Assembly (NCBI GenBank): GCA_001821395.1
Contig: MHLM01000010.1
Span: 1-57,064, forward strand
Direction: 5' to 3'
Length of the DNA: 57,064 nt
Source of the DNA: Candidatus Lloydbacteria bacterium RIFCSPHIGHO2_02_FULL_50_18
Lineage (GTDB): Bacteria > Patescibacteriota > Minisyncoccia > Phycocordibacterales > UBA6899
Shown here: in pieces, positions 1 to 57,064 of the stretch
Layout: every line of letters begins with the position of its first letter
Numbering within the stretch: the stretch's first letter is position 1
Program-made: the position numbers and the translations under genes
Notes under the pieces: generated by a model
The model's input: the letters and a program-made list of their open reading frames with translations, nothing else
What the model was told of the DNA's origin: nothing
The model's database searches: none

Positions 1-3000
1 CCCGCATGCGCACCGGAATTGCGCGTTGTTGATGCCGCAAAATTCGCGGTCGTAGACCACTGGATCTCATACAACAAATCATCAGATTGCGGGTCTATTG
101 CCATGAATTCGAAGTATGGTGTGCGCGTCGCGATCTTTTGATTATCAAACGAAACGTACAATGTCGGCGTATCAACCTTATATCCCCACGAAATAGACCA
201 CTCGTTCACCACCTGAGTAGCAACGCTGAAATTAGCCTTGATGCGGAGAATCGGGTAATCCACGGGGTCGATACTGAGGAGTGACACGCCGGAGTTCGAG
301 AATCCTGCGCTATTTCCGGGAAGACTCGTATCGGGGACAAGTATCCATCCCGACGACGGAGAGGAATATTCGATCTGATAAAGCAGACTTCCTGATGGCT
401 CTCTGTCGTTCCACGTAAGCGAACCCCATACCGTCCCCGTCGTATGCAGCGCAAAATCGATCGCATCGGAATACGCCGTCGCGGTTGTTGACCCTACGTT
501 GACCACGATGGAATCGGTGGCATTCGCATTCGATCCATTGAACGTCGTCGCCGCCTGGAACTGATCGCGGGTCGTCTGATGCCATGTCGATATTGTTACC
601 GCAGTGTCAACGGTGAAGCTTTGCGCGCTATTCCAATCACTCCAGGTATTCGAATTGTTCGTATCCTTTGCGCGAATGCGCAACCAATACGTCGCACCAT
701 TCTGCAATGTACCGCTGACCGGCTTGAATTCGATGATATTTGCAGAGGTGAATGGTGCCTTATTCGTCGGATCGGTTATGTTGCTAAATAGTTCAGGGTT
801 GTTGATCGAGTCTGCATCAATGACCGATGAGGTGAAGGTTGCGGAGTATGATATTTGTATCTGATAATCGATATCGTTCGATTCTGTATCAGCCGAGCTG
901 AACTGAATGGACGGGGTTGTCGTTCCGATCTTTTCATACGAGAAGGGTGCCGCCTCGATCGGAATATTTGGTGCGGCATTGGTGAGTATCTGCGGATAGT
1001 TCGTATATGCATCAAGCGGCGTCCCGTCAGTCTCCACCATACGAAAACAGTAGAGCGTCGAAGACGTCGCCTGAAGTTGCTCGACGACCCAATCCCATTC
1101 TGCAAACCCGTCTTGAGCTATGAGATTAGGATTCACCGCCGAATTATTTTCCTCCACATAACTCTCCGCAACGGTTGACGAAGTAAGGAGGTAGGACGGG
1201 AGTGTTGCATTATGCGTCACGCTCGTATTGTTGTAACCGCGCCACGGCACACCCGTTGCACTCATCGCGGCAACGTCCGTCCAATTGAGTGCGGACGGAC
1301 AGTCATCTGCGGCAACATATTGCAACTTAAAGGCGACGCTACTCGTTGAGGTCGTTGCATTTGTTATCGCCAAGCTCATGCGGATACGCAGTCGGGTATT
1401 CGCGCTGATACTTTCTCCGGGCGTATTTATTTCGATATTCTCGTCATAATCACTTGCTCCCTGCGGCCACGGGTCGGTTGGAGTGATCGCATTTGTATTA
1501 TCGTAAAAGCGGAATGAATCTTGCGCGTAGACGGAAATACCGCTCAGACTTTTTGCAAATATCACATCGACATACGGTGGGAGCTGACTGTCGTCGGAAA
1601 AACCACTGATGTCAACCGTGTGCATATGTGCGGCACGAGCCTGTGCGTTCGCGGTGTTCGAACGATAGTCATTCAGATTATTTGCCACCCCCGTCACTGC
1701 TCCGTTGATGTTTGCATGGATATGAGAAGTCCCCCCACCGGTCGAGCCGTAGGTCGTCGACCCCTTCAAAAACTGACCGGCAAGCGCTCCTCCTGCATCC
1801 GAAACATTGACCCAACCCGCAGGTGGCGTATCGTCCCACATACCAATAAGATAATTCGGTGTCGACGATGCGACCGACATTCTGGCAAAAAGTACTTCGG
1901 TATACGGCGGCTCGTTGTTGACGACGTCAGTCGACGTCGCGGTCAATGTGTGCGTATGCGCAACATCGGTCGCGCCATTCGTCACACCGGTGCGCAAACG
2001 TAATCCTGATTGGGGAGGAGCCGAGGTGGTACCGGTCACTGCGTGACCATGCGTATTAGCGCCACCCGATGAGGTCACCGATGACTGGCTGCGAATATAG
2101 CGGCCGTCGAGCGGAGCATAGCGATACCAACCCGTCGGGAGCGACGATGAGGCGACATCGAACATGCCGATGGCTCCCGCAGGGATCGTTCCCGGATCAC
2201 CCGCAGATATCGACTTGATCACGCGCAGATCGCGGTAAAGCGGATAATTCGAGGAGGGAGCGATCGTTGGTGTAAGGGAGTGCGTATGTCCTATCGGAGC
2301 ATTAAGCGTACTCGCGGTCGAGTTTTCTCCGACACCTGTGGACGTAGTCAGATTGACTACGGCGATCGCGGTCGGTGTATGCGTTGCCGTTCCGCCGCCA
2401 AGGCCATTGTATGATGATGAACCCACCACGAGCTTCTCGAAGAACGGATCAATGGTAGCGCATGATACGCATAACCAGCCGGGAGGTAAAGCGCCCGCAC
2501 TGTCATAAAAGAGCATCATCTTTCCCGCAGCATCGGAAGCTATCTGCCATGCACGCAACTCAGTGAGATCGGCTCCCCCGTTCGTACTCTGCATCTCGAG
2601 AGGTCCGAGCAAATACAGATCAGGCGAGCGGTCCGGCGCATCAAAAATATACTGCAGGTCGATCGACCCGCCGGCGGGAAGCTTGACTGCCCATGTTGCG
2701 GTAAGAAACGAATGTTCGACATCTCCCCATTCGAGGTTGGCGTTCCCGCGATCAATGAACACAAAATCCCCCGGCACACGTTCAACGATATTACCCTCGA
2801 ATGCCTCGTTTGCCTGCACGCGGATCTTCATCGGATAGTGTGCAATCGGATAGATACGCGTCGGTCCCACACGCTCGATCGAATACGGCACGGTTGCTCT
2901 CACCTCAAAACTATCACTGACCTGGCTTGCGATATTTTGATCCTGATCAAAGCGTACAAGCTTGACCCGGTAAGTTCCTGTTGCCGCGGGCAGATATGTC

Positions 3001-6000
3001 GCAGCATAGTCCGGCACATCAATGACATTGTTCCCATCACAGAGACCGGACGGCGTGACCGACACTTCACTTTCAGCCCCGACCGTGTCCGTGACCCACA
3101 TCTTGAGTTGTGCATCGCAGATCGTATTACCATTATTCGACAGCGCACCGATGGAGATCACTGCGTTCTCTCCGGGGGTGAACATGCTCTTGTTGAAATT
3201 GATCGCGAGCACGCCCCAATAAAAATCGTATTCGTCGACGTAGGACTCCCCTCCCTCTTCAATCTCAACATGCAATGTATATTTTCCGGGACGTACGTTG
3301 CCGTGCGCATCACGGAGCGATACTGACCACTCATTATTGTCGCCGTAGCTGATATCGTAGTCGACGGGAATATCTCCCGCAACAACATGCTTGAGCACCA
3401 CGCGTGAAACCGTGAATGGCTTCACTCCAAACACGTCGCGCACCCCCTGCAGCAAACTGTTCGCCTGACGTTTGTACTTGAAAGTAAACGAAGGCATCTG
3501 TCGAATAGAGAACTCACGATCTTTCGAAAGCAGCGTATCGACATGATCTTTTTCACGACCATCAACGTCGACATCGAGCTTACGATGCTCTCCCGGAATG
3601 ACGAACTCCTCCCCGCCCATAGAGATATTGGGGTGGAGCGCCCCCGGCGTGCGCGTCATCTGCGGCGAGATAAGCGGAATGAGTCCGTAATGCCCACTTC
3701 CGTCGGTGCTCGCTTTCATGCTCGGAACAATGGCGGCGAGGAATGTCCGGGATATATCGCGAGAAAGGGAGCGCACAAAAGACCCCGCTGCAAACACCCC
3801 CTGCTCGGGTGTGATGAATGTTTTTCCCGGATATGCACCCCGCGCTGCACACGTTGAAGAAGCCATCAATCCTCCTTGAGAATTAAAGACACCGACGGCA
3901 AAAGCCTCCGCTCCGGGAGCACAGAGCACCGCGACACCGACGGCATCACTCGGGGAAATGTATGCGGATGCAAATTCCGTCTCGGGGAGCGCGCTCGTAA
4001 GATCGTCGCGAGACACGTCGACAAGACCTATCGCAGTACTTGCATCCATGACGCGAACGGCATCAGCCAAAAGTCCGCCCCCGGCTGCGCAATGGTTGAG
4101 GTTCACGCTCGACCCTGCTCTCCGTCCGTCAATATTTTGGCGTGCCTCATTTCCGCACGCGATCGTGAGTGCGGTTGCATCATCCCCGATACCAATGACA
4201 CTTTTCCCGACCTGAAAACCGTAGAGGTCTTCCATCGTAGCGGGATAGAGCGACGCTGATAAGGACTGTGCATTCGTTCCGAGTACGGCGATCATTCCCT
4301 GCGTTCCCGTGAGTGAGATACTGTCGGAAAGAGTGACTCCTCGCATGACGATAGACCCTTCGACCGGGTCAAGGATCGCGGGACCATCGGGAAGATCGAG
4401 CTCTGCATGAGTGACCTCTCCACCCGTTGTACCAAGTGCAAGTTCGCGTTCACCCCCGATACCGGGTATCACGAAATCATCGCCCAGATACCCCGTCGGA
4501 ACGAACGTAGCGTTCGCACCGGGCGCTTCGATGGAAGCGGTGATCGGACCGTCTGCGGATACGACGGTACCCGGCTTCATTCCGTCAAAAAGCGCACTTT
4601 CTCCGTATTTGAGGACAACTTCCGGTTTGCCGGGAACGCTGACGCGCACATGGTCATCGAGTGCTATGACATGAAGCGTCATGTCCGACTGACTACCCCC
4701 GAAAATGAGACCGCGCGGCGCGGGGAGAGCACTGCGGAACGGCGCAGCGGGATCAGAACGCGACGTCGTCGTTGCATAACCGTAATACATCGCGATCGTT
4801 GTTGATGTCCCCAATCCTTTTTCGTTCACCCGAACCCATGCCGAACCGGAGCGTGTCGTACTGTCAAAGCGAGATACCCAATATGGCAGCTCGGTTCCAC
4901 TCTCTTCATCGACGAAGCGAATGTCACTTCCGTCGCTCGCAATATGCTTCCAAAAATCAGGAGAAGCATCGTCAAGTGAAATAGGGACGGCAAATGTACC
5001 CGTAGCGGTCACGTTGCTATTGTCGATGGAGATGTGCGTGCGATAATTCCACGAACCATCCCACTCTGCCCTCACCAATCCGTATGCGCCCGACTGTGCA
5101 GCAGCCTCGACAAAAAAATCTCCGCGACCGTTCAACGGTACGGCGATGTCAGCGCGGAAGTACGCGGTAGCCCCAGGCTGGATCACCACCGAGTCAGCAA
5201 GATTCGCGATGGGAGCGATAACTGAGGGAATGATGTCCGGAGGCAGCTGGTTCAACAACAGGTCTATTGCTTTTGCAAAAAGCCCCTCAGTGTCCGAGAT
5301 CGCACCCGGCAGAAGTGCTTCATCTTCCCATCCGTCACGATATTCAGTACCTTCAGTGAGCCCGACGCGTGCACCGGCAGTGATACAGTTCGTGCGATCA
5401 TCATTGAGCCGATCACACGAGCGCACTTCATCGCTTGTGGCGCAGTGAAATGCCGTCGATGATGTTCCCACGGTCCAACCCGTATCACAAAAATATCCGA
5501 CATCATCGTACCGAAGCTGCCCCACCTTGTAGGGAACATTGTGCACGAATCGGGAAAGCGCACGCACACTTGCTCCTTCTGTCGGGAAATGAAACTGGAG
5601 CCGAACCACCTGCGGATCAGGACTCTCGTTGGTCACATTCACATAGGTACGACCTTCACCAAGTGCATCATAGATATTCTTGTCGGTCTTCACCGAAAGT
5701 ATCGCACCCTCGTACTCTTGTGCATTAACGAAAGCGAGTGCTTCGCCGTCAGGGAGCGTCAGCTGATCACGACGTGCCTTTCGCGCCTCGGCATCTTTAG
5801 CCGCGAGGGCGCTGCGCACGTTCATTCCCGAAAGAGCAACTTCCTCGGGTGACGCATCGACGATCGCATCGTTCGCGTATCGCGCATTGATCCAAATGCC
5901 GTCGACATACGCGGATGCATCAGCATCGCTGGTGCGGTCATATTCAACGACAACCTTGAGGTCAGTCAGATCCTCCCAATCGCCAATATCCGAAAGTTCA

Positions 6001-7100
6001 TATTTCAGGTAACTTCCGCGGTTTCCATTCGAGATGTCACCGCGCAACTCCGTGGCACCAAGAAATTGCCAATGCCCCGCATGATACGCACGGACGAGCA
6101 CGCGATCATACTCCCCCGACGTGAATGCTCCTCGTCCCGCGAGCGAAAGTTCCAGTGTCGCTCCAAGGAGCGGATTCTTGTCGAGCGCACCGCCCAATCC
6201 AAAACCATCGTACTCCATGACGTGACACGTTTTGCCGAGTGTAGTGCAGAGCGCTACCGTGTATGGGTCTGCACTTTCAACGGTCGGAATATTCGTGATC
6301 TTCGGAGTTTCCGTTCCACTCGTCGCGACGTCCGTTCCGGATGCACTGTTAAGATCGATCACTTCAAGTGACGATGTTGCTCCATCGCCGTCCGTTCTGC
6401 CCGATGCGAGCGGTGGCACTGAAAGCGAACCGATCCCGCTCGAAATAAATTTGTCCGTAATGGGCAGAGGAGCAGATGCATCGTTCACCTCCGCGATCGT
6501 ACTCGTTGGAACCTCAAGAGCAAGAGCAGAACGAGGATCCGACACGCGAGAAAGGAATTCGAACATTGCTCGGTCAAGCCTTGATTGGATACTGCTTGAG
6601 GCGATCTGTTCCATGCTCGGTATCGGAAGCAGTGTCGGCGTCTCAATGTTCAACCCCGATGGAACGAATGAATCGGGAAATTGCGATGAGATGATCGGTG
6701 TCGATGTCGCGACGGGAGACACCTCTTCAGGGATGACTTCAGGAGTGAACGCAGGAACAAGCGAGGTATCTATCGATACCGCGGGTAGCACATTTTCCGA
6801 TAACCCGTTCGTTGATGTCGCAGCGAGCGTACTCGTTGAGGCCCGAGTACCGTAAAATACTTGTGCGGAATTCTCATGTGTAAAATCAGCAAGCTCTGCA
6901 TCCGGAGAAAGATCCTGCATGAGCGACGCTTCATCACTCTCCCAGCCGTCACTCATGAGAGCGCTCGGAAAGATGTATACATTCGCCTCTTTTTCCGCGA
7001 GCACAAATTGCGTAAATGCCCACGATATCCCGATGAGCAGCAGTGCACCAAAAACGATACGCGCGCGTAGAGAAAAAGAGCTATTGAGCCGCCGCAACAT
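1..7100 (-). CDS. Giant secreted/surface protein, partial (ATG at 7100-7098; C-terminus beyond window start). N-terminus MLRRLNSSFSLRARIVFGALLLIGISW is a signal peptide/anchor. Contains repeated phage-tail-collar-like modules with HxH motifs.
   Basis: Hand translation confirmed the frame is open at 7100-7020, ~3000-2940 and ~2340-2210. All reported minus-strand ORFs in 1..7144 lie in other frames and are Arg-rich (wrong-frame signature). No ORF in the track terminates in this frame, so it runs off the edge. Repeats such as STASTLNAPIGHTHSL and GAIGMFDVASSSLPTGWY (about 2290-2130) resemble the tail-collar consensus (GxIxMF...PxGW...TxTL...PxHxH). Confidence 0.6.
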   Translation of the reverse strand, partial: MLRRLNSSFSLRARIVFGALLLIGISWAFTQFVLAEKEANVYIFPSALMSDGWESDEASLMQDLSPDAELADFTHENSAQVFYGTRASTSTLAATSTNGLSENVLPAVSIDTSLVPAFTPEVIPEEVSPVATSTPIISSQFPDSFVPSGLNIETPTLLPIPSMEQIASSSIQSRLDRAMFEFLSRVSDPRSALALEVPTSTIAEVNDASAPLPITDKFISSGIGSLSVPPLASGRTDGDGATSSLEVIDLNSASGTDVATSGTETPKITNIPTVESADPYTVALCTTLGKTCHVMEYDGFGLGGALDKNPLLGATLELSLAGRGAFTSGEYDRVLVRAYHAGHWQFLGATELRGDISNGNRGSYLKYELSDIGDWEDLTDLKVVVEYDRTSDADASAYVDGIWINARYANDAIVDASPEEVALSGMNVRSALAAKDAEARKARRDQLTLPDGEALAFVNAQEYEGAILSVKTDKNIYDALGEGRTYVNVTNESPDPQVVRLQFHFPTEGASVRALSRFVHNVPYKVGQLRYDDVGYFCDTGWTVGTSSTAFHCATSDEVRSCDRLNDDRTNCITAGARVGLTEGTEYRDGWEDEALLPGAISDTEGLFAKAIDLLLNQLPPDIIPSVIAPIANLADSVVIQPGATAYFRADIAVPLNGRGDFFVEAAAQSGAYGLVRAEWDGSWNYRTHISIDNSNVTATGTFAVPISLDDASPDFWKHIASDGSDIRFVDEESGTELPYWVSRFDSTTRSGSAWVRVNEKGLGTSTTIAMYYGYATTTSRSDPAAPFRSALPAPRGLIFGGSQSDMTLHVIALDDHVRVSVPGKPEVVLKYGESALFDGMKPGTVVSADGPITASIEAPGANATFVPTGYLGDDFVIPGIGGERELALGTTGGEVTHAELDLPDGPAILDPVEGSIVMRGVTLSDSISLTGTQGMIAVLGTNAQSLSASLYPATMEDLYGFQVGKSVIGIGDDATALTIACGNEARQNIDGRRAGSSVNLNHCAAGGGLLADAVRVMDASTAIGLVDVSRDDLTSALPETEFASAYISPSDAVGVAVLCAPGAEAFAVGVFNSQGGLMASSTCAARGAYPGKTFITPEQGVFAAGSFVRSLSRDISRTFLAAIVPSMKASTDGSGHYGLIPLISPQMTRTPGALHPNISMGGEEFVIPGEHRKLDVDVDGREKDHVDTLLSKDREFSIRQMPSFTFKYKRQANSLLQGVRDVFGVKPFTVSRVVLKHVVAGDIPVDYDISYGDNNEWSVSLRDAHGNVRPGKYTLHVEIEEGGESYVDEYDFYWGVLAINFNKSMFTPGENAVISIGALSNNGNTICDAQLKMWVTDTVGAESEVSVTPSGLCDGNNVIDVPDYAATYLPAATGTYRVKLVRFDQDQNIASQVSDSFEVRATVPYSIERVGPTRIYPIAHYPMKIRVQANEAFEGNIVERVPGDFVFIDRGNANLEWGDVEHSFLTATWAVKLPAGGSIDLQYIFDAPDRSPDLYLLGPLEMQSTNGGADLTELRAWQIASDAAGKMMLFYDSAGALPPGWLCVSCATIDPFFEKLVVGSSSYNGLGGGTATHTPTAIAVVNLTTSTGVGENSTASTLNAPIGHTHSLTPTIAPSSNYPLYRDLRVIKSISAGDPGTIPAGAIGMFDVASSSLPTGWYRYAPLDGRYIRSQSSVTSSGGANTHGHAVTGTTSAPPQSGLRLRTGVTNGATDVAHTHTLTATSTDVVNNEPPYTEVLFARMSVASSTPNYLIGMWDDTPPAGWVNVSDAGGALAGQFLKGSTTYGSTGGGTSHIHANINGAVTGVANNLNDYRSNTANAQARAAHMHTVDISGFSDDSQLPPYVDVIFAKSLSGISVYAQDSFRFYDNTNAITPTDPWPQGASDYDENIEINTPGESISANTRLRIRMSLAITNATTSTSSVAFKLQYVAADDCPSALNWTDVAAMSATGVPWRGYNNTSVTHNATLPSYLLTSSTVAESYVEENNSAVNPNLIAQDGFAEWDWVVEQLQATSSTLYCFRMVETDGTPLDAYTNYPQILTNAAPNIPIEAAPFSYEKIGTTTPSIQFSSADTESNDIDYQIQISYSATFTSSVIDADSINNPELFSNITDPTNKAPFTSANIIEFKPVSGTLQNGATYWLRIRAKDTNNSNTWSDWNSAQSFTVDTAVTISTWHQTTRDQFQAATTFNGSNANATDSIVVNVGSTTATAYSDAIDFALHTTGTVWGSLTWNDREPSGSLLYQIEYSSPSSGWILVPDTSLPGNSAGFSNSGVSLLSIDPVDYPILRIKANFSVATQVVNEWSISWGYKVDTPTLYVSFDNQKIATRTPYFEFMAIDPQSDDLLYEIQWSTTANFAASTTRNSGAHA

Positions 7101-7414
7101 GAATGTAAATCGATTGTGCATGAAACAAAATACCAGTCCTCCAACGGGATCGGTTATGCTGTGTATTTTACCAAAAAATGGCTAAAAATGGTGTTATTTC
7201 TACGCAATAATGAGCAGTGAACAGTGGCTCAACCGCACCACATTTGCTCTATGGTAAAAGTTTTCCACAGGTTAGTCTCCGTCGTGCGTCTTCTTCATTT
7301 TTTGATTGACAAATTTTTCATTGGATGATAGAAAGTGCAAGGATTTTTCTATCTTGAAAAGGCGCTACCGTGGTACAAAAAATATTGGCACGTGCAACCG
7401 TATCAGAGGCATCA

Positions 7415-7759
7415 ATGATGTCCGTACTGTCGATCTTTTTCGTTTTTCCGCTACTTTTTTTGAGCAATTGGTTCCTCGGCAAAAGAGGTTTGACACTCGC
7501 CATGAGTGACGCGGTGCTCGTCTGGACTTTGGCAATGGCGATTACGCACTCCTTGTTCTCACCGGTATCGTATACCGGGATTCTTGTTGCAGTTGCAGAA
7601 TCATTCGGGTACACCGTAGCGTTCAGTCTTGTTTACTGGCCGCTACCCAAACTTGAAGTATTGCTTATCTTCATTATTTTCGGTGTGGTGTCTTACTGCT
7701 TTGGACTCCTGCGCATCAAGCGCCTCAAGAAAAAAGGTTACGTAGAAAAAATAGCCTGA
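7415..7759 (+). CDS. Small hydrophobic membrane protein (hypothetical). The ORF-track start at 7370 is GTG; the ATG at 7415 is preceded by an AGAGG SD.
   Basis: ORF-track entry 7370..7759 has 3-4 predicted TM helices. An internal ATGATG at 7415 follows a Shine-Dalgarno (cagaggc). No family recognised. Confidence 0.4.
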   Translation: MMSVLSIFFVFPLLFLSNWFLGKRGLTLAMSDAVLVWTLAMAITHSLFSPVSYTGILVAVAESFGYTVAFSLVYWPLPKLEVLLIFIIFGVVSYCFGLLRIKRLKKKGYVEKIA

Positions 7760-7767
7760 CTAAAAAC

Positions 7768-7798
7768 AAACGCCATCCGGAACGGACGGCGTTTTTTT
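7768..7798 (+). terminator. Rho-independent terminator after the 7415..7759 gene
   Basis: GC-rich hairpin aacgccatccgg aac ggacggcgtt followed by TTTTTTT, 9 nt after the TGA at 7757-7759. Confidence 0.55.
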
Positions 7799-7912
7799 AT
7801 CCACATTTTTCAAACCCTACACCACACCGATCTCTTTAACGTGGGCATTCTTCATTAGAAAAACCTGCACATTAAAACATCCACAAAATCAGTACTACGC
7901 GTAGTAAAATTT

Positions 7913-7982
7913 CCAAATTGAGGTGCACCACAAGAGAACTTCATTTTTCTAAAACGGATTACCGTTAAGAAAAATTGGTCGC
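7913..7982. repeat. Intergenic repeat module A, copy 1 (contains the AACGG-ATTA-CCGTT hairpin); second copy at 17087..17151
   Basis: About 65 bp, ~85% identical to 17087..17151 (tgcaccac...acttcatttttctaa[a/g]acgg..taccgttaagaaaaattggtcgc). The stem ACGG/CCGT is conserved and the loop differs (atta vs ggta). Confidence 0.5.
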
Positions 7983-8060
7983 GATGCGAGGCAAAACAAG
8001 AGCACAAAAGTAAACTACGATAAAAGCTTTCACAATTTGGATGCGATTCGGCAAGTGCGC

Positions 8061-8162
8061 AATTTGGGATGAGCTGCGAGGCGACAAGGGGTGCGATGTC
8101 CGAGTGGACATACGTTGAGTATGTTCACCGGACTCGATCCCGCAGACAAAAAAGCAGATCGC
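8061..8162. repeat. Intergenic repeat module B, copy 1 (15-bp-stem hairpin GTCCGAGTGGACATAC/GTATGTTCACCGGAC); second copy at 17423..17523
   Basis: About 100 bp, >90% identical to 17423..17523 (gggatgagctgcgaggcgacaagggg.gcgatgtccgagtggacatac.ttgagtatgttcaccggactcg.tcc.cgcag...aagcagatcgc). Lies in non-coding DNA between convergent genes. Confidence 0.55.
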
Positions 8163-8178
8163 ACAAATTGCGTGCTTG

Positions 8179-9702
8179 CTACATGAGGAGCTTGCGGACG
8201 TCTTCCGCCTCTTTCGATATCAGCTCCTCCGAAAGATCGATCGCTTCATTGATGTTTTCCATGACCTCTCTGTCTTGAGCAGAAGGGTTCGGTTTTTGAA
8301 ATAAAGCTCCTGCCTGCTCCCCTATCTCCTCACGGAGTGCTGCAAAAATATTTCCCAAACTATCGCGGAGTTCATCCGCCTCACGTTTAGTGAGATACTT
8401 CTCTTTCCGAAACGCTTTTCGCTCATACCATAAATATCCGATCAGGAACGCAACAAGCGCAATAAGGAAAATGTTAGCGATAAGCGACCAGTCTGTTGGC
8501 TTTGGCGTATCGTCAACGGCGGCTTTTGCCGTCGCGGAAGGAACCTCTCCTTCGATCATAAACTTGCCGTCTACAGGAGTGTAATTCCCCGCTTTGTCAT
8601 AAGCCTTGAGCGTGGCGGAGTGCTCACCGGGTGTCTGGTTCGCTAGTGTATATTCACCATCTTTGATCTCGGCTAAGAGTATCTTTATCGGATTTCCCGC
8701 ATCAATGACAACTTCATAACGATCGATCCCCGACATCGTATCGGTTGCGGAGAATTTCATCTTTACATCGGTAGAAGAAGCGGGGACGGTAATATCCAGC
8801 GTGAATTCCGGTGGTGGCGTCTTGTCGACCATGATCTTTTTGTGCGTCACCGGACCCCAACCTCCTTCATTTTGATACTTCAAATGAAAGTACATCACCC
8901 CGTCGGTGAGTTGATCGAACTCCTTTTCATTGATCGCCGGATCGTAGCTCGTCTTAGGATCGGTCTTGGCACTCTTGTCGAGATCCATGCGCACGACCAT
9001 CACATCTGGCGGCAACTCCCACAAGAACCTTGCTTTGGGCGCATTGTAGTAAAGAGCCTCATCAGGATGAGATGTAGAAGTAACGTCCGGAGCTTCAGGT
9101 TTCGGTCCTAATGAGCCTACGTCGCCGCCCGAAGGAGCGGGAGGTGGTGGGGTGTTACTTGGAGCGGAGGCTGACACCGTATATGTGGCAATGCTTTTTG
9201 TACTTAAAATATCCGTACCTTTTCCGTCCGCCGCAAGTACAGAGCCCGTCGTGAAGGTGACATCGCTTTTCCCTTCTTTGACCCCCTTCAACGTGATGGT
9301 CAATATGGTCTTCTTTCCGGTAAGCCCGATCGTTCCCCCTCCGCCAAAGCTCAGTTTTCCTTCAGCGTTAGCAATGGTCGGCTCTTCCGGCCAGAATGAG
9401 AATGCTGAACTTGCCTTCGAGACACTTTCGAATGAAAGAATATTCTTATCAAAATTGATGACGGCATTCGCCGAGTTGAATGGTGCCGGCGACTCAACTG
9501 CAACAGTCACCGTAAGCGTCTTCCCTACCCCCATCGTTCCCGAAGGTGGACTGAACGAAAGCACCGCGCCCGTCGTCTGCACTTCTCCCGCCTGTTGCGC
9601 GAAAAGAATGCCCGGCGTACCGATGACCGCAAGTACGCAAAGGAAAATTCCAATAAGGCGTCTAGTAAGTGAGCGATGCATAAAGGTATGGCGGAGGAAC
9701 AT
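8179..9702 (-). CDS. Membrane-anchored surface protein: signal peptide, cohesin-like beta-sandwich domain, Pro-rich linker, C-terminal TM anchor, cytoplasmic coiled tail
   Basis: The ORF-track start at 9708 is GTG; ATGs at 9702 and 9681 both give MHRSLTRRLIGIFLCVLAV-type signal peptides. The N-terminal region GKTLTVTVAVESPAPFNSANAVINFDKNILSF...GKLSFGGGG...ILTITLKGVKEGKSDVTF matches the cohesin pattern. C-terminal hydrophobic stretch WSLIANIFLIALVAFLIGYLWY. Confidence 0.55.
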   Translation of the reverse strand: MFLRHTFMHRSLTRRLIGIFLCVLAVIGTPGILFAQQAGEVQTTGAVLSFSPPSGTMGVGKTLTVTVAVESPAPFNSANAVINFDKNILSFESVSKASSAFSFWPEEPTIANAEGKLSFGGGGTIGLTGKKTILTITLKGVKEGKSDVTFTTGSVLAADGKGTDILSTKSIATYTVSASAPSNTPPPPAPSGGDVGSLGPKPEAPDVTSTSHPDEALYYNAPKARFLWELPPDVMVVRMDLDKSAKTDPKTSYDPAINEKEFDQLTDGVMYFHLKYQNEGGWGPVTHKKIMVDKTPPPEFTLDITVPASSTDVKMKFSATDTMSGIDRYEVVIDAGNPIKILLAEIKDGEYTLANQTPGEHSATLKAYDKAGNYTPVDGKFMIEGEVPSATAKAAVDDTPKPTDWSLIANIFLIALVAFLIGYLWYERKAFRKEKYLTKREADELRDSLGNIFAALREEIGEQAGALFQKPNPSAQDREVMENINEAIDLSEELISKEAEDVRKLLM

Positions 9703-9708
9703 GGGCAC

Positions 9709-10224
9709 CTAGGTGGCGGAATCTACCCGCTCAACATGCATGCGCATCTTGTTTGCACTGTGACCCTTGAGCGGCAAATGAAGGACAAGGACACCGTCCT
9801 TTACTTTCGCTTGTGCGGCAGCTGCATCGACTTCTTGAGGAAGAATGATCTGTCTGAAAAATTTTCCCCATGCGCATTCTTCAAGAGTGAACCCGTCATG
9901 CTCTTCATCTTTGGATTGTACGCCCTGATTGATCGGTAGACTGCCTTCTCCCATGTGCGGCATAAGGTCCTCAGGCCGACGTGAGGTACCCTGGATCGTG
10001 ATGACATCATTGTCCCCTTCGATCGACACATCAATATCCTTGATCTCCGTTCCCGGCACCTGGGCATAGATCGTGATCTCAGTATCACCTTGTTCTACGT
10101 CGACCGGAAGCTGTGTCACGCCGGAAGGAATTTCCGACTTCGCAGGAAGATTAGCCGAGGAAACAGCATGGTCCTCCGAAACTCCGATTCCCTTCCCTTT
10201 GAGCTTTTGTAAAAAAGAACTCAT
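9709..10224 (-). CDS. Hsp20/alpha-crystallin family small heat-shock protein
   Basis: The alpha-crystallin core WGKFFRQIILPQEVD...AKVKDGVLVLHLPL is diagnostic of small HSPs. 171 aa. Confidence 0.85.
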   Translation of the reverse strand: MSSFLQKLKGKGIGVSEDHAVSSANLPAKSEIPSGVTQLPVDVEQGDTEITIYAQVPGTEIKDIDVSIEGDNDVITIQGTSRRPEDLMPHMGEGSLPINQGVQSKDEEHDGFTLEECAWGKFFRQIILPQEVDAAAAQAKVKDGVLVLHLPLKGHSANKMRMHVERVDSAT

Positions 10225-10410
10225 ATGATCAAAAAGTACAATTAACTAGTAACCCCAGCCTCCCTAAAACAAATTTCTAAAAGTTGTTCGGGCGAACATT
10301 TTTTATCAGAAAAAAATGTTTTAGCCCAAAATATTTACCACGGTAGAGTTAGATACATTATACGTGAGTTTACGAATGATGTGCAATGCATATGTGAACA
10401 AGAAGTGGAT

Positions 10411-10603
10411 ACCGCTCGGGTAATAACTTTTCGGAGCATATTTGCCCGCTGAGAGCGGTCGGGCAAAACCATCCTCAATATGAATGCCGCTTGCAAGGCC
10501 TAGCGGACCAAGCCATTCATCTGCAGGGGCAACTTTGTTTTCTTAAAAGCGTAGCGAATGAGAAATACAAGAAGTACCCTTGTGGCGCTCCGAAAGTCTT
10601 ACT
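10411..10603. repeat. Intergenic repeat D, copy 1 (candidate structured element); second copy at 23466..23671
   Basis: A ~120-bp core (CCGCTT..GCCATTC.TCTGC.GGGGC.ACTTTGTTTTCTTA...AG.GAAT.AGAAA.ACAAGAAGTACCC.TGTGGC.CTCC.AAAGT) is ~85% identical to 23555..23665. It carries the internal hairpin tttgcccgctgagagcggtcgggcaaa. Both copies sit immediately upstream of minus-strand genes. Confidence 0.5.
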
Positions 10604-10654
10604 TTCGCGTTCAGAGAAAATGCTTTGATCTTCACCCTATGAAGAAATAGATTT

Positions 10655-10690
10655 GTAGTATAAAAAAGGCGCTGTCTATACAGCGCCTTC
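10655..10690 (-). terminator. Rho-independent terminator downstream of the PmbA-like gene
   Basis: Hairpin aggcgctgt ctata cagcgcct (10667-10689), with the T-run on the minus strand (plus-strand aaaaaa at 10661-10666), 14 nt after the stop at 10703. Confidence 0.55.
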
Positions 10691-10702
10691 AAACATAACT
10701 AC

Positions 10703-12046
10703 CTAATCCCCTGCCACCATCATTTCATCGATCAAGCAGCTCGGGGCATTCGCTCCATAAGGATTATCGGAACAATCATCAGCCGGGATCATGTTCCGGA
10801 ACATCGCAAGCAAGTTCCCGGCAATGGTCACCTTATTCACCGCACGAACGATCTCCCCGTGCTCGATGAGAAAGCCTTCCGCTCCCACTGAATATGCTCC
10901 GGTCGCGATATTTGTTCCTCGACCCATGAGATCGGTGACGAGGAAACCCCGATCGATCTTGCGAATGAGCTCATCCAATGAATTCATCGAAGGACAGAGG
11001 AGCAGATTGAGTGCGCCCGATGCGTGCCCCGTTGATGAATGTAGACCAAGCTTTGAGGCGGACTCGATCGAGGTTGCCCACATCATGAGTCTTCCTTGGT
11101 CGGACAGCGTCCACGGCGTGGTCTTTACGCAATCGTCGTCAAAGAGCTCCGATCCTAGTCGACGCGGCAGATGCGGCTGCTCGATGATGCGCACGTCATC
11201 ACGGAAAATACGTGATCCGAGATGATCAAGCAAAAATGTCTCTTTCTGGTAGACACGTTCGCCACTAATGGCACCAAAGAACGCACCCAGCAGTCGCGGA
11301 GAAACTCGTTTATCGAAGAGCACTGGCATCGCTTCCGTTTTGATAGAACGCGCACCAAGCTGCTTCACTGCATACTCCCCTGCACGACGCGCACACTCCT
11401 CGTCTCCCATGAGATCGGCACAGTGGGTTGCCATATGCCAGTGCGATGACGATTTCATCTCGCCGGCTTTTTCTGCAATGACACTTGTGCTTTTTGAATA
11501 TTGCGTCGACGGTGAGACGACCGAGAAACCGTTCGACAAGAGTTGGACCGACATATCGCTTTGAAAACCAAAACTGGTTCCCTCGCTGCGGGCAATTCCC
11601 GGAAACGCACACGCACATCGGTCGAGCGCAAGCGCCCGCATCTTTAGCTCCTTCAGTGTCGGCGGCAGACTTCCGTCGCAACGATCCAGTTGTGCAATAC
11701 GCCCCGGAAGTTCCTCCACTCCACACGGCCATTCATCCGGCCGAGCGAGGCGAACATGTTTGTTCCCGCTCACCTGAAGGGCCGAAAGTACTGCTTCTTT
11801 TGCGGTACGCGCCAGATCATCGTTCTCGAACGAGGAACTGCTCGCATACCCGCGCCTATTTCCGACGATCGCCGTGACCATGAAACCCGCACTACTTGAA
11901 AATGCGACATCATCGAGCACACCATCACGCACGGTGACAGAACGTTCCGTCGATGTATCTACTGACACAACGGCGTCGGTTGCACCGGCACTCTTTGCAT
12001 GGCGCAGCAATTGCTTGCCGACACGCATCATCTCTTTTTGATCCAT
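10703..12046 (-). CDS. pmbA: PmbA/TldE-family metalloprotease (TldD partner)
   Basis: The sequence from MDQKEMMRVGKQLLRHAKSAGATDAVVSVDTSTERSVTVRDG onward matches PmbA. The ORF-track N-terminal extension (to 12160) is Arg-rich and overlaps tldD. The ATG at 12046 is preceded by GAGGGG, 10 nt after the tldD stop. Confidence 0.75.
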   Translation of the reverse strand: MDQKEMMRVGKQLLRHAKSAGATDAVVSVDTSTERSVTVRDGVLDDVAFSSSAGFMVTAIVGNRRGYASSSSFENDDLARTAKEAVLSALQVSGNKHVRLARPDEWPCGVEELPGRIAQLDRCDGSLPPTLKELKMRALALDRCACAFPGIARSEGTSFGFQSDMSVQLLSNGFSVVSPSTQYSKSTSVIAEKAGEMKSSSHWHMATHCADLMGDEECARRAGEYAVKQLGARSIKTEAMPVLFDKRVSPRLLGAFFGAISGERVYQKETFLLDHLGSRIFRDDVRIIEQPHLPRRLGSELFDDDCVKTTPWTLSDQGRLMMWATSIESASKLGLHSSTGHASGALNLLLCPSMNSLDELIRKIDRGFLVTDLMGRGTNIATGAYSVGAEGFLIEHGEIVRAVNKVTIAGNLLAMFRNMIPADDCSDNPYGANAPSCLIDEMMVAGD

Positions 12047-12057
12047 GATATCCCCTC

Positions 12058-13500
12058 TTATTCCGGTGATGTTTCTGTTCCGCCGACGGTCACTCCGCCG
12101 GAAAGTCGCAATGTCGGTTGGCCAATACCGACCGGCACGCTCTGCCCACCCTTGCCGCATGTTCCTGCGCCGCCAAGCCTGCTATCGTTTCCGACGAGGT
12201 CGACGTGCGTGAGCACTGTGGCACAGTTCCCAATGAGCGTTGCGCCAACGACAGGTGTCGTCAACTTCCCGTCCTCGATCTTGTAGGCCAGCTCACAACT
12301 GAACACAAATTGTCCCGTGACCGGGTCAACTTGTCCTCCGCCAAAAGATGGCATGTACAGCCCGCGTTTTGTTGCGGCAATGATGTCCTCGGGTGGCGTC
12401 GCGCCTCCCACCATCAATGTATTCCGCATGCGCACCTGCGTACGATATTCATACGACTCGCGGCGACCGCTACCGGTCGGACGCATCGCAAGCAATCTCG
12501 CGCTCTGTCTGTCATGCATGAAGCCGACCAACATGCCGTCTTTGATAAGTACGGTGCGTTCTGTTGGTGTCCCCTCATCATCGATGGTGAGTGACCCCCT
12601 CTCGTCTGCCAGCGTGCCATCATCAACGACCGTCACCAGCTCGCTTCCCACGCGCTTCCCGATAAGGTCCGCAAAGACCGTCGTCTTCCGCCATACACAG
12701 TCCGCTTCAAGCCCATGACCGATCGCTTCATGAAGCAATACCCCGGCCCAACCCGGACCCAGGACGACAGGCATGACGCCCGAAGGACACGGTCCCGCGC
12801 GAAGCATTTCTTTTGCATTCTTGATCGCGCGATCGACCTCAGGTTTCCAAATTCCGGGAGTGATGAGCCTTGCATAATCGTACCGCCCGCCGATACTTGC
12901 GGATGCACCTTCGCGCTTCCCACCTTCGGCACATTGCGCCGTGACGGACATACTCGCCATAGGGCGAACATCGCTCGCGATAGTTCCGTCCGCACGCACA
13001 ATGAGCACACTAACGAGACTTGCTGCAAAATATGCATCAACGTTCGTCACCGCTTTATCTTTTCGCGCATAACGGTCGATCGCACGGAGTACCTTCACCC
13101 GTGCCGCAAGCGACAGCGAAGTGAGCTTACCGGCATAACGAGCTTTCGGTTGCGGAAACTCTTCCCGCACCTCGTACCGCTGCTTTGCCGTTGCGATCTC
13201 GCGCAGCTCCTTGCCCGCGCGAATGATCGCCCGTGCAGTGATCGTATTACCGTGCGCATAGAGCACTGATTCTCCGTTCACGCGGCGCAGTCCAAATCCT
13301 TGGTCCACGCTTCGCGATGGAGATTCAATACGCCCGTCGTCAAGCGAAACACTTTCACTTTCCGAGCGCTCCAAATAGAGCTCTCCGTCTTCCGCACCCA
13401 AGAGTGCGCGCGTTACGAGCGCATTCATGCCCGCCGCATCAAGGCCAAGTAGCCTCCCGAAATAGCGGACGGGGTCGATCGCGTTATCAGTATTTTTCAC
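12058..13500 (-). CDS. tldD: TldD-family metalloprotease
   Basis: MKNTDNAIDPVRYFGRLLGLDAAGMNALVTRALLGAEDGELYLERSESESVSLDDGRIE... is a typical TldD sequence. GTG start at 13500 with AAGGAGA 5 nt upstream. Confidence 0.8.
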   Translation of the reverse strand: MKNTDNAIDPVRYFGRLLGLDAAGMNALVTRALLGAEDGELYLERSESESVSLDDGRIESPSRSVDQGFGLRRVNGESVLYAHGNTITARAIIRAGKELREIATAKQRYEVREEFPQPKARYAGKLTSLSLAARVKVLRAIDRYARKDKAVTNVDAYFAASLVSVLIVRADGTIASDVRPMASMSVTAQCAEGGKREGASASIGGRYDYARLITPGIWKPEVDRAIKNAKEMLRAGPCPSGVMPVVLGPGWAGVLLHEAIGHGLEADCVWRKTTVFADLIGKRVGSELVTVVDDGTLADERGSLTIDDEGTPTERTVLIKDGMLVGFMHDRQSARLLAMRPTGSGRRESYEYRTQVRMRNTLMVGGATPPEDIIAATKRGLYMPSFGGGQVDPVTGQFVFSCELAYKIEDGKLTTPVVGATLIGNCATVLTHVDLVGNDSRLGGAGTCGKGGQSVPVGIGQPTLRLSGGVTVGGTETSPE

Positions 13501-13651
13501 TCGCTTCTCCTTAAGATGAACGTTATTTCAACGTACGAAATCCTTGCTCAAACTAACACAACCGCCACCAAAGTCGAGGCCGATAATGCCGGGGTTTTTA
13601 AAAGATCCGCTTCTTCAACGAAGAACGGATGCACTTAAAAATAGAAGTATC

Positions 13652-13776
13652 GGGTAGCGTGTAATTTGCGATGCAGAACGCGAAGCAAACAAAACGTGAA
13701 ACGAGGCGTACTCGGAGTACGTTGAGTGAGCGTTGCAGTTTGCGACAAAGTGCTGCGCGCAAATTACACGCTACCC
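13652..13776. repeat. Long inverted repeat: perfect 19-bp arms GGGTAGCGTGTAATTTGCG/CGCAAATTACACGCTACCC separated by 87 bp, overlapping the stop codon of 13771..15531
   Basis: Arms at 13652-13670 and 13758-13776. The spacer has its own hairpin (gcgtactcggagtacg). The minus-strand transcript would have TATTTTTA 5 nt after the stem, so this may be an unusually long terminator or a MITE-like element. Confidence 0.5.
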
Positions 13777-15531
13777 TGTCCAGTTGGCGAGCATGATCGA
13801 AAAGTCCACAAGATTCACCGTCCCATCCTGGTTGATGTCTGACACAGGGTCTGCACCTTTCCAATTGAAGAGCAATATCGAAAAGTCGATGAGATTCACC
13901 TTCTTGTCTTTGTTCAAGTCTGAACGATTTGAAAAATCGGGATTCGGAGAGCCGCCTATCCCGATATAGACGATCGGACTCAAAAGACTCTGGTCTTTCT
14001 TAGAGATCTGCGAAAGGGCTTTCACTTCAAAGGTCCCCTTCAGCAGTCCATCAGTAGGCAGCGTCATGCTCCAAGAGCCATTCCCATTCGCTGTCGTTGT
14101 TCCCGTAACGATCTTTCCCGACAGGGCATTCCCCTGCATGTTCATGATCGCAAGCACGGGGACGAGTGGTGCCCCATAACCGCTTAATCGTATCGTGTCA
14201 CCAACACCGATGGTCGTTGAAGCGGCAGTGATCGTTGGAGAAACATACACGGGGGCGATGATATTGTTCGTGCGGGCGATAAGATAGATCGTCGAGGAAT
14301 ACGTTGAGGAGAGCCTGCCCTTTTCATCGCGCACATAGACCCCCCATGTATAAGTGCCACGCTGCAGGTCGGTGAATTTTTCCGAAAAATCACCGCTCTG
14401 CGAAACGGTTCCCTCTCGTACGATCACACCGTCTTTTAATATCACGAAGGCAGAGAGCGGCGCGGCCTTTCCTTCAAGCGTCACGTCACCTCCGTTCATA
14501 AAAAGACCACCACCACCACCGGGACCCGATATGCCACCGCCGCCGGGAGAAGCAGGAGGTGGTGGCGGCGGTAAAGGAGGTGTGCTGGACGCTCCCGGTT
14601 CGACGCCTACCTCAAAATAAATAAGCATGTCGTCCGAATTCGCTACCAACGATGGTGTCTGACACCGTACATAAAAACTATAAATGGTATTCGTTGCCAC
14701 CGCCTCGGAACGATAGTGAAGCGATCCAAAATTCGCTGCGGTAAAACTCGTACTCCCCAGCATGTTCGTGTAGAGCACTCCGCTCGTTGTCGCATAGCGA
14801 CATGTTGCCGGGATATCGGTATTGAGCGATAACCAAACATTCTGTGTGGTACCCGGCAACAGCCCAGAAGGAAGACCGTTGCTCCGCGTCGGTTCGAAGA
14901 TCGGCAGCTCAACCGAGATACCCACCGGGAGAATGATGACAACGACTGTTGATCCGAAATCCAATTCACCATTGAGTACATTAGTGGTCAAAAGACGCAG
15001 GTGGCGCGAACCGACCGAAGCGGGATTTTCAATCGATAAAGTTCCAACCCCGCCGAACGTCGCAATGTCACCGATAGTGATCTTCACCGTATCCCCCGCA
15101 AGAATTCCCGCTCCGGAAGCGAGCGAAAAGACAATCTGACCGGATGCACCGGAAGTAACAGCGACGCCGATATTTGCCGCACTTGGTGTCGCCGCAAGCG
15201 TACGGTTTGTGAATGGTCCGGACGATGTACCTGCAACAGACAGATCGATATCCAAAAAACTCAATGCCGCGGGAATGATAAACCCCTCAGTAGGGCTGAT
15301 CACAATATGTCCGCTTGGAGGTATCGCCGTTGTGGCAGTGAACTGAATGACATGTGAGGTCGTCGTCGCTCCGGGCGCTGAGTTCGATATGGTGTCACTG
15401 ACAAAAGAAAGCGTCCCCGCATACGCAAACGGGGTCGATATGAAAAAAAAGAAAGCAGCAGAAACCCCGAGTGCGAGCGAGCGTACATATCGGCGTTGTT
15501 GATTAAAATGATGTAGGGAAAATTGTCTCAT
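13771..15531 (-). CDS. Secreted protein with a Pro/Gly-rich region and a C-terminal type I dockerin domain
   Basis: Signal peptide at the N-terminus. The C-terminus DLNKDKKVNLIDFSILLFNW...DINQDGTVNLVDFSIMLANW shows two dockerin Ca-binding repeats (DxNxDGxVNxxD). A PPLPPPPPPASPGGGG linker is present. Confidence 0.7.
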   Translation of the reverse strand: MRQFSLHHFNQQRRYVRSLALGVSAAFFFFISTPFAYAGTLSFVSDTISNSAPGATTTSHVIQFTATTAIPPSGHIVISPTEGFIIPAALSFLDIDLSVAGTSSGPFTNRTLAATPSAANIGVAVTSGASGQIVFSLASGAGILAGDTVKITIGDIATFGGVGTLSIENPASVGSRHLRLLTTNVLNGELDFGSTVVVIILPVGISVELPIFEPTRSNGLPSGLLPGTTQNVWLSLNTDIPATCRYATTSGVLYTNMLGSTSFTAANFGSLHYRSEAVATNTIYSFYVRCQTPSLVANSDDMLIYFEVGVEPGASSTPPLPPPPPPASPGGGGISGPGGGGGLFMNGGDVTLEGKAAPLSAFVILKDGVIVREGTVSQSGDFSEKFTDLQRGTYTWGVYVRDEKGRLSSTYSSTIYLIARTNNIIAPVYVSPTITAASTTIGVGDTIRLSGYGAPLVPVLAIMNMQGNALSGKIVTGTTTANGNGSWSMTLPTDGLLKGTFEVKALSQISKKDQSLLSPIVYIGIGGSPNPDFSNRSDLNKDKKVNLIDFSILLFNWKGADPVSDINQDGTVNLVDFSIMLANWTG

Positions 15532-15566
15532 GGATCTCTGTTGTCACACGACACCGAAATGACCGA

Positions 15567-16508
15567 TCACTTCACACAGCGGAATCCGACGGCAGATCCG
15601 GCAAACGAAGGCTGAATTGTGGCGTTGATCGTAAAAATTCCCGCCTTGTCGGTCAAATTCCAAAATCCGCCGCGGAACATTCCTCTCACGCTATTCGGAT
15701 CAAGGAAGAGGTAGTCATCTCCAAATATCGCGGATGATGTTGCTGCCGTCTGCACGGGAACACCGTCCGTATCCGCCTCGGTGATATATCCCTCGGTCGG
15801 GAGTGGGTGCCCGTTGAGTGTCCCATCGACGACATTCGCGTCAACCCATTCCCACACGTTACCCACCATGTCATATGCGCCAAATGAGGAGACGCACCCG
15901 TCGTGTACTCCCGAGAGTTCAGCCTGACTCACGCCAACGCGCCCGAGGACGCACCCCGACTTCCCTCCATTCACCGTATCGGGAGTGCCAAGCGCAGCAC
16001 GATACCATTCTCCGGGAGCAGGGAGTCTCTTCCCTGCTCGTGCACATAGGGCCATTGCCTGAGAAAGAGAGGCATTCACCCACGGGTCTTTCCCTTTTAC
16101 TGATTCCGGCTTACACGTCGCAATCGCGAGATTCTCATTGGTCTGCATATCACTCGACGGGTGCACGCGCGGACACGTCAGGCCCGTCGTCACTTCGTAT
16201 CGGTCGATACAGAACCCTCCGAGAGAGGTAGGAACATAGACCATCTCCGGTGGGCAACGCAATACTTCCGTCGATCTTCCCGTTCCGGCAAGTAAGAGTG
16301 CATCGCTGATATGGAATGAGTCGCTTGCCTTACTCGCAAGCGTCGTCAGCAACATCGCACCGATCACGACGAGCGATCCTTTCCACAAACCACCTCCGCG
16401 CCTTTTCTTTGGCGGAAGAGTAGGCAACGGAGGCGCATACTGCACGCGTCCCTCTTTCCGAATGGTCAATCGCACCGGCGCGGGAGTGATGTGTGGTCGT
16501 TCGTGCAT
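15567..16508 (-). CDS. Formylglycine-generating-enzyme (FGE/SUMF1)-domain protein, membrane-anchored
   Basis: GNVWEWV, GGFWN and GFRCV motifs of the FGE-sulfatase domain, with an N-terminal TM segment. Confidence 0.65.
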   Translation of the reverse strand: MHERPHITPAPVRLTIRKEGRVQYAPPLPTLPPKKRRGGGLWKGSLVVIGAMLLTTLASKASDSFHISDALLLAGTGRSTEVLRCPPEMVYVPTSLGGFCIDRYEVTTGLTCPRVHPSSDMQTNENLAIATCKPESVKGKDPWVNASLSQAMALCARAGKRLPAPGEWYRAALGTPDTVNGGKSGCVLGRVGVSQAELSGVHDGCVSSFGAYDMVGNVWEWVDANVVDGTLNGHPLPTEGYITEADTDGVPVQTAATSSAIFGDDYLFLDPNSVRGMFRGGFWNLTDKAGIFTINATIQPSFAGSAVGFRCVK

Positions 16509-16514
16509 GTGATC

Positions 16515-16949
16515 TTATAATCGTGTGGTGAACTCGTCAGCGTGCGATGACACATGGCCTTCTACCGGCGTGTCACGTTTCCAGTCAAAATAAAAATTGA
16601 GCGAAATGAGCATGAGCAGGAGCCCCGTGATACCAAAAAGCACATTGAGAGTAATGCGATCGTTGCCGGAGAGGAGCGCCTGTTCACGGAGCGCGAGGTC
16701 TTGTTCACGCATCGTGAGCGACTTATCCTTTTGGTCGAACTGTGCGGCCAACGCATTGTATTCATTCGGTGCGACCGTTCCGGCGACCCCGATGATGCCG
16801 GCAATGTTCTCCGTTGCACGAAGCGCAATATTTTTGACTGGCGTCAAACCGGACAATGAAAGTTGTGCAAAAACAGCGATCATTACAAGAAGAAGTGCGG
16901 CGTATTGCACTGCTACTTTTGTATTCGGTTTATTCTCCCAAATGGCCAT
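16515..16949 (-). CDS. Small membrane protein (hypothetical), 2 TM helices plus a coiled-coil
   Basis: ATG-started ORF with hydrophobic segments. Co-oriented with the upstream FGE gene, 7 bp apart. Confidence 0.45.
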   Translation of the reverse strand: MAIWENKPNTKVAVQYAALLLVMIAVFAQLSLSGLTPVKNIALRATENIAGIIGVAGTVAPNEYNALAAQFDQKDKSLTMREQDLALREQALLSGNDRITLNVLFGITGLLLMLISLNFYFDWKRDTPVEGHVSSHADEFTTRL

Positions 16950-17086
16950 ATAGCGTCATTTTATGGCGAAAGTCGAGTCCAGTAAAGGTCTTTCACGCAC
17001 TGATCGTGCTAAATTTTAAAAAAATTAACCAAACGTTATACCATCCACAATTAACCATTTCCGAATAAGTTTCCAAGGAGAGACCT

Positions 17087-17151
17087 TTCAAGGCACCACC
17101 GGGAGTACTTCATTTTTCTAAGACGGGGTACCGTTAAGAAAAATTGGTCGC
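17087..17151. repeat. Intergenic repeat module A, copy 2
   Basis: See copy 1 at 7913..7982. Confidence 0.5.
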
Positions 17152-17222
17152 CAAGGACTCACCTTTGAAGCTTTCAGCATCAGAAAGAGTTAATTGGGGA
17201 TGGTATTTTTTTTTCGCTAGCC

Positions 17223-17279
17223 GATGACAAATATGCAGCTGTGGGCAAAGTCCCACTACTGCGTATTTGCTTTGGCGTC
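17223..17279. repeat. Hairpin module C, copy 1 (conserved flanks gatgacaaat / ttgctttggcgtc; stem atatgcagctgtggg/cccactactgcgtat; loop caaagt)
   Basis: Paired with 17544..17600. The flanks and the caaagtcc segment are conserved, while the stem sequences are entirely different but remain complementary in both copies. This is compensatory variation. Confidence 0.5.
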
Positions 17280-17422
17280 TCCAGTAAAAACTTTCATAAT
17301 TGGGATGCACCACGGGGGCACTTCCAATTTCATACTCCCTTCGGTCGGTGAAATTTAGGTCGAAGGACGAGGTGAAATCTAATCGTACTTTTTTATAGCA
17401 GAAGTACTCGAAAAAATACGAT

Positions 17423-17523
17423 ATTCGGGATGAGCTGCGAGGCGACAAGGGGGCGATGTCCGAGTGGACATACTTTGAGTATGTTCACCGGACTCGCTCC
17501 CCGCAGTCAACAAAGCAGATCGC
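17423..17523. repeat. Intergenic repeat module B, copy 2
   Basis: See copy 1 at 8061..8162. Locus 2 carries an extra ~115-bp insertion upstream that is homologous to 27238..27289. Confidence 0.55.
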
Positions 17524-17543
17524 CCGAATTTCGTATTTTAACC

Positions 17544-17600
17544 AATGACAAATTCATAGCATCAGACAAAGTCCAGATGCTATGAATTTGCTTTGGCGTC
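17544..17600. repeat. Hairpin module C, copy 2 (stem attcatagcatc/gatgctatgaat, 12 bp perfect)
   Basis: See 17223..17279. Confidence 0.5.
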
Positions 17601-17727
17601 GTGATGCTTTCAAATTGAGATGAAGAACGAGTTGAAATACAGATTTTGCTAGCAAGCCTTACTCCTGTAAGGTGAGGCGCAAAATCTGTATTTCAACGAA
17701 GTAATTCGCTCAATTTGGAAACATCAC
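17601..17727. repeat. About 127-bp imperfect palindrome with a perfect 18-bp inner stem (ttgaaatacagattttgc / gcaaaatctgtatttcaa) overlapping the stop codon of 17724..18788
   Basis: Outer arms gtgatgctttcaaattgag... / ...ctcaatttggaaacatcac are imperfect. The inner arms at 17631-17648 and 17678-17695 are perfect. No U-tract follows on either strand. Confidence 0.5.
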
Positions 17728-18788
17728 CCGAAATAGAAGAAGAGGATCAATAGTCCCACAATGATCGCAAACAATAACCCGATCGCCACTGCCGCCAAAC
17801 GCGAGATACCTCGCGCACCGCGCACCGCTCCCCCTCCGCGTGTACCCACCACTCCCGCTAACTGTCGACGCACATAGAGGCGGATCAAGACGTAGAGCAC
17901 GAGAATGAATGTGAAGAGTCCTCCAACGACCGGCCCGATGATGTTCATGGGGAGTATCCAGAATGATGTCACCGAGGAAATGGTCTGATTCCCTCCGTCA
18001 ACGAGAGGGATGACGAGCGCGACGACCGCCTCGAAGTGTCCGATCACAAATCCTTCAGGCTGCCACTTTACCTCATACTTTCCCGTACTATTCGGGGAAA
18101 TAACGTATGCGGTCTCATTGACGAGCAGTGATTCGACCTTCTTTCCGAACATATCGGTGATGTCGATCAAGCCTTGCGGTCGAGAAAGCGTATTCCCTTT
18201 ATTCTCCGCTTCAACGGTAAAGATCACGTTTGGAGAGCCGTAAATGAGCTTGTCGGTGAGGAATGCACGCATGCGTGTGTCTTCTTTGACATCACCCGCC
18301 ATTTGAAAATGAAGAATAGCCCCAATGTCAAACCCGACGGCAGAACCCTCCTTGAGATCGGGCGGTTTCTGCGTCAGAAACAATCCCGCAAGGTGTGAGC
18401 CGGGGCGCGCGTCAGCGGGAAATTTAACGGTAAAATGCAGCGTCGCACTACCGCCGGCAGGAACATCGAGCATTGATTCTGAATACGTGATCCACGACGC
18501 GAGCTCGGTCGCATTTGCATCGGCACCCTCCACGTAAACCGGCTGATGATCTAGAGCGATGGTGGCAATGTTCCGGGCAACGGGGTATAGCACAGTCCCC
18601 TGGTCGCCGCGATTTTCGACACGCATCGAATATGAGTGTTCCGAACTCGGCTCAACCTTATCTTCGATCGTCGTCGGGGAAAGATTAAAACTCACCTTAT
18701 TTTGCGCGAAGACCGCAAACGGCGTCATCAGCATGGCGGAACATGCGACAACAACAGCACCTCTTAATATCGTATTAGATCTCAACAT
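17724..18788 (-). CDS. Surface protein with signal peptide, beta-rich ectodomain, C-terminal TM helix and Arg/Gly-rich tail (DUF916/DUF3324-like architecture, assigned from memory)
   Basis: Signal peptide MLRSNTILRGAVVVACSAMLMTPFAVFA and C-terminal FWILPMNIIGPVVGGLFTFILVLYVLIRLYVRRQ. Paralogous to 24432..25817 and 25838..27109, which share the FWI(I/M)PW...TM motif. Confidence 0.5.
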   Translation of the reverse strand: MLRSNTILRGAVVVACSAMLMTPFAVFAQNKVSFNLSPTTIEDKVEPSSEHSYSMRVENRGDQGTVLYPVARNIATIALDHQPVYVEGADANATELASWITYSESMLDVPAGGSATLHFTVKFPADARPGSHLAGLFLTQKPPDLKEGSAVGFDIGAILHFQMAGDVKEDTRMRAFLTDKLIYGSPNVIFTVEAENKGNTLSRPQGLIDITDMFGKKVESLLVNETAYVISPNSTGKYEVKWQPEGFVIGHFEAVVALVIPLVDGGNQTISSVTSFWILPMNIIGPVVGGLFTFILVLYVLIRLYVRRQLAGVVGTRGGGAVRGARGISRLAAVAIGLLFAIIVGLLILFFYFG

Positions 18789-18949
18789 AAAAATTTAGAA
18801 CCTCTCCCTCCCGGCGAGGCGTGTATGCTATGTGTATAAATTTTCCTTTTTCTCCACTCTGACACTAGAAGCTATTGTACCCAATCATTATGGAAGTGGA
18901 AAGGAATAACCCTGCATATGTGTCTTTTGTAGCGATCTTTTGCACAAAT

Positions 18950-18990
18950 ATACAAAAGTACCACCGATCTATCGTGATCGATGGTACTTT
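18950..18990 (-). terminator. Possible terminator after paralog 1
   Basis: Hairpin agtaccaccgatc tatcgt gatcgatggtact (one mismatch) followed on the minus strand by a short CTTTTG run, 45 nt after the stop. Confidence 0.35.
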
Positions 18991-19033
18991 CCACTACGGA
19001 ATCAAAGCAGGCGATACTATCTGACGAACTCGC

Positions 19034-20185
19034 CTAGAAGATCGGAGTACAGACGTAGGTGATAACGTTGTTGTAGTCGACAGCGGCTTCCTGGAGTGCG
19101 GTGACCTGTACGCGATATCCGACACGTGTCTTTCCGATGTTGTCAGTTGTTCCATCCGCAACAGCATTATGATAGAGCACGGTTCGTGTCGACGTCGCGG
19201 TAAGTCCGGCATAGAGCGACGTACCAAAGGCATCTGTTGGAAGCGATGAATCTTCAGATGTCACACCCATATGTCCATAGGTCTCGGTAACTCCAAGAGT
19301 TCCAGCGGGTGTCGTCCATGCAACAGGGGCACCAGTCACCGCTTCATTGTCCTTAAACGCATTAATGTTCGCACCATTTGCTGAGGTAAGATCCTGGTTT
19401 TCAGTGATCGTCACAGAGAAGCCATTGAATGCATTCGTCGCTACGGTGATGTCTTGCGCTGCTATTGAGGATGTACCGACAGAGATGACACCGAACCCAA
19501 TAGCAGTTGCTGATGTTGAGGTCGACGTCGTATCACCATTTATCATAGAACTTGAAGCAACGCCGGCAATCGTAAAGGTCAAATTAGTGTCGACGATGGC
19601 GGTCATAGTGACGGAACTAATGATCGCGATGCGTGTATCTGCGGCATCAGTCATGGTGCCGTTTATACGAACAACATAGGATCCATTCGTACCATTGACG
19701 ACATGCGCATTGGAGATATTCACGAGAATAGCTCCTGCGGCGATAGAATCACCAGTACATGTAGTAAATTCTATATAATCGGGATTGGTGCCTTGATTTG
19801 AGGCATATATCTCATCTGTACCCCCCGCACACGCACCGATATTTGCAACCTGAGTAAGACCACCACCGGTACGTGAAATATGCACATCGGTACCGAGGGC
19901 CACCGCAGAAACATCAAAAGTATTCCCGGTCGGATCAAACGTGATGCGTGTTGTGGATCCGGTAGAACCACCGATGGGATTTACGGTCGTGAATCGCACC
20001 ATATAGTTAGTAGAAACCGATGGCGCTGATGAGGACGCGGTTGCGCTCACAGACAGCAACTGCGACGCAGATGCAGTATTAAAAAGAAACGGGAGGCCGA
20101 GTGCCCATGAAAGGGTTGCGACGACGAGGGTCGTGGCGAGCCACTTCATACGAATTAAAGAACGAAATGCGCTTGTGTAGTCCAT
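19034..20185 (-). CDS. Secreted Ser/Thr-rich beta-rich protein, paralog 1 of a tandem triplet (conserved N-terminus ASQLxSVSATASSSAPS..TNYMVRFTTVN and C-terminus ITYVCTPIF)
   Basis: About 60% identical to 20608..21765 and 21805..22980 over the full length. Signal peptide present and 4 conserved Cys. No recognised domain; the WxL-like idea is unconfirmed because no W-x-L motifs were seen. Confidence 0.6.
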   Translation of the reverse strand: MDYTSAFRSLIRMKWLATTLVVATLSWALGLPFLFNTASASQLLSVSATASSSAPSVSTNYMVRFTTVNPIGGSTGSTTRITFDPTGNTFDVSAVALGTDVHISRTGGGLTQVANIGACAGGTDEIYASNQGTNPDYIEFTTCTGDSIAAGAILVNISNAHVVNGTNGSYVVRINGTMTDAADTRIAIISSVTMTAIVDTNLTFTIAGVASSSMINGDTTSTSTSATAIGFGVISVGTSSIAAQDITVATNAFNGFSVTITENQDLTSANGANINAFKDNEAVTGAPVAWTTPAGTLGVTETYGHMGVTSEDSSLPTDAFGTSLYAGLTATSTRTVLYHNAVADGTTDNIGKTRVGYRVQVTALQEAAVDYNNVITYVCTPIF

Positions 20186-20390
20186 AGTGTGAACTTTTAT
20201 TTTGATAACGAATAACGGCTTGCAAAATTGGAGAATTTGCAGCGGGAGAAAGTGAAGCGTCTATGTTCTCATCGTATGCATATTCTTTGTGGGAAGAATA
20301 TGCGGATCGCCTAGAACACTTCTGTTATTCGCGAATGGGATGTTTTGTGTTGTTCGCTGTTTGGTTAAACATCGAACTCACCTGTCGTTA

Positions 20391-20523
20391 ATTATACAGT
20401 ACCTGTGGAAAAACAGTGCGCTAACGGTGGATAACTGTGGATAACTATTAACGAGAACCATACTTCCACTGTAACAGAGGGGTGTCGGACCACAGCATTA
20501 ATTCAACTTTTGTTATCCACAGG
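20391..20523 (-). promoter_or_regulatory. Promoter of paralog 1: a -10 TATAAT (plus-strand attata at 20391-20396) directly abutting a conserved ~45-bp element with three direct TGTGGAWAA-like repeats, plus an inverted TTATCCACA at 20513-20521
   Basis: The element cctgtggaaaaa.agtg....aac.gtg.ata.ctgtggataact (20402-20446) is near-identical to 23362-23406 and lies at the same distance from a TATAAT in both copies. The -35 is poor, which suggests activator dependence. Confidence 0.5.
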
Positions 20524-20547
20524 AGTGGACAACTTCCCCACAACAAA

Positions 20548-20592
20548 CAAAATACCCCGCCATATTGAAATAGGGCGGGGTATTTTATTTCT
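20548..20592 (-). terminator. Rho-independent terminator after paralog 2
   Basis: Hairpin aataccccgcc atattgaaatag ggcggggtatt, with a T-rich run on the minus strand, 16 nt after the stop at 20608. Confidence 0.6.
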
Positions 20593-20607
20593 TCTAGTAA
20601 ACTAAGA

Positions 20608-21765
20608 CTAGAAGGTAGATGTGCAGACGTATGTGATCTGGTTCGTGTAGTCTGATGCAGCCTCCTGCAATGCCGACACTTGAATACGGAATCCAACCCG
20701 AGTTTTACCAATATTCGCCGTGGTACCATCAGCAGGTCCAGTGTGAAAGAGGATTGTACGCGTCGATGTCGACGAAAGCCCTGCATAAAGCTGTGAGCCA
20801 AAGTCGTCACCGGGAAGCGATACGTCTTCCGAAGTAATACCCATATGCCCGTAAGTATTTGGACTACCGATCGTTCCCACTGGTGCTGTCCAAGCTGTCG
20901 GCGAGCCGGTCACTGCATTCCCATCCTTAAATGCATTGATCGTTGCGCCATTTGCCGAAGTGAGATCCTGATTTTCGGTCACCGTAACACTAAAGCCGTT
21001 CAACGCATTAGTTGAGACCGAAACATCCTGTGCTGCAACAGAAGAGGTTCCAACAGAGAGTGTCCCGAATCCAATTGCGGTCGCAGTACTCGACGTCGAA
21101 GTCGTATCGCCGTTCACGGGGGAACTCGACGCTACTGTGGCGATAGTAAACGTTAGGTTCGTATCGACGATTCCCGTCATGGCAACCTGATTAATGATCG
21201 CAACGCGTGTATCAGCGGAGTCAGCCATCGTACCATTAATCCGTACGACATACGATCCGGATGCAGAAGGATTCACGGCATGTGCACCAGCTATATTTAC
21301 CGTTATAGTACCGGCAGCAATGATATCCCCGGGGCACGTTAAAAGCTCTACATAGTCGGATGCACCTGCAACGACTTGAGACACATACATTTCGCTCACG
21401 GCTCCCGAACACGATCCGAATGCAGCAACCTGCGTAAGACCTCCAGTTAAACGAGAAACTGTTACATTGCCGTTCGTAAGCGCAGTGAGATCAAAGAGTC
21501 CGCCTTGGGGATCAAACGTGATACGCGTTGTCGAAGCCGTAACTGCCTGCCCTATTGCATTCACTGTCGTGAATCGCACCATATAGTTTGTCGCAATGGA
21601 AGGCGCTGACGACGATGCGGTTGCGCTCACAGAATTTAGCTGTGATGCGTAAGTCGGAGTGAATAGCTGGAATGCCGGAAATATCCAACCGACCATTGCG
21701 ATGATGATCGCGGCAGAGATGACTCTCGAGCTCATGAGATGCAATGATCGGTTGTAATAGTTCAC
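20608..21765 (-). CDS. Secreted Ser/Thr-rich protein, paralog 2 of the triplet
   Basis: See paralog 1. Only 39 bp separate it from paralog 3 upstream, so the two are probably co-transcribed. Confidence 0.6.
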   Translation of the reverse strand: MNYYNRSLHLMSSRVISAAIIIAMVGWIFPAFQLFTPTYASQLNSVSATASSSAPSIATNYMVRFTTVNAIGQAVTASTTRITFDPQGGLFDLTALTNGNVTVSRLTGGLTQVAAFGSCSGAVSEMYVSQVVAGASDYVELLTCPGDIIAAGTITVNIAGAHAVNPSASGSYVVRINGTMADSADTRVAIINQVAMTGIVDTNLTFTIATVASSSPVNGDTTSTSSTATAIGFGTLSVGTSSVAAQDVSVSTNALNGFSVTVTENQDLTSANGATINAFKDGNAVTGSPTAWTAPVGTIGSPNTYGHMGITSEDVSLPGDDFGSQLYAGLSSTSTRTILFHTGPADGTTANIGKTRVGFRIQVSALQEAASDYTNQITYVCTSTF

Positions 21766-21804
21766 AGGTAATTCTTATTGGTTGAATAAATAGACACGAG
21801 AAAG

Positions 21805-22980
21805 TTAGAAGATCGGCGTGCAAACGTACGTGATCTGATTGGTATAGTCTGTCGCTGCCTCCTGAAGTGCGCTGATCTGTACGCGGAATCCAACGCGCGT
21901 TGCACCAACATTTGCAGTCGTTCCGTCTGCGGGTCCGGTGTGATAGAGAACGGTACGCGTCGATGTCGCAGTCAGTCCGGCATAGAGCTGGGTACCAAAT
22001 TCATCAGCATCACCGACAAGAGTGGCGTCCTCTGAGGTAATACCCATATGACCATACGTATTTGGACTACCGATCGTCCCTGTTGGATCGGCACCCCAAG
22101 CTGTCGGTGAACCAGTCACCGCATTCCCATCCCTAAATGCGTTGATCGTTGCACCATTCGCCGAGGTAAGGTCTTGATTCTCGGTCACGGTGACGCTAAA
22201 ACCATTCTTCGCATTCGTTGAGACCGAAATGTCCTGTGCCCCGATAGAAGAGGTTCCAACGGAGAGGGTCCCGAATGGAATAGAGGTTGCCGTAGAGAGC
22301 ACATTGGTTGTGTCACCGTTCACCATAGAGCTTGAGGCAACAAGGCCGATCGAGAAGCTGAGGCTACTGTCGACCGAAGCGGTCATCGTGACGGTACTCA
22401 CGATCGCTACGCGGGTATCCCCTGTATCCGTCATCGTGCCGCCGATGCGCACGACATAGGAGCCGGTTACTGCGGGATTCGTGACGTGTGCATTCCTGAA
22501 AGTTACCGTTATAGCACCCGCTGCGATAACGTCCGTATCGCAAGTTTTAAATTCGACATAGTCAGCCGGCTCTGTTTTTCCAATGCGATCTACATAAATT
22601 TGACTAGCGCCACCGTTACACGCCGCAAGATCAGCAACTTGCGTCAACTCGGCCCCCGTAATTACAATATCGGCAGTGCTCGTTGCCAAAGAAGTAAGAT
22701 CGAAGGAATTTCCCGTAGGATCAAAAGTAATACGTGTTGTTGAAGCAAAAGTTGCTGCAGCACTACCAATTGCATTCGCAGTGGTAAATACGACTGCATA
22801 ATTCGTGGAGAGCGATGGTGCGGACGAAGACGCCGTCGCAGAGACCGACGCAAGCTGTGCTGCCGATGAAGTATTAATAAGAAACGGAATACCGACTGCC
22901 CAACCGATAGTGGCGGTGAGAAGTACGATTCCGAGCCCTTTCAATCGGGCAAGATATCGAAACATGTGTGTGTAGCTCAT
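21805..22980 (-). CDS. Secreted Ser/Thr-rich protein, paralog 3 of the triplet
   Basis: See paralog 1. Ends ITYVCTPIF. Confidence 0.6.
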   Translation of the reverse strand: MSYTHMFRYLARLKGLGIVLLTATIGWAVGIPFLINTSSAAQLASVSATASSSAPSLSTNYAVVFTTANAIGSAAATFASTTRITFDPTGNSFDLTSLATSTADIVITGAELTQVADLAACNGGASQIYVDRIGKTEPADYVEFKTCDTDVIAAGAITVTFRNAHVTNPAVTGSYVVRIGGTMTDTGDTRVAIVSTVTMTASVDSSLSFSIGLVASSSMVNGDTTNVLSTATSIPFGTLSVGTSSIGAQDISVSTNAKNGFSVTVTENQDLTSANGATINAFRDGNAVTGSPTAWGADPTGTIGSPNTYGHMGITSEDATLVGDADEFGTQLYAGLTATSTRTVLYHTGPADGTTANVGATRVGFRVQISALQEAATDYTNQITYVCTPIF

Positions 22981-23350
22981 AAAGAACTAGTGGGATAAAA
23001 AACATCAAGTTGACGAAACTATGCGCAACGATCCACGAATTCTTGCTCCAACGTTCAGAAACTTGTTGTGACACGCACCTGCATGTCCTCGTTTTCCTCC
23101 GTCAGCGCACGCAGTCTGTGGATCATTATTCACAAGTTTTGCAACTTGGTGGGATGAATAATGGCAAACTGAACATTCCAACAAAAAATGCGCTATTCGT
23201 TCTTCTTCATCGGCGAGTGCCGAGAATAAGCCGAGACATTAAAAAACTTGTGGATCGTTTTTCAATGCAACAATTGGGATGGTGATTCCTCCTGTACCGT
23301 CGTCCTCGGAGTGTGGATATCCGAGAATACATAGAATGCACCTAGTATTT

Positions 23351-23406
23351 ATTATAACCTGCCTGTGGAAAAAGAGTGGACAAACTGTGAATAGCTGTGG
23401 ATAACT
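23351..23406 (-). promoter_or_regulatory. Promoter of paralog 3: a -10 TATAAT (plus-strand attata at 23351-23356) abutting a second copy of the TGTGGAWAA-repeat element (23362-23406)
   Basis: Same architecture as 20391..20446. Further TGTGGAT copies occur at 23115-23124, 23249-23258 and 23312-23321 between this promoter and the start codon. Confidence 0.5.
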
Positions 23407-23465
23407 TTCGCTCCAGATTTCACTATTTGAAAAACACATCATCAATTTTTCCAGCAAAAAATTGT

Positions 23466-23671
23466 GATTCCGCTCGGCGGGTCTGCTTCACCAAGAGGCG
23501 AAGACCATGCCAGACCCAGCTGCCTCCGCGAGGTTTTTCAAACAGTGAAACCCTCCGCTTCACAGAGTACATCGACCGAGCCATTCGTCTGCGGGGGCGA
23601 CTTTGTTTTCTTATGAACGAAGTGAATTAGAAAAACAAGAAGTACCCCTGTGGCACTCCCAAAAGTTTATC
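23466..23671. repeat. Intergenic repeat D, copy 2
   Basis: See 10411..10603. A flanking direct repeat c.ctccatagggagg occurs twice (23680-23692 and 23737-23749). Confidence 0.5.
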
Positions 23672-23775
23672 CTCGCTCCATAGGGAGGAACAACACCGTC
23701 GCGGTCCGTAGCCCCTCGAACAGTAATACCTCACTCCATAGGGAGGTCATTATTCATTCACTTATACCGGCCCTC

Positions 23776-24054
23776 CTATCGAAAAAGAGAGTCGTGTGAT
23801 CCCAAGTCAACGAGGAGAAGTACGAGTATACCCTCGTGCTTCTGATACACGAGCAGTATGTCATTCCCAACGTGGCACTCGCGATAATTCTTTAGATCAC
23901 CAGAGAGTTGATGGTCACGATACCCGGTTGAAAGCTTTTCTCCGACGGCAAGTGCGTCAATCACGACATCGAGATCATGCTGAACAAAATCCTTGTGCCG
24001 CAAAATCCGCTTGTATGCTTTTCGATATGCTTTTGTGGAGCGAACAATATACAT
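23776..24054 (-). CDS. relE: RelE/YafQ-family type II toxin (mRNA interferase)
   Basis: HQLSGDLKNYRECHVGNDILLVYQKHEGILVLLLVDLGSH matches the YafQ/RelE C-terminal catalytic region. 92 aa, 2 bp downstream of the antitoxin gene. Confidence 0.75.
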   Translation of the reverse strand: MYIVRSTKAYRKAYKRILRHKDFVQHDLDVVIDALAVGEKLSTGYRDHQLSGDLKNYRECHVGNDILLVYQKHEGILVLLLVDLGSHDSLFR

Positions 24055-24056
24055 AC

Positions 24057-24332
24057 CTAGCGATTGCCAAGAATGTCATCGTGCAATTCTTTTGCGGTAC
24101 GGTATGAGGGACCATGCTTGAGTGCATACTCTGCCTCCTTGATCAGCTGTCGTTTCTTCTTCGTCGGCCAGTAGTCGGCACTGACGACGGGAAACGGTAT
24201 CGCCTGTTTATTGACGACTTGGGTAAGATACAATTTCACCCCGGAGGACATATCGAGTCCCATTGCACTAAATGTTTTTTGTGCCAACTCTTTTGTTTTT
24301 TTATCAATGCGGATTTGTAGCGTGGTATTCAT
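24057..24332 (-). CDS. relB: RelB/DinJ-family antitoxin
   Basis: MNTTLQIRIDKKTKELAQKTFSAMGLDMSSGVKLYLTQVV is typical of DinJ/RelB. The ORF-track start at 24338 is TTG; the ATG at 24332 is preferred. Confidence 0.75.
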   Translation of the reverse strand: MNTTLQIRIDKKTKELAQKTFSAMGLDMSSGVKLYLTQVVNKQAIPFPVVSADYWPTKKKRQLIKEAEYALKHGPSYRTAKELHDDILGNR

Positions 24333-24359
24333 GGGCAAAGTGTACCCTCCCTCTGTTTG

Positions 24360-24395
24360 AGTGTCAATACAATGTAATTACACTATAAGTTCAGT
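24360..24395 (-). promoter_or_regulatory. Putative relBE promoter/operator with a perfect 10-bp palindrome TGTAATTACA (24373-24382)
   Basis: The palindrome lies 41 nt upstream of the relB ATG and overlaps TTGACA-like and TACACT-like hexamers. This is the expected geometry for an autoregulated TA operator. Confidence 0.4.
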
Positions 24396-24431
24396 TCAAA
24401 CTCCTCAACATTATGGGCAAGAGCCCTCCCC

Positions 24432-25817
24432 TTACCCCTTGGGGCGGATCTCGGTCACCTGATAGGTGCGCTCCTCCTGGAAGACTTCGGCGAAATACCA
24501 ACCGACAAGTGCACATCCGAAAATAAATACAAAAACGAAGAGAATGAACATGCGATAGCGTTTTGCCCACTCTATATATGAAGTATGCTGGCGGTGTTTG
24601 CCGTGGACCGCTTTTGCATGCGAGACATGAGCGGCTCGGACTCCCCCTTTTGACAACTCCGCCGCACCGAGGATGAGCGGGCGCTTGAGCAACTCGAGTG
24701 TGAGGCGAGGGCTTGTCGCTTCGTGGTGACGGGGTTTTGCATGTGGCGCGTGCGCAACTTCGTGAGGTACAACCTTTGGCTCCTCTGCAGCTGTTCCAAA
24801 TAGATGCTCGCGCTCAAGCTGCAGTGCACGGCGAATGTACCGCCTGATGGACCACGTGAAGAACCAGATCAAAAAGACGATAGTGAAAAGCGTTGCTCCG
24901 ACCTTGCCCCACGGAATGATCCAGAAATATGTCGTGCGTACTGCACTCTGTTTATTCTCCTCCCCGTACGAAAGCACAGCCTCCGCTTTGTAGCGACCGA
25001 TATCAAAAAGGGATTCTTCCCCTTTCCATTCAAAAGCGAATTTTCTCGTCGAGCCGGGCAGCACATTCCCAAATGAACTTGCTTCATTGACTTTGATCGT
25101 CCCGCGCGTCTTTCCCCACATATTGGTGATGACGATCTCCCCCTGCGGAACGAGATGAACATTGCCTTTATTCTCGAAACGCAGCGCGAATGACTGCTCC
25201 GGTGTCGGGACGATGTCTTTCGCAGTATAAAAATCACGGATGAGCCCTTCTTCGACAACCTCTCCGGGGACACGCAGGAAGATGAGCGAAGTGAGCATTG
25301 AGCCCACGCTTGCACCGGAACCCTGCGAGATATCCGGCGGAAGTGTTCCCACCATGATCGCTCCGTAGTGTCCGCCCGGGTCCGCGTTCACGGGCACCAT
25401 GATCGAGAATGGTATCTCATATGAACGATCGGGGAGGACGGTGATATCACCCGACGGGAGTGTGATCCATCCCGACATGAGGCGCGTATCCACGGCGCTT
25501 CCGTGCGACAAATTATCGAACACCGCATTTCCCGTTTCTCCATTCGGATGAAAATCGGCTACGGTAGTATGAACGATGAGCGGATAGGGATTCGTATTTA
25601 CCACGCGCAACGTGCTTTTCCATAGCGTGCCCGGAGCGATCGTGAGCTGATAGAGCGGCGGTGCAATCGTGATCGACATCTTGCTCGTATCGACCTGTGC
25701 GAACGAAGCAGAAGGAATACAAAAAGAAAGCAGGAGCAGCAAGGCAGTGGCGAGCGCGAACTGATGACGCGAGAGTGCGGCAATGTGAGCGAAAATGTGT
25801 TGAGTTATTTTTTGCAT
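24432..25817 (-). CDS. Surface protein, DUF916/DUF3324-like paralog (signal peptide, beta-rich ectodomain, C-terminal TM FWIIPWGKVGATLFTIVFLIWFF, long basic/His-rich cytoplasmic tail)
   Basis: Same architecture as 17724..18788 and 25838..27109. Confidence 0.5.
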   Translation of the reverse strand: MQKITQHIFAHIAALSRHQFALATALLLLLSFCIPSASFAQVDTSKMSITIAPPLYQLTIAPGTLWKSTLRVVNTNPYPLIVHTTVADFHPNGETGNAVFDNLSHGSAVDTRLMSGWITLPSGDITVLPDRSYEIPFSIMVPVNADPGGHYGAIMVGTLPPDISQGSGASVGSMLTSLIFLRVPGEVVEEGLIRDFYTAKDIVPTPEQSFALRFENKGNVHLVPQGEIVITNMWGKTRGTIKVNEASSFGNVLPGSTRKFAFEWKGEESLFDIGRYKAEAVLSYGEENKQSAVRTTYFWIIPWGKVGATLFTIVFLIWFFTWSIRRYIRRALQLEREHLFGTAAEEPKVVPHEVAHAPHAKPRHHEATSPRLTLELLKRPLILGAAELSKGGVRAAHVSHAKAVHGKHRQHTSYIEWAKRYRMFILFVFVFIFGCALVGWYFAEVFQEERTYQVTEIRPKG

Positions 25818-25837
25818 GATAGACGCGCCGGAGTGCC

Positions 25838-27109
25838 CTACTTCCTTCGCCCGAGCGTGACGATATGATCGGGGTCGATGTGTTTCTCTTTCTTGATCAA
25901 ATGGACCTTGTGCCCATCGGTGTGCGCGCGGAGAGCTTGCACTCCGCCCTTGCCATCTGAAACTGTTCCGATCTCCTCGCGAAGCACGTGCGCATGATCG
26001 ACATGCATTCTCGACGGTGCGGAAGTCACGCTGTATCTCGTGCGGGCTCGGGGCGGTATCGCGACTTCAGTGATCCCGTTCACATGCGTCTGCTGTACTG
26101 CGTCATCATCGTAAGGAGAATAATCGCTTGATGGAACATTCTCCTCCGATCCGTCCGCAAACGAAAATACGAATCGTCTCCGCGGTCCACGCTGTGCTAA
26201 TCCCCACGAATGGACGACGAGCGCCAAGATGATACCCATCATGCCGATCGTGGCAAACATGCCGAGCAGTTTTGTCCATGGCATGATCCAAAAATACACT
26301 GTGTCTTGAACGACGCCACGTACTCCATAATCAAGTTCGAGCATCGCCTTATAACGTCCGAAGTGTCCGTCGGCAGCCCACACTGATGCGAGGAGTTCCT
26401 TCTGATTCGGTTCAAGTCGACGTGCATCCTTGTTCGCATCGATCGCGGCGACCTCCTCTCCGCGCCGATCAAAGATGTGGATCTTCCCCATGGGGGTGAC
26501 TCCACGATTACCGATGTTCTCAATACGATAATTGAACGACGCATCATTGCCGCTGAAAAAATTCTTATCGGGAACGAACGTATTCAATTCGAGGCGCTCA
26601 TGGACATCATCGAGCACTTCTATATTGACTGCGACGTCGCGCGTACCCTCCGCGTTCGCCTCAGCAGCAGCGCGATTAGTGCCGTCACTCAAATGAATGA
26701 ACGCGTGATAGATTCCCGGCGTAGCATTCATGTCTATCTGCAAGAGGATCGGAATATCTTTCTTTTCTCCGGGAAGGAGATCGATCACCGCACGCGTCAC
26801 TTCGATCCAGCGTGCGGGAGAAGCGGCCCGCGCTTCACCCGGCGAGCCTCCTCCAAGATCAGTTCCGCCCGTCGTGCCGGAGAGGGCATCGAGATCGGCA
26901 ACCCACGGGTAGAGCTGCAGCATATGCTTCGTGTCATTTTCAACCGAGAGTGTATAGCGGAGGATCTCACGCGTCTTCCCTTTTCCGTCGATGACCGCCG
27001 GCGTGACCGAAAAATCCGCAGCATAGGCGAGCGGGGCGATAAAAAGTGAGCACGCAAAAGAAAACAGCAATGCATGCCAAAATGCCTTCGGACTCCTCTT
27101 TTCCGTCAT
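25838..27109 (-). CDS. Surface protein, DUF916/DUF3324-like paralog
   Basis: The ORF-track start at 27358 gives an 83-aa Arg-rich leader. The ATG at 27109 (MTEKRSPKAFWHALLFSFACSLFIAPLAYA) is a clean signal peptide. C-terminal FWIMPWTKLLGMFATIGMMGIILALV TM. Confidence 0.5.
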   Translation of the reverse strand: MTEKRSPKAFWHALLFSFACSLFIAPLAYAADFSVTPAVIDGKGKTREILRYTLSVENDTKHMLQLYPWVADLDALSGTTGGTDLGGGSPGEARAASPARWIEVTRAVIDLLPGEKKDIPILLQIDMNATPGIYHAFIHLSDGTNRAAAEANAEGTRDVAVNIEVLDDVHERLELNTFVPDKNFFSGNDASFNYRIENIGNRGVTPMGKIHIFDRRGEEVAAIDANKDARRLEPNQKELLASVWAADGHFGRYKAMLELDYGVRGVVQDTVYFWIMPWTKLLGMFATIGMMGIILALVVHSWGLAQRGPRRRFVFSFADGSEENVPSSDYSPYDDDAVQQTHVNGITEVAIPPRARTRYSVTSAPSRMHVDHAHVLREEIGTVSDGKGGVQALRAHTDGHKVHLIKKEKHIDPDHIVTLGRRK

Positions 27110-27237
27110 ACTTCTTATTATAGAGTACGTTTGCGCAGATAAGCTGGGGACAACTCTAGAGTTCAACAAATAAACCCCAACTTCTTTGTTGCGGTGCCCA
27201 TGCGACTCGGTCAACGTATATGAATACGTCTTCTCCC

Positions 27238-27289
27238 CTACGGGGACTTCCAAATTCATACTCCCCATGGTCGTTGAATTTCTGGTCGC
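27238..27289. repeat. Intergenic repeat module E (homologous to 17309..17367)
   Basis: ctacggggacttccaaattcatactcc.catggtcg.tgaatttc.ggtcg is ~80% identical to the segment inserted in the 17-kb repeat locus. Confidence 0.4.
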
Positions 27290-27367
27290 TCGTCGCTTTT
27301 CCCGCGCCTCGCATCTGGGGTTATTTGATGAACTCCTACGTTTGATAGATGTTTGCATACGGAATAT

Positions 27368-30300
27368 TTAGAACGTCGGAACGACGAGGTATATCAGTCT
27401 TACCGAATAACTTCCCGCGGGCTGGGCGTTCCTCACATCAAGCCGATAGACCATATTCGCGACATCAGCGGTAACCGGTCCAGAATTGTACATGACCTCT
27501 TCGAGTGTTGTAGAGGCGAACGGAGCGTATGTATCATTCATCAGAAAACGCGTCGAGCCCGCTCCCAGCGTGTCATCCCCCGCATGATATCCGAAACATC
27601 CGGAGAGCGTCCCGGGACAGGCTGTCGCCCAATCGAGCGGAACCGCGTTCGTACTTTCCACGTCGGGAATATCTCCAACGGATGCAGTGAACCGGCCATC
27701 TGTGCCCAAAAATACCTGATACCCATTTTCCGCATTCGTCGTGACCGAAAGTTGCTGTGCGGCGGTCTTCCCCGTCCCCGGAGTAATGGTCATGAATGAG
27801 GTTTGTGTCGGCGTCGTTCCCACATCGGTCGTCACCCCCTCCGTCACCGTCGATGTCGCGAGCCCGGAAATACTGAACGAGAGCGTCGTGCCCTCTACGG
27901 AGAGCGACGGATAGCTCGCGAGCGCTGCGAGCGGGACCGGGCGATTGTGATTCACATCGTACGCGCGGAAGAAGTACGTAGTATTGAAATATGCACGACG
28001 CCCGATGATCGTGAATTCGTATTCCGTTGCGGTCGACGCCGGCGCATAAAATGTCGTCGTGTTCGTCGCCGACTCATTATGTGTACCATTCGCAGCGGAG
28101 TCGGAGAGTACGCGCGCGGTGATCGGATCATTATTGGTATCAACTCCGTTCCCATAGCACCACTGTGACATCGCCACACATGTCGAGGTCGACTCAACGT
28201 AATTCACATTCGTGGAAAAATCAGAGTAGGTTGAGAATTGCAGACGGAATTTCTGATTCGGGCCCATCGATGCATTGGTCTCGTTGATCGTGAGACGGAG
28301 TTTGATCGTGTTGCCGTTCGCGACATTTGACGGTGCGACGATCTCGCCCGCACCCGAAAGCGATACGGATGGATTCGCACTGGTCTCATCATCATACCAA
28401 TGCCATTTTTTCTCCTCGGGCATAAAACCGCGCGTCGTGATGACGGGGTAAAAATCGTAACTGAAAAGCGCACTACCGTCCGATTTTGTCATTCGGAAAC
28501 AGTACGGCGTATTCGTCGCGGCATTATTACTCTGAATATTCCAGTCATATTCAACATCATTTCCCACGATCACCGCAAATGGATTCACTGCCGTCGGATT
28601 GGATTCCTGATATGTTCCTGCGGAATCAGACACTGAGAGGAGCACGGTGCCCCCTGGTGGAGGATCTCCTCCTGCAAGCTGTGCCCCATCGGTAATAGTT
28701 GGTGCGTTGTATCCTCTCCAAAGTACACCCGAGGCAGGAGCGCCAAGATCGGTCCACGAAGCGACCGCTCCGCACGAGGTCACTTTTTGCGCGAACTGCA
28801 AATTGAATTGCGTCGATGACGCGGTCATCGTCGTGGTCGCGACCTTGAGTGACATGCGCAGGCGTATGCGGTCCCCATTTGCGGGAGGATTGTCCGCCGC
28901 GGTGATCTCCGCATTCTCACCAAGATTTCCCAGACCCGATGGCCACGCGACGGTCGGGGTGAGCGCACCATTGTCCTGATAGAGTCGGAAATAATTTTGC
29001 GTAAATGTCGGGACCAAAAGCTCTTGATTCGCGTCGTAGGTCACGACCACGATATTCGCGAATGATGCCAAGTTTGCCTGACTCTTCGACTCATTGATCT
29101 CGATAACGCGCTCATTCCATAAAATAGTATTACCGTTCGAGAACGTCGATGATGCGATCGGGGCGAAATAGGTTGAAACATACGCTTCATTCAATGTCGC
29201 GTTGGTATCGACAGACTCTTGCACCACAGTAGAAGAGCCATTCACGCCGATGGTAAGATTTCCGATAGCAATATTCGTTGCCTGTGAGTGCATGAACTTC
29301 GTCTCAAGATATGCGCTCCGGTATGTCTTTGTCACTGTCTCGGGAAGATCGATATATGCAGGTCGATTATTGTAATCATTCGCTATCGCATCGAGTCCTT
29401 GCTGAGCGGCCGAAAATGTCACCGTCTGCGTTTGCGGACCGCCAAATTTTCCGCTCCACGTGAACGTGAAATATACCTCGACCGCCATCGGGGCCGCGCC
29501 AGCCGTATACTGCTCGGCCCCTGCAATCGCAGTTGCGGCGGTAAAGAAATTTTCCGCCTTGTCGGACAGATCGAATATCAAATTGAAATCATCACCCGAA
29601 CGCGGATTCACACCACCGATAGTAATGGCGCGTGAAACTTCCGACGATGTCCCCACCTTGCCATAGATAGTGATATTCGCAGTCGAGGTTGCTGCCACAT
29701 GCGCCTTGAACCACACATTCTGCATTGAAAGCCCCGTGTTCGATATGGTCATCGTTGTCGTAGGAAATTCACTGCGTGCGTTCCCCGGAGTGGAGGTCGC
29801 GTCCTGATTCATAAAGTAGCGCACTGTTTCTGTTTGTGCTGCCGCACCAGTCGAGTAATTGTACGTCACCACGAGTTCACCACCCAAGGCGTTCATCGGG
29901 ATAGTCCCCATGAGGACATTAAATTTCATGGTTGCATTGCGCTGAAAATTAGGACTTCCCACCGTGGGACGCCAGATGGCTGTCTTTGTGTTGTCGTCGG
30001 TAAGTGCTTCTGTCCAATTGTATGCAGTTGATGTCGCATTCCCCCCACTCCCACCCTGAATACCGATCTGAAAAGTCGATGCAGCCGCAACAGTGTCAGT
30101 CTCTCCGTGTATCTCTACATACACATCAACAATGTCCGCATCAGCAACGGCATCGGGTGTCGTCGATGTTGCTAGGAAAGAACAAGTTGTCGCCGCCGCA
30201 CATGCGGTGCTTCGTGTTCCGCGATCACCTGCGACCATTGAGGATAGCGGGAATCGTACTGTCTTCGTTTCCGTGTGTGGAACGAGCGAAAAGTTTTCTT

Positions 30301-32701
30301 CATACGTCACAACGAGCCTCACCGTCGTTAAGGAATGTGATGGACCGGTCACCGAGATTGAGGTCACAATGGGTATTCCCGCATTAAAACTCGCATCTCC
30401 CTGCCGATCAAAAAATGCAGTGACATCATACTGGTGACGCTGATACCCCGAGAGCCCGCTTTGTGCCCACAGTGATGCACCAAGCAACTCGGAAATGCGT
30501 GCGTTCGTTCCTCCGGAAGAAGAACCTCCAACGTCAATAAAGACATTTTCATTCGTCACGTTTGCGGCGGTATTGATGACATATGACACATCGAGGTATG
30601 CATTCTTCACTGCGATGCCAGAACCCTGAATCTTCATCAATCGAGTTCCCGCTGTTGCCTTCACGGTATTCCATGTTGCCCCACCATAAACTACTGTTGC
30701 CGTCGTACGCGATGTCGTGTCCGTACCGCCACCCAATACAAATTCAACGGTGCGCAGATGTTTCACTGGCGGAGTATCTTGTGTTAAAGAAAAATCCGCA
30801 TCGTAGGTCACCACGACCATATTCGCGAACGAGGTAAGATTTGCCACATTTTTTCCTTCGCTGATCTCAATGGTGCGCTCGGTCCAAAGGATCGTATTTC
30901 CGTCAGAAAATGTCGATGATGCGATCGGAGCGAAATAGGTCGAGGCATATGCCTCACTTGTTGTATCCGCAGATTCAGTTACTACAGTCGATGAACCGTT
31001 CACACCGATAGTCACCGTACCGACAGTTATACTTGTGCCCTGTGAATGCATATACTTCGTCTCAAGATAGGCACTGCGGTACGTCTTCGTCACCGTCTCA
31101 GGGAGATATAAATAGGCGGGGCGATTATTAAAATCTCCGGTAATCGCATTAACACCTTGCTGGGCTCCGGAAAATGATACGGTTTGCGTCTGTGGTCCGC
31201 CCGCACTTCCTGCCCACGTAAAAGTAAAATACGCCTCGACGCCGGGTGGCGCACCACCGGCAGAGAACTGTGTCGCACCGGTGACATCCGTTGCAGCCGT
31301 AAAGAAATTTCCCGCCACGTCGGACATGTCAAAGATCAAATTATGGTCGTCTCCTGAACGCGGATTCGCAGCCGTAATGGCTATTCCACGAGTGACCTCA
31401 GTTGATGTGCCCACCTTGCCGAACGTCGTAAACGTATTTGCAGCAACAGGTGCGGTGTGTATCTTAAACCAAATGTTTTGCATTGAGAGTCCCCCATTCG
31501 ATACAACCATCGACGTTGTAGCAAAATTATTGCGCGTCGTACCAGGAGCCGCAGTTTCTTGGTCCATAAAGTAACGCACTGTTTCCGTTTGTACTGCAGC
31601 ACCCGTTGAATAGTTGTAGGTGATGACGAGCTCACCACCAAGCGCATTCATTGGAATAGTTCCCGTGAGCACATTAAACTTCATTGTTATATTACTCTGA
31701 AAGTTGGTAGCCCCAACGGTGGGACGCCAAATAGCGGTCTTCGTATTATCGTCAATGAGTGTTTCTGTCCACGCATATGCCGTAGAGGATGCGTTGCCGC
31801 CAGTACCGCCCTGGATACCTATCTGAAATGTCGAAGCAGATGCTACGGCATTGTCCGTTTCCCCGTGTATCTCAACATATACATCAATGATATTTCCATC
31901 GCTCCCATCGGGTATCGTCGATGTCGCAAGAAAAGAACATGTTGAAGCGGCGGCACATGCAGTACTGCGTGTACCGCGGTCACCTGCAACCATTGAAGAA
32001 AGCGGAAATCGCACCGTCTTCGTTTCCGTATGTGGCGTGAGTGAATAATTTTCTTCGTACGTAATGACAAGCTTCACAGTAGTAAGTGCGCGAGTAGGTC
32101 CGGTGATCTGAGTGCCTATAACGACTGGGATCCCTGCATTAAAACTTGCATCACCCTGTCGATCAAAAAATGCAGTGACGTCGTACTGATGCCGCTGATA
32201 GCCGGAAAGGCCACTGTTCGCCCAAAGGCTCGCACCGATATATTCAGAGACGCGTGCGTCGGTTCCACCCGACGAAGAACCGCCGACATCGATATAGACA
32301 TTTTCATTCGTAAGATTGACCGCAGTATTTAAAATATAAGAGACATCAACATATGCATTCTTCACCTCAATACCCGACCCCTGGAGGGCGATCAACCGAG
32401 TTCCTGCCGTTGCCTTAACGGTGTTCCAAGTAGTACCCCCATAGGTTAAAAGGTTGCTTGCGCGCGATGTCGTATCTGTCCCGCCTCCCAAGACAAATTC
32501 GACGGTTCGTAGATGCTTCCCCGTATACGCGGCCTCTGCCCCCCGCGGTGCGAACGGCGTCATGAACCCCAAATAAAAATCGAGTCCGCCAAAACTATAG
32601 AAAATGGTAAGAAGGGTCAAAAAAAATATTCCCGATGTGCGAAAAATGCGACGCGCAGAACGCCGACAGATGCGTTTCACGTTTGCGAAGGGGTTTATCA
32701 T
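27368..32701 (-). CDS. Giant (1777 aa) secreted/anchored protein with two ~586-aa tandem repeat units followed by a unique ~545-aa C-terminal region
   Basis: ATG at 32701 overlaps the upstream stop (ATGA). Hydrophobic N-terminus. Repeat units begin KHLRTVEFVLGGGTDTTSR... and are ~85% identical. Confidence 0.7.
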   Translation of the reverse strand: MINPFANVKRICRRSARRIFRTSGIFFLTLLTIFYSFGGLDFYLGFMTPFAPRGAEAAYTGKHLRTVEFVLGGGTDTTSRASNLLTYGGTTWNTVKATAGTRLIALQGSGIEVKNAYVDVSYILNTAVNLTNENVYIDVGGSSSGGTDARVSEYIGASLWANSGLSGYQRHQYDVTAFFDRQGDASFNAGIPVVIGTQITGPTRALTTVKLVITYEENYSLTPHTETKTVRFPLSSMVAGDRGTRSTACAAASTCSFLATSTIPDGSDGNIIDVYVEIHGETDNAVASASTFQIGIQGGTGGNASSTAYAWTETLIDDNTKTAIWRPTVGATNFQSNITMKFNVLTGTIPMNALGGELVITYNYSTGAAVQTETVRYFMDQETAAPGTTRNNFATTSMVVSNGGLSMQNIWFKIHTAPVAANTFTTFGKVGTSTEVTRGIAITAANPRSGDDHNLIFDMSDVAGNFFTAATDVTGATQFSAGGAPPGVEAYFTFTWAGSAGGPQTQTVSFSGAQQGVNAITGDFNNRPAYLYLPETVTKTYRSAYLETKYMHSQGTSITVGTVTIGVNGSSTVVTESADTTSEAYASTYFAPIASSTFSDGNTILWTERTIEISEGKNVANLTSFANMVVVTYDADFSLTQDTPPVKHLRTVEFVLGGGTDTTSRTTATVVYGGATWNTVKATAGTRLMKIQGSGIAVKNAYLDVSYVINTAANVTNENVFIDVGGSSSGGTNARISELLGASLWAQSGLSGYQRHQYDVTAFFDRQGDASFNAGIPIVTSISVTGPSHSLTTVRLVVTYEENFSLVPHTETKTVRFPLSSMVAGDRGTRSTACAAATTCSFLATSTTPDAVADADIVDVYVEIHGETDTVAAASTFQIGIQGGSGGNATSTAYNWTEALTDDNTKTAIWRPTVGSPNFQRNATMKFNVLMGTIPMNALGGELVVTYNYSTGAAAQTETVRYFMNQDATSTPGNARSEFPTTTMTISNTGLSMQNVWFKAHVAATSTANITIYGKVGTSSEVSRAITIGGVNPRSGDDFNLIFDLSDKAENFFTAATAIAGAEQYTAGAAPMAVEVYFTFTWSGKFGGPQTQTVTFSAAQQGLDAIANDYNNRPAYIDLPETVTKTYRSAYLETKFMHSQATNIAIGNLTIGVNGSSTVVQESVDTNATLNEAYVSTYFAPIASSTFSNGNTILWNERVIEINESKSQANLASFANIVVVTYDANQELLVPTFTQNYFRLYQDNGALTPTVAWPSGLGNLGENAEITAADNPPANGDRIRLRMSLKVATTTMTASSTQFNLQFAQKVTSCGAVASWTDLGAPASGVLWRGYNAPTITDGAQLAGGDPPPGGTVLLSVSDSAGTYQESNPTAVNPFAVIVGNDVEYDWNIQSNNAATNTPYCFRMTKSDGSALFSYDFYPVITTRGFMPEEKKWHWYDDETSANPSVSLSGAGEIVAPSNVANGNTIKLRLTINETNASMGPNQKFRLQFSTYSDFSTNVNYVESTSTCVAMSQWCYGNGVDTNNDPITARVLSDSAANGTHNESATNTTTFYAPASTATEYEFTIIGRRAYFNTTYFFRAYDVNHNRPVPLAALASYPSLSVEGTTLSFSISGLATSTVTEGVTTDVGTTPTQTSFMTITPGTGKTAAQQLSVTTNAENGYQVFLGTDGRFTASVGDIPDVESTNAVPLDWATACPGTLSGCFGYHAGDDTLGAGSTRFLMNDTYAPFASTTLEEVMYNSGPVTADVANMVYRLDVRNAQPAGSYSVRLIYLVVPTF
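29002..32518. repeat. Intragenic tandem duplication, 2 x ~1758 bp, inside 27368..32701
   Basis: ORF-track artefacts 30093..30437 and 31851..32048 encode near-identical peptides exactly 1758 bp apart. Confidence 0.7.
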
Positions 32702-34365
32702 ATCGTCGTGTCGGTACTTGTTCCGTTATTGTCATCACCGGCACCCGTGCCACGCATTGCCGTACTTGTGCCTGTCGTCGAGGCAGTTCCCGGGAGCGCC
32801 AGTGGCTCGGGTGCGGGATGCGGTGTCTGAGGCACGTAGGGCTTGTTGTCATCGATGACATTGCGTGCGGCCTCTGTCATGTCGACCTTCCCGCCGGTTG
32901 CAATGTCGTACCCCACCATACGCGTCTCTCCGTTCGCTCCGCGCTCATCCCATGTAACCGCAAAGCGCGGATTCTCACTCTTTGCTCCGTCATCCGAAAG
33001 CTTCGTCGTCTTCCCCGAGGTCACCGAGTATGCGTAGACACTCCAAACCCCTCCCTCGAACGATTGCCAGGTGACGAGTCCTCCCGAGATCGCGGGAAAC
33101 ATATCGTGCACAGAATTCTGCGTGATACGCACGACGTGCCACGTGCCGTCAATACCGAGCATCGTATTTAATTTCGGCATCTTATCCGCAGCATAATAGG
33201 AAGTTGACGATAATTTATCCGCGAGAAAAATTTCCCAATTTCCGTCCGCCCACCCCTGCCAAACGACACTCTCGCCGTCTACGCGAGGATTGAAATTACT
33301 CTCGGTGCCATGTGTGAGTTGCAAGATCGTCGGCGAGCTCGAAGACACACCTGCCTGCGCAGACAGGTCTGCAAAATAGATTTGCCAACGACCTGCCTCC
33401 TGTGTCTGCCACACAACATGTGTACCTCCAACATCCTTCGCGGGGAATGCGTCCTCGACCTCATTGTCGGTCAGTCGTATTGTCTCGGTGCCGCGCTCCG
33501 CAATGATCTCTTTGTCGGTACCACCAACGACAACATCCGTATGCACGGCAGTGATGGCCTGCGATGGTGTTCCGGAAGCGACCGCGCGCGCGTCGTCTTT
33601 CAAACAATAATACCCTACCCCATCAAGTGTGAGGCAGCCCTTCAGCACATCAGCTTCAATCTCTTTTTTCAATTCCTGGCGCATCGTGATCGAGCGACTC
33701 TCCAGCTCGCGTGCAATGATTTCTTCTTTTGTGAGTTCTGGTGCGACAACTTCTTCCGGCTGTACTTCTTCGGTTGGTGCGACCTCCTCAATAGTAGCGA
33801 CTTCCTCAGTAGTAGGAGTCGCGATCTCTTCGGTTATTGTAGGTGAAACTTCTACGCTCGCAGGTGTTTCGATCACTTCCGGCGTACTACTTGCCACAGT
33901 GGAATCACCAAATACCTCACCGGCGGCGGGCACATCTTCGGGTATCACTTCGCTCGTCGTTGCAGTGCTCGGAGTCTCAGTCTCAGCCGGTACCACTTCG
34001 GCAGGGATCTCCGTCACTGGCGGCAATTCCGTGGGAATCTCAGTCGTCACAGTATCTACCGGTGCATCAGTCGTAGACACCGGAAGTGATTCTTCAGGTG
34101 TCACCGCTTCTTCTGGTGTGACCTCGGGAGCCGGAGTCGTCTCAACGGGAAGTGATACCTCTGCTACGGGGGCAACTTCAACGGGAACTAATACTTCTGC
34201 TACGGGGGCAATCTCAACAGGAGCGGGTGCGACACTCTCATCGGCGGCATACAGAGGAAGCAGCGGGCGAAAGATCAGCACAGGGACGATCAGGATCACG
34301 GCGAATTTCGAGAAAAAACCCGCAACGTCGTTAACAGTAAAGGAAGATCGAGTAGACGTATGCAT
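32698..34365 (-). CDS. Membrane-anchored protein with a Pro/Glu/Val-rich low-complexity stalk and a beta-propeller-like repeat domain (PD40/TolB-like W-x-I-Y/F repeats)
   Basis: The ATG at 34365 is preceded by a strong SD AAGAGGAGGG. The ORF-track start at 34539 adds an Arg-rich 58-aa extension. Repeats VVWQTQEAGRWQIYFADL, VVWQGWADGNWEIFLADK and VTWQSFEGGVWSVYAYSV are present. Confidence 0.6.
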   Translation of the reverse strand: MHTSTRSSFTVNDVAGFFSKFAVILIVPVLIFRPLLPLYAADESVAPAPVEIAPVAEVLVPVEVAPVAEVSLPVETTPAPEVTPEEAVTPEESLPVSTTDAPVDTVTTEIPTELPPVTEIPAEVVPAETETPSTATTSEVIPEDVPAAGEVFGDSTVASSTPEVIETPASVEVSPTITEEIATPTTEEVATIEEVAPTEEVQPEEVVAPELTKEEIIARELESRSITMRQELKKEIEADVLKGCLTLDGVGYYCLKDDARAVASGTPSQAITAVHTDVVVGGTDKEIIAERGTETIRLTDNEVEDAFPAKDVGGTHVVWQTQEAGRWQIYFADLSAQAGVSSSSPTILQLTHGTESNFNPRVDGESVVWQGWADGNWEIFLADKLSSTSYYAADKMPKLNTMLGIDGTWHVVRITQNSVHDMFPAISGGLVTWQSFEGGVWSVYAYSVTSGKTTKLSDDGAKSENPRFAVTWDERGANGETRMVGYDIATGGKVDMTEAARNVIDDNKPYVPQTPHPAPEPLALPGTASTTGTSTAMRGTGAGDDNNGTSTDTTI

Positions 34366-34535
34366 TTGCCTACCCTCCTCTTGAAGTGCACGAGGGGAAG
34401 GGGTAATACATCTTACTGTAGTACCGCGTGAAGGAGTGCCCCCACGAGGAGAAAGTGCTGTCGCAACGAATACCGGATGCGACGCACCCGCACGCTGCCC
34501 TAATCGCACGACATGATCATTGTTGCTCTTGCTGG

Positions 34536-35030
34536 TCATATGCGCAGTGCTGAGAACAATAATTCACGCTCAGGCAGTTGAGCGGTCACTGGGATCGCTT
34601 GCCCGTTCGTCAAGCTGATCGTCGGCGTATTTTCGATAAGGCGTGCTTTTGCGCGCTCCTGCATACGGTGGTCGAGAGCGACCGAAAGAAAATAAAATAG
34701 TACCAGGAGGGCAATCGAAAGTATCACCAAGATGACGTAGAGCATGTAAGAAAGCACGCGGCTTCCGTCGCGATCGAGCAGCGTCTGCATCAGGCGCTCC
34801 TGTGTCCACGCCGCTTTCTCCTTTTCTCCTTTTCCTGTGCGTTTCTCTTTAGCGAGATATTCTTCCATCGCCTCCGGAGTCGTCATCCATGCGACGTTTG
34901 CGTAGACCTGCTTCCCCTCAAGCTTTCCCTTCCGAATGAGTTGCCCAATATAATCGGGAGAGTAGCCAAAACGCTCACTCGCCTCTTTGAGTGTGATGAA
35001 TCCGGCTTTCTTTTGCTCTTGCGAGGTCAT
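34536..35030 (-). CDS. Membrane-anchored helix-turn-helix protein (excisionase/MerR-like HTH at the N-terminus, single TM), first gene of the surface-protein operon
   Basis: ITLKEASERFGYSPDYIGQLIRKGKLEGKQV looks like an HTH; TM segment VLSYMLYVILVILSIALLVLFYFLSVAL. Confidence 0.5.
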   Translation of the reverse strand: MTSQEQKKAGFITLKEASERFGYSPDYIGQLIRKGKLEGKQVYANVAWMTTPEAMEEYLAKEKRTGKGEKEKAAWTQERLMQTLLDRDGSRVLSYMLYVILVILSIALLVLFYFLSVALDHRMQERAKARLIENTPTISLTNGQAIPVTAQLPERELLFSALRI

Positions 35031-35295
35031 TCGAGGTGCTCGAGGGTCGAGATTTCAGAAGATATCGACGGTCGATATATATATTCTACATTGTAAAATA
35101 AGGAAATAATAAAAGTTATCCCCAAACAAGAATCTTGCAGGTATGTCAAAGATATTTTAATTGATATTAATGAAATATCAGCGAAGCCGCTATTTTGCAC
35201 AGTCAAAATACCTATATAAATTCACGAATCTCCGGAAGCAATAAAAGACGCTTACGATGATGATAATGGTGTACAAAAAAGTTGCATAATACAAA

Positions 35296-35907
35296 ATGTT
35301 GTGGTATACTGTAAGAATGGTACATATTCCAATAGCTATCGAGAAGGAGAAGATCTCGGTGTTCTCGCGAATGTACGTCGGATCGATACTCGGAACATTT
35401 CTTGTGGGAATGCTGCTCGGAGTTTTTGCGACTGGCAATTTCAATGTTGGCCTCCCAATAAATACGTCTCGGCAACTCGCCGGTGTCGGAGAAGCACTTT
35501 CCGAAGACGGTGCTCTCACCGTATTGCAGAACGAAACTCCTATTGTGATGAGCGCAGCAGAAGACGCTACCGTCGACGAGACACTAGGCCTGGATGGCAT
35601 CGCTCTGCCTGCGACCCTACTCCCCTCACCCGAGGAGGTACGCACATCATTGAATACGATGATCAATGAGCGGACCGTAGCGGCAGACCGCCTTGGAGAG
35701 GAGATGCTTCGCATAAAAAATGAATCGATAGCATTGATCGAAGGGTTCGATCAGAATTGTGCTAATTGGAATGACGCATGTGCAGCTCCATACAAAGAAG
35801 CGCTTGATAAGAACAATGCAGGGTATGAGCGCCTCGTACAAACGCTTGCCACATGGAATCAGGAGATAAGTGACGCCCGAGCTACGCTCGCGCTCACGAC
35901 AGAATAA
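35296..35907 (+). CDS. Hypothetical membrane-anchored protein. The true start may be downstream (ATG at 35317 or 35371), because a TTGCAT-N17-TATACT promoter overlaps the ORF-track start.
   Basis: ORF with one TM helix (MYVGSILGTFLVGMLLGVFA). No family recognised. Confidence 0.4.
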   Translation: MLWYTVRMVHIPIAIEKEKISVFSRMYVGSILGTFLVGMLLGVFATGNFNVGLPINTSRQLAGVGEALSEDGALTVLQNETPIVMSAAEDATVDETLGLDGIALPATLLPSPEEVRTSLNTMINERTVAADRLGEEMLRIKNESIALIEGFDQNCANWNDACAAPYKEALDKNNAGYERLVQTLATWNQEISDARATLALTTE

Positions 35908-35924
35908 ATGTATTGCTCGCACAA

Positions 35925-35955
35925 AAAACCCCGCACTTACGTGCGGGGTTTTTTG
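35925..35955. terminator. Bidirectional rho-independent terminator between the convergent genes 35296..35907 and 35973..36281
   Basis: aaaaaa ccccgcac ttac gtgcgggg ttttttg. Confidence 0.7.
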
Positions 35956-35972
35956 TATGTTGGATCGCAATA

Positions 35973-36281
35973 TTAATTGCGTTCGCGCCACTCGCGGCGC
36001 TGTCCACCTTGAGCACCACCCGCTGGGCGGTCCTCCTTTGGGCGGGCAATGTTCACTGTGAGCGTACGCCCACCGAACTCTTTGCCGTGCCACATATCAA
36101 TAGCGGCATTTGCCTCAGCCTCCGACGCCATCTCGACGAAGCCGAATCCGCGTGAGCGGCCGGTCATTCGATCGGTGACGATCGACGACGAAACCACGGT
36201 GCCTGCTGATGCAAATGCATCACCGAGCTCCTGATCTGTCGTTGAATAAGGTAATCCACCAATGTATAGCTTTTGAGCCAT
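35973..36281 (-). CDS. RRM-type RNA-binding protein (glycine/arginine-rich tail)
   Basis: RNP-2 LYIGGL and RNP-1 RGFGFVEM motifs. Confidence 0.85.
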   Translation of the reverse strand: MAQKLYIGGLPYSTTDQELGDAFASAGTVVSSSIVTDRMTGRSRGFGFVEMASEAEANAAIDMWHGKEFGGRTLTVNIARPKEDRPAGGAQGGQRREWRERN

Positions 36282-36472
36282 TTTGTGTCAGAACTAGTTG
36301 CATAAAACTTCGCGTACGACCTTCTCGACTCGCACGCGACAAACGCAGCAGCATCCGAGAAACACACGAATACAAATATTGTACACACTAATATTAAAAG
36401 CGCAAGCCTATTTTCGGCTAACATTCCGGCATCAACACGGGGTGCCCATTTGGCCCTTTTGCTCAGTAGATA

Positions 36473-38767
36473 CTAGAACCTATTGCTGAGATATTCCCAG
36501 AACGGCTGCGCGATGCCCTTATAGCCCTTTGCGATCAAAACGGTCTTCCTGCGACAATTCTTTGCAACCTGCTCAGGTATCGAACCAACGCCGATCGCTC
36601 GCGTGATACGACCACGGGCAGCGGGAAGAAGCACTACGTCATACCCGGATGCCACTCGTAGTATGCCTGACGAGAGATAGTCCGAATACACCAGCATTGA
36701 CTCGACTTGCCCTGGAGCTTTGATCTTGAGCTCACGCACACGTATTTCGAGTATTTTCTTGAAACGCTCATCCTCTTTCCCTAATACATCAGTCGGCACC
36801 ACCATCACGACCATGACTGTTGAATCAAATGAGTGGCAGAGCGCGGTCGCCACCTTACCGGTGAAACGAAGATTTGGATTCGCATCGATCGCAACGGGAA
36901 TGATCACTTTTTTCTTGTGATCCTCAAGACCAAGCTTGACGGTGAGCAAGTCGCACTTCGCGCGATGCAGCACGACGTCGATCTTGCGACCAAAGATGAA
37001 CCCTTTTGTGTTTACGTCGCCGTCCCAATTCAAGAGCACAAGATCGGCATTCTCAGATTGAATGGTATCGAGAATAGCCTCCGGCACAGAGCGGGACGCA
37101 ACGATTCGCGTATCGATATTCATCTTCATGCTTGCCATATCCTCTTCGATTTCCTCAAGGACACGCTTGTCGCGCGATGAATGAAAAGCATCGGCAATAA
37201 CGTCATTGGCCTTCATTTCGTGGATGCGGAGCGCGATAAGGTCACCCCCTTCTTCTTTGGTCATGGCGGACGCGATCTGTGCAAAACTATGCCAATTCTT
37301 CTCACTGCCCACGGGAAGTACCACGCGATACTCGCTCTTCGGATGAAAACGGGTTGAATGTTCGTAGACCACCTCACGCGCATGATCCTCACGCTCCACA
37401 CGCTTCGCGTAACCATAATAATTGACCAGTCCGATAAGTACCCAGATCAATAGGAAATATATGGCGAGCGGACTGACGTGGAACAGGGCAATAGCAAGCA
37501 GAACATATAAAAACACGGCGACGAGCGGAAGATACGGTTCAAACGGAACAATGTATTGCCATTTTGCTTCGGGTTTTTGTCGGCGCAATTGTATGTATGC
37601 GATGTTGAGCTGCATGAACAATACGATAAAAAGAATATCGGCAGCGCTCGCAATATCTTTCAGCGGCAAAAAGGTGGCAACCGCAGCAATGAATGCGAGC
37701 GACAAGAGGAGTGCGCGCGTCGGGATAAAATAAATAGGATGCATTTTTCCGAGTGACGGGAACACTAGCCGATCTCGACCAAGCGAGAAAAGTACCCGTG
37801 ATGAAGAATATATTGTCGCATTGAGCGCGGCGAGATTTGCCAGGAGTCCCGCGATAAGCATGATCAAATACCCGAACGGCATGATCCCCTCTGCACTTAC
37901 AATAATGGCGCGTTCAGATGCTTGCCCCAAAAACTGAGCCGATGAGATGCCGCCCCCGTCGGTTGCACCAATAAGGATGACGGCAATAAACACGTAGATG
38001 ATCGAAACGACCGCCCAGGACGCAAAGAGTCCCACCTTGAGCACTTTGGCCGGATTCTCCACTTCTTCTCCTGCTTGCGCCTGAACCTCAGAGCCCTCAA
38101 ACGCAATATAAAAAAGTGCCGCCGCCTGGATCACCCCCGCGAGACCCATGGGGAGCAGCGGTGAAAAATTGATACGTAGCAGTTCCGGATTGAGCGCCAT
38201 GTGTTTCAGTCCATAAGTGACATAGAACGCAAGGATGCCAACAATGATCATCGCGATTCCGCCGCCTATCTTTCCCGATAATTTTACGCCGCGATAATTG
38301 ATGAACCCAAAGAGCAGCAGGATGGAGAGCGTAAATGTTATTTCCCAACCCACCTCCGACAAAGATCCGTGAGGAAGATGCAGGTAATCAAATATGAGTT
38401 CTTGCATGAAGAACCCGAAGGAAACCGAATAGAGCGCGCATGCGACCGCTGATGCCATCCACGAGCACCACCCAGAGAGAAAGCCGGAGAGATCACCGAG
38501 ACCTTCTTTCACCCAGTGGTATCCTCCGCCTGCCTGCGGAAATGTGGTCGCAAGCGCAACATAAGCGTTCAAATTAATGAATGCGATCCCGGACCCAAGC
38601 AGCATTGAGAAAACGAGTCCTCCTCCGGCAAGGCCAGCCGCCGTTCCTAGTAAGGTAAAAATTCCACCGCCCAAGAGTGCGCCGATACCAAGCAGTGTAA
38701 CTTCGGGAATACCGAGCGTACGAGCGAGCTGAATTTCCGGCGTTTTTTGCTGACGTTGATTTTGCAT
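36473..38767 (-). CDS. APC-family amino-acid permease fused to C-terminal tandem UspA (universal stress protein) domains
   Basis: Twelve TM helices with APC signatures (GIGALLGGGIF...) and a ~300-aa C-terminal Usp-like region. Confidence 0.75.
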   Translation of the reverse strand: MQNQRQQKTPEIQLARTLGIPEVTLLGIGALLGGGIFTLLGTAAGLAGGGLVFSMLLGSGIAFINLNAYVALATTFPQAGGGYHWVKEGLGDLSGFLSGWCSWMASAVACALYSVSFGFFMQELIFDYLHLPHGSLSEVGWEITFTLSILLLFGFINYRGVKLSGKIGGGIAMIIVGILAFYVTYGLKHMALNPELLRINFSPLLPMGLAGVIQAAALFYIAFEGSEVQAQAGEEVENPAKVLKVGLFASWAVVSIIYVFIAVILIGATDGGGISSAQFLGQASERAIIVSAEGIMPFGYLIMLIAGLLANLAALNATIYSSSRVLFSLGRDRLVFPSLGKMHPIYFIPTRALLLSLAFIAAVATFLPLKDIASAADILFIVLFMQLNIAYIQLRRQKPEAKWQYIVPFEPYLPLVAVFLYVLLAIALFHVSPLAIYFLLIWVLIGLVNYYGYAKRVEREDHAREVVYEHSTRFHPKSEYRVVLPVGSEKNWHSFAQIASAMTKEEGGDLIALRIHEMKANDVIADAFHSSRDKRVLEEIEEDMASMKMNIDTRIVASRSVPEAILDTIQSENADLVLLNWDGDVNTKGFIFGRKIDVVLHRAKCDLLTVKLGLEDHKKKVIIPVAIDANPNLRFTGKVATALCHSFDSTVMVVMVVPTDVLGKEDERFKKILEIRVRELKIKAPGQVESMLVYSDYLSSGILRVASGYDVVLLPAARGRITRAIGVGSIPEQVAKNCRRKTVLIAKGYKGIAQPFWEYLSNRF

Positions 38768-38899
38768 ATCATCTCGTTTCGATACTCGATGAATGTTTGG
38801 ACCCGAGAAAGAGCACGGATAAAAACGAGTTTATTGTACAATGCTTCACCGCTCTCTGCCACCAGTTGAACACAGAATTGAAAGTGGACGGAAAAACTC

Positions 38900-39127
38900 C
38901 TATGCCGTACGCACGCGAATCGTTTTTGTCGGCAGATTGTGTCCGCGAACAATACTGACGTCACACACGGGAACTGAAAGAAATTCTGCGACAAGCCCTC
39001 GAGCGCGCTCATTCGCTCTCCCCTCCACTCTCTTAGCATTCACCGATACGAGTAACCGTCCGTCGCGTGCACGCTCAACGCTCTCTCTTTTTTGCTCCGC
39101 CAGCACCTTGATACGATATTCCTTCAT
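38900..39127 (-). CDS. DUF167 (YggU) family small protein
   Basis: LLVSVNAKRVEGRANERARGLVAEFLSVPVCDVSIVRGHNLPTKTIRV matches the DUF167 pattern. Its ATG overlaps the DJ-1 stop by 1 nt. The overlapping 38647..39039 ORF is judged spurious. Confidence 0.55.
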   Translation of the reverse strand: MKEYRIKVLAEQKRESVERARDGRLLVSVNAKRVEGRANERARGLVAEFLSVPVCDVSIVRGHNLPTKTIRVRTA

Positions 39128-39657
39128 TATAGAGATTGTTCAGAAAGCGCGGTGACAATCACCTCACCCCAGTCCGCTGCGGCCATCGGTCCGTTCGCGG
39201 TGATAACGCGTCCGTCACGCGTAACAGATTGCGCGGTATGAATACATCCCCCATTTTCACAGATCGCCTCAAGCTTGCCGTCATTATCCCAGCCGGTAAT
39301 GCGCACACCCCGAAGCAATCCTGCTTTCGCTAGGATGCGCGGAGCAACACAGATCGCCCCGTAGAGCATCGTCTCGCTCTCTTTCGCCTCTCTTATGATA
39401 CGTACCGTCTCTTCATTATCGAGATGAGTGAGACATCCCGGTCCGCCAATAACGAATACGCCATCAAAATCCGTAGCGTGCACATCAGCGAGCGCGACAT
39501 CCGTGATCACCCCCTCATCGGCCGTCGAACGTGCGATGCCACCGTCTCGCGATGCCGTCATGACCATATGCCCCGCATGAGCAAGCACATGCCTCGTGTC
39601 ACCATATTCTTTGGTTTGAAAGCCCGATTGAGCAAGGAGCAGAAGTATTTTTGCCAT
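39127..39657 (-). CDS. DJ-1/PfpI-family protein
   Basis: FVIGGPG...AICVAP nucleophile-elbow region; 176 aa. Confidence 0.8.
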   Translation of the reverse strand: MAKILLLLAQSGFQTKEYGDTRHVLAHAGHMVMTASRDGGIARSTADEGVITDVALADVHATDFDGVFVIGGPGCLTHLDNEETVRIIREAKESETMLYGAICVAPRILAKAGLLRGVRITGWDNDGKLEAICENGGCIHTAQSVTRDGRVITANGPMAAADWGEVIVTALSEQSL

Positions 39658-39719
39658 AATGTCATTATACTAACTAATAGACACAGGCTATCGCGAAAGC
39701 CATGCATCAAATAAGTGGG

Positions 39720-40142
39720 TTAGTCTACCTTTGGAGACTCCAGGAGCCACGACAGTGCTTCGTCTTTCATGCGAAACTGTTTGATATTCGTGCGACCGGA
39801 GAGTGAAACAGCGGCGTCGACCATCATACGCGTCATAGGCTTTGCACCAACGATCGCCGTCTTCAGCGTATATTTTTTGTCGTGATCAAAAAGGGACCGA
39901 AGCGCCATGACCGGCTTTGTTTCAAAACAGATGACACCGGTCGCATCGGCACAAATGAGCATCGGGGACTTCCCCTTTGTCGCCTGCATATCGATCATAG
40001 CCTTAACGCGCTCGCACCAGGCAATAAACTCATCAATATGCTCATTCGTTAACCTACCCCCGACAACGAGATAGATAACGCCGTCTATCCCGAGCTCTAC
40101 CTCGAGCTGTCTTTTCGTCATATCGGATCCTTCGTTCAGCAT
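39720..40142 (-). CDS. Hypothetical protein (possibly STAS/SpoIIAA-like)
   Basis: 140-aa ORF with an ATG start. No confident family assignment. Confidence 0.4.
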   Translation of the reverse strand: MLNEGSDMTKRQLEVELGIDGVIYLVVGGRLTNEHIDEFIAWCERVKAMIDMQATKGKSPMLICADATGVICFETKPVMALRSLFDHDKKYTLKTAIVGAKPMTRMMVDAAVSLSGRTNIKQFRMKDEALSWLLESPKVD

Positions 40143-40211
40143 GGCTACATTTTATCATAAAGATCGGAAGAGAACACGCTTTACTATCTCCATACCCAGA
40201 GCAAGATGACA

Positions 40212-40245
40212 ACAAAAAACCACCCGTGTACGGTGGTTTTTTATG
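40212..40245. terminator. Rho-independent terminator after 40257..42800
   Basis: aaaaaa ccacccgtgtacggtgg tttttt. Confidence 0.6.
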
Positions 40246-40256
40246 CTACTGATCTA

Positions 40257-42800
40257 CTAATTCTCCTCAACCTTAAATACTGCCGCAACTCCCGCCCCGG
40301 TGATGGTGAAATCATACAGTTGCGGCAACAGCGTACCTATTCTTGTATAGCTCTGCACGGCAATTGGCTGAAAATGCAGCGTGACAGTCTTCGAACCCAA
40401 AGGAGGGATGATGAATGCCGAAGCACAGTCGGATGCCGGCACGCAGCTATATGGTGCGGGTACAGTGATCGTCGAAGGACCTGCCGGAAACGTTGAGATG
40501 TTTCTGACGACCAGGGGTAAGTCTTTCGATCTGATGAGCGGTACATTTCCAAAGTTTACGGGGTCCGGCACAAAAACGATCGGCGAGACACCTTTCCCCC
40601 ATACCTGTTTTTCGTACGGAGCAAGCGGCGCATTGTCAGTAAAACGAATGAACCCGCTATCAGTGAACCCAATGACTGTCGGAAGGTATGTCACGACAAT
40701 ATCCTGCCAACCGTTGACGGGGATATTCGTATAGCTGCACGGAGCACAGGAGAAATGCGAGTCGGTGAGGATGACCGTACCCGAGAGGAGCGAGCCGGCA
40801 TCACCGGTCGGATTTGATACACGGAATGTGACGACGCCTGTATCTCCACCCAGGGGAATCTCACCGAAGTTGCCCGGAACCGGATCTACCGCCCTACTCG
40901 GAATAGAAGTACTGACCGTCACCACCGAAGTACTCAAAGGTGACCATTGACCGTATGTGTCCTTGCAGCGTGCGCTATAGGTCGCAGTACCCGGCCCGAT
41001 GAATGCACCAGCTGCGGCATTCGCGGTGAACGAGAGTCCCACCATTGCAGGCGGAATATTTCCATAGACAGCACTCGTCCGTTCGAATTCACAATCAACT
41101 GATGAACCGGTTCCCGTCATCGAGACGCTCCACACTGCTCCACTGCTCACGGTCTGGTTAGGGGTCATTGTGGGAGCGGGAGGAGGAGGTACCTGCGTGA
41201 ATGTGGCACTGATCGTATGCGGAGCGAGCACATTGGTAAAGGTATATGTTCCACTCAGCACCGCAGCGGGGTTGTTGATGGTGTCAACGAGTACTGTAGC
41301 GATAGTATGTGCTCCCGTTGGAGTAATGCTATACGTCTGACTTCCGCCACTCATAACATTGGTCACCCCAAGTGGGGTAAGTGTGCCGTTCGCGGCAGGA
41401 GCTGCGGTGATGGTAAAGGAACACGATGACGCGGTGATCGCGGTGGTTTCAAGAACTGACCAAGCGGAGGGGCCGCGTGTCTGTATCGCACGTACGAGAT
41501 AAGAATATGGCGTTGCATCGTTCAAGCCGGTATCCGTATACGCGGTGACGTTCCCAACATCCACCGGTACTTCATTGTCACGTTTGATCTCATAGCTTAT
41601 CGCCCCCGAAGACGGACTCCACGTAAGGTTTATCTCCTTCGATCCACAAGATGCATTGGCGATTGCCGTGACAACGGGAAGTCTGCTTATGGTGAAATTT
41701 TGTACCGCACTCGTTGTGACATTCCCGGCTCCGTCAGTTGCAACTGCGTAATAGGGATGCGTCGTTCCTTCAGCATACGGACCGACCACAACAACACATG
41801 CTGATGGTGTATGTTTATAATTAAAGTCTTGGTTGCACTCAAGCGTTCCGTCTACGAAGACTTTCACATTCACGATTCCCGCGAGTGCATCGCTCGCACT
41901 TCCGGTCACCGTCACCTCTTCCGACGAATACGGATCTGTGGGGGTGTGCCCCGTTGTTGGATCGATACTCGGCGGCGTTGTATCAAGCATGAACGGCCAA
42001 TTACGGGTAGCAAGACCTGATTTCAATTCTTGAGTTGGTACATAGCCTCCCGTATTATGGCTTCCATTGAGACCGAGATAAAACATCCAAACATAGACCC
42101 CGTCTGCAATAGACTGAGCAGGGATAGTTTTAACTCCGACACCCCCGCTCAAAGGAAAATCTGCGTTTATTTTCGTCGCGCCGTATGTATTATTCACGAG
42201 ATCCCATTCCACAACAAAGAGACGTGACCTGCTCAATCCCGTTGCTCCGTATGTTGGAGGAAACGCATTAAGCTGCAGACGATAACTCGGATTGATATTC
42301 GTAATGATATTCACCGGAGAGAGCTGAGTGTATTCCACCTGCCCTGCCGGAGTAGGGGTCAACCAGACCGTCCCTCTCATGTGTTTATTTCGAGGAAGAG
42401 TAGCGGGGTTTTCCATGATACTATTCGCACCGAAGTCATAATAGCCTGAACCGCCGCTAATTTGGACATTAATTACTTGTGTATCAGGATCAAAGCAGAT
42501 CGGTCCGATAATTGATCCGGTGCCGTTTACAGAAGTTACCATGACACCAGTCACCTGGTTTGATACGGCAAGCAAAGCACTACTTACCCCTACAACAGGA
42601 TTGCCGGTCGTGACATCCCTGATCATGAGCTCAAGGTTCACGCTGGTCAAACCACAGCTTGCGTCATCGCCAAGGATGTCAGAGATAGGCGAGTGCCAAC
42701 CAAGCCGCCCCACTGGTCCCGCCGCCTGAGCGGTCGCCCCGGGAAGGAGTGCGGCAAGAGCGATAAGGGTGAACGTCAAATATGCAAATTTAATTTTCAT
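40257..42800 (-). CDS. Large (847 aa) secreted protein with at least one fibronectin type III domain and Ig-like beta-sandwich repeats
   Basis: Signal peptide MKIKFAYLTFTLIALAALLPGATAQA. The FN3 signature INLTWSPSSGAISYEIKRD...YSYLVRA is present. Confidence 0.65.
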   Translation of the reverse strand: MKIKFAYLTFTLIALAALLPGATAQAAGPVGRLGWHSPISDILGDDASCGLTSVNLELMIRDVTTGNPVVGVSSALLAVSNQVTGVMVTSVNGTGSIIGPICFDPDTQVINVQISGGSGYYDFGANSIMENPATLPRNKHMRGTVWLTPTPAGQVEYTQLSPVNIITNINPSYRLQLNAFPPTYGATGLSRSRLFVVEWDLVNNTYGATKINADFPLSGGVGVKTIPAQSIADGVYVWMFYLGLNGSHNTGGYVPTQELKSGLATRNWPFMLDTTPPSIDPTTGHTPTDPYSSEEVTVTGSASDALAGIVNVKVFVDGTLECNQDFNYKHTPSACVVVVGPYAEGTTHPYYAVATDGAGNVTTSAVQNFTISRLPVVTAIANASCGSKEINLTWSPSSGAISYEIKRDNEVPVDVGNVTAYTDTGLNDATPYSYLVRAIQTRGPSAWSVLETTAITASSCSFTITAAPAANGTLTPLGVTNVMSGGSQTYSITPTGAHTIATVLVDTINNPAAVLSGTYTFTNVLAPHTISATFTQVPPPPAPTMTPNQTVSSGAVWSVSMTGTGSSVDCEFERTSAVYGNIPPAMVGLSFTANAAAGAFIGPGTATYSARCKDTYGQWSPLSTSVVTVSTSIPSRAVDPVPGNFGEIPLGGDTGVVTFRVSNPTGDAGSLLSGTVILTDSHFSCAPCSYTNIPVNGWQDIVVTYLPTVIGFTDSGFIRFTDNAPLAPYEKQVWGKGVSPIVFVPDPVNFGNVPLIRSKDLPLVVRNISTFPAGPSTITVPAPYSCVPASDCASAFIIPPLGSKTVTLHFQPIAVQSYTRIGTLLPQLYDFTITGAGVAAVFKVEEN

Positions 42801-42814
42801 CTTCGTTGTATCGT

Positions 42815-43315
42815 TTAATTTGCGCCCATAATAAGACCGGACCGCATCTCATCTAATACATTTCCTTCCAAATTAGCCCCTGCTACTACCGACACATCGA
42901 TCGTCTGAGCAAGGAAATCGTATGATTCCGTATTGGGAAGTTTGAGTGCAATGATAGTAACCTTTGAAAATGGCTCTAACGCAGTAAGACTAAAGGCAGC
43001 ACCATCTCGGGTAACTTTTGTATCAGTATTTATCCCAACTGAATAAAGGGAGTCCTTCGTGACTCCGAGCTGGATGAATGCATTCCCTTCGCCAAGCATT
43101 AAAACGGTTCCACTCAGTTCTTGCATCTGCGCCTGCTCGCTCTCTACGCTGTTTACAAGTACGGCCTTCCTATCATCGCGTCGAACCGTGTTCAATAAAA
43201 GAACAAAAAGCGCACTGACAAACAATAGGATGCACACGGCGAGGAGGAGTCCACTTTTTGTGCAAAACAGTGAACGCAGGTACTGAGAAACTGACGAACT
43301 TTTTTCTGATTCCAT
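42815..43315 (-). CDS. Hypothetical membrane-anchored protein
   Basis: 166-aa ORF with an N-terminal TM helix. Confidence 0.45.
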   Translation of the reverse strand: MESEKSSSVSQYLRSLFCTKSGLLLAVCILLFVSALFVLLLNTVRRDDRKAVLVNSVESEQAQMQELSGTVLMLGEGNAFIQLGVTKDSLYSVGINTDTKVTRDGAAFSLTALEPFSKVTIIALKLPNTESYDFLAQTIDVSVVAGANLEGNVLDEMRSGLIMGAN

Positions 43316-43540
43316 ATGATCAAATGTATTATCCCGTCTTTCGATTAAATATCAGTATGTGAAGATATCCACGCTAAGTCCTTTAAATGAGGGGTCTTTT
43401 CAATGTACGCAAATTATTTATTAACGCACAGTAAAATTAGTAACGACAATAGTACTCTTCATATTTTACCACTGCAATCCGTGTTTATACTATGCCGCTA
43501 TGCACACAATGAATAAATTCAGGATATTACGCGATCAAAA

Positions 43541-43567
43541 AAATATCACGCATCGTGCGTGATATTT
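43541..43567. promoter_or_regulatory. Perfect 12-bp inverted repeat AAATATCACGCA tcg TGCGTGATATTT in the 424-bp region upstream of dedA and of 42815..43315
   Basis: Preceded by A7 on the plus strand, so it could act as a minus-strand terminator, or it may be an operator. Confidence 0.3.
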
Positions 43568-43739
43568 CTTGGGCCAAAAAAGGTGGCTGCTGCTCCTTCG
43601 CGTTGCATACCGGCTGCACCCGATAAGAGATCTTGAAAAAATACCCATTGCTATTATTTGAAGAATTCATACATTCCATTATCCCTCCGCTTCCGTGAGT
43701 ATAATGGTATAAATCAAAGAAATCCCTTACACTCTAAGT

Positions 43740-44327
43740 ATGGAATATCTTCAGGGGGTCATCATCGGGTTTGGCTATGCCGGTGTCGGAGGTGCGATCT
43801 TTGCCGAATCGGGACTTTTCTTCGGTGCATTCCTTCCGGGCGATTCTCTGCTCTTCACGGTAGGCCTCCTTGCGTCACAGGAACATTTCAATATTGCAAT
43901 CCTCTGGGCGATCGTCGTCACCATGGCCATCCTCGGAGATAACGTCGGATACATGTTCGGGAAAATGGTCGGAAAACGGATCTTTACCAAAGAAGACTCT
44001 TTCTTTTTTCGCAAGTCTCACGTCCTTAAGGCGCAGACCTTCTATGAAGCGCATGGCAAGAAAGCTATAGTCATGGCACGATTTGTACCGATCATCCGCA
44101 CCTTTGCACCGATTGTCGCCGGCGTCGCCCACATGGAATACCACACGTTCTTTGCGTTCAATGTGATCGGTGGAGTATTGTGGGGCACACTCCTTCTTTT
44201 TTCCGGCTACTTCGTCGGTCAATACGTACCGAATGCCGGCCACTATCTTGAGTGGATTATCATTGCCATCATCCTCCTCTCGATCCTTCCCATCGCTATC
44301 GAGTATTATCGGGTGAGAAAAAAGTAA
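43740..44327 (+). CDS. dedA: DedA-family membrane protein
   Basis: The DedA/SNARE-associated core GLFFGAFLPGDSLLFTVGLLA...ARFVPIIRTFAPIVAG is typical. Confidence 0.85.
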   Translation: MEYLQGVIIGFGYAGVGGAIFAESGLFFGAFLPGDSLLFTVGLLASQEHFNIAILWAIVVTMAILGDNVGYMFGKMVGKRIFTKEDSFFFRKSHVLKAQTFYEAHGKKAIVMARFVPIIRTFAPIVAGVAHMEYHTFFAFNVIGGVLWGTLLLFSGYFVGQYVPNAGHYLEWIIIAIILLSILPIAIEYYRVRKK

Positions 44328-44348
44328 AAGGTATGATCAAGGCCTCAT

Positions 44349-44538
44349 CCATTAATAAGTTGCCATAAAAAATGGATGATGCACAAAGGACCGTCACCAC
44401 CAATAACTATGAAGTTATTGGTGGACGAGTCCTAATGCCCCGTCCATTAATAAGTGGATAGATATGGCCGTGGCACAAGGGGCCGTAATCACGAATAACT
44501 ATCATGTTATTAGTGAACGGCCCCTAAGCTCACTCCTT
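44349..44538. repeat. Two tandem ~95-bp direct repeats, each carrying a palindrome (CACCAATAACT atga AGTTATTGGTG at 44398-44423; a degenerate copy at 44484-44501)
   Basis: The units begin ccattaataagt at 44349 and 44444. They lie between the convergent dedA and pilin genes. Confidence 0.5.
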
Positions 44539-44557
44539 CTGCCATTCACGCAAGGCG

Positions 44558-45085
44558 TTATTTTACCTTTTCGTAACACCGCTCAGGACCCACGGCTCCG
44601 AAACAGTCCGCGCTTAAGCCATCAAACGACAATGCCGCAAGTGCGACATCCTGGTCGGACTGAAGCGAAGGATGATCATCCCGCTCCAATTCCACCGCAA
44701 GAATATACCCCTGACATGGCTCGACGGTGGCACACTCCGTGACCGGCGTCCCCTCTTCGTTGGTACCGTAATAAAAATATCCCGTCGATGGTGCAACCGC
44801 GGATGGCAGTGAGGAGAGAGCCCCGCGTGTAACGAGCATTTGCAATGCGGCATCCGAGCCGATGAAACCACTCGGCGTCGTTGGAGGATAAGAGTTCGCT
44901 TCAACATAATAGAGCTCAAGTGCTTTTGAAATAGAATCCATCTCTGCGACCCTCTTTGCATCGCGCGCCTTTTGGCGAGCAGTCGAGAGACTCGCTAATA
45001 TCACCGAGCTGAGTAACCCAACAATAGCGATCACAACAAGAAGTTCGATGAGGGTGAAGCCTCTTTTATGCGCAGGGTGATGCAT
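44558..45085 (-). CDS. Type IV pilin / pseudopilin (class III signal peptide)
   Basis: The N-terminus KRGFTLIELLVVIAIVGLLSSVILASL has the prepilin cleavage/methylation motif G|FTLIE. Confidence 0.75.
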   Translation of the reverse strand: MHHPAHKRGFTLIELLVVIAIVGLLSSVILASLSTARQKARDAKRVAEMDSISKALELYYVEANSYPPTTPSGFIGSDAALQMLVTRGALSSLPSAVAPSTGYFYYGTNEEGTPVTECATVEPCQGYILAVELERDDHPSLQSDQDVALAALSFDGLSADCFGAVGPERCYEKVK

Positions 45086-45087
45086 CG

Positions 45088-45109
45088 ACCCATTGTAACA
45101 AACAATGGG
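45088..45109. promoter_or_regulatory. Perfect 8-bp inverted repeat CCCATTGT aacaa ACAATGGG, 3 nt upstream of the pilin ATG, overlapping a TGnTACAAT-like -10
   Basis: It lies between a TTGTGA -35-like hexamer and the start codon. Confidence 0.35.
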
Positions 45110-45199
45110 AGGCTCTCACAATTTTTTTGTCAGCGTTGACAACGGCAGTCCGGATGCAACTACGATATCCTTCGTCGACCTGTGCCGGATAACATACAG

Positions 45200-45232
45200 A
45201 AAAAAACCGCTCCTTTCGGAGCGGTTTTTTAG
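45200..45232. terminator. Bidirectional rho-independent terminator (after the csp gene)
   Basis: aaaaaaa ccgctcc tttc ggagcgg tttttt. Confidence 0.7.
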
Positions 45233-45241
45233 ACTGGAGTC

Positions 45242-45439
45242 TTATGCGAGCTGCACGTTGACTGCATTCTTTCCTTTTGGAGAGTCCTCTACTTCGAAGG
45301 TGACTTCCTGTCCTTCGCGAAGCGCGTCGAACTCAACACCTACGAGACCATTGCGGTGAAAGAACAGATCCTTGTCCATTCCTTCTGCAGTGATAAAACC
45401 AAAACCATTCTCCTTCTTTGTCTTTACAATACCCTTCAT
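45242..45439 (-). CDS. Cold-shock-domain protein (CspA family)
   Basis: [16 protein letters not shown]...GQEVTFEV. The preferred start is the second ATG (45439); the ORF track began 7 codons upstream. Confidence 0.8.
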
Positions 45440-45591
45440 ACGTTTATATTTATTGACCAACTAATATACAAAATAGAGCTCTAGAAAATCGACTTATTCC
45501 AAACAAAAATTTTGTGTTTTCAGGATAGCAATTCCACGGCAAAAGTCAATAGGCATCCAACTTTCCCCAAAAAGCTATATAATAGTGGGAT

Positions 45592-46428
45592 ATGACGATC
45601 ATGACCGCGGGGCGACTTCGTACCTCTGCACTGCTCTCTTTTGTCGGACTACTCGGCCTTTACTGGTATGGGACTCCCCTCCCGGAAAGAAGTGCTGTGG
45701 TGCCGGATGTCCTTCGCGGTGCACCGCTGCAGGTCGAAGCAACCTCTACAACGCCCTTTGATGTCACCATGGGAGATCTGCGTTACACCTTCACGCCGCA
45801 TGCATCCTACACGCTTCCGGGCCTCGTTGTATCGCTTCACCACAGCGATAGTTGGATCGACATCAGCCACAAGGGTGACCCGGCACAAACAGTCGATATC
45901 TGCGTCGTATGGGGTCCAAATATCTCAACGAATGGTTACCGGATGGTGACCTATGATCACGGCGATTGGACATGCTACTACAGATGGACGACTGAATATG
46001 ATCCCCCGTTCAGCGGGAATTTCCTGTCGAACAATCACTTGATACCCACGACACCAAAGCTCGCATCATTGATCAAGAGCATACATGTTGGTGATCAGAT
46101 TCTGCTTTCTGGGACACTTGTCGACTATGCAATCGCAAGCAAGAATAGCTCAGGTGGCTCGCGAAATACCAGTCTTGTGCGCACCGATGGAGGAAATGGC
46201 GCCTGCGAGATACTCTACCTTACCGATGCAAGGATATTGCGACGACATATGCCGTGGAGAGACCCGCTATGGAACCTCTTGCTTATGATTATGATCGGTG
46301 GAAGTATCGGGAGCTTTTATCTCAGTATGCCGAAATTCCACAAGAGTCCGATACGCGACTTTCCGCATACTGAAAATCCCTTTGATGTAAAAAGTTTTAT
46401 TGACAAGAACATCGACGCGAAGGAGTAA
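45592..46428 (+). CDS. Hypothetical membrane protein (N- and C-terminal TM helices). A TATAAT lies 12 nt upstream of the ATG, so it is probably near-leaderless.
   Basis: 278-aa ORF. No family recognised. Confidence 0.45.
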   Translation: MTIMTAGRLRTSALLSFVGLLGLYWYGTPLPERSAVVPDVLRGAPLQVEATSTTPFDVTMGDLRYTFTPHASYTLPGLVVSLHHSDSWIDISHKGDPAQTVDICVVWGPNISTNGYRMVTYDHGDWTCYYRWTTEYDPPFSGNFLSNNHLIPTTPKLASLIKSIHVGDQILLSGTLVDYAIASKNSSGGSRNTSLVRTDGGNGACEILYLTDARILRRHMPWRDPLWNLLLMIMIGGSIGSFYLSMPKFHKSPIRDFPHTENPFDVKSFIDKNIDAKE

Positions 46429-46597
46429 GGACTCCTGACGGGACCAGAGTATCGTCGGCCCCCTCTTGCTCGCTCTGTCCTCATCGAGTTGTCGCTCGAT
46501 CTCTTCGATGCGCATAAGCGTACCGTCTACCACCGGAGCAGGAACTTCATGTCTTGCTCCGTCTCCCTCCGCATATTGCGAATCTATGGGCTCCCCA

Positions 46598-47524
46598 CTA
46601 CCGATCGAATATCGAGATCAGGTACTGATCAATGGTCCTCTGCTCGAGATCGTAGAAATATTTATTTTCAATATGCAACCGAAGTGCCAGGCTTTTCCCC
46701 ACAAAACGAAAATGCCATGGCTCAAAGACGTAATACGTATTCTCCTTAGGGTATGACAACACAAAACCGTACTCATATGCATGCTCCATAAGCCACCGAT
46801 ACGCATCGTCCTTTTCAAATGCGGTGTACCTTGCTCCCAATTGTTTTGTCGTGAGATCAACGGCGGTACCGAGTTGGTGTTCTGAGTATCCCTGATCTGC
46901 GGAAAATCTGTTCGACGTTCCCGCCCCATAAAGCACGGAATAAACCGACTTGAGAGTACTCTGCTCACCGAATGAGCGATAGGCGGAAAGAACCCGCAGA
47001 TCAATACCGTCGCCAACCGCATCATTCAGGAGCTCGAAAAGAAACGGGAGCATTTCCCCGTACACTTTCTTTTCTTTTTCAGGCTGAAAAACATACTGAG
47101 AAGGAACGACTTCGAGCGTCTTGGGGGTGAAATTCTCATTCAAAAAATACACGCGTGAATATTTTTTAAGCAACTCTGTATCGGTAGTACTAAGCTTCTC
47201 AAGCGTTCCCACCGTTCCTAGCGCCGACTCAACCTGCAGCTGCATCGCGCTAATAAGGACCTGCTCCTCTCGAAGAGTTTTTTCAAGATCATCCCGCTTG
47301 CTCGTTGTTGTCGCGAGTAAGCGCTGCAGTACGTCGATATTTTCAAGCAGAAATGCCGAGCGTGATGCGTATTCCTCTTTTGTATGCGCAAGTTCACTCT
47401 CAAGTTTTGCCTTCGTGTCGAGAAGCACCCAATATGCATACCCCGAAAAGCCCACAATGCAGGCGATAAAAAATGTCAGCAGGATGATAAATATGGTGTC
47501 CTTGCGTGTCGTATCAGGTTCCAC
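46598..47524 (-). CDS. D-alanyl-D-alanine carboxypeptidase, VanY/M15B family, membrane-anchored
   Basis: SEHQLGTAVDL and EPWHFRFVG are VanY active-site motifs. GTG start with a TATAAT 10 nt upstream. Confidence 0.75.
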   Translation of the reverse strand: MEPDTTRKDTIFIILLTFFIACIVGFSGYAYWVLLDTKAKLESELAHTKEEYASRSAFLLENIDVLQRLLATTTSKRDDLEKTLREEQVLISAMQLQVESALGTVGTLEKLSTTDTELLKKYSRVYFLNENFTPKTLEVVPSQYVFQPEKEKKVYGEMLPFLFELLNDAVGDGIDLRVLSAYRSFGEQSTLKSVYSVLYGAGTSNRFSADQGYSEHQLGTAVDLTTKQLGARYTAFEKDDAYRWLMEHAYEYGFVLSYPKENTYYVFEPWHFRFVGKSLALRLHIENKYFYDLEQRTIDQYLISIFDR

Positions 47525-47650
47525 AGGAGCATTATATCACGTGCGAAATGTAGCCCGAAAACAATGACGATCGCTCGCCTCTTGCGCAAGTTGCAATCTT
47601 TGATAGGATGCCCTAGGAATTTTGTTCAACAAACTTAAAGGAAATTTCAA

Positions 47651-48169
47651 ATGGCTCACACGCTCGACGACAAGACGACACTCGCTGCAGTGCGCGTGTT
47701 GATCAAACGCGAGGCTCACTACTCCGCCGTACGCACACTTATTGCACACTCACGATCACAGCCGCATGTTGTCACATGCACTATTCGCATCCTGCTTTCT
47801 CAATGGAATGCAGTGCAGAGCGTGACGCTGGCGAAAAGCCTAGAGCCGATATTCTTTGCCATCGACCTGCTTGCAATCGCAAGACCCGGAAAAGCACTTA
47901 TTGATTCAGTGATAAAAGAGGCCGCACGTGCAGGACTCTGTGGATATTTTCCTGATCTTCCGAAACGCGTACTTGGGCGAAACCCCGACGAGACAGAGAT
48001 GACACTGCTGATCAGTAATTACGTCAAGAACAAGGCAGTGCAATCGAGTACCGCCGAGGCGAAACTGGTCCGCATGGCTGAGAGCTATTGTTCAAAGCAT
48101 GTAGCAGAAGAACAGATTGCGCGTATCCGTGCATTCAAAAAAGAATGGGACGAAGATATTAGCCTGTAA
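47651..48169 (+). CDS. Hypothetical protein
   Basis: 172-aa ORF with an AAAGGA SD. No family recognised. Confidence 0.45.
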   Translation: MAHTLDDKTTLAAVRVLIKREAHYSAVRTLIAHSRSQPHVVTCTIRILLSQWNAVQSVTLAKSLEPIFFAIDLLAIARPGKALIDSVIKEAARAGLCGYFPDLPKRVLGRNPDETEMTLLISNYVKNKAVQSSTAEAKLVRMAESYCSKHVAEEQIARIRAFKKEWDEDISL

Positions 48170-48172
48170 ACT

Positions 48173-48200
48173 AAGCCGCAGCAAACGCTGCGGCTTTTTT
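48173..48200 (+). terminator. Rho-independent terminator after 47651..48169
   Basis: aagccgcagc aaac gctgcggctt tttt, 4 nt after the stop. Confidence 0.65.
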
Positions 48201-48281
48201 ATATGAAAATGTCAGCGGGCATGAAAACAGCGGCACCTCGCTTCGGAGATACCGCTGTTCTTTTATGCTCGTACGAATTTC

Positions 48282-49475
48282 CTATTGCACGAACGTTCCT
48301 ATCTTGAGCGAAACAAGAGCGTTTGCCGGATTTGCTTGTCCGCCATGCTGGGCACTAAACGATGACGTGCCATCCTTCCCGCAGATCGCGAGAATGATAC
48401 TCCCGCCGGGATGAGCGGCAACATATGACGTGAGGTCATACACAGTACCTGATACCACTGAGTAACAACTTGCTGCTGTGTTGTGTGTTGCGACCTGCGC
48501 AAGTGTGAATGTTGGCGTAGACGGTACCTGAGGCAGTGTGCCTGTTGCAACAAATGACCCCTCTACTGTTGTGATCTTAGCGTTATTCGCATCCGTGCTT
48601 TCCGCAACGAAATAGTAGGTCGTGTTCGCGAAGAGTCCGCTCAACAATGCACGGTGAGATGTAATGCGTGTGCCATCCGACCAAACAAGCGCACTCGTAG
48701 TCGATACAGGAGACGTCGTTGCATAGAATACCTTCGCATCCGCAGGACGGTTCGTTGTCCATGCAAGCATCTCAGATGTCGAACTGACCGAAGAAACGGT
48801 CACCGTCGACATCGTGAGTGATGTTGTGGAATTTCCTACCTCACGACAAGGAAGCGAGAGGCGATAGTCATTCTTACTGCCACGCTCGTAACGTTTTTCG
48901 TTATCCCGATCATCACTATCGTCATCTTCTTCATCGTCGTCATCACGATCTTCCAGTGTTGAAGAGGTCGATCCTGATACGACTGCACTGACACATGGAA
49001 GCGCATTCCCCTTGTTGCTCTCTCGTTCGTTCTTCTCCCTTTCTTTCTTTGCTATTTCGAATATCTTTTCAAACGCTTCGGCGGTCTTTCTATCGAATTT
49101 TCCGTCAATACGAAGTCCGTGTTTTTTTTGAAATCGCTTGACCGCCTCTCTCGTGAGCTTACCGTAATAACCGGTCACCTTTCCCTCAGGATAGATACTT
49201 GCATCACCCGCAAGCGCGGTCTGAAGGAGTTTTACCTGTTCTCCGGTCATTCCCTCGCTCATTTCACCCAAGAGCCCGAGTGTAGTATTGATACTCGCCT
49301 GCGTTATAGCGACAGACTTCTGCGCCTCAAGCAATGCGGCAACCTGCGCGGTAAGTGACGCGATCTGCTGCTGCAGCTGTGCGATCAACTGGTCTGTCGT
49401 TGTACTTGCGAACGCGGTCGTACTCCCCGCAAAAAGGACCGCGCTCATGATAAATATTGCTACCGTTTTTTTCAT
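48282..49475 (-). CDS. Secreted protein with a peptidoglycan-binding (PG_binding_1-like) domain, an acidic D/E-rich segment, a beta-rich region and a C-terminal cytochrome b5-like heme-binding domain
   Basis: LLQTALAGD...GYYGKLTREAVKRFQKKHGLRIDG matches PG-binding repeats. The C-terminus LAQVATHNTAASCYSVVSGTVYDLTSYVAAHPGG...FSAQHGG has the cyt b5 HPGG motif. Confidence 0.6.
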   Translation of the reverse strand: MKKTVAIFIMSAVLFAGSTTAFASTTTDQLIAQLQQQIASLTAQVAALLEAQKSVAITQASINTTLGLLGEMSEGMTGEQVKLLQTALAGDASIYPEGKVTGYYGKLTREAVKRFQKKHGLRIDGKFDRKTAEAFEKIFEIAKKEREKNERESNKGNALPCVSAVVSGSTSSTLEDRDDDDEEDDDSDDRDNEKRYERGSKNDYRLSLPCREVGNSTTSLTMSTVTVSSVSSTSEMLAWTTNRPADAKVFYATTSPVSTTSALVWSDGTRITSHRALLSGLFANTTYYFVAESTDANNAKITTVEGSFVATGTLPQVPSTPTFTLAQVATHNTAASCYSVVSGTVYDLTSYVAAHPGGSIILAICGKDGTSSFSAQHGGQANPANALVSLKIGTFVQ

Positions 49476-49862
49476 ATATTCTTTATTGTTTGATAATCGC
49501 TACAACACATCATCCTTTCCACACTCACGTCCCTGCGAAAATGGAATGAAGATGAATAATGCTACACCGATACAATGCGGCAAAACGACTGTAACGTTAC
49601 AATTATGACACACATTGAGCATGCCGCCAGATAAGCCGTGCGCTCATCAATGGTTCGGCTCGGTTGCTTCTTTGGGCTGAACCGGGCAAAAGATCACCGC
49701 GGCAAGCGTTTGCGCAAAAAGATGCGCCTATGCTTGCTCGGACCGCATCTTGCATTTGTTCAATTCTTCCTTAAGCTCTACCATTTTCAACTCGCGTCCG
49801 ATAAGGAATTTATTCATCTTTTCCAGTTCATCGGCCTTTTCGAGAAGCTCCTGCTGCGTTCG

Positions 49863-50357
49863 CTACCGTTCCGATGCTAAGGGAATTTCGGTCATGCGGG
49901 GCAAATCGGATGATGATGGCGTCGATAAGAACATCTGATAGGTACTACCCTCTTCAGTTTCAATACGGACGTCCAAGATATCGGTGACCTCATGAAGCCG
50001 TTTCATAAATTCGCCGGTCGGACTATTCAATATACTCTCCGCGGTCGCATACTTACTTAAAAACTGCGTCACTACCTCCCCAATAACATCCATTTGTTCA
50101 ATGAAATTATTCAATTGCTCAATGTCTTCCCCTTCCGACCTTTTTTTGGCTAAATATTTGACGTAGAACGTCTCATTTTCGAGTTTCAGATGCTGAAATA
50201 GATCGCTCTTGAATTTCGAGAGTTCGTCATAGACGAGATCGACATTCGATCGATCGAGCGATGTCGCATGCGCCAATATCGCCGCAACATCCTCCCGAAG
50301 CTCCTGATGCTGAGCGATAAGCGCACTGACAAGTTTTTGTTCGCTTGAGGTATCCAT
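49863..50357 (-). CDS. Hemerythrin-like (HHE cation-binding) domain protein
   Basis: H/E-rich helices (LIAQHQELRED, LFQHLKLENETFY). The ATG at 50357 is preferred over the TTG at 50459. Confidence 0.5.
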   Translation of the reverse strand: MDTSSEQKLVSALIAQHQELREDVAAILAHATSLDRSNVDLVYDELSKFKSDLFQHLKLENETFYVKYLAKKRSEGEDIEQLNNFIEQMDVIGEVVTQFLSKYATAESILNSPTGEFMKRLHEVTDILDVRIETEEGSTYQMFLSTPSSSDLPRMTEIPLASER

Positions 50358-50506
50358 GAGTATAGTATACCCATAGGTCACACTTTCTTCCAGCGTGTTT
50401 TCGTACGATCCTTGCCACGTATCGGTGAAGCGCCAAAAACGCAGAGAAGGATAGAACAAACCGCCCGTATGGGCGGCCTTTCTGTACGCTATTCCGACGT
50501 AACCGT

Positions 50507-52687
50507 CTAAACGCTCGGTACTTTCAGAATACGTTTTATTCGCAGACTATTTCCCACGACGCTCACACTTGAGAGCGCCATGGCTCCTCCGGCAATCATC
50601 GGATCGAGCATGCCAAAGGCCGCAAGCGGAAGCGCAGCGATATTATAGAAGAATGCCCAAAAGAGATTCTGCTTAATCGTGCGGAATGTGAGCGCCGAAA
50701 GCATCAAGGCTTCAACGACCTTCATGGGGCTCCCCTTCACAAGAACGATATTGCCCGCTTCGATTGCGATGTCGGTACCGGTACCGATCGCGATACCCAA
50801 GTCCGCCTGTACCAACGCAGGAGCATCATTGATGCCATCACCGACAAATGCCACATGCACGCCACCCCCCTGAAGTGCTCTGACCTGCTCGGCCTTCTCG
50901 CCGGGAAGCACTTCGGCGAAGATCTCATCGATACCGGCAGCTCGCGCTATCGCTTCGGCGGTCCTCACATTATCGCCGGTGATCATCACCGCTCTCATGC
51001 CCGCCGCCTTCAATTTGCTGATTGCCTCAAACGCATCGGGTTTCAGTGTATCGGCAATCGCAAGCATACCGACCGCCTGTGCATTCCGAGCAAGGACGAT
51101 GACCGTCTTCGCTTCCGCCTCCAATGCTTCGATCCTTGACTCCGCCGCAGTGAGCACGATGCCGCTCTCTTTCATAAAGCGCGCACTACCGATCAGCACG
51201 CTCGCACCATCGATGTCCCCCTTTACTCCTTTTCCCGCGACACTCTCAAATTGCGCCACCTCCGAAAGTAGGAGCTGCTTTTCTTTCGCAATATTCACTA
51301 CCGATTGTGCCAGAGGATGTTCAGAAAATGCCTCGAGGCTTGCTCCCAACCTCAACACATCATCGGCGGTAAATTCTTCGTTAAGAGCAAGCATGTCGGT
51401 CACCACGGGTTTTCCGAGCGTGAGCGTCCCTGTTTTGTCGAATACGACCACGTTGATATTACTCCCCTTCTGCAGCGCCTCACCGTTCTTGATGAGAATG
51501 CCGCGCTTCGCACCCAGTCCCGTTCCAACCATGATGGCCGTCGGCGTCGCAAGACCCAATGCGCATGGGCAGGCAATCACCAAGACCGCAATAGCGCGGA
51601 CGATCGAGAGCGCAATATCTCCGGAGGTGAGATACCAAACCGCTGCCGTGACAACGGCGATACCGAGCACGATGGGTACGAATATTCCCGAGATCTTGTC
51701 GGCAAGCTTTTGGATAGGAGCCTTATTCATTTGCGCCTCGCTCACCATATTGACGATTTGCGCAAGCACCGTATCGGACCCGACCTTCGCTGCTTGTATG
51801 TAGAGGACGCCGGCGGAATTCATCGTTGCACCATATACACCGTCACCGACGTTCTTCGTCACGGGCATACTCTCTCCCGTCAGCATCGACTCGTCAACGC
51901 TCGATGTGCCTTTCCATACCTTTCCGTCGACGGGAACCTTCTCACCGGGCTTCACGAGGAGGATGTTGCCCACGACGACCGACTCGACGGGGACATCGTG
52001 GACATCATCACCGGAAACAAGATGTGCCGTCTTTGCGCCAAGCAGGACCAATTTTTCGATCGCCTCGCTCGCCTGTCCGCGGCTCAGCGTTTCAAAATAT
52101 CTCCCAAGAAGAATGAGTGCGGCAATGACCGCGCCGGTCTCAAAGAAGAAGTGTCCGCCGGTCGCCATCGCGACATAGCTATAGATGAGCGCAGAAAGCA
52201 CCCCCATCGAAACGAGCGTATTCATGTCCGCGGAACGTTGAAGCAGTTGTTTCCACATCCCAATATGGAACTCCCGTCCAAGCACCAGAATGACGAAGTT
52301 TGCGAGGATCGCCTCGATCCACGTACTCAAGTTGTTTCCCAAGAACGTAAGGGGAAGCTCTATGGCGAACATGCCGAGGAAAAGTACGGGTAATGCGAAA
52401 CCGATAGCGATTGTTGCACGTCGCTTCGACATGCCCAATTCCTTTCGTGCGGCATCCTTTTGCGCTTCGACGGTTGCTCCGCTTAGCACCTGATACCCAT
52501 TCTTAATAATGACCCCTTCTATCTGTTTCTCGTCGGTCACCGTTTCGTCGTAAAGCACACGCGCGCTATTTGTCGCGAGATTTACCGAAGCGCTGCTCAC
52601 CCCTTTCAATTTTTGGAGCGACCGTTCATTGCGCACGACGCATGACGCGCAATGCATTCCCGCGATATTGATCGTTGTTGTTTTCAT
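50507..52687 (-). CDS. copA: Copper-translocating P1B-type ATPase
   Basis: N-terminal HMA domain (GMHCASCV), the CPC motif, DKTGTLT and GDGINDAP. Confidence 0.9.
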
Positions 52688-52693
52688 GATAGG

Positions 52694-53098
52694 TTAGTTG
52701 AATTGTATCTGGAGCGAATACATCCCCATACTGCAGAGTGCCGTGATCGAACTTCCTACCGGCAGGAGAGGAAGATCAAAAACGGTGACCCCCGTTGCGG
52801 GAAGCATTTTTCGCACTCCTAGGCTTGGGATCGTGAACGCAGCGGAGCAATCATAGGTCCCCTTTGTTTCAACCTCAAGCTTTGTCGGGGTCCCCGCTTT
52901 TGCGATCACCTCATTCGGCGTATATCCTCCGCGTGCGATGACGTGAATAACCTGTACTCCGTTTTCCACGCGCACCGTCTCGACGCTCGGACGGGAAGGA
53001 TCGGCGGGAATGCGTGCTCCGCCGTCAGTGCTCACAATAAGCCAAATGAGTCCGAATATTCCGATGGTACAAAGCGCAATGTATATCTTTTGTTGCAT
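52694..53098 (-). CDS. Membrane-anchored cupredoxin-like domain protein
   Basis: The ATG at 53098 is 1 nt after the upstream stop. A TM helix is followed by a ~100-aa beta domain with conserved Cys/Met (TYDCSAAF, ALCSMGMYSL). Cupredoxin-like proteins often accompany copA. Confidence 0.45.
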   Translation of the reverse strand: MQQKIYIALCTIGIFGLIWLIVSTDGGARIPADPSRPSVETVRVENGVQVIHVIARGGYTPNEVIAKAGTPTKLEVETKGTYDCSAAFTIPSLGVRKMLPATGVTVFDLPLLPVGSSITALCSMGMYSLQIQFN

Positions 53099-53099
53099 A

Positions 53100-54110
53100 T
53101 CAGATATTGAACAACGGGCGAATATATCCGAGGCTTGCAAGTGATGCGGAGAGTGCAAAGCAACCGAAGCCGATCACGACGACCCCTGCCGTCTTGAAGA
53201 AAAGCGGAGCAAAACGGGATTGCGCGAAACTGAACGATCCGAACGAAAGAAGTGCAAGCATCGGCAGCGTACCGAGCGCGAACATTCCCATGATCGAAAG
53301 CCCGTCCATAAAAGAACCGCTCGAGAGTGCTGCGATTTGCATTGCTTGAGTAAAGCCGCATGGCAAAAAGAACGTCCCCATACCCACGAGGAAGGGAGCA
53401 AGAAACCCTCCTTCGATCGCGGAGAGACGATCAAATATTCCCTTCGGCAACACAAGCTGGAATCGCCGAGCGAAATGAAAGATATCAAGCAAATTGAATC
53501 CGAGCATGATCATGACGAGCGCAGCAACAATGCCGAGCACTGTCGCCACCCCACCGCTCAATGAAAGTCCCGCGCCGATGACGCCAAGCACGCCCCCAAG
53601 CACTGCGAATCCTGACATACGCCCGACGTGAAAAAAGAGGAACGGACGCACGGACGATACATCTTTTGCGATACGTGCGGAAAGGGAGAGCACCAATCCC
53701 CCGACAACCGCGAGGCATGTCGAGAGCGAGGCAACAACGCCGATCATGAATGCCGTGGAGGGGGTCAGTCCCCCCTCAAAACCAAGGTTCAATAACCCCG
53801 AACGCTGCAATAAGACAAAGAGCGCAAGCACGACCGCTCCGATCAGAACGGCAAGCAGCGTCGTTCCATGTCCCGTTGCGGACACTTCTCTTTCGGTCGT
53901 GAGACGATAGTTGTGGGGAGTAAGCAACGCGGAAAACCGGGATGCGATCTGCTCCGCATCATCAGAGATGTCTCCTTCGATCGTGACGACTTGTTTTGCG
54001 AGGTCGACGTTCACGCGAGCAACGTCGGGTTGCTCGCCGAGAATATCCTCGATAAGTATCTTGCAGGAGGGGCAGTGAGTGCCGCTCACGTGGAGAATAT
54101 GAATTGTCAT
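53100..54110 (-). CDS. Fusion of a heavy-metal-associated (HMA) domain with a CcdA/DsbD-like 6-TM thiol-disulfide transporter
   Basis: N-terminus HVSGTHCPSCK (HMA CxxC). The TM region has Cys in TM1 (STCLAVVGG) and TM4 (FLPCGFTQA), typical of CcdA. Confidence 0.65.
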   Translation of the reverse strand: MTIHILHVSGTHCPSCKILIEDILGEQPDVARVNVDLAKQVVTIEGDISDDAEQIASRFSALLTPHNYRLTTEREVSATGHGTTLLAVLIGAVVLALFVLLQRSGLLNLGFEGGLTPSTAFMIGVVASLSTCLAVVGGLVLSLSARIAKDVSSVRPFLFFHVGRMSGFAVLGGVLGVIGAGLSLSGGVATVLGIVAALVMIMLGFNLLDIFHFARRFQLVLPKGIFDRLSAIEGGFLAPFLVGMGTFFLPCGFTQAMQIAALSSGSFMDGLSIMGMFALGTLPMLALLSFGSFSFAQSRFAPLFFKTAGVVVIGFGCFALSASLASLGYIRPLFNI

Positions 54111-54184
54111 AGTATATTATTGTTTGTTTATAGTACGCACTGATGTGTCAGGGTCAAAGATCCCGAAGCACAAAAACACGCGCC

Positions 54185-54583
54185 TTATGCAAACAGCCGT
54201 GAATGAAGTATGCCTCGTGAGAACGCGGAAAAAAGTGTCGCAAAAAACCTCACGCGTGCATTACGCGCACGCAGATGTTCAAGAGAGAGAGGAGGACGAT
54301 CTATCCGCTCCGCAAAATATTGCACGAAGAAAAGGAGAACGAGCGCAATAACAGCAAGCGAAACATCAGTGGGTCGCGCCGTTGAGAGCTGCTGCCAATC
54401 GGCAATATGGGCCACGAGCGACATCGGACAGCTTGCTCCATTGTCATCCATGAATGGACACGGGGTCATCGTCCCATTCGTCTGCATCGTCATCCCCATT
54501 GAGATACTCCATCCTCCAACGAGAAAAAAGACGCTCAACATGATGAGCGCAACCGCCTTCTTGGCCGTATGGGGGGCAAACAT
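54185..54583 (-). CDS. Small membrane protein with a Met/Cys-rich periplasmic segment (putative copper-binding)
   Basis: The ATG at 54583 is preferred (MFAPHTAKKAVALIMLSVFFLVGG). The motif SISMGMTMQTNGTMTPCPFMDDNGASCPM is present. It sits upstream of the copper operon. Confidence 0.35.
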   Translation of the reverse strand: MFAPHTAKKAVALIMLSVFFLVGGWSISMGMTMQTNGTMTPCPFMDDNGASCPMSLVAHIADWQQLSTARPTDVSLAVIALVLLFFVQYFAERIDRPPLSLEHLRARNARVRFFATLFSAFSRGILHSRLFA

Positions 54584-54694
54584 ATAGATAGGATAATATA
54601 TTAACGATGGATTGCAAGAGGTCGACCGTCGCAATCCGCGCAAAAAAATCGCCGCACAGTGAATTGTGCGGCGTGGGAACCCAAACGTTCATGT

Positions 54695-55834
54695 CTACGC
54701 AGTGAGCGAATACATGATGTTGATGAGCTCTTGAAGGCGAGACTTTTCCCAGCTTGGCGGATAATAATCCGCGATACGTTGGAACCCGGGGAGGCACCAC
54801 CGTGCGACATCCTTGTGCCCCATCGAGTATTGCCAGGGTGAACAGCTGTAGAAATTCCGATTGAACAGATCTTCAAGCACTTCCGAAAGCGGGCTTGGAG
54901 CCATGGCATACGCGATGCGAATGAACTCGTTCCACGGCTGATGGAACTCGTTCGTCGGGTGGTCCCACAGATGGAATGCCGGCTCGCCAACTCCTGATGA
55001 CCAAGAACTATGCGGGATGCACGACCGTTTCTTTTCGAACCCCTCGTAGATCGCATTGAGCGGAACGAGGTCCGCCTCACTACTTTCGCTAATCTCATCA
55101 CAGAACGGGCGAAGGAAGTGCTCGAGGAGACCGGGGCGGTGATGGTCAAAAGTTTCACCATCAAGGTAGAGGTAGAGATAGCTTGCACCGTCGTGATGCA
55201 ATTTTTCTCGCCACTCTTTTTGTCCAATGATCAGTTCGCGCGCATACCGACGGCCATTGAACACATCCTTGAAGGCGAGTTCCACCGATCGCTCTCTTGA
55301 ACGCAGGAGGACACCAACACCATATGCTTCGGGAATCCACGTCGAGGGCGCCCGCAAATGATCTTCCATGTTGCTCCGCTGGTGGACAAAAATCTTGTCG
55401 TCTGCGACGCACCATTTATACCCCAGGTCGCTAAATAGTTTCGCCAGCGACTGCTTGAATGCCATTTCCGGAGGAAAGATTCCGGGAAGCGGATCATTAT
55501 CAATGATGTGCTTCCGATAAAAATCCTCATTCATTCGGATCTGCTTCACCAAAAGTTCGCGTGGGGTGATCGGTGCAAGAGGATGGAAAGCGATGGTGTT
55601 CACCATCTCCAGCTGACCCTTCTTATACAGCGCTTTCAGCCGTTCGAGATATTCCTGAGGCAAGTGCTCACCAAGCGACAATGAGAGGTTCATCGACAGC
55701 TTGATGCACGGATAGCGCTCCATGTATGCAACCATCGGCTCGTAACAAACGCGATAGATCTCATCGCGCACATGTTTGAGCTGGGTCGGCGGTTGATATA
55801 GATGCACGCCGAGACTGAATAGTGACCGTGACAT
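54695..55834 (-). CDS. Glycoside-hydrolase family 57-like protein (N-terminal catalytic region)
   Basis: The ATG at 55834 has AAGGAGA 7 nt upstream; the ORF-track start is TTG. GVHLYQPP and GQLEMVNTIAFHPLAPI resemble the GH57 HQP and GQxE...HPIxPL motifs. The overlapping 54601..55227 ORF is judged spurious. Confidence 0.45.
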   Translation of the reverse strand: MSRSLFSLGVHLYQPPTQLKHVRDEIYRVCYEPMVAYMERYPCIKLSMNLSLSLGEHLPQEYLERLKALYKKGQLEMVNTIAFHPLAPITPRELLVKQIRMNEDFYRKHIIDNDPLPGIFPPEMAFKQSLAKLFSDLGYKWCVADDKIFVHQRSNMEDHLRAPSTWIPEAYGVGVLLRSRERSVELAFKDVFNGRRYARELIIGQKEWREKLHHDGASYLYLYLDGETFDHHRPGLLEHFLRPFCDEISESSEADLVPLNAIYEGFEKKRSCIPHSSWSSGVGEPAFHLWDHPTNEFHQPWNEFIRIAYAMAPSPLSEVLEDLFNRNFYSCSPWQYSMGHKDVARWCLPGFQRIADYYPPSWEKSRLQELINIMYSLTA

Positions 55835-56002
55835 GATATTCTCCTTCAATAAAATGAACGTAACAAAATTATTCCTGAATTAATCCTGTAACAACCCTGC
55901 ACGAATGTCAACAAATTTCACGGTTGAATAGCAATAGCACAAACAGACGAACCGTTTTCAACGGAATCGTATGGAAAAAAATAACTACCGACCTCATTGT
56001 GT

Positions 56003-56026
56003 CACAAAAAAGCCGCATGAGGCTTC
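56003..56026 (-). terminator. Terminator after the PNPOx-like gene
   Basis: Hairpin agcc gcatga ggct with the T-run on the minus strand (plus-strand aaaaaa at 56005-56010). Confidence 0.45.
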
Positions 56027-56081
56027 TCTTGCTGCTTTGCCTTCTCGAACTATTCCCTATTACGAATGAGGGCGGAACTGT

Positions 56082-56543
56082 TTAAAGCAACTGCTGAAAA
56101 TCCTTACCGTACGTCTCCGGATATGTCATTTTGTCGAGATTGAGCCATGTGAGCCATCGCGGTTTCACCTTGATCGTAACGAATCCGGTTTTATTCACCT
56201 GCGAAAGCGGAAGCTGATCCGCTTCATAGAGCTGTATCCGTTCGATGATCTTTGCAAAAAGGTTGAAATCCACATCTTCGATGATCTCGACTTCGCCCGC
56301 CCCCTGGACCGTGCTCACCATCTTACCAAACCCAATGACAATACTCGCCCGCTTGTTGACCATGAGATTTTTTATCTTTTGCGAGTCTTTCGAAGAAATA
56401 AAATAAAAATTGAAGTCGTCATCGACATCATAATAGAGCACCGCCGACTGAGACTCTCCGCTAAGTGAGCTCGTCGCGAGGACAGCAGTGATATGCTGGC
56501 GCAAAAATGCAAGCGCATGTTTTTGCAATTCTTCTTTGGGCAT
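56082..56543 (-). CDS. Pyridoxamine 5'-phosphate oxidase-like FMN-binding split-barrel protein
   Basis: HITAVLATSSLSGESQSAVLYY...ASIVIGFGK pattern; 153 aa. Confidence 0.7.
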   Translation of the reverse strand: MPKEELQKHALAFLRQHITAVLATSSLSGESQSAVLYYDVDDDFNFYFISSKDSQKIKNLMVNKRASIVIGFGKMVSTVQGAGEVEIIEDVDFNLFAKIIERIQLYEADQLPLSQVNKTGFVTIKVKPRWLTWLNLDKMTYPETYGKDFQQLL

Positions 56544-56654
56544 AATGAGTTATGATTACCAAACTCTTTTAAGCGAGAGCACGCCCGGAGAAGATGGTGC
56601 TCGTACTTAAAGTATAGCACAGAACCGTAGCGAATGCCACTCCTATAACGCGCA

Positions 56655-56921
56655 TTATTTCTCAACATATACCTCGAGGGCGCCATCGCCGCCGTCCTGA
56701 ATTTTTGACTGACTGAAGCGAATGTTTCTCGAGGTCAGATAATTCTTCACGAAGTCGCGCAAAACGGGACCCCCCTTGCTGTGGATGCCTTTGCCGACGA
56801 TAATCCGCACGTGCAAAGGACCGTCCTTTGCAAAAAGGTCGCGCAGGATGCACTCGGTCTCCGTGATGATGCGGCCATGAAGATCGATGATCTCATCCGG
56901 TTGCTGAGGATATTTATTCAT
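56655..56921 (-). CDS. Smr (small MutS-related) domain protein
   Basis: IDLHG...VRIIVGKGIHS...LRDFVKNYL are the canonical Smr motifs. Confidence 0.8.
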   Translation of the reverse strand: MNKYPQQPDEIIDLHGRIITETECILRDLFAKDGPLHVRIIVGKGIHSKGGPVLRDFVKNYLTSRNIRFSQSKIQDGGDGALEVYVEK

Positions 56922-57064
56922 AGGATGCTAAAGATAGTATGACACATCTATCCTCGTTCAATTGAATTTACTTAAATTCTATCTTGAAACGCAACATGCT
57001 CCGAATACCTTGCAAGGAGTTTCCCAGTGAAGTGACTTTCGTGGACGATGATTAATCATGCGCA

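What the first reader, a model, noticed from the sequence alone, without database searches (positions are those of the whole stretch)
1..7100. Giant edge-truncated surface-protein gene missing from the ORF track, with phage-tail-collar-like HxH repeats
The first 7.1 kb shows only short Arg-rich wrong-frame ORFs in the track. Hand translation of the minus strand from the ATG at 7100 (MLRRLNSSFSLRARIVFGALLLIGISW...) stayed open at every point I checked, and no track ORF ends in that frame. The gene therefore exceeds 2366 codons and its stop lies outside the window. Around 2400-1560 the protein carries at least five modules of the form G.IGMF/W...P.GW...T.TL.....H.H (HTH, HGH, HTH, HIH, HMH). This is the signature I associate with the phage tail-collar / MdpB-like domain, here repeated inside a cellular surface giant.
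Basis: partly seen in the sequence, partly recalled or inferred. Interest (0 to 1): 0.6.

Follow-up and report, generated by a model that had tools for sequence, protein, structure and literature searches.

The report
Three-in-one phage-fibre tip in giant protein
The first 7.1 kb is the start of a real ~6,245-residue surface-protein gene of a tiny uncultured (CPR) bacterium, and its histidine repeats are three fused copies of a phage tail-fibre tip module that probably fold together as one unit for binding other cells.

Summary
The minus-strand frame from the ATG at 7100 is open for all 2366 codons. Identical public contigs call the complete gene at 6245/6243 aa, so the window holds about 38% of it. 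The organism is a Candidatus Lloydbacteria (Parcubacteria, CPR) MAG.

They belong to three tandem ~110-aa modules (aa 1524-1856), not five, each with two HxH positions.

The family is large (4,388 clusters) and unannotated. Modules always occur as contiguous M1-M2-M3 triplets, 3 or 6 per protein.

Best reading: a single-chain pseudo-trimer of a phage fibre tip with axial His metal sites, serving as an adhesion head. The fold geometry, metal binding and function are inferred, not shown.

The parts
3..7100 (-). First 2366 codons of a giant gene. It is complete at 6245/6243 aa on identical public contigs, and its stop lies about 11.6 kb beyond the window's left edge.
   Evidence: No stop in frame. 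The public gene calls use the same start. The window is 100% identical to L002/L003 over 20,224 bases. The frame stays open to codon 2464.
6996..7100 (-). Start codon (7098-7100) and N-terminal signal anchor, aa 1-35 (MLRRLNSSFSLRARIVFGALLLIGISWAFTQFVLA).
   Evidence: This is the most hydrophobic 19-mer of the protein (Kyte-Doolittle 2.03, starting at aa 15), and it follows four Arg. P0181 and the small family members have similar N-termini.
6231..6848 (-). Ser/Thr/Pro/Ala-rich low-complexity linker, about aa 85-290.
   Evidence: S+T+P+A fraction is 0.42-0.48 per 50-aa window. No family hit.
4737..4934 (-). DUF2341 domain (PF10102), aa 723-788.
   Evidence: E 1.2e-15, 58.1 bits against a cut-off of 23.4.
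2541..3566 (-). Conserved region upstream of the cassette (aa 1179-1520), shared with other cassette-bearing giants.
   Evidence: blastp: 40% identity to P0102 from aa 1179 and 41% to P0112 from aa 1189. No Pfam family above threshold.
2187..2531 (-). Module M1, aa 1524-1638. Site-1 motif is degenerate (H1574-T-P1576, window 2373-2381). Site-2 motif is HTH1605-1607 (window 2280-2288).
   Evidence: Module HMM E 3e-24. Motif states HP / HH.
1863..2186 (-). Module M2, aa 1639-1746. HGH1684-1686 (window 2043-2051) and HTH1715-1717 (window 1950-1958).
   Evidence: Module HMM E 9e-30. Motif states HH / HH.
1533..1862 (-). Module M3, aa 1747-1856. HIH1793-1795 (window 1716-1724) and HMH1825-1827 (window 1620-1628).
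   Evidence: Module HMM E 1.3e-29. This is the module matched by the solved tail fibre 9qgo.
891..1532 (-). Partner domain directly after the cassette, aa 1857-2070. It also follows the cassette in small secreted homologues, and it occurs without a cassette in ORF 27368-32701.
   Evidence: 35% identity to aa 1230-1451 of the 1777-aa ORF. The same domain is read by eye after the cassette in P0015, P0022, P0023 and P0024.
3..929 (-). Start of an Ig/FN3-like repeat region, aa 2058-2366, which continues beyond the window.
   Evidence: Ig_Rha78A_N at E 1.2e-3, below threshold. The equivalent region of P0112 scores 1.3e-9. Internal repeats appear in blastp against P0181, P0102 and P0112.
7768..7794 (-). 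Terminator-like hairpin between the upstream cohesin-domain gene and the giant gene. It suggests the giant gene is a separate transcription unit.
   Evidence: 12-bp stem with 7 G-C pairs followed by a T run. This is a consensus match only.

Best explanation
Window 3-7100 (-) encodes the first 2366 residues of a ~6245-residue extracellular protein of a Candidatus Lloydbacteria (Parcubacteria/CPR) bacterium. The protein is anchored or secreted through its N-terminus.

Residues 1524-1856 form one cassette of three tandem ~110-aa modules (M1-M2-M3). Each module is homologous to the C-terminal tip module that phage tail fibres carry once per chain and assemble as homotrimers around His-coordinated metal ions.

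I infer that the three modules fold together as a single-chain pseudo-trimer. In that arrangement the HxH of each module would contribute to axial metal sites. One site would have six His (H1605/1607, H1715/1717, H1825/1827). The other would have five (H1574, H1684/1686, H1793/1795).

I further infer that this rigid phage-type head, together with the partner domain that follows it, serves to bind surface structures of another cell or an extracellular polymer.

Shown: the gene, its length, the three-module anatomy, the homology to phage fibres, and the triplet rule. Inferred: the pseudo-trimeric packing, metal binding and the adhesion role.
For: Gene and length. Organism: exact HSP20 and TldD proteins equal NCBI OGZ04823.1 and OGZ04825.1 of a Ca. 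Lloydbacteria MAG, lineage Patescibacteria > Parcubacteria.

Modules: pairwise E 2e-13 to 6e-7.

HxH chemistry. In trimeric fibres HxH motifs bind Fe, and T4 gp37 holds seven iron ions; octahedral coordination is described for the HxH sites modelled in phage R22Y (PMC11705849).

Pseudo-trimer.
(i) Of 176 family proteins, 147 have 3 and 19 have 6 near-full modules. All 10 exceptions resolve to 3 or 6, or are truncated fragments. None has 2, 4 or 5.
(ii) In 15 proteins not used to build the models, the order is always contiguous M1-M2-M3, and 6 means two separate cassettes.
(iii) The AF2 model of the three-module unit has pLDDT 80 and pTM 0.77, with cores at 90-96. One module alone gives pLDDT 75, pTM 0.46 and only 9 residues at 90 or above.
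(iv) The site-2 HxH is intact in all three modules in 170 of 187 cassettes and never in fewer than two. Complete loss of site 1 is seen in 6 cassettes against 0.8 expected if losses were independent.
(v) The model matches phage phiAsp2 Pas28 and Pas29 globally (E 3e-14, TMq 0.55). Both have three modules with 4 HxH each.

Extracellular role: the N-terminal anchor, small homologues consisting of a signal peptide plus cassette plus partner domain, and cohesin- and dockerin-domain neighbours.
Against: I could not read the model's coordinates, so convergence of the His residues on a pseudo-threefold axis is unverified.

pTM depends on length, so the single-module comparison is only suggestive.

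Site 1 is incomplete in the window protein and in 62 of 187 cassettes, so six His are not obligatory there. The all-or-none excess is modest (117 against 106 +- 3) and is not corrected for phylogeny.

The listed family members are the 150 top scorers, which favours multi-module proteins, so single-module relatives would not be seen.

Nothing tests binding or metal content. No ligand is known.
Confidence: 0.62

Rival explanations
1. The giant protein itself forms a homotrimeric fibre. Each module would pair with the same module of two other chains (M1x3, M2x3, M3x3), giving successive inter-chain HxH knots as in T4 gp37.
For: All solved relatives are homotrimers. gp37 stacks several HxH sites along one chain. 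Pas28 and Pas29 are phage tail-region proteins, a class that is commonly trimeric.
Against: A homotrimer puts no constraint on module number, yet 3 or 6 is the rule, with none at 2, 4 or 5. The monomer AF2 model is confident as one unit (pTM 0.77). M1, M2 and M3 carry position-specific signatures kept across the family.
Confidence: 0.12
2. The three modules are independent Collar-like domains, arranged as beads on a string. Each would fold alone, and the HxH motifs would be local structural or metal sites.
For: Tandem repeats of small beta domains are common in giant surface proteins. The isolated module still gets pLDDT 75. The N-terminal motif aligns to the Collar start.
Against: There are no linkers between modules. 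The modules follow a strict triplet rule and fixed order. Confidence and pTM fall when a module is folded alone. Solved homologues are intertwined trimers.
Confidence: 0.12
3. The gene is a phage, prophage or tailocin tail-fibre gene and not a cellular surface protein.
For: The module is homologous to tail fibres, and the best fold matches are phage proteins.
Against: No PHROG hit above noise. The neighbours are HSP20, TldD/PmbA, an amino-acid permease and a P-type ATPase on contigs of 58-85 kb. The protein has an N-terminal membrane anchor and is ~6245 aa long. Collinear 4.6-6.2k-aa relatives exist.
Confidence: 0.04
4. The cassette is a metal-dependent enzyme, and the HxH motifs are catalytic ligands.
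For: HxH is a frequent metal-ligand motif in enzymes. The function of MdpB-type Collar proteins is unknown.
Against: No enzyme family hits in Pfam or NCBIfam. Every significant sequence or fold relative is a structural fibre protein. The region between the two HxH is the least conserved and least confident part of the module.
Confidence: 0.05

Closest known systems
Pas28 and Pas29 of Actinoplanes phage phiAsp2 (UniProt Q6J803, Q6J802)
   Same: Three tandem modules in one chain. They give the best fold matches to the AF2 model (E 3e-14, prob 1.00, TMq 0.55). tblastn to Pas28 gives E 1e-6. Pas29 is annotated as a possible receptor-recognising protein with HXHY motifs.
   Different: They are phage tail-region proteins of 936-1291 aa. 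They have four HxH per module (12 per chain) where the window cassette has two per module. Identity is only 19-27%. They have no N-terminal anchor and no giant context. They also lack any Pfam family.
Homotrimeric HxH tail-fibre tips: C24 of a Bizionia prophage (6ov6), Pseudomonas phage Pa223 gp60 (9nxk), 'Tail fiber protein' 9qgo, and the T4 gp37 tip (2xgf)
   Different: They have one module per chain and three identical chains per fibre. Here three diverged modules are fused in one chain and embedded in the middle of a giant protein instead of sitting at a C-terminus.
Pfam Collar (PF07484): T4 gp12 residues 344-400 and MdpB-type proteins
   Same: The N-terminal strand and P-x-G-(W/Y) motif align at the Collar start (hhalign 61%, E 8e-5). 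Greedy extension keeps the order RGxFxRG, then HxH, then the C-terminal strand. The third-best viral fold hit is named as a tail collar domain protein.
   Different: No PF07484 HMM hit in any of 30 members. The ~30-aa Collar insert is absent, appearing as a gap in the hhalign alignment. Statistical support is limited to 21 columns.
Unannotated giants of uncultured bacteria: P0181 (6229 aa), P0102 (5997 aa), P0112 (4626 aa); Parcubacteria GW2011_GWA2 partial protein P0001
   Same: P0181 is collinear with the window protein over 2347 aa at 43% identity. The cassette sits at the same position and the N-terminal anchor is the same. P0001 is 85% identical over the cassette.
   Different: They are different species. 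None is named or characterised, so they add architecture but no function.

Membership tests
Pfam Collar (PF07484, Phage Tail Collar Domain) | HMM match at or above the gathering score (24 bits) | tested here: not met
   No hit at E<=1 on the whole protein or at E<=10 on aa 1561-1860. 0 of 30 family members hit. Positive control: T4 gp12 hits at 51.9 bits, aa 344-400.
Pfam Collar (PF07484, Phage Tail Collar Domain) | N-terminal beta strand plus P-x-G-(W/Y/F) motif homologous to the Collar start | tested here: inconclusive
   hhalign of the module profile against a 12-sequence Collar profile gives 61% probability and E 8e-5 over 21 columns, with a reversed-template control of E 0.72. Against gp12 alone it gives 14% at gp12 341-361.
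Pfam Collar (PF07484, Phage Tail Collar Domain) | The ~30-aa insert between the first strand and the RG-x-F-x-RG motif (Y..LF..IG..YGG...F.LPDLRG) | tested here: not met
   The segment aligns as a ~30-aa gap in the module. The only helix call in the AF2 models is a 3-residue turn in M2.
HxH metal-binding trimeric phage fibre tip (T4 gp37 / C24 / Pa223 gp60 type) | Sequence similarity to solved members | tested here: met
   Profile search of PDB sequences: 9qgo 2.2e-4, 9nxk 1.6e-3, 6ov6 0.019. 9qgo scores 1.3e-4 with the three-module profile.
HxH metal-binding trimeric phage fibre tip (T4 gp37 / C24 / Pa223 gp60 type) | Fold similarity to solved members | tested here: inconclusive
HxH metal-binding trimeric phage fibre tip (T4 gp37 / C24 / Pa223 gp60 type) | Conserved HxH motifs | tested here: met
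   The site-2 HxH is invariant or nearly invariant in all three modules. It is intact in all three modules in 170 of 187 cassettes.
HxH metal-binding trimeric phage fibre tip (T4 gp37 / C24 / Pa223 gp60 type) | One module per chain, assembled from three identical chains | tested here: not met
   Three diverged modules per chain, always as M1-M2-M3. The oligomeric state itself cannot be tested here.
HxH metal-binding trimeric phage fibre tip (T4 gp37 / C24 / Pa223 gp60 type) | Metal ion (Fe or Zn) coordinated by six His on the threefold axis | not testable with these tools
The stoichiometry (3 x HxH per site) fits.
DUF2341 (PF10102) | HMM match at or above the gathering score (23.4 bits) | tested here: met
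   58.1 bits, E 1.2e-15, aa 723-788.
Single-chain triple-module proteins (phiAsp2 Pas28/Pas29 type; unnamed) | Three contiguous modules in one chain with a global fold match | tested here: met
   Foldseek BFVD gives E 3.2e-14 and 4.2e-14, TMq 0.55 and 0.54. The module HMM finds three modules in each of Pas28 and Pas29.

The most novel reading that the evidence does not exclude
The cassette defines a large, undescribed domain family of at least 4,388 clusters at 50% identity. In it, three protomers of a trimeric phage receptor-binding fibre tip have been fused into one chain. This would let monomeric cellular proteins, notably the giant surface proteins of CPR bacteria, display a phage-type metal-stapled binding head. 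The same fused form occurs in at least one phage (phiAsp2). If CPR bacteria use it to attach to host cells, it would be a cell-attachment device shared between episymbiotic bacteria and phages.
Probability: 0.35. Interest if true: 0.75.

Novelty: new variant of a known kind. Interest (0 to 1): 0.6.

Why it matters
CPR bacteria are thought to live attached to other cells (general knowledge, not tested here), and what their many giant surface proteins do is largely unknown.

This work gives one conserved piece of such a giant a concrete and testable identity. It appears to be a phage receptor-binding tip turned into a single-chain unit by triplication.

It also supplies a ready-made profile for a family of thousands of unannotated proteins. 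It suggests a compact construct of about 330 aa, or small secreted homologues of 450-620 aa, for structural, metal-content and binding experiments.

For phage structural biology it would be a natural example of converting an obligate homotrimeric fibre knot into a monomer. That is relevant to engineering receptor-binding proteins.

Tried and rejected
- **Exact-DNA scans.** Scans with window bases 1-50 found nothing in genome contigs or metagenome contigs.
- **Cohesin ORF look-up.** Looking up the 509-aa cohesin ORF failed. Public calls give 500 or 507 aa, so the start codon I used probably differs. The HSP20 look-up succeeded instead.
- **Full-length protein.** Searching with aa 1861-2366 did not return the 6245-aa protein. 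The remaining ~3,880 aa were therefore not read directly, and the 43%-identical P0181 serves only as a proxy.
- **Family libraries.** PHROGs and NCBIfam gave nothing useful.
- **Foldseek on PDB chains.** Nothing significant.
- **afdb50.** The library was unavailable.
- **gp10 C-terminal link.** hhalign against T4 gp10 was negligible (0.6%), and only one family member hit Gp10_C, at E 0.034. I do not rely on it.
- **gp12 tip search.** It returned only 2 proteins, so I built the Collar profile from phage tblastn hits.
- **Coordinated HxH loss.** The test gave only modest support.
- **Promoter scan.** It found no sigma-70-like site on the minus strand upstream of the ATG. This is uninformative for CPR.
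- **Literature.** Searches found no description of a single-chain triplicated fibre module. The library is limited, so this is not proof of novelty.
Full report
**Observation**

Translating the minus strand from the ATG at 7100 gives 2366 codons with no stop. The ORF lister omits ORFs that run off an end of the source, and this explains why only short ORFs are listed in 1-7100.

A look-up of the neighbouring HSP20 protein found the same locus on longer public contigs. The window is 100% identical to two of them over the shared 20,224 bases. The gene call there starts at the same ATG. Where the contig is long enough, the product is 6245 aa (JGI 3300002502) or 6243 aa (ENA ERZ4903137). The window therefore holds about 38% of the gene, and the stop lies about 11.6 kb beyond the left edge. 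On one locus the frame stays open to codon 2464.

Exact matches of two neighbouring proteins to NCBI entries OGZ04823.1 and OGZ04825.1 place the window in a Candidatus Lloydbacteria MAG. Its lineage is Patescibacteria > Parcubacteria group.

**Anatomy of the window part**

- The N-terminus has four Arg followed by the most hydrophobic segment of the protein (aa 15-35). This is a signal anchor.
- A Ser/Thr/Pro/Ala-rich linker follows.
- The only Pfam domain above threshold is DUF2341 at aa 723-788.
- All five HxH motifs of the protein lie in aa 1605-1827. Composition predicts 0.56, and five or more occurred in 0.01% of shuffles.
- The motifs do not mark five modules. There are three G-x-I-x-M-(F/W)...P-x-G-W starts and three tandem modules: aa 1524-1638, 1639-1746 and 1747-1856. 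The modules are mutually similar at E 2e-13 to 6e-7. Each has two HxH positions, and the first position of module 1 is degenerate (H-T-P).
- No other gene in the window has the module.

**Is it a Collar domain?**

PF07484 does not hit the protein, the isolated region at E<=10, or any of 30 family members. T4 gp12 hits normally at aa 344-400.

A remote relationship is still plausible. The module profile aligns to gp12 residues 341-361, exactly at the Collar start. Against a 12-sequence Collar profile built from phage hits, the match reaches 61% probability and E 8e-5, compared with E 0.72 for a reversed-template control.

Only the first 21 columns carry that signal. Greedy extension keeps the order of the remaining motifs (RGxFxRG, HxH, C-terminal strand), with the Collar family's ~30-aa insert appearing as a gap.

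**What the module is**

- A profile of the single module (A2) hits three solved phage tail fibres by sequence: 9qgo (2.2e-4), Pa223 gp60 9nxk (1.6e-3) and C24 6ov6 (0.019). Each entry holds three identical chains, with the module at the C-terminal end.
- C24 is a putative long-tail-fibre receptor-binding tip (PMC11821841).
- HxH motifs in such fibres bind iron, and T4 gp37 holds seven iron ions; octahedral coordination is described for the HxH sites modelled in phage R22Y (PMC11705849).
- The AF2 model of the three-module unit is usable (pLDDT 80, pTM 0.77).
- Against predicted viral structures it matches Pas28 and Pas29 of Actinoplanes phage phiAsp2 at E 3e-14 and TMq 0.55. A protein named as containing a tail collar domain follows at E 3.5e-3.
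- Pas28 and Pas29 lie in the tail gene region. Each has three tandem modules with four HxH per module.

**The triplet rule**

The three-module unit is conserved as a whole in 29 unannotated proteins. The consensus carries 3 x 2 HTH motifs.

An exhaustive search with the single-module profile finds 4,388 clusters at E<=1e-3. Many are giants of 5-6.8k aa.

Among 176 family proteins, 147 have three and 19 have six near-full modules. The ten exceptions resolve in one of three ways: as three or six once split hits are counted, as two triplets with a Gly-rich insertion in the middle module, or as truncated fragments.

In 15 proteins not used to build the models, the modules are always contiguous and ordered M1-M2-M3. 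Six modules means two separate cassettes.

A protein with four or five modules would outscore the three-module ones and so would be listed, yet none is.

**Mechanism**

The simplest account is that the three modules replace the three chains of a fibre tip and fold together as a single-chain pseudo-trimer.

Supporting evidence:
- the triplet rule and the fixed module order;
- the absence of linkers between modules;
- the confident single-unit model;
- the drop in confidence when one module is folded alone (pLDDT 75, pTM 0.46, nine residues at 90 or above);
- the near-universal presence of the site-2 HxH in all three modules (170 of 187 cassettes).

Site 1 is less strict. It is intact in all three modules in 111 cassettes, in two in 62, in one in 8 and in none in 6. 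Complete loss is about eight times more frequent than independent loss would predict, but the overall all-or-none excess is modest and is not corrected for phylogeny.

I could not read the model's coordinates. The convergence of the His residues, metal binding and the oligomeric state therefore remain inferences.

**Function**

The small homologues consist of a signal peptide, the cassette and a C-terminal domain. In several of them that domain is the same one that follows the cassette in the giant. The same domain also occurs in the window's second large ORF.

The window's neighbours include cohesin- and dockerin-domain proteins and ordinary cellular genes, with no phage genes.

I therefore read the cassette as an extracellular binding head of phage-fibre ancestry on a cell-anchored giant protein. 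It would most likely attach to another cell's surface or to an extracellular polymer. This last step is the least supported.

**Rivals**

- A homotrimeric giant fibre with inter-chain knots. This does not explain the triplet rule.
- Independent bead-like domains. This has the same problem.
- A phage or tailocin gene. The genomic context and the N-terminal anchor argue against it.
- An enzyme. There is no support for it.

**Novelty**

The gene and its relatives are in public databases as hypothetical proteins. The module has no Pfam, NCBIfam or PHROG family. I found no paper describing the fused form.

It is best classed as a new variant of a known kind, the HxH phage fibre tip with a remote Collar affinity.

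Noticed in passing
window 27368-32701 (-): This second large ORF (1777 aa) has no Pfam family above threshold. Its aa 1230-1451 are 35% identical to the domain that follows the cassette in the giant (aa 1855-2070), so that partner domain also occurs without a cassette.
   Followed up: partly
window 19034-20185, 20608-21765, 21805-22980 (-): These are three tandem paralogues, 63-65% identical, with no Pfam family. Their C-terminal ~190 aa resemble the C-terminus of the 1777-aa ORF at 29-30% identity.
   Followed up: partly
window 8179-9708 (-) and 13771-15531 (-): A cohesin-domain protein and a dockerin/Big_6-domain protein flank HSP20 and two tandem TldD/PmbA genes, directly upstream of the giant gene. 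This may be a cohesin-dockerin pairing in a CPR genome.
   Followed up: no
window 48282-49475 (-): One 397-aa protein combines a peptidoglycan-binding domain, a weak purple-acid-phosphatase N-terminal (FN3-like) match below threshold, and a cytochrome b5-like haem-binding domain. This is an unusual combination.
   Followed up: no
window 7768-7794 (-) and 7101-8178: A strong terminator-like hairpin (12-bp stem) sits in the ~1.1-kb AT-richer gap (GC 0.43) between the cohesin gene and the giant gene. Public records call a small ORF of 85-114 aa on the opposite strand here.
   Followed up: no
L005 4117-7992 and 8025-10835 (Actinoplanes phage phiAsp2 Pas28, Pas29): Two adjacent phage tail-region proteins each carry three tandem modules with 4 HxH per module (12 per chain). 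Neither has a Pfam family.
   Followed up: partly
P0054, P0060, P0118 (family members, not in the window): In this subfamily the middle module of each triplet is split by a ~130-200-aa Gly-rich insertion ending in ...GSGIVIIRY. Read by eye, each cassette appears to be preceded by a DUF2341-like segment.
   Followed up: partly
P0061 (5472 aa family member, not in the window): This giant has two cassettes. Its C-terminal third contains many CxxCH-type motifs (for example CAYCHG, CTSCHDPHG, CMGCHTSTHG), which suggests multihaem cytochrome-like repeats. This was read by eye only.
   Followed up: no
window 17724-18788, 24432-25817, 25838-27358 (-): These three ORFs have no Pfam family and are distant paralogues of each other, at 23-29% identity with E 1e-14 to 3e-31.
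   Followed up: no

Follow-up and report, generated by a model that had tools for sequence, protein, structure and literature searches.

A probable cluster of lineage-specific mosaic extragenic palindromes in Candidatus Lloydbacteria

What occupies the 419 nt between two converging genes in a groundwater CPR bacterium? The gap in question, positions 7760-8178 of a 57,064-nt stretch of a Candidatus Lloydbacteria contig (hereafter the window), is bounded by a plus-strand gene that ends at 7759 and by a minus-strand gene for a cohesin-domain protein (8179-9702). Genomes of CPR bacteria are small, at about 1 Mb, and contain little non-coding DNA; our literature search found no interspersed repeat family described for them. 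The original prediction had recognized two repeated modules, A and B, in the gap and had proposed that they represent either small structured RNAs or a MITE/REP-like family. In our best reading, the gap is one cluster of lineage-specific mosaic extragenic palindromes of Candidatus Lloydbacteria, which are REPIN-, BIME- and BOX-like and match no described family.

Both modules proved to be genuine repeats. Module A contains the expected hairpin AACGG-ATTA-CCGTT (7953-7966), and 7934-7982 is 92% identical to 17103-17151. Module B, with its stem GTCCGAGTGGACATAC / GTATGTTCACCGGAC (18 bp, interrupted by two single-base bulges and containing one G.U), aligns over 8053-8173 with 17414-17534 at 88.5% identity overall, and its 97-nt core is 94-95% identical between the copies that begin at 8050 and 17411. 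The recurrence of both modules in the 17-kb gap was thereby confirmed, at 17.1-17.5 kb and 88-95% identity. When the 339-nt region was folded and compared with shuffled sequences, z was -4.8 for the plus strand and -2.9 for the minus strand. Two parts of the original description were refined. The long-stem hairpin of module B is present, but module B is not a whole unit; it is the inner part of a 130-nt hairpin that is closed by an outer 16-bp helix (8051-8066 / 8164-8179). Similarly, the repeated sub-units beginning aatt(t)gggatg were recovered at 7916, 8034 and 8061, but rather than being independent units they form the 5' end of a family of rod-shaped foldbacks (described below). A regex search located the same motif at 17192, 17298, 17613 and 23272, with every occurrence on the plus strand, and the 16-nt form TTTCANAATTGGGATG, allowing up to 3 mismatches, gave 7 matches against 2.0 expected, a count reached by 0 of 100 shuffles.

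Inverted repeats of 16-19 bp, spaced 87-97 nt apart, mark five units of 125-133 nt in the window (8051-8179, 13652-13776, 17413-17539, 17601-17727 and 23418-23550). The first four, termed U1-U4, fold to near-continuous rods of about 55 bp with a length of 125-132 nt. Three covariance models were employed in the analysis: R1 for module C (a further hairpin described below), R2 for module A and R3 for the rods. The fifth unit, U5, at first resembled a rod but was rejected: its minus strand gives the better fold and R3 does not detect it, and for these reasons we regard it as a different element. The window belongs to JGI metagenome contig 3300002502 C687J35174_10000351, and NCBI lists an identical cohesin protein in a Candidatus Lloydbacteria bacterium RIFCSPHIGHO2_01_FULL MAG. 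Two protein searches yielded further related loci, and 4-21 kb per relative were covered: L088, L089, L090, L091, L093, L094 and L095, together with L087 and L092, which share a sample. The closest species representatives by TldD were a Parcubacteria MAG (L007, 90% amino acid identity) and Candidatus Lloydbacteria GFS_12411 (L008, 84%), the latter being syntenic with the window over 2.5-20.4 kb. Among the rods of these relatives, type F lies 3' of a 354-aa gene in L087 and L088, type G lies 3' of the cohesin gene in L008 and L092, and G2 lies 3' of the Big_6/dockerin gene in L087. R3 was trained on U1, U3 and the two F rods. The features of the window are as follows.

7910..7925, plus strand: orphan rod 5'-terminal motif (TTTCCAAATTGAGGTG), found by regex motif search; the gap holds no matching 3' arm
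7926..7986, plus strand: module A1, consisting of a CACCAC leader, a 13-bp interrupted hairpin at 7943-7975 (apex AACGG-ATTA-CCGTT) and then GGTCGC-GATG; R2 83.9 bits, E = 5e-17; 91% identity to the L088 copy
7983..8026, plus strand: likely remnant of a rod interior (GATGCGAGGCAAAAC...), judged by comparison with the composite of module A and a hairpin in L088
8027..8043, plus strand: second orphan 5'-terminal motif (CTTTCACAATTTGGATG), 1 mismatch; 86-90% identity to rod termini of L087 and L088
8050..8179, plus strand: rod U1 (module B plus outer helix); inverted repeat I19; R3 129 bits (plus) vs 36 (minus); minimum free energy -68.8 vs -55.4 kcal/mol
10525..10587, minus strand: module-A-like hairpin; R2 18.7 bits, E = 0.17, a weak match; inside a 103-nt repeat (10506-10608) with 81% identity to 23574-23676
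13652..13776, plus strand: rod U2, divergent, with a perfect 19-bp outer helix; inverted repeat I3; R3 with filters off 30.1 bits, E = 4e-6 (plus) vs 11.5 bits (minus); free energy -69.7 vs -56.0 kcal/mol
17094..17155, plus strand: module A2; R2 77.7 bits; 88-92% identity to A1
17214..17283, plus strand: module C1, a 60-nt hairpin whose foot (CCAATGACAAAT...ATTTGCTTTGGCGTC) is conserved and whose stem varies; R1 79 bits
17286..17367, plus strand: rod 5'-terminal motif (17286-17307, 0 mismatches) followed by module A3 (17308-17367; R2 55.4 bits), a divergent copy with its stem changed on both sides
17411..17540, plus strand: rod U3, the second module B copy; inverted repeat I9; R3 131.9 bits (plus) vs 45.6 (minus)
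17535..17604, plus strand: module C2; R1 87 bits
17601..17727, plus strand: rod U4; inverted repeats I5 and I2; R3 39.5 bits (plus) vs 16.6 (minus); free energy -67.4 vs -59.2 kcal/mol
23593..23655, minus strand: module-A-like hairpin; R2 25.3 bits, E = 0.005

Most rods start with (AAAA)CTTTCAnAATTKGG and end with CCMAATTTGGAAG(TTTT). Because these two ends pair with each other, the aatt(t)gggatg sub-units are rod 5' termini. In complete rods the motif seen at 7910-7925 supplies one side of the basal helix, the 5' strand. Since neither 7910-7925 nor 8027-8043 has a 3' partner in the gap, both are orphan halves. The stretch between them at 7983-8026 is without the long hairpin that comes after the same motif in L088. 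In complete rods the interior is free in sequence, self-complementary throughout and fixed in length. Fixed irregularities occur on one strand, as a bulged base after CTTTCA and then a bulged A with a U.G (T.G) pair; the bulged A followed by the U.G pair after the terminus was seen in every rod aligned or folded. In U1 this feature sits at 8069-8070, after the outer helix, and the apical 18-bp hairpin spans approximately 8095-8137. Two further hairpins accompany the rods. Module A, an accessory 60-nt hairpin made of the CACCAC leader and a 13-bp stem, is always positioned directly after GGATG in the 5' arm. Module C is a 60-nt hairpin in which the foot and loop are conserved and the stem is free. 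The termini differ among rods: those of F, G and U4 are common to all three, whereas those of U1, U2 and U3 differ. F and G rods terminate in an A-tract...U-tract and can be written as GTAAAAC-5 nt-AATTTGG ... CCAAATT-5 nt-GTTTTAC, in which the ends carry AAC and GTT. Their TA flanks are indistinguishable from an extension of the inverted repeat, such that a target-site duplication is not provable.

Base pairing is maintained by covariation in all three families. In the rods, 18 of 40 pairs were changed on both sides. The corresponding figure for module C was 13 of 23, with 81% of cells paired as compared to 30-47% when the partner was slid, and 0 of 500 shuffles reached the observed score; in module A, 93.5% of cells were paired and 4 of 16 pairs had changed on both sides. 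Across these controls, at most 2 of 500 shuffles reached the observed values, and slid controls were 30-56% paired against 81-94%. A direct illustration comes from U1 and U3. The 17-bp outer helix of U3, AAAATACGATATTCGGG / CCCGAATTTCGTATTTT, is wholly unlike that of U1 in sequence and yet the helix pairs in both, although the two cores are 95% identical. R3 also detected rods on which it had not been trained, namely G of L092 (101 bits), G2 of L087 (96), G of L008 (53), U4 (39.5) and U2 (30, filters off), and it gave no match in 19 alphaproteobacterial control loci.

The rods are also asymmetric with respect to strand. For each of the eight rods folded on both strands (U1-U4, F of L087 and L088, G of L092 and L008), the plus strand was more stable by 4-22 kcal/mol, and R3 scores for U1 and U3 were 129-132 bits on the plus strand vs 36-46 on the minus strand. 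Five independent rods contain 24 G.U pairs on the plus strand, against 5 positions at which the minus strand would have G.U (p = 5e-4). After subtraction of the two conserved wobble positions the tally, our own count from position lists for six rods, was 20 vs 7. The asymmetry looks selected, since the local composition of the plus strand (C>G, A>T) predicts the opposite. Wobble pairs in module C show the reverse, weaker trend (3 on the plus strand vs 11 on the minus strand), and by the same strand counts C1 pairs slightly better on the minus strand.

Rods are placed on stop codons. Three of the four window rods (U1, U2 and U4) touch or overlap a minus-strand gene's stop codon: U1 ends on the first base of that codon (CTA) in the cohesin-domain gene 8179-9702, the 3' arm of U2 includes CTACCC, which is the stop codon plus the last codon (Gly) of gene 13771-15531, and the 3' arm of U4 spans the stop codon TCA (17724-17726) and one further base (TCAC) of gene 17724-18788. 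In F and G rods the final bases are GTTTT(T)TA, of which TTA is the stop codon. All stop-codon rods (U1, U2, U4, F, G and G2) have a single orientation relative to the adjoining minus-strand gene.

Comparison with the relatives revealed both conservation and turnover. The same repeat families occur in four related assemblies, where they are shuffled, truncated, nested and swapped at the same gene ends, and three other assemblies are without them. Besides the window, the loci counted as rod-bearing are L008, L087/L092 and L088, and those counted as rod-free are L093, L094 and L095. Each related locus holds 1-2 rods, and the 57-kb window holds 4. Modules are 81-91% identical between genomes, as in the two F rods (81%); C1 and C2 are 89% and 84% identical to their positional orthologs in L008, while C1 and C2 are 71% identical to each other. 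For comparison, codons for identical residues of the flanking 354-aa gene agree between genomes at 40-61% of their third positions. Since synonymous sites retain 40-50% identity and modules 81-91%, the modules appear to be under selection. Within one genome, copies at unrelated sites are 88-95% identical. At the same time, the rod present at a given gene end changes from genome to genome. Rod type X is found 3' of Big_6 in L007 and 3' of cohesin in L095, and type G is found at the cohesin gene in L008 and L092 and at Big_6 in L087. The end of the Big_6 gene carries U2, X or G2 depending on the genome, something else in L008, and none of these in L094 and L095. In L093 the region 3' of the cohesin gene contains nothing but a plain terminator, and in L094 and L095 this region is without the modules described for the window. 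In L008 and L092 the 5' half of module B occurs alone, truncated at the tip of the hairpin and joined to rod G, and module A lies inside the 5' arm of rod G in L008 but is absent, with clean boundaries, from rod G of L092. A-like copies are found on both strands.

A series of searches returned no known element. Comparison with Rfam, which the original prediction had suggested as a check, matched no family in the whole window at the gathering score, and a relaxed Rfam search of four gaps (E up to 5-10) yielded chance-level hairpin matches alone. No tRNA or tmRNA was found in the window. The modules contain no conserved small ORF, and we rejected the possibility that they are coding because the short ORFs lie in different frames in B1 and B2 as a result of an indel. 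Among 30 scanned proteins of the 57-kb window, Pfam identified no transposase, RAYT, integrase, reverse transcriptase, Cas or Nop domain. An exact 20-mer of module B gave two chance matches in a metagenome collection, in a scan that missed the source contig as well, and patterns for modules A, B and C and for the rod termini gave chance matches or none in viral contigs. Ordinary terminators were likewise rejected as an identity for the rods. Canonical short, G+C-rich terminators with T-runs are present at 7768-7794 (two-way, after the gene ending at 7759), 35921-35956 and 45201-45230, whereas U1-U4 have no T-runs.

Of the two possibilities first proposed, the MITE/REP-like one fits these data better, and discrete small RNA genes fit less well, since the copies are fragmented, nested, present in both orientations (module A), swapped at orthologous sites and without a promoter or terminator of their own. 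An RNA-level function may exist beside such behavior. We tentatively favor, at somewhat short of an even chance, a reading in which the elements are handled as single-stranded hairpins by a strand-specific hairpin-binding enzyme and are spread or exchanged between gene ends. The basic unit would be the 125-132-nt foldback rod, module B being one such rod. A protein that recognizes these hairpins in a strand-specific manner would copy or exchange them between gene 3' ends, much as with REPINs and RAYT or with IS200/IS605-type HUH enzymes, and a rod, once inserted, would place a hairpin of about 55 bp at the stop codon in the transcript of the adjoining gene. Several observations count against this mechanism. 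No transposase, RAYT or integrase was detected among the scanned window proteins, a target-site duplication is not provable, and the rods differ from REPs, which measure 20-50 nt and follow a GTAG that is not conserved here. The rod interiors of orthologs and module A are conserved far above neutral, which exceeds what is predicted for a purely selfish spacer and fits an RNA or host function. In addition, IS200/IS605-type enzymes favor the lagging-strand template, whereas the better-pairing plus strand is not the lagging-strand template as judged by GC skew and gene orientation.

The conservation of the interiors leads to a possible, though less than probable, alternative, namely that rods and modules are a family of small structured RNAs made from the plus strand, antisense to the adjoining genes, processed from array transcripts and bound by a protein through the bulged A and U.G pair. 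Covariation, the fixed rod length, the G.U asymmetry with its conserved U.G on the plus strand, and conservation well above that of synonymous sites all favor such RNAs, and in three arrays the 3' foot of module C together with the rod terminus forms a sigma-70-like TTGGCR-17/18-CAYAAT. However, a promoter at this site would initiate inside the rod, past the 5' arm, and the rods, which lack terminators of their own, extend into the stop codons of convergent genes. Truncated half-rods, orphan termini and nested modules are difficult to reconcile with discrete RNAs, as are the presence of differing rods at one orthologous site, their complete absence from close relatives, and the lack of any Rfam family match even at E up to 10. 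If the transcript of interest were instead that of the minus-strand genes, the elements could function in mRNA 3' ends as stabilizers against 3' exonucleases, as unusual terminators or as modulators of translation termination; the last is conceivable because the basal helix sequesters the stop codon. Three of the four window rods, as well as F, G and G2, hold the stop codon of three different genes within the basal helix, and these rods must be transcribed with those genes. The better pairing of module C on the minus strand (3 vs 11 wobble pairs) and the A-tract...U-tract ends of F and G rods agree with this idea. We nevertheless consider it unlikely, given that minus-strand pairing is poorer in 8 of 8 rods folded both ways, that the conserved wobble positions turn into C.A mismatches on that strand, that the organism has ordinary short terminators, and that the same genes are without rods in L093-L095.

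Exchange of genes or gene ends within the surface-protein cluster could also be brought about by an integron-like or other hairpin-directed cassette system in which the rods serve as attC-like sites. The rods are imperfect palindromes of variable sequence with fixed architecture and length (125-132 nt), and one of their strands has extrahelical bases; they are located over the stop codon at gene 3' ends, in a single orientation relative to the gene, and the F and G termini have AAC and GTT at their ends. Gene content at the junctions varies (an APH gene in L008 and L087, no TldD/PmbA in L091), and a RelB/YafQ pair is nearby. Against these resemblances, the 57 kb contain no integrase, synteny is largely preserved between species whose proteins are 56-84% identical, the 5-nt "spacer" forms base pairs instead of staying open, the ends of U1-U4 are without AAC and GTT, and the rod bulges lie on the gene-distal arm, opposite to those of attC bottom strands, which have them on the other arm; we therefore judge attC-like sites to be highly unlikely. 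A broader version seems quite unlikely: the rods might be sites of an undescribed hairpin-directed, strand-specific, stop-codon-aimed CPR system, either a single-strand recombinase that swaps 3'-end modules or whole genes within surface-protein clusters, or an RNA-protein system in which rod RNAs of ~130 nt, recognized by the bulged A and U.G, act on converging genes. TIGR systems are known from CPR bacteria, and one TIGR type has tandem units whose stems vary yet are always palindromic (PMC12045711), which raised the possibility of a TIGR-Tas-like array of stem-loop guide RNAs. This was rejected as very improbable on the basis of unit anatomy and the absence of a Nop-domain (Tas) protein from the window: rods of 125-132 nt are paired nearly end to end, without loops that hold two 8-12-nt spacers flanked by UG and CCA boxes, and their internal sequences are conserved between copies rather than variable. 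There is hardly any chance that the locus is a one-off segmental duplication of otherwise meaningless spacer DNA, the interpretation that the original prediction had attached to a finding of only two copies and no covariation. The window does have two close copies each of modules A and B in the same order. The pieces, however, are separate (49-61 nt and ~100-120 nt) with differing flanks, and the outer helix of B is wholly different between copies and yet paired in both. Covariation, further copies within the window (13652, 17601 and the minus-strand A-like copies) and the same families, carried elsewhere in four related Lloydbacteria assemblies, where they show compensatory changes and are conserved beyond neutral expectation, together exclude a simple duplication.

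The mosaic palindromes take up several hundred bases per gap with modular, selected, strand-specific hairpins that cover stop codons in genes for cell-surface proteins. A REPIN-like nature would point to a hairpin-recognizing enzyme that has persisted in a lineage of streamlined episymbionts; as RNAs, the palindromes would constitute a new multi-copy RNA family. The three covariance models (R1-R3) make this question testable on public MAGs and groundwater metatranscriptomes.

Several known systems invite comparison with these elements. Integron attC sites are defined by R'' (RYYYAAC) and R' (GTTRRRY) boxes together with an L box; their central spacer is unpaired, and their extrahelical bases belong to the bottom strand. 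The rods resemble them as structure-defined palindromes of similar length with extrahelical bases, one active strand and a position in the stop-codon region of the upstream gene, but differ in the absence of an integrase, the paired central spacer, bulges on the other arm and AAC/GTT in F and G rods only; the syntenic gene order in L008, L087 and L094 is also not cassette-like. MITEs that depend on a DDE transposase have terminal inverted repeats common to all copies and a direct target-site duplication, and the Correia/NEMIS elements among them are 100-160 nt long, fold into rods through inverted termini, are TA-flanked and have terminal promoter-like hexamers. The F and G rods, with TA...TA flanks and promoter-like hexamers, are similar to the TA-flanked, IS630-like Correia/NEMIS/RUP elements (general MITE features, PMC3049150). 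Unlike MITEs, in which inverted repeats are limited to the termini, rods are self-complementary over their full length and their interiors differ between rods, and neither a parent IS nor a provable duplication was found. BOX elements (boxA-boxB(n)-boxC) of pneumococcus and S. suis are intergenic, are transcribed together with neighboring genes and combine paired end modules with an independently folding inserted module in variable number (PMC3049150), an arrangement that module A, in the 5' arm after GGATG, recalls in the manner of boxB between boxA and boxC. The two differ in that no sequence similarity exists between them, module A occupies one arm of an otherwise complete hairpin, and BOX has proven target-site duplications and more than 100 copies.

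A close parallel is with REP and REPIN elements. Genomes with these elements carry a RAYT (Y1 HUH transposase) gene, usually flanked by REPs, and tens to hundreds of dispersed extragenic copies; with a genome of ~1 Mb, rod copy number is probably far below this level. REPINs have conserved inverted ends around a spacer that keeps its length and its capacity to form a hairpin, with frequent compensatory changes (PMC3116915), and the rods match this description: their termini are conserved, the interior varies but stays paired, both partners have changed in 18 of 40 pairs, and the length is 125-132 nt. REP hairpins have conserved bulges and are read strand-specifically on single-stranded DNA (PMC8266576). 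The rods depart from these families in unit size (125-132 nt vs 71-110 nt for REPINs and 20-50 nt for REPs), in a conserved end of about 15-18 nt, in interiors that are conserved between species and in the absence of a RAYT from the window. REPs are preceded by GTAG, whereas the 5' ends of rods are GTAA (F, G), GTAG (U2), GTGA (U4) and GCAA (U1); these bases are paired and reflect the adjoining gene's stop codon, rather than being a free conserved motif. With GTAG not conserved, a larger size and no RAYT in the window, REP membership is not established, and we therefore file the locus as a variant of the extragenic palindromes. Like REPIN, REP and BIME elements, its repeats are extragenic, form clusters and mosaics, occupy gene 3' ends and leave orphan "singlets" as remnants (PMC3116915, PMC8266576).

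Hairpins of the type of module C, a 60-nt element with a conserved foot and a variable stem, were found in L091, a locus whose source is related more remotely, at 56% protein identity. There, at 8682-9337, they are duplicated in tandem and alternate with a second hairpin, the array surrounding an assembly gap of Ns. Given their presence in so distant a relative, module C is older than the rods, the 125-132-nt foldback hairpins of the window. The further repeats, hairpins and annotated features considered here are as follows.

Further features of the window
7797-7805, 20369-20446, 20514-20522 and 23329-23406: DnaA-box-like 9-mers and a 78-nt repeat
10321-10635, 17134-17488 and 23423-23750: public gene-table "genes" of ~320 nt, with products of just 27-31 residues
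10506-10608 and 23574-23676: 103-nt repeat, 81% identity between copies, with a module-A-like hairpin within, minus strand
19034-22980: three tandem paralogous genes, products of 383-391 aa
23418-23550: 133-nt hairpin with an outer helix of 18 bp, minus strand the better fold
44387-44527: three hairpins side by side, in the gap where two genes converge

The hairpin at 23418-23550, which has a folding energy of -63.8 kcal/mol on the minus strand versus -46.5 on the other, matched neither the covariance model of the rods nor any Rfam family. Its counterpart is kept, with a ~100-nt insertion and at another position, in L095 (6827-7197), from a relative at 70% protein identity. The cluster at 44387-44527, whose outer two hairpins are direct repeats of one another, gave folding z-scores of -9.2 (plus strand) and -7.5 (minus strand) and is unrelated to the rods in sequence.

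Sequences resembling module A, the ~60-nt accessory hairpin, also occur elsewhere in the window. The 10.5-kb copy of the 103-nt repeat lies inside a ~220-nt stretch, with the PmbA terminator on one side and the HSP20 promoter on the other, that is missing from the related loci L007 and L092. The segment 27242-27288 is 81% identical to the divergent module A copy A3 (17316-17362) and overlaps the start codon recorded for a 471-aa minus-strand gene. The three ~320-nt gene-table entries coincide exactly with three repeat-rich gaps, and module B, the inner part of two rods, does not preserve the 31-aa product (17393-17488, minus strand) in its second copy. A RelB antitoxin/YafQ toxin pair (23776-24340) adjoins a repeat-rich gap.

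Between 2500 and 7200 (~4.7 kb), the only ORFs are short ones on the plus strand (at most 207 aa). This region aligns to L008 17421-21191, which is broken up to the same degree, in a single alignment at 71% identity across 3.8 kb; it may represent several small genes in succession or one large gene in decay. The 1777-aa gene (27368-32701) contains internal repeats of ~1.76 kb at 75-77% identity (repeat families D3, D4 and D6). In L100 1-3100, a strain variant of the window's far end, the PNPOx gene has tRNA genes and a gene of the HTH_38 (IS30-like) type beside it, where other contigs carry an Smr gene.

The DnaA-box-like 9-mer TTATCCACA occurs twice in the window, and TGTGGATAAC stands in tandem at 20428-20446. 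The 78-nt repeat (76%) holding such 9-mers lies upstream of two of the three tandem paralogous genes. As GC skew shows no turn, a shared operator is more likely here than an origin.

What the first reader, a model, noticed from the sequence alone, without database searches (positions are those of the whole stretch)
8179..15531. Cohesin-like anchored protein and dockerin-bearing secreted protein within 4 kb
8179..9702 carries an N-terminal module matching the cohesin pattern (G.T.TV.V.....P......A.INFD...L.F.SV...S...........GK.SF.GG.......G.....I.I.LK..K.GKS.V.F) plus a C-terminal membrane anchor. 13771..15531 ends in a textbook type-I dockerin duplication (DLNKDKKVNLIDFSIL...DINQDGTVNLVDFSIM). 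Together they form a minimal, non-cellulosomal surface-tethering pair. The dockerin protein is co-oriented with an FGE-domain enzyme and a small membrane protein.
Basis: partly seen in the sequence, partly recalled or inferred. Interest (0 to 1): 0.5.

Follow-up and report, generated by a model that had tools for sequence, protein, structure and literature searches.

The report
Conserved cohesin–dockerin surface pair in Patescibacteria
A tiny uncultured groundwater bacterium (Candidatus Lloydbacteria) encodes a membrane-anchored protein with a cohesin module and, nearby, a secreted non-enzymatic protein ending in a dockerin; the two genes stay together in most related species, so they probably form a surface tether, although binding has not been shown.

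Summary
8179..9708(-) has a cohesin module above Pfam's curated cut-off, and its AlphaFold model superposes on solved cohesins. 13771..15531(-) ends in a dockerin, also above cut-off, with two complete Ca-loop/helix segments. The window is from Candidatus Lloydbacteria (Patescibacteria).

The pair is not isolated. In 86 related loci the order is dockerin protein – Hsp20 – cohesin/TM protein – giant DUF2341 protein. Hsp20 sits directly upstream of the cohesin gene in 81/81 loci. The dockerin protein is upstream in 64/72, and a giant ORF is downstream in 70/75. TldD/PmbA, which create the "4 kb" gap, lie between the two genes only in the window and L001 among the seven annotated loci.

Each locus has exactly one cohesin and one dockerin. 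The dockerin is by far the most conserved part of its protein. The cargo is four Ig-like domains with no enzyme.

- The dockerin is compressed (27-residue repeat spacing), not textbook.
- The TM helix is followed by a conserved 81-aa cytoplasmic tail.
- The FGE-like protein lacks the catalytic cysteines.

I file this as a new variant of a known kind, of moderate interest.

The parts
8179..9708 (-). Gene for the cohesin-bearing type I membrane protein (509 aa from GTG 9708; 507 aa from ATG 9702 in the public annotation)
   Evidence: ORF; P0001 100% identical; AF2 mean pLDDT 87.8
9595..9708 (-). N-terminal signal peptide / hydrophobic helix (residues ~1-38)
   Evidence: Hydropathy segment 13-40; AF2 helix 11-38; cleavage is inferred, not tested
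9172..9567 (-). Cohesin module (residues 48-179), the membrane-distal domain
   Evidence: Pfam PF00963 31.4 bits vs cut-off 24.1. Foldseek to solved cohesins: 2xdh TMt 0.76, rmsd 2.8 A; 6kgd_A TMt 0.76, rmsd 2.7 A; top hit 2w1n, a cohesin-FN3 construct
9088..9168 (-). Pro/Thr/Ser-rich flexible linker (residues 181-207)
   Evidence: Sequence; pLDDT below 50 at residues 188-198
8554..9084 (-). Two FN3/Ig-like stalk domains (residues 209-294 and 304-385)
   Evidence: AF2 beta domains; FN3-chain and SiiE hits in Foldseek; weak Big_13 and DUF7743 hits
8425..8490 (-). Transmembrane helix (residues 407-428, WSLIANIFLIALVAFLIGYLWY)
   Evidence: Hydropathy; AF2 helix starting at 407; K/R-rich stretch immediately after it
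8182..8424 (-). Conserved cytoplasmic helical tail (residues 429-509)
   Evidence: Mean column conservation 0.66-0.71, the highest in the protein together with the cohesin. The tail motif recurs in 570-900-aa family variants
9709..10224 (-). Hsp20/alpha-crystallin protein whose stop abuts the cohesin gene start
   Evidence: Pfam HSP20 E 6.7e-12; directly upstream of the cohesin gene in 81 of 81 loci; gaps of -4 to 36 nt in the annotated loci
10703..13500 (-). PmbA and TldD metallopeptidase genes, an insertion between the dockerin gene and Hsp20; not part of the conserved system
   Evidence: Pfam; present at this position only in the window and L001 and absent in L002-L006. Terminator-like hairpin at 10690..10665
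13771..15531 (-). Gene for the secreted dockerin-bearing protein (586 aa)
   Evidence: ORF; P0121 100% identical; AF2 mean pLDDT 89.6
13957..15408 (-). Four beta-sandwich domains D1-D4 (residues 42-199, 216-308, 348-429, 447-525) with a disordered Gly/Pro linker at 312-345; no catalytic domain
   Evidence: AF2. Foldseek returns only multi-Ig chains; the top hit is the pentameric S-layer protein 7ptp_A, with Sap and SbsB S-layer proteins also listed. Pfam finds only Big_6 and Big_13
13774..13920 (-). C-terminal dockerin module (residues 538-586): two 22-residue Ca-loop plus helix segments joined by 5 residues, ending ...NWTG-stop
   Evidence: Pfam PF00404 26.9 bits vs cut-off 22.9; loops found; AF2 helices 547-555 and 574-585. 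Conservation 0.82 vs 0.43-0.54 for D1-D4; present at the C-terminus of nearly all 109 homologues
15567..16508 (-). FGE-sulfatase-fold protein lacking the catalytic cysteine pair
   Evidence: Pfam PF03781 E 2.2e-12; best PDB match SUMF2. The C-terminal sequence RGGFWNLTDKAGIFTINATIQPSFAGSAVGFRCVK has no CxxxxC. Present in 0-3 copies in related loci
16515..16949 (-). Small two-TM membrane protein (144 aa), conserved upstream neighbour
   Evidence: Hydropathy; a 126-152-aa gene occupies the same position in L001-L006
3..7181 (-). N-terminal 2,390 or so residues of a giant DUF2341 surface protein, running off the window's left end; conserved downstream neighbour of the cohesin gene
   Evidence: Stop-free frame; DUF2341 E 1.3e-15; orthologues of 4,405-7,532 aa. 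An ORF of at least 1,000 aa starts within 1.5 kb downstream in 70 of 75 loci

Best explanation
This is a one-cohesin, one-dockerin surface-tethering pair inside a gene cluster conserved across the Paceibacteria (Parcubacteria) branch of Patescibacteria. The 509-aa protein is exported by Sec and held in the membrane by a single TM helix (407-428). It projects two FN3-like domains, a Pro/Thr linker and a distal cohesin outward, and keeps a conserved 81-residue helical tail in the cytoplasm. The 586-aa protein is secreted. It is a chain of four Ig-like domains with no enzyme, and it ends in a compact, Ca-binding dockerin. The dockerin most likely plugs into the cohesin, so the Ig-chain protein is displayed non-covalently on the cell. 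It would act as a surface-coat or adhesion component, alongside the giant DUF2341 protein encoded next door. Shown here: the module identities, the folds, the topology features, the 1:1 stoichiometry per locus, the conserved synteny, and the exceptional conservation of the dockerin. Inferred: the physical cohesin-dockerin contact, Ca dependence, cleavage of the signal peptides, and the biological role of the displayed protein.
For: Both modules pass Pfam's curated cut-offs. The cohesin fold has AF2 pLDDT above 90 and superposes on solved cohesins (2xdh and 6kgd_A, TMt 0.76, rmsd 2.7-2.8 A). The best overall hit is the cohesin-FN3 construct 2w1n. The dockerin has both loops with D1, N3, D5, N9 and D12, each followed by a predicted helix. 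D538, N540, D542, D549, D565, D576, W584, T585 and G586 are invariant in 78 homologues. Synteny: the dockerin protein lies upstream on the same strand in 63 of 72 loci with at least 2.5 kb of upstream sequence, plus L019, whose module is masked by N but ends in WTG. The median distance is 865 nt. This holds down to about 31-38% identity. Seventeen further homologue pairs share a contig. There is exactly one cohesin and one dockerin module per locus. The dockerin is the most constrained part of its protein, at 0.82 mean column identity with 57% of columns at 0.9 or more, against 0.43-0.54 for D1-D4. That pattern fits a fixed binding partner. The residues at least 90% conserved in the cohesin cluster in N78, K98-S101-F105-W106-E109-P110, G117-K118-F121-G123-G124 and L158-A159-G162-G164. 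By strand order these are strands 3, 5, 6 and 8, the dockerin-binding face of canonical cohesins; this mapping is an inference. Hydropathy and K/R distribution place the cohesin outside and the tail inside. A working non-cellulosomal precedent exists: the Archaeoglobus fulgidus pair (PMC12484212; PMC9705933; structure 2xdh appears).
Against: Eight of 72 loci keep Hsp20, cohesin and the giant gene but have no dockerin protein upstream. So the cohesin protein either has a role independent of this neighbour or its partner is encoded elsewhere in those genomes. The dockerin is atypical: repeat spacing is 27 residues, there is no linker helix, and Pfam matches only half of its profile. Sequence similarity of the cohesin to solved cohesins is marginal (E 0.05-0.09). 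In the window the two genes appear to lie in different transcription units: a terminator-like site follows PmbA and a promoter-like site precedes Hsp20 (consensus matches only). The far C-termini of the syntenic giant proteins were not seen, so a second dockerin there cannot be excluded.
Confidence: 0.62

Rival explanations
1. The cohesin protein's real partner is something other than the neighbouring dockerin protein. Candidates are the giant DUF2341 protein encoded immediately downstream, bound through an unseen C-terminal or non-canonical dockerin-like module, or a host-cell ligand. The dockerin of the 586-aa protein would then bind a different receptor or the cell wall.
For: The giant ORF is linked to the cohesin gene about as tightly as the dockerin protein is (70/75 vs 64/72). 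Eight loci keep Hsp20, cohesin and the giant gene without the dockerin protein. Clostridium perfringens cohesins, including the top structural hit 2w1n, are known to bind non-classical dockerin-like modules; this is from established knowledge and was not tested here.
Against: No dockerin module of this type occurs in the first roughly 3,300 residues of any giant ORF in 70 loci. Four of the ten retrieved homologues of the giant fragment (P0234, P0235, P0237, P0238) end in a different C-terminal motif (...Y..VP.F). For three of them (P0235, P0237, P0238) the last roughly 180 residues are homologous to the C-termini of the window's 383/385/391-aa paralogues, which suggests a separate anchoring route. 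The extreme conservation of the one dockerin, and the 1:1 module count per locus, are most simply explained by the adjacent cohesin.
Confidence: 0.2
2. The two modules do not bind each other or any specific partner. The 'cohesin' is just one more Ig-like spacer on a membrane protein whose function lies in its conserved cytoplasmic tail together with Hsp20. The 'dockerin' is an EF-hand-like Ca-binding cap that stabilises a secreted Ig-chain protein.
For: The cytoplasmic tail is as conserved as the cohesin. Hsp20 adjacency is absolute at 81/81, tighter than the dockerin linkage. Many non-cellulosomal cohesin and dockerin modules have no demonstrated partner (general knowledge).
Against: A purely structural Ca cap would not need near-invariance of the helix faces (DFSILLFxW and DFSI[ML]L[FA]NWTG) across proteins that are about 31% identical overall. 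The conserved cohesin residues lie in surface strands rather than only in the core (inference). The co-location of the only cohesin and the only dockerin in 64/72 loci would remain unexplained.
Confidence: 0.13
3. This is a chance juxtaposition, or a degenerate remnant of a cellulosome acquired by horizontal transfer.
For: In this window the two genes are separated by unrelated housekeeping genes (TldD, PmbA, Hsp20) and are probably transcribed separately.
Against: Synteny is conserved in dozens of species down to about 31% identity. There are no glycoside hydrolases, CBMs or multi-cohesin scaffoldins in the window genes scanned. Both genes are under strong purifying selection.
Confidence: 0.02

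Closest known systems
Cellulosomal anchoring scaffoldin plus type I dockerin (e.g. Clostridium thermocellum OlpA/SdbA-type anchors; Ruminococcus flavefaciens ScaE)
   Same: A cell-bound protein presents a cohesin at the end of a linker or stalk. A secreted protein carries a C-terminal dockerin with two duplicated Ca-loop/helix segments. The near-identical helices (DFSILLFNW and DFSIMLANW) recall the internal symmetry behind the dual binding mode.
   Different: There are no carbohydrate-active enzymes, no CBM and no multi-cohesin scaffoldin. Anchoring is by a TM helix with a conserved cytoplasmic tail rather than SLH repeats or a sortase signal. The dockerin spacing is 27 residues rather than about 34-36, with no linker helix. 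The cargo is a chain of Ig-like domains. The host is an ultrasmall Patescibacterium.
Non-cellulosomal cohesin-dockerin pair of Archaeoglobus fulgidus (cohesin structure PDB 2xdh)
   Same: It is a single cohesin and dockerin in an organism that does not degrade cellulose. 2xdh is among the best single-domain structural matches (TMt 0.76, rmsd 2.8 A). That pair does bind and has been used for surface display (PMC12484212, PMC9705933).
   Different: It is archaeal, with a different domain context. Sequence identity is only about 15%. It has no Hsp20 or giant-protein gene cluster.
Clostridium perfringens GH84C cohesin-FN3 module (PDB 2w1n) and its toxin-complex cohesin-dockerin pairs
   Same: It is the best overall structural hit (E 8.3e-11). 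A cohesin is followed directly by an FN3 domain, as in this protein, and the assembly is non-cellulosomal.
   Different: In C. perfringens the modules sit on secreted glycoside hydrolases and assemble enzymes with one another. Here the cohesin is on a membrane anchor and the dockerin is on a non-enzymatic protein.
WxL / Csc cell-surface complex clusters of Firmicutes (WxL-domain proteins plus DUF916-type WxLIP membrane proteins)
   Same: The wider locus also holds three SP plus two-domain plus C-terminal-TM paralogues. One has a weak WxLIP_PGBD hit, and an orthologue has a hit on record. Several secreted proteins share one C-terminal domain. This amounts to a second, non-covalent surface-anchoring scheme beside the cohesin-dockerin pair.
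   Different: The Pfam WxL domain is not detected. The window's WxLIP_PGBD score is below cut-off. The resemblance of the shared C-terminal domain to WxL is recalled from memory only.

Membership tests
Cohesin (Pfam PF00963) | Profile HMM score at or above the curated gathering cut-off | tested here: met
   31.4 bits vs 24.1, E 2.6e-7, residues 60-167 matching profile positions 11-128 of 139. Also on record for most homologues.
Cohesin (Pfam PF00963) | Nine-stranded jelly-roll beta-sandwich fold superposable on solved cohesins | tested here: met
   AF2 pLDDT 94-98 over residues 50-180. Foldseek: 2xdh TMt 0.76 at 2.8 A; 6kgd_A TMt 0.76 at 2.7 A; also 4ums, 5lxv and 2w1n.
Cohesin (Pfam PF00963) | Conserved dockerin-binding face (strands 8-3-6-5) | tested here: inconclusive
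   Residues at least 90% conserved cluster in four stretches that by strand order are strands 3, 5, 6 and 8. No coordinates or complex were available to confirm that they form one surface.
Cohesin (Pfam PF00963) | Binds a dockerin | not testable with these tools
Dockerin type I (Pfam PF00404) | Profile HMM score at or above the curated gathering cut-off | tested here: met
   26.9 bits vs 22.9, E 5.5e-6, but a single stretch (residues 522-553) covering profile positions 21-52 of 57.
Dockerin type I (Pfam PF00404) | Two duplicated segments, each with an EF-hand-like Ca loop (D1, N/D3, D5, N/D9, D12) followed by a helix | tested here: met
   D538-N540-D542-N546-D549 and D565-N567-D569-N573-D576. 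AF2 helices at 547-555 and 574-585, pLDDT 82-91.
Dockerin type I (Pfam PF00404) | Canonical size (about 60-70 residues) with about 34-36 residues between the two loops and a linker helix | tested here: not met
   Loop-to-loop distance is 27 residues, with a 5-residue linker and no linker helix. It is 31 in the distant subgroup. Solved type I dockerins 5nrm_B and 2y3n_B show about 34-36.
Dockerin type I (Pfam PF00404) | Ca-dependent folding and cohesin binding | not testable with these tools
   Needs ITC or pull-down with and without EDTA.
Cellulosome | Dockerins borne by carbohydrate-active enzymes; scaffoldin with several cohesins and a CBM | tested here: not met
   The dockerin protein has only Ig-like domains. 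There is one cohesin and one dockerin per locus. No GH or CBM family was found in the 20 window proteins scanned.
Anchoring scaffoldin (SLH- or sortase-anchored) | SLH repeats or an LPXTG sorting signal as the cell-wall anchor | tested here: not met
   No SLH family hit at E up to 0.1. No LPxTG motif was seen on reading the protein sequence. Instead there is a TM helix at 407-428 plus an 81-aa cytoplasmic tail.
Formylglycine-generating enzyme (FGE/SUMF1) | FGE-sulfatase fold | tested here: met
   PF03781 47.6 bits vs 23.3, E 2.2e-12.
Formylglycine-generating enzyme (FGE/SUMF1) | Catalytic cysteine pair (CxxxxC near the C-terminus; C336/C341 in human FGE) | tested here: not met
   The C-terminal region RGGFWNLTDKAGIFTINATIQPSFAGSAVGFRCVK has only the terminal FRC cysteine. 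The best PDB match is non-catalytic SUMF2. The residue numbering comes from established knowledge.
WxL/Csc-type surface complex | WxLIP (DUF916) peptidoglycan-binding domain protein with a C-terminal TM, plus WxL-domain proteins | tested here: inconclusive
   The 354-aa protein scores 18.2 bits on WxLIP_PGBD against a cut-off of 27.3. An orthologue in L087 has an unmarked hit on record. No Pfam WxL hit even at E up to 10.

The most novel reading that the evidence does not exclude
The cohesin/TM protein, its obligate Hsp20 neighbour, the dockerin-bearing Ig-chain protein and the giant DUF2341 protein together form a lineage-wide envelope apparatus of Paceibacteria. In this reading, the cohesin-dockerin plug anchors the cell's surface coat (an S-layer-like or host-attachment layer) to the membrane. 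The conserved cytoplasmic tail couples the outside complex to a cytoplasmic alpha-crystallin-domain protein for assembly, quality control or signalling. This would be the first cohesin-dockerin system serving as a core envelope anchor rather than an enzyme organiser, and the first small heat-shock-type protein dedicated to a surface anchor.
Probability: 0.2. Interest if true: 0.75.

Novelty: new variant of a known kind. Interest (0 to 1): 0.45.

Why it matters
Patescibacteria (CPR) are ultrasmall and mostly uncultured, and they are thought to live attached to host cells. How their envelope is built, and how they hold surface proteins, is largely unknown. This analysis gives a concrete, testable anchoring module that is conserved in at least 244 loci among species-representative genomes. 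It consists of a TM-anchored single cohesin and one extremely conserved, unusually compact 49-residue dockerin on a non-enzymatic Ig-chain protein. Both are embedded with a giant putative adhesin. If binding is confirmed, it would extend cohesin-dockerin biology from enzyme scaffolding to core envelope architecture in a major bacterial radiation. It would also supply a very small orthogonal cohesin-dockerin pair for protein engineering. The absolute Hsp20 linkage and the conserved cytoplasmic tail are unexplained and could point to an inside-outside coupling.

Tried and rejected
1. Complex prediction. I built 19 paired cohesin-(GGGGS)6-dockerin chimeras from syntenic pairs.

2. Inter-protein covariation on 77 non-redundant syntenic pairs. 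I abandoned this because the dockerin is almost invariant: 57% of columns are at least 90% conserved, so there is no signal to correlate.

3. Search for full-length orthologues of the giant protein, to inspect their C-termini for a dockerin. The homologue search returned only 10 distant or partial proteins, none with a dockerin. The 10-kb flanks never reach the end of the syntenic giants, and apparently complete ones look like frameshift breaks.

4. Sequence-only search of the PDB with the cohesin family profile gave only marginal cohesin hits (5aoz and 5m2o, E 0.05-0.09). Fold comparison was needed.

5. I tested whether the protein replacing the dockerin protein in L018 is a TM-anchored homologue, which would have been a natural anchor swap. 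It is not homologous.

6. I tested whether domain D1 of the dockerin protein is homologous to the N-terminal domain of the 383-391-aa paralogues. BLASTP was not significant. Only a short shared motif is seen by eye.

7. Rfam and tRNA scans of the window found nothing.

8. Literature. No paper in the library describes a cohesin-dockerin system in Patescibacteria. Giant DUF2341 proteins in the phylum have been noted (PMC11809585).

Full report
**Observation**

All genes discussed are on the minus strand. The ORF 8179..9708 (509 aa from a GTG; 507 aa from the ATG at 9702) and the ORF 13771..15531 (586 aa) exist as described. They are identical to public hypothetical proteins of Candidatus Lloydbacteria bacterium RIFCSPHIGHO2_01_FULL (P0001 and P0121). 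The window is therefore from a Parcubacteria-group member of the Patescibacteria/CPR.

- Pfam places a Cohesin domain at residues 60-167 of the first protein (31.4 bits, cut-off 24.1).
- Pfam places a Dockerin_1 domain at the end of the second (26.9 bits, cut-off 22.9).
- The two quoted loops are the only dockerin-type loops in a six-frame scan of the 57 kb.
- Family-specific HMMs find exactly one cohesin and one dockerin in the window.

**Anatomy of the cohesin protein**

An AF2 model built from 87 homologues has mean pLDDT 87.8. In order, it shows:

| Residues | Feature |
|---|---|
| 11-38 | N-terminal hydrophobic helix (signal peptide) |
| 48-179 | Beta-sandwich (cohesin) |
| 181-207 | Disordered Pro/Thr linker |
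| 209-294, 304-385 | Two further beta domains |
| from 407 | One long helix that contains the TM segment (407-428) and continues into the cytoplasm |
| 477-508 | Second helix |

Foldseek against the PDB puts the Clostridium perfringens GH84C cohesin-FN3 construct (2w1n) first. Single cohesins superpose well: 2xdh from A. fulgidus and 6kgd_A from C. acetobutylicum both give TMt 0.76 at 2.7-2.8 A. The other two domains match FN3/Ig chains.

Hydropathy and the K/R-rich stretch after the TM helix place the cohesin outside and the last 81 residues inside. The "C-terminal membrane anchor" is therefore real, but it is followed by a cytoplasmic tail. That tail, together with the cohesin, is the best conserved part of the protein.

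**Anatomy of the dockerin protein**

AF2 on 78 homologues gives mean pLDDT 89.6:

| Residues | Feature |
|---|---|
| up to ~38 | Signal peptide |
| 42-199, 216-308, 348-429, 447-525 | Four beta-sandwich domains D1-D4 |
| 312-345 | Disordered Gly/Pro linker |
| 538-586 | Dockerin, with helices at 547-555 and 574-585 |

Foldseek returns only multi-Ig chains. The top hit is an archaeal S-layer protein (7ptp_A), and the Sap and SbsB S-layer proteins are also listed. Pfam adds only Big_6 and Big_13. The cargo is therefore structural, not enzymatic.

The dockerin has complete Ca-loop signatures (D1, N3, D5, N9, D12) in both segments. However, the segments are joined by only 5 residues, giving 27 residues from loop to loop. 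The solved type I dockerins it matches best show about 34-36. It is a compressed variant rather than a textbook type I module.

**Evidence from relatives**

Both proteins belong to large, full-length-conserved families. Seven look-ups of homologues retrieved loci L001-L006 and L087, at 31-81% identity. All show the same gene order:

- one to three secreted proteins of about 380 aa;
- a membrane protein of about 355 aa;
- a small TM protein;
- zero to two FGE-like genes;
- the dockerin protein;
- Hsp20;
- the cohesin protein;
- a giant DUF2341 protein of 4,405-7,532 aa in L001-L004 and L006 (split into smaller genes in L005 and a 564-aa protein in L087).

An eighth look-up (L088) sits on a short contig and shows only Hsp20, the cohesin protein and a protein of 2,079 aa.

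Nearly all are labelled Patescibacteria, Paceibacteria, Lloyd-, Kaiser-, Nomura- or Adlerbacteria. I searched the 86 loci then held (L001-L086) with my own HMMs:

| Feature relative to the cohesin gene | Loci |
|---|---|
| Hsp20 directly upstream | 81 of 81 |
| Dockerin module upstream, same strand (including one masked by N) | 64 of 72 |
| ORF of at least 1,000 aa starting within 1.5 kb downstream | 70 of 75 |

The median distance from the dockerin module to the cohesin module is 865 nt. No locus has a second cohesin or dockerin.

Among the seven loci with gene calls, TldD/PmbA lie between the two genes only in the window and L001. The "within 4 kb" spacing is therefore the stretched version of an arrangement that is normally tighter.

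**Constraint**

Across 77 non-redundant syntenic pairs, the dockerin has mean column identity 0.82, with 57% of columns at 0.9 or more. Domains D1-D4 of the same protein score 0.43-0.54. The helix faces DFSILLFxW and DFSI[ML]L[FA]NWTG are essentially fixed.

In the cohesin, the residues at least 90% conserved fall in four stretches: N78; K98 to P110; G117 to G124; and L158 to G164. By strand order these correspond to strands 3, 5, 6 and 8, which form the face that binds dockerins in canonical cohesins. This is an inference, because no coordinates were available.

Because the dockerin hardly varies, covariation analysis was uninformative.

**Most likely mechanism**

The membrane protein presents a distal cohesin on an FN3 and Pro/Thr stalk. 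The secreted Ig-chain protein docks into it through its Ca-binding C-terminal dockerin and is thereby displayed on the cell. It would probably be a surface-coat or adhesion component, next to the giant DUF2341 protein. Such giant proteins have been proposed to mediate adhesion or host interaction in Patescibacteria (PMC11809585).

- Shown: module identity, folds, topology features, 1:1 stoichiometry, synteny and constraint.
- Inferred: the physical interaction, Ca dependence and the biological role.
- Confidence: about 0.6.

**Rivals**

- The cohesin's true partner could be the giant protein or another ligand. Eight loci keep Hsp20, cohesin and the giant gene without the dockerin protein, and the giants' far C-termini were not seen.
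  - Against this, no dockerin of this type occurs in the first roughly 3,300 residues of any giant.
  - Four retrieved homologues of the giant fragment end in a different motif...Y..VP.F. For three of them the C-terminal domain is homologous to that of the window's three 383-391-aa paralogues, and the window's 1,777-aa protein ends in the same motif.
- The modules could be non-binding structural elements. In that case the tail and Hsp20 would be the functional core.
- Chance juxtaposition is excluded by the synteny.

**Comparison with known systems**

It works like a minimal anchoring scaffoldin plus type I dockerin. It is close in kind to the non-cellulosomal pairs of A. fulgidus and C. perfringens. 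It is not a cellulosome: there are no CAZymes, no CBM, and only a single cohesin. It differs from known anchoring scaffoldins in four ways:

- a TM anchor instead of SLH repeats or a sortase signal;
- a conserved cytoplasmic tail;
- an obligate sHSP neighbour;
- a compressed dockerin.

No paper in the searchable library describes a cohesin-dockerin system in Patescibacteria. I therefore rate it a new variant of a known kind. Interest is 0.45: not surprising in principle, since non-cellulosomal cohesins and dockerins are known to be widespread. It is, however, a lineage-wide and directly testable envelope module in a poorly understood radiation.

- The FGE-domain protein lacks the catalytic cysteine pair, and its best solved relative is non-catalytic SUMF2. 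It is probably a binding or structural protein, not an enzyme.
- In this window the dockerin gene and the Hsp20-cohesin pair look like separate transcription units. A terminator-like hairpin lies at 10690..10665, a promoter-like site at 10385..10357, and a terminator-like hairpin at 7794..7768. These are consensus matches only and were not enriched over shuffles.

Noticed in passing
window 3..7181 (-): A stop-free frame of 2,393 codons runs off the left end of the window. It is the N-terminal part of a giant secreted protein with a DUF2341 domain (E 1.3e-15). Orthologues in related loci are 4,405-7,532 aa. It does not appear in the ORF list because it is truncated by the window edge.
   Followed up: partly
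window 9709..10224 (-) and 8182..8424 (-): The Hsp20 gene's stop abuts the cohesin gene's start, and Hsp20 sits directly upstream of the cohesin gene in 81 of 81 related loci. The cohesin protein's 81-residue cytoplasmic tail is strongly conserved, and its ...A.D.SEE...KE..D..K motif recurs in 570-900-aa family variants. A functional link between the sHSP and the tail is unexplained.
   Followed up: partly
window 19034..20185, 20608..21765, 21805..22980 and 27368..32701 (all -): Three secreted paralogues of 383-391 aa and a 1,777-aa protein all end in ...Y..(V/C)(V/T)P(T/I)F. The last roughly 180 residues of the paralogues are homologous (E 1e-14 to 1e-6) to the C-termini of giant proteins P0235, P0237 and P0238. 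This is a shared C-terminal domain of unknown function, possibly a second anchoring signal. Pfam finds no WxL domain.
   Followed up: partly
window 17724..18788, 24432..25817, 25838..27358 (all -): Three proteins each combine a signal peptide, an extracellular region and C-terminal TM segments. The first two are clear paralogues (29% identity, E 2e-32); the third has the same layout but was not compared directly. The first has a sub-threshold WxLIP_PGBD (DUF916) hit. An orthologue in L087 has a hit on record, which hints at a Csc/WxL-like surface complex beside the cohesin-dockerin pair.
   Followed up: partly
window 23776..24054 (-) and 24057..24338 (-): Two small adjacent ORFs (92 and 93 aa) sit in the gap inside the surface-protein cluster. 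By eye they look like a YafQ/RelE-type toxin and a DinJ/RelB-type antitoxin. They were not run against any profile library.
   Followed up: no
window 15567..16508 (-): The FGE-sulfatase-fold protein lacks the catalytic CxxxxC cysteine pair, and its best solved relative is non-catalytic SUMF2. Related loci carry 0-3 tandem copies of this gene upstream of the dockerin protein.
   Followed up: partly
window 10703..13500 (-): The TldD and PmbA ORFs overlap by 103 nt as listed. The PmbA orthologue in L001 is 447 aa, against 485 aa for the window ORF, so the real PmbA start is probably about 38 codons downstream. At this position the pair is present only in the window and L001 and is absent from L002-L006.
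   Followed up: partly
loci L015, L017 and others; L047; L085: Many genome records carrying this Paceibacteria-type cluster are titled 'uncultured Candidatus Saccharibacteria' (binchicken TPA assemblies). One is titled Ectothiorhodospiraceae (L047) and one Candidatus Elulimicrobium (L085). These are probably generic or mis-binned labels rather than a true wider distribution.
   Followed up: no
proteins P0261, P0266, P0276, P0282, P0296 and others: Family variants of about 800-900 aa carry two cohesin modules separated by hydrophobic segments, plus the same C-terminal TM and tail. They could be real two-cohesin anchors or merged gene calls.
   Followed up: no

Follow-up and report, generated by a model that had tools for sequence, protein, structure and literature searches.

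What kind of element is the repeat that occupies two spacers of a Parcubacteria contig, each of them upstream of a minus-strand gene and the two genes unrelated in function? Parcubacteria genomes are very small and gene-dense, and they are thought to be poor in repetitive DNA. The contig analysed here, 57,064 nucleotides of Candidatus Lloydbacteria bacterium RIFCSPHIGHO2_02_FULL_50_18 (the window), carries one copy (w1) between pmbA (10703-12160, minus strand) and hsp20 (9709-10224, minus strand) and a second (w2), at a constant offset of 13068 nt, between a RelB/YafQ pair (23776-24338) and the first of three unannotated paralogues, paralogue 3 (21805-22980, minus strand). A sequence-only reading had described this repeat, here called repeat D, as a core of about 120 bp shared at about 85% identity, and had taken it for a mobile or sRNA-type element and not for a gene-specific riboswitch.

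The similarity of w1 and w2 is real and far beyond chance, because direct counting gives 76 of 90 identical positions (84%) over 10506-10595 against 23574-23663, the best of 200,000 random pairs of 100-nt windows reaches 44% identity, and each of two 20-nt core motifs occurs exactly twice in the window against 0.00-0.02 expected. A repeat search of the window delimited the pair as 10506-10608 and 23574-23676 (repeat family D9, 81% identical ungapped), and 62 of 74 positions agree with copy 2 over 10521-10594. The figure of about 85% thus holds for the core and was somewhat generous for the full 10487-10603, where 87 of 117 positions (74%) agree. Outside the core the identity falls sharply, to 26% in 10604-10700 and to 16% in 10411-10486 on the 5' side. 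The local hairpins quoted from that side are present (10441-10467 in copy 1, 23480-23517 in copy 2) and are further modules of the mosaic described below. A similar stretch of about 120 bp does exist, but the part found across genomes covers some 65-74 nt, and the rest is a lineage-specific 5' linker and hairpin. This extra sequence of about 35 nt is common only to w1, w2 and the metagenome contig L024, which is the closest relative and has a 1-nt gap inside this extension, so no reading frame is conserved there. The two window copies, 81% identical and neither closer to the other than to L024, are old, unlike those of a recently active REPIN population.

Nineteen distinct close copies of this unit, which we call type A, were collected, two from the window and 17 from Parcubacteria genomes and metagenomes, one of the latter contigs being labelled Saccharibacteria. 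The exact two-block core pattern was found at eight loci in a collection with one genome per species, all of them CPR MAGs (Taylorbacteria, two Kaiserbacteria, Zambryskiibacteriota, 'Parcubacteria', two unnamed and one labelled Saccharibacteria), and a slightly looser pattern added about 10 further metagenome contigs. Each subtype is low-copy, as a representative genome has a single match to the strict type-A pattern. A viral, phage or plasmid origin was rejected: matches to the pattern among viral contigs (IMG/VR) were coding-sequence coincidences with no genuine unit among them, and BLAST against phage and plasmid records returned no match.

The type-A unit is about 65 nt long and consists of a 5' GCGAC, an A/U-rich imperfect hairpin and a 3' motif, GAAGTACCCTTGTGGTG, which is strongly conserved. 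In the 19-copy alignment (A3) the shared unit reads (G)CGAC, then the hairpin UUUGUUUUCUUA-[12-16 variable nt]-UUAGAAAACAAGAA, then GUACCC(U/C/G)UGUGG(U/C)(G/A). In the hairpin a stem of 8 bp is followed by an internal loop, CUUA/UUAG, that contains a U-U mismatch, then usually by a tandem G-A/A-G, and finally by a GNA loop capped by 2 bp. When A3 was turned into a covariance model (R1), this recovered further units, in which identical flanks enclose different hairpin sequences. Within the Lloydbacteria lineage CUGCAGGGG pairs with CCCUUGUGG, lengthening the hairpin of copy 1 to 10521-10585; in both w1 and w2 the 5' flank CUGCRGGGG pairs with CCCYUGUGG to give this extended hairpin.

The fold itself is conserved by compensatory change. 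A hairpin model of 16 pairs, read from A3, is paired in 97% of cells over the 19 type-A copies, and its four apical pairs, which are not fixed by the search pattern, carry compensatory changes in 13 cells, a number reached by 0 of 500 shuffles. RNAalifold independently predicted 14 pairs, 13 of them identical to the 16-pair reading. Over 29 full-length members (alignment A6) 94% of cells are paired, against 38-59% in controls with slid partners, and compensatory changes occur in 10 of the 16 pairs (40 cells, again reached by 0 of 500 shuffles), figures to be read with the caveat that A6 was fitted to the covariance model. Amid these covarying pairs several non-canonical features are conserved, namely the U-U mismatch, the tandem G-A/A-G (17 of 29 members), a 2-nt AG bulge and mostly GNA triloops. 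We rejected the idea that the 3' motif forms another small hairpin (GUACC..GGUGC), which is paired in 86% of cells but covaries no more than shuffles do.

The hairpin is at the same time weak. As RNA its core folds at about -8 kcal/mol on the GCGAC strand against -3 to -4 on the complement, and as DNA at about -3 kcal/mol on either strand; fold-energy z-scores of the hairpin, from -0.1 to -1.6, are not significant. The hairpin is therefore conserved for evolutionary and not for thermodynamic reasons, which points to a binding partner. The GCGAC strand is favoured only by the tandem G-A pairs and the RNA energies; a strand call from counts of G-U against A-C proved uninformative (3:0 in type A, 6:6 in the broad family).

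A broader covariance model (R2), run over the 57-kb window with filters off, found six members of three hairpin types on shared flanks, two of type A on the plus strand and two each of types B and E on the minus strand (Table 1). The spacers 7760-8178 and 16950-17723 are mosaics of such units and other repeated hairpin modules, and in the second of them, 775 nt long, at least six modules can be counted. One module, the hairpin GAGTCCGGTGAACATAC..GTATGTCCACTCGGAC followed by a linker-like motif CACCCCTTGTCGCCTCGCAGC, stands in the same spacers as the type-B and type-E units, as does another repeated hairpin, GACGCCAAAGCAAAT..ATTTGTCAT. JGI gene calls lie over this second spacer and over the mosaic spacer that holds copy 1, and their products end after 30-31 residues at an in-frame stop; these ORFs are spurious and are caused by the repeats. 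In several genomes the composite blocks are edged by a short motif that is nearly palindromic, (A)TACCGCTC(TC)GGGTA, which may be another module or a boundary signal.

Table 1. Repeat units, neighbouring signals and recurring motifs, with positions in the window unless another contig is named.
Feature	Position	Strand	Evidence and remarks
Type-A unit, copy 1	10521..10594	+	Covariance model 72.6 bits (R1), 68.4 bits, E=1e-16 (R2); fold; alignment A3
Layout of copy 1	core 10532-10575; 3' motif 10574-10588	+	5' CTGCAGGGG-GCAAC; hairpin core; 3' motif GTACCCTTGTGGCGC
Type-A unit, copy 2	23589..23662	+	Covariance model 82.7 bits (R1), 80.0 bits, E=8e-20 (R2); 84% against copy 1
Layout of copy 2	core 23600-23643; 3' motif 23642-23656	+	Hairpin core; 3' motif GTACCCCTGTGGCAC
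Lineage-specific 5' extension, copy 1	10487..10520	+	Small hairpin CCGCTTGCAAGGCCTAGCGG, then degenerate linker ACCAAGCCATTCATCTG...; alignments A1, A2, A9
Matching 5' extension, copy 2	23555-23588	+	
Composite mosaic block, edges approximate	10412..10650	+	Alignment A4; absent from relatives
Content of block, in order	hairpins 10441-10467, 10487-10506	+	CCGCTCGGG motif; two hairpins; type-A unit
Content of block, 3' part	10591-10607	+	Hairpin CGAAAGTCTTACTTTCG; then CTTCACCCTATGAAG
Type-B unit	7919..7990	-	R2 59.6 bits, E=3e-14; flanks GCGAC ... GAAGTTCTCTTGTGGTGC, hairpin AUUUUUCUUAACGGUAAUCCGUUUUAGAAAAAU; 3' spacer of cohesin-domain gene
Type-B unit, second copy	17087..17159	-	R2 39.9 bits, E=7e-9; repeat family D17
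Type-E unit, CGAC-CUAAAUUUCA..UGAAAUUGGAAGUGCCCCCGUGGUGC	17301..17371	-	R2 52.5 bits, E=3e-12; repeat family D19
Degenerate type-E unit	27227..27297	-	R2 25.2 bits, E=7.5e-5; 71 nt past stop of 1777-aa gene
Further repeated module	8053-8141 and 17414-17501		
Further repeated module	17218-17279 and 17539-17600		
JGI gene calls	10321-10635 and 17134-17488	-	L030 9590-9904 and 2737-3091
Motif (A)TACCGCTC(TC)GGGTA	10412-10420, 23471-23479		Also L024 ~3217-3226, L034 ~3990, L006 ~3405-3425
pmbA intrinsic terminator	10665..10690	-	Terminator scan; kept in all relatives; context, not part of the element
hsp20 sigma-70-like promoter, TGCACA-17-TATAAT	10357..10385	-	Promoter scan, 10/12 matches; kept in L034, L036, L037
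TTATCCACA	7797-7805	+	
TTATCCACA	20436-20444	-	
TTATCCACA	20513-20521	+	
TTATCCACA	23396-23404	-	
TATCCAC	10405-10411	-	

Similar arrays occur elsewhere. Several loci hold from two to six or more units, with two each in L005, L012, L020 and L026. In the array of L006 two hairpin types alternate with an 18-nt linker, GTACCCTTGTGGTGCGAC, and a canonical terminator closes the array; the 3' end of an mscL-like gene runs into its first unit, so that the last codons (..CATLIS*) overlap it. Head-to-tail units are joined in general through this linker, which consists of the fused asymmetric flanks, and clusters are in direct orientation in L005, L006, L012, L026 and at 17087/17301 of the window, the one inverted pair being that of L020. 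The hairpin of the type-B unit in the cohesin-gene spacer recurs in the L006 array, whose type-B hairpin resembles the Lloydbacteria one, and types A, B, D and E are combined differently with other modules in L006, L026, L034 and the window spacers. One type-A unit is identical at 55 of 55 positions between a Zambryskiibacteriota MAG (L005 2790-2861) and the Saccharibacteria-labelled L006 (3330-3800, minus strand), which points either to mis-binning of the contig or to a horizontal transfer across distant CPR lineages.

Evidence on the behaviour of the units also comes from close relatives, taken as contigs carrying graded PmbA homologues (L035 at 94% identity, L036 at 88%, L034 at 81% and L037 at 66%). 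The gene order tldD-pmbA-hsp20-cohesin is kept in these relatives; the spacers are not. In L036 and L037 the pmbA terminator leads almost directly to the hsp20 promoter and the whole block of about 225-240 nt is missing, in L034 other hairpins and modules stand in its place, and in L035 a different hairpin precedes the GTACCC motif. The dockerin-tldD spacer, empty in the window and in L037, holds in L034 a block of about 320 nt that includes an antisense A-like unit, and in L036 a type-E unit in sense orientation. The type-B unit after the cohesin gene differs in position between the window and L034 and is absent in L037. Units have thus been gained, lost and exchanged on a short evolutionary scale, while the genes and promoters on either side stayed the same. 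The empty sites differ by whole composite blocks of about 225-320 nt and not by single units, so that neither a target-site duplication nor the exact ends of an insertion could be defined from them.

Across all loci the units are intergenic, mostly lie just past gene 3' ends and take either orientation relative to their neighbours (about 50:50). About half stand in the sense orientation after a 3' end, about a third stand antisense just after one (at 2-113 nt, with one outlier at 352 nt), and four lie in divergent regions; in the spacers of tandem genes the 3' end upstream is usually closer to a unit than the 5' end that follows. The two window copies fit this arrangement, lying 108-113 nt downstream of the minus-strand 3' ends of pmbA (10703-) and yafQ (23776-) and 300-600 nt before the start of the next minus-strand gene. 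No promoter or terminator is common to the copies, upstream or downstream, and an all-against-all BLAST of flanking ORFs showed no gene family recurring beside them. Pfam searches of the window found no transposase or recombinase, none recurs beside the other copies, and no RAYT was seen in either place.

The mobile half of the sequence-only reading stands, since there are six members in the window, copies in many Parcubacteria and presence or absence between close relatives, all features of a dispersed, mobile-type element; the sRNA half is not supported, given the lack of a shared promoter or terminator and the even split of orientations. The explanation that we favour, and to which we attach about an even chance, is that repeat D is the type-A module of a REP/BIME- or BOX-like family of non-autonomous, modular intergenic repeats of Parcubacteria. 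The family exists, with a conserved fold, modular arrays, many copies and turnover between close relatives; its units would, we infer, spread as non-autonomous DNA in the manner of REP/BIME or BOX elements. The conserved flanks and the hairpin, folded on one strand and probably single-stranded, would be recognised by a protein that is encoded elsewhere and acts in trans. A fold-defined hairpin with short conserved flanks and head-to-tail stacking is the layout recognised by single-strand-specific enzymes, Y1/HUH transposases and integron integrases among them. Copies would survive selection only at harmless sites immediately behind gene 3' ends, hsp20 and the paralogue would be affected only incidentally, if at all, and a unit that happened to be transcribed would simply add a weak, protein-bindable hairpin to the RNA. 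Together with other hairpins the modules make up the mosaics that occupy the long spacers of the Lloydbacteria genome.

Among the closest parallels are the REP/BIME elements of Enterobacteria and Pseudomonas, where REPINs are mobilised by RAYT, a Y1 HUH transposase. Like these, the present units are short imperfect palindromes whose 5' foot carries a conserved motif; they are intergenic, lie mostly just past 3' ends in either orientation, lack coding capacity, form mosaics with conserved non-palindromic linkers, and differ in presence between related genomes. However, the REP hairpin is G+C-rich and stable, whereas that found here is A/U-rich and weak; the motif is GTAG there and GCGAC plus a 14-17-nt 3' motif here; REPINs are inverted doublets, while our clusters are mostly direct and head-to-tail; REPIN-RAYT systems have tens to hundreds of near-identical copies per genome, while here each subtype is low-copy, the copies are old and the six members in 57 kb are diverse; and the present unit, unlike REP, is almost unchanged across several Parcubacteria lineages. 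With BOX (boxA-boxB(n)-boxC of Streptococcus pneumoniae), Correia, RUP and ERIC elements the family shares a few module types in variable number and order, a predicted fold, an intergenic position the lack of a transposase of its own, and a mobilisation that may work in trans. It differs from them in that no terminal inverted repeats or target-site duplication is detectable here and in that its modules are single hairpins on one conserved asymmetric linker, and it probably has no sequence similarity to them; BOX is a pneumococcal family, and homology to boxA, boxB or boxC is not expected. The kind of element is known, that of interspersed palindromic mosaic repeats, while this family, its asymmetric linker and its occurrence in streamlined CPR genomes appear to be new. 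A literature search, motif strings included, returned no description of it.

Several features speak against a recently active selfish element, namely the low-copy subtypes, the old copies, the weak hairpin and the conservation across lineages. The lack of a transposase nearby and of a definable insertion junction also counts against the favoured reading, and the cross-order conservation of sequence and of non-canonical pairs could reflect a host function instead. The main competitor builds on this. According to it the unit would be a cis-acting RNA module, whose transcribed hairpin and single-stranded 3' motif bind a Parcubacteria protein for mRNA processing, stabilisation or localisation, and the family would be kept by selection and not by mobility. 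The non-canonical features kept while neighbouring pairs covary, the better RNA fold of the plus strand, and a cross-order sequence conservation exceeding that of decaying selfish copies are all consistent with such a module. So is the position of about half the units, in sense between stop codon and terminator, among them the four type-B and type-E units of the window and the L006 array. However, the other half are antisense to the only nearby transcription unit or lie in divergent promoter regions, and the upstream genes share no common function. Copy 1, moreover, lies outside the pmbA 3' UTR, because the pmbA terminator separates that gene from the block, and the L004 unit likewise stands just after a terminator. 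As units are also gained and lost between close relatives with the flanking genes unchanged, we regard a cis-acting RNA module as unlikely, if still worth serious attention.

A bolder proposal, which we hold only tentatively and consider rather unlikely, is that the asymmetric flanks (the 18-nt linker) and the fold-defined hairpin form the recognition site of an undiscovered enzyme system specific to Parcubacteria. Candidates for it are a recombinase or transposase specific for single strands and a protein that processes or binds RNA; hairpin 'cassettes' would be inserted, stacked and exchanged by it at the linkers. Two further known systems resemble the units in part. The attC sites of integrons and CALINs are likewise recognised by their fold, with a short basal helix, extrahelical bases, a second helix and a variable apex, and they form arrays in one orientation; here, in contrast, there are no R''/R' core sites, no gene cassettes between sites and no integrase nearby. 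An integron attC was in fact rejected, since R'' RYYYAAC and R' GTTRRRY are absent and the flanks read GCGAC and GTACCC/GTTCTC on either strand (compared by eye). The subterminal hairpins of IS200/IS605 elements and PATEs combine a hairpin with short conserved flanks in the layout of HUH cut sites and could in principle form head-to-tail copies, but the present units lack tnpA and tnpB as well as a left end paired with a right one, and cleavage or guide tetranucleotides could not be identified. If the proposed Parcubacteria enzyme system does exist, some of the most reduced bacterial genomes would harbour modular repeats of a new, site-specific kind.

Known RNA families offered no better account. 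Rfam returned no match at the gathering score anywhere in the window and nothing convincing at E<=10 in three spacers, where the sole match overlapping a type-A unit was CRISPR-DR43 (18.5 bits against a gathering score of 35, E=2.3). The sequence-only reading had found no match to tmRNA, SRP RNA, RNase P or 6S RNA, which the Rfam scan bears out, and a tRNA/tmRNA scan found neither in the window; its objection to a gene-specific riboswitch likewise holds. An independent plus-strand sRNA gene, a multi-hairpin RNA of about 200 nt present as two paralogous copies in the Lloydbacteria lineage, seems improbable to us. It would account for the multi-hairpin layout of about 230 nt that w1, w2 and L024 share, with conserved linkers and variable helices, and for the extended hairpin 10521-10585, in which one-sided changes preserve G-U and G-C pairing on the plus strand only. 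On the other hand, no conserved promoter precedes it and no terminator follows it, and a trans-acting sRNA gene was rejected more generally for want of a shared promoter or terminator bounding the copies. GTGGATA and CGCTCGG are motifs from the region upstream of the minus-strand promoters, in other genomes no more than 12-30 nt separate a unit from its neighbouring gene, no Rfam family applies, and the fold energies of the two 126-nt regions are not unusual (z = -1.1 and +0.3).

That the element regulates the genes downstream of it, as an operator, an upstream activating site or an RNA thermometer for hsp20 and paralogue 3, is in our judgement very improbable. The observation behind this idea, that both window copies lie upstream of minus-strand genes, one of them hsp20, is correct, but the position is incidental, as relatives keep hsp20 and its promoter without the element and elsewhere the element follows unrelated genes. 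Its distance upstream is 100-220 nt from the hsp20 -35 box and about 600 nt from paralogue 3, which puts it outside any 5' UTR; in the case of hsp20 this is because the promoter stands between element and gene. An hsp20 thermometer of the ROSE or fourU kind was rejected for the same position, for a folding strand opposite to the gene and for its absence in relatives with hsp20. The element is not known to match the CIRCE, HAIR or ROSE sequences, and by eye neither the CIRCE and HAIR operators nor parS fits. For the local genes the outcome is thus negative, in that the element is not a regulator of hsp20.

A remnant or small ORF of duplicated coding sequence is scarcely credible: eight of the first nine w1/w2 substitutions (10510-10555) do fall in one codon phase, and a plus frame PSHSSAGATLFS and a minus frame ENKVAPADEWLG are conserved with synonymous changes, but copy 1 has TAA and TGA in the plus frame, both copies share a TAA in the minus frame, start codons are lacking in every frame, a 1-nt indel interrupts the block in L024, the JGI call over the region contains an in-frame stop, and variation across the 19 copies follows hairpin pairing and not codons.

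Further candidates were rejected as well. An intrinsic terminator does not fit a stem that is A/U-rich with no T run after it, and separate canonical terminators lie nearby. Inspection by eye rejected a sigma-54 promoter, whose spacing is wrong by one, dif/Xer sites, whose spacer would be both palindromic and too long, a K-turn (no 3-nt bulge) and an IS91 CTTG/GTTC target (CTTG not conserved among variants), and found no fit to group II intron domain V, a tRNA-like acceptor end or a Shine-Dalgarno mimic.

The combination of nearly base-for-base conservation across lineages with reshuffling between close relatives implies an active mechanism, an enzyme or a host factor, that recognises the fold and the linker. 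The family explains the unusually long spacers of these genomes and may mark sites of genome rearrangement, and its covariance model could be used to mask or annotate regions now called as spurious ORFs.

Some further observations concern the neighbourhood of the repeats. The RelB antitoxin/YafQ toxin pair adjoins copy 2, and no link between it and the repeat was found. The three tandem paralogous genes (19034-22980) encode proteins of 383-391 aa without a Pfam match, and the 1777-aa gene contains an internal tandem duplication of 1755 nt with 74-84% identity (29027-32519). In L034 (1-820) an APH-family gene directly adjoins a 144-aa gene; the same place in the window (16950-24400) holds a mosaic spacer, a 354-aa gene, the three tandem paralogues, copy 2 and the toxin-antitoxin pair. 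This stretch is a variable segment with repeat clusters at its borders, so the repeats may mark rearrangement points. Finally, the DnaA-box consensus TTATCCACA has four perfect motifs in the window against about 0.4 expected; counted with one-mismatch matches it is not enriched overall (15 against 10.8 expected). With one-mismatch variants included, its occurrences cluster just upstream of minus-strand -10 boxes, as with TGTATAAT near 20385, which suggests a possible transcription-factor or DnaA site in these minus-strand promoters.
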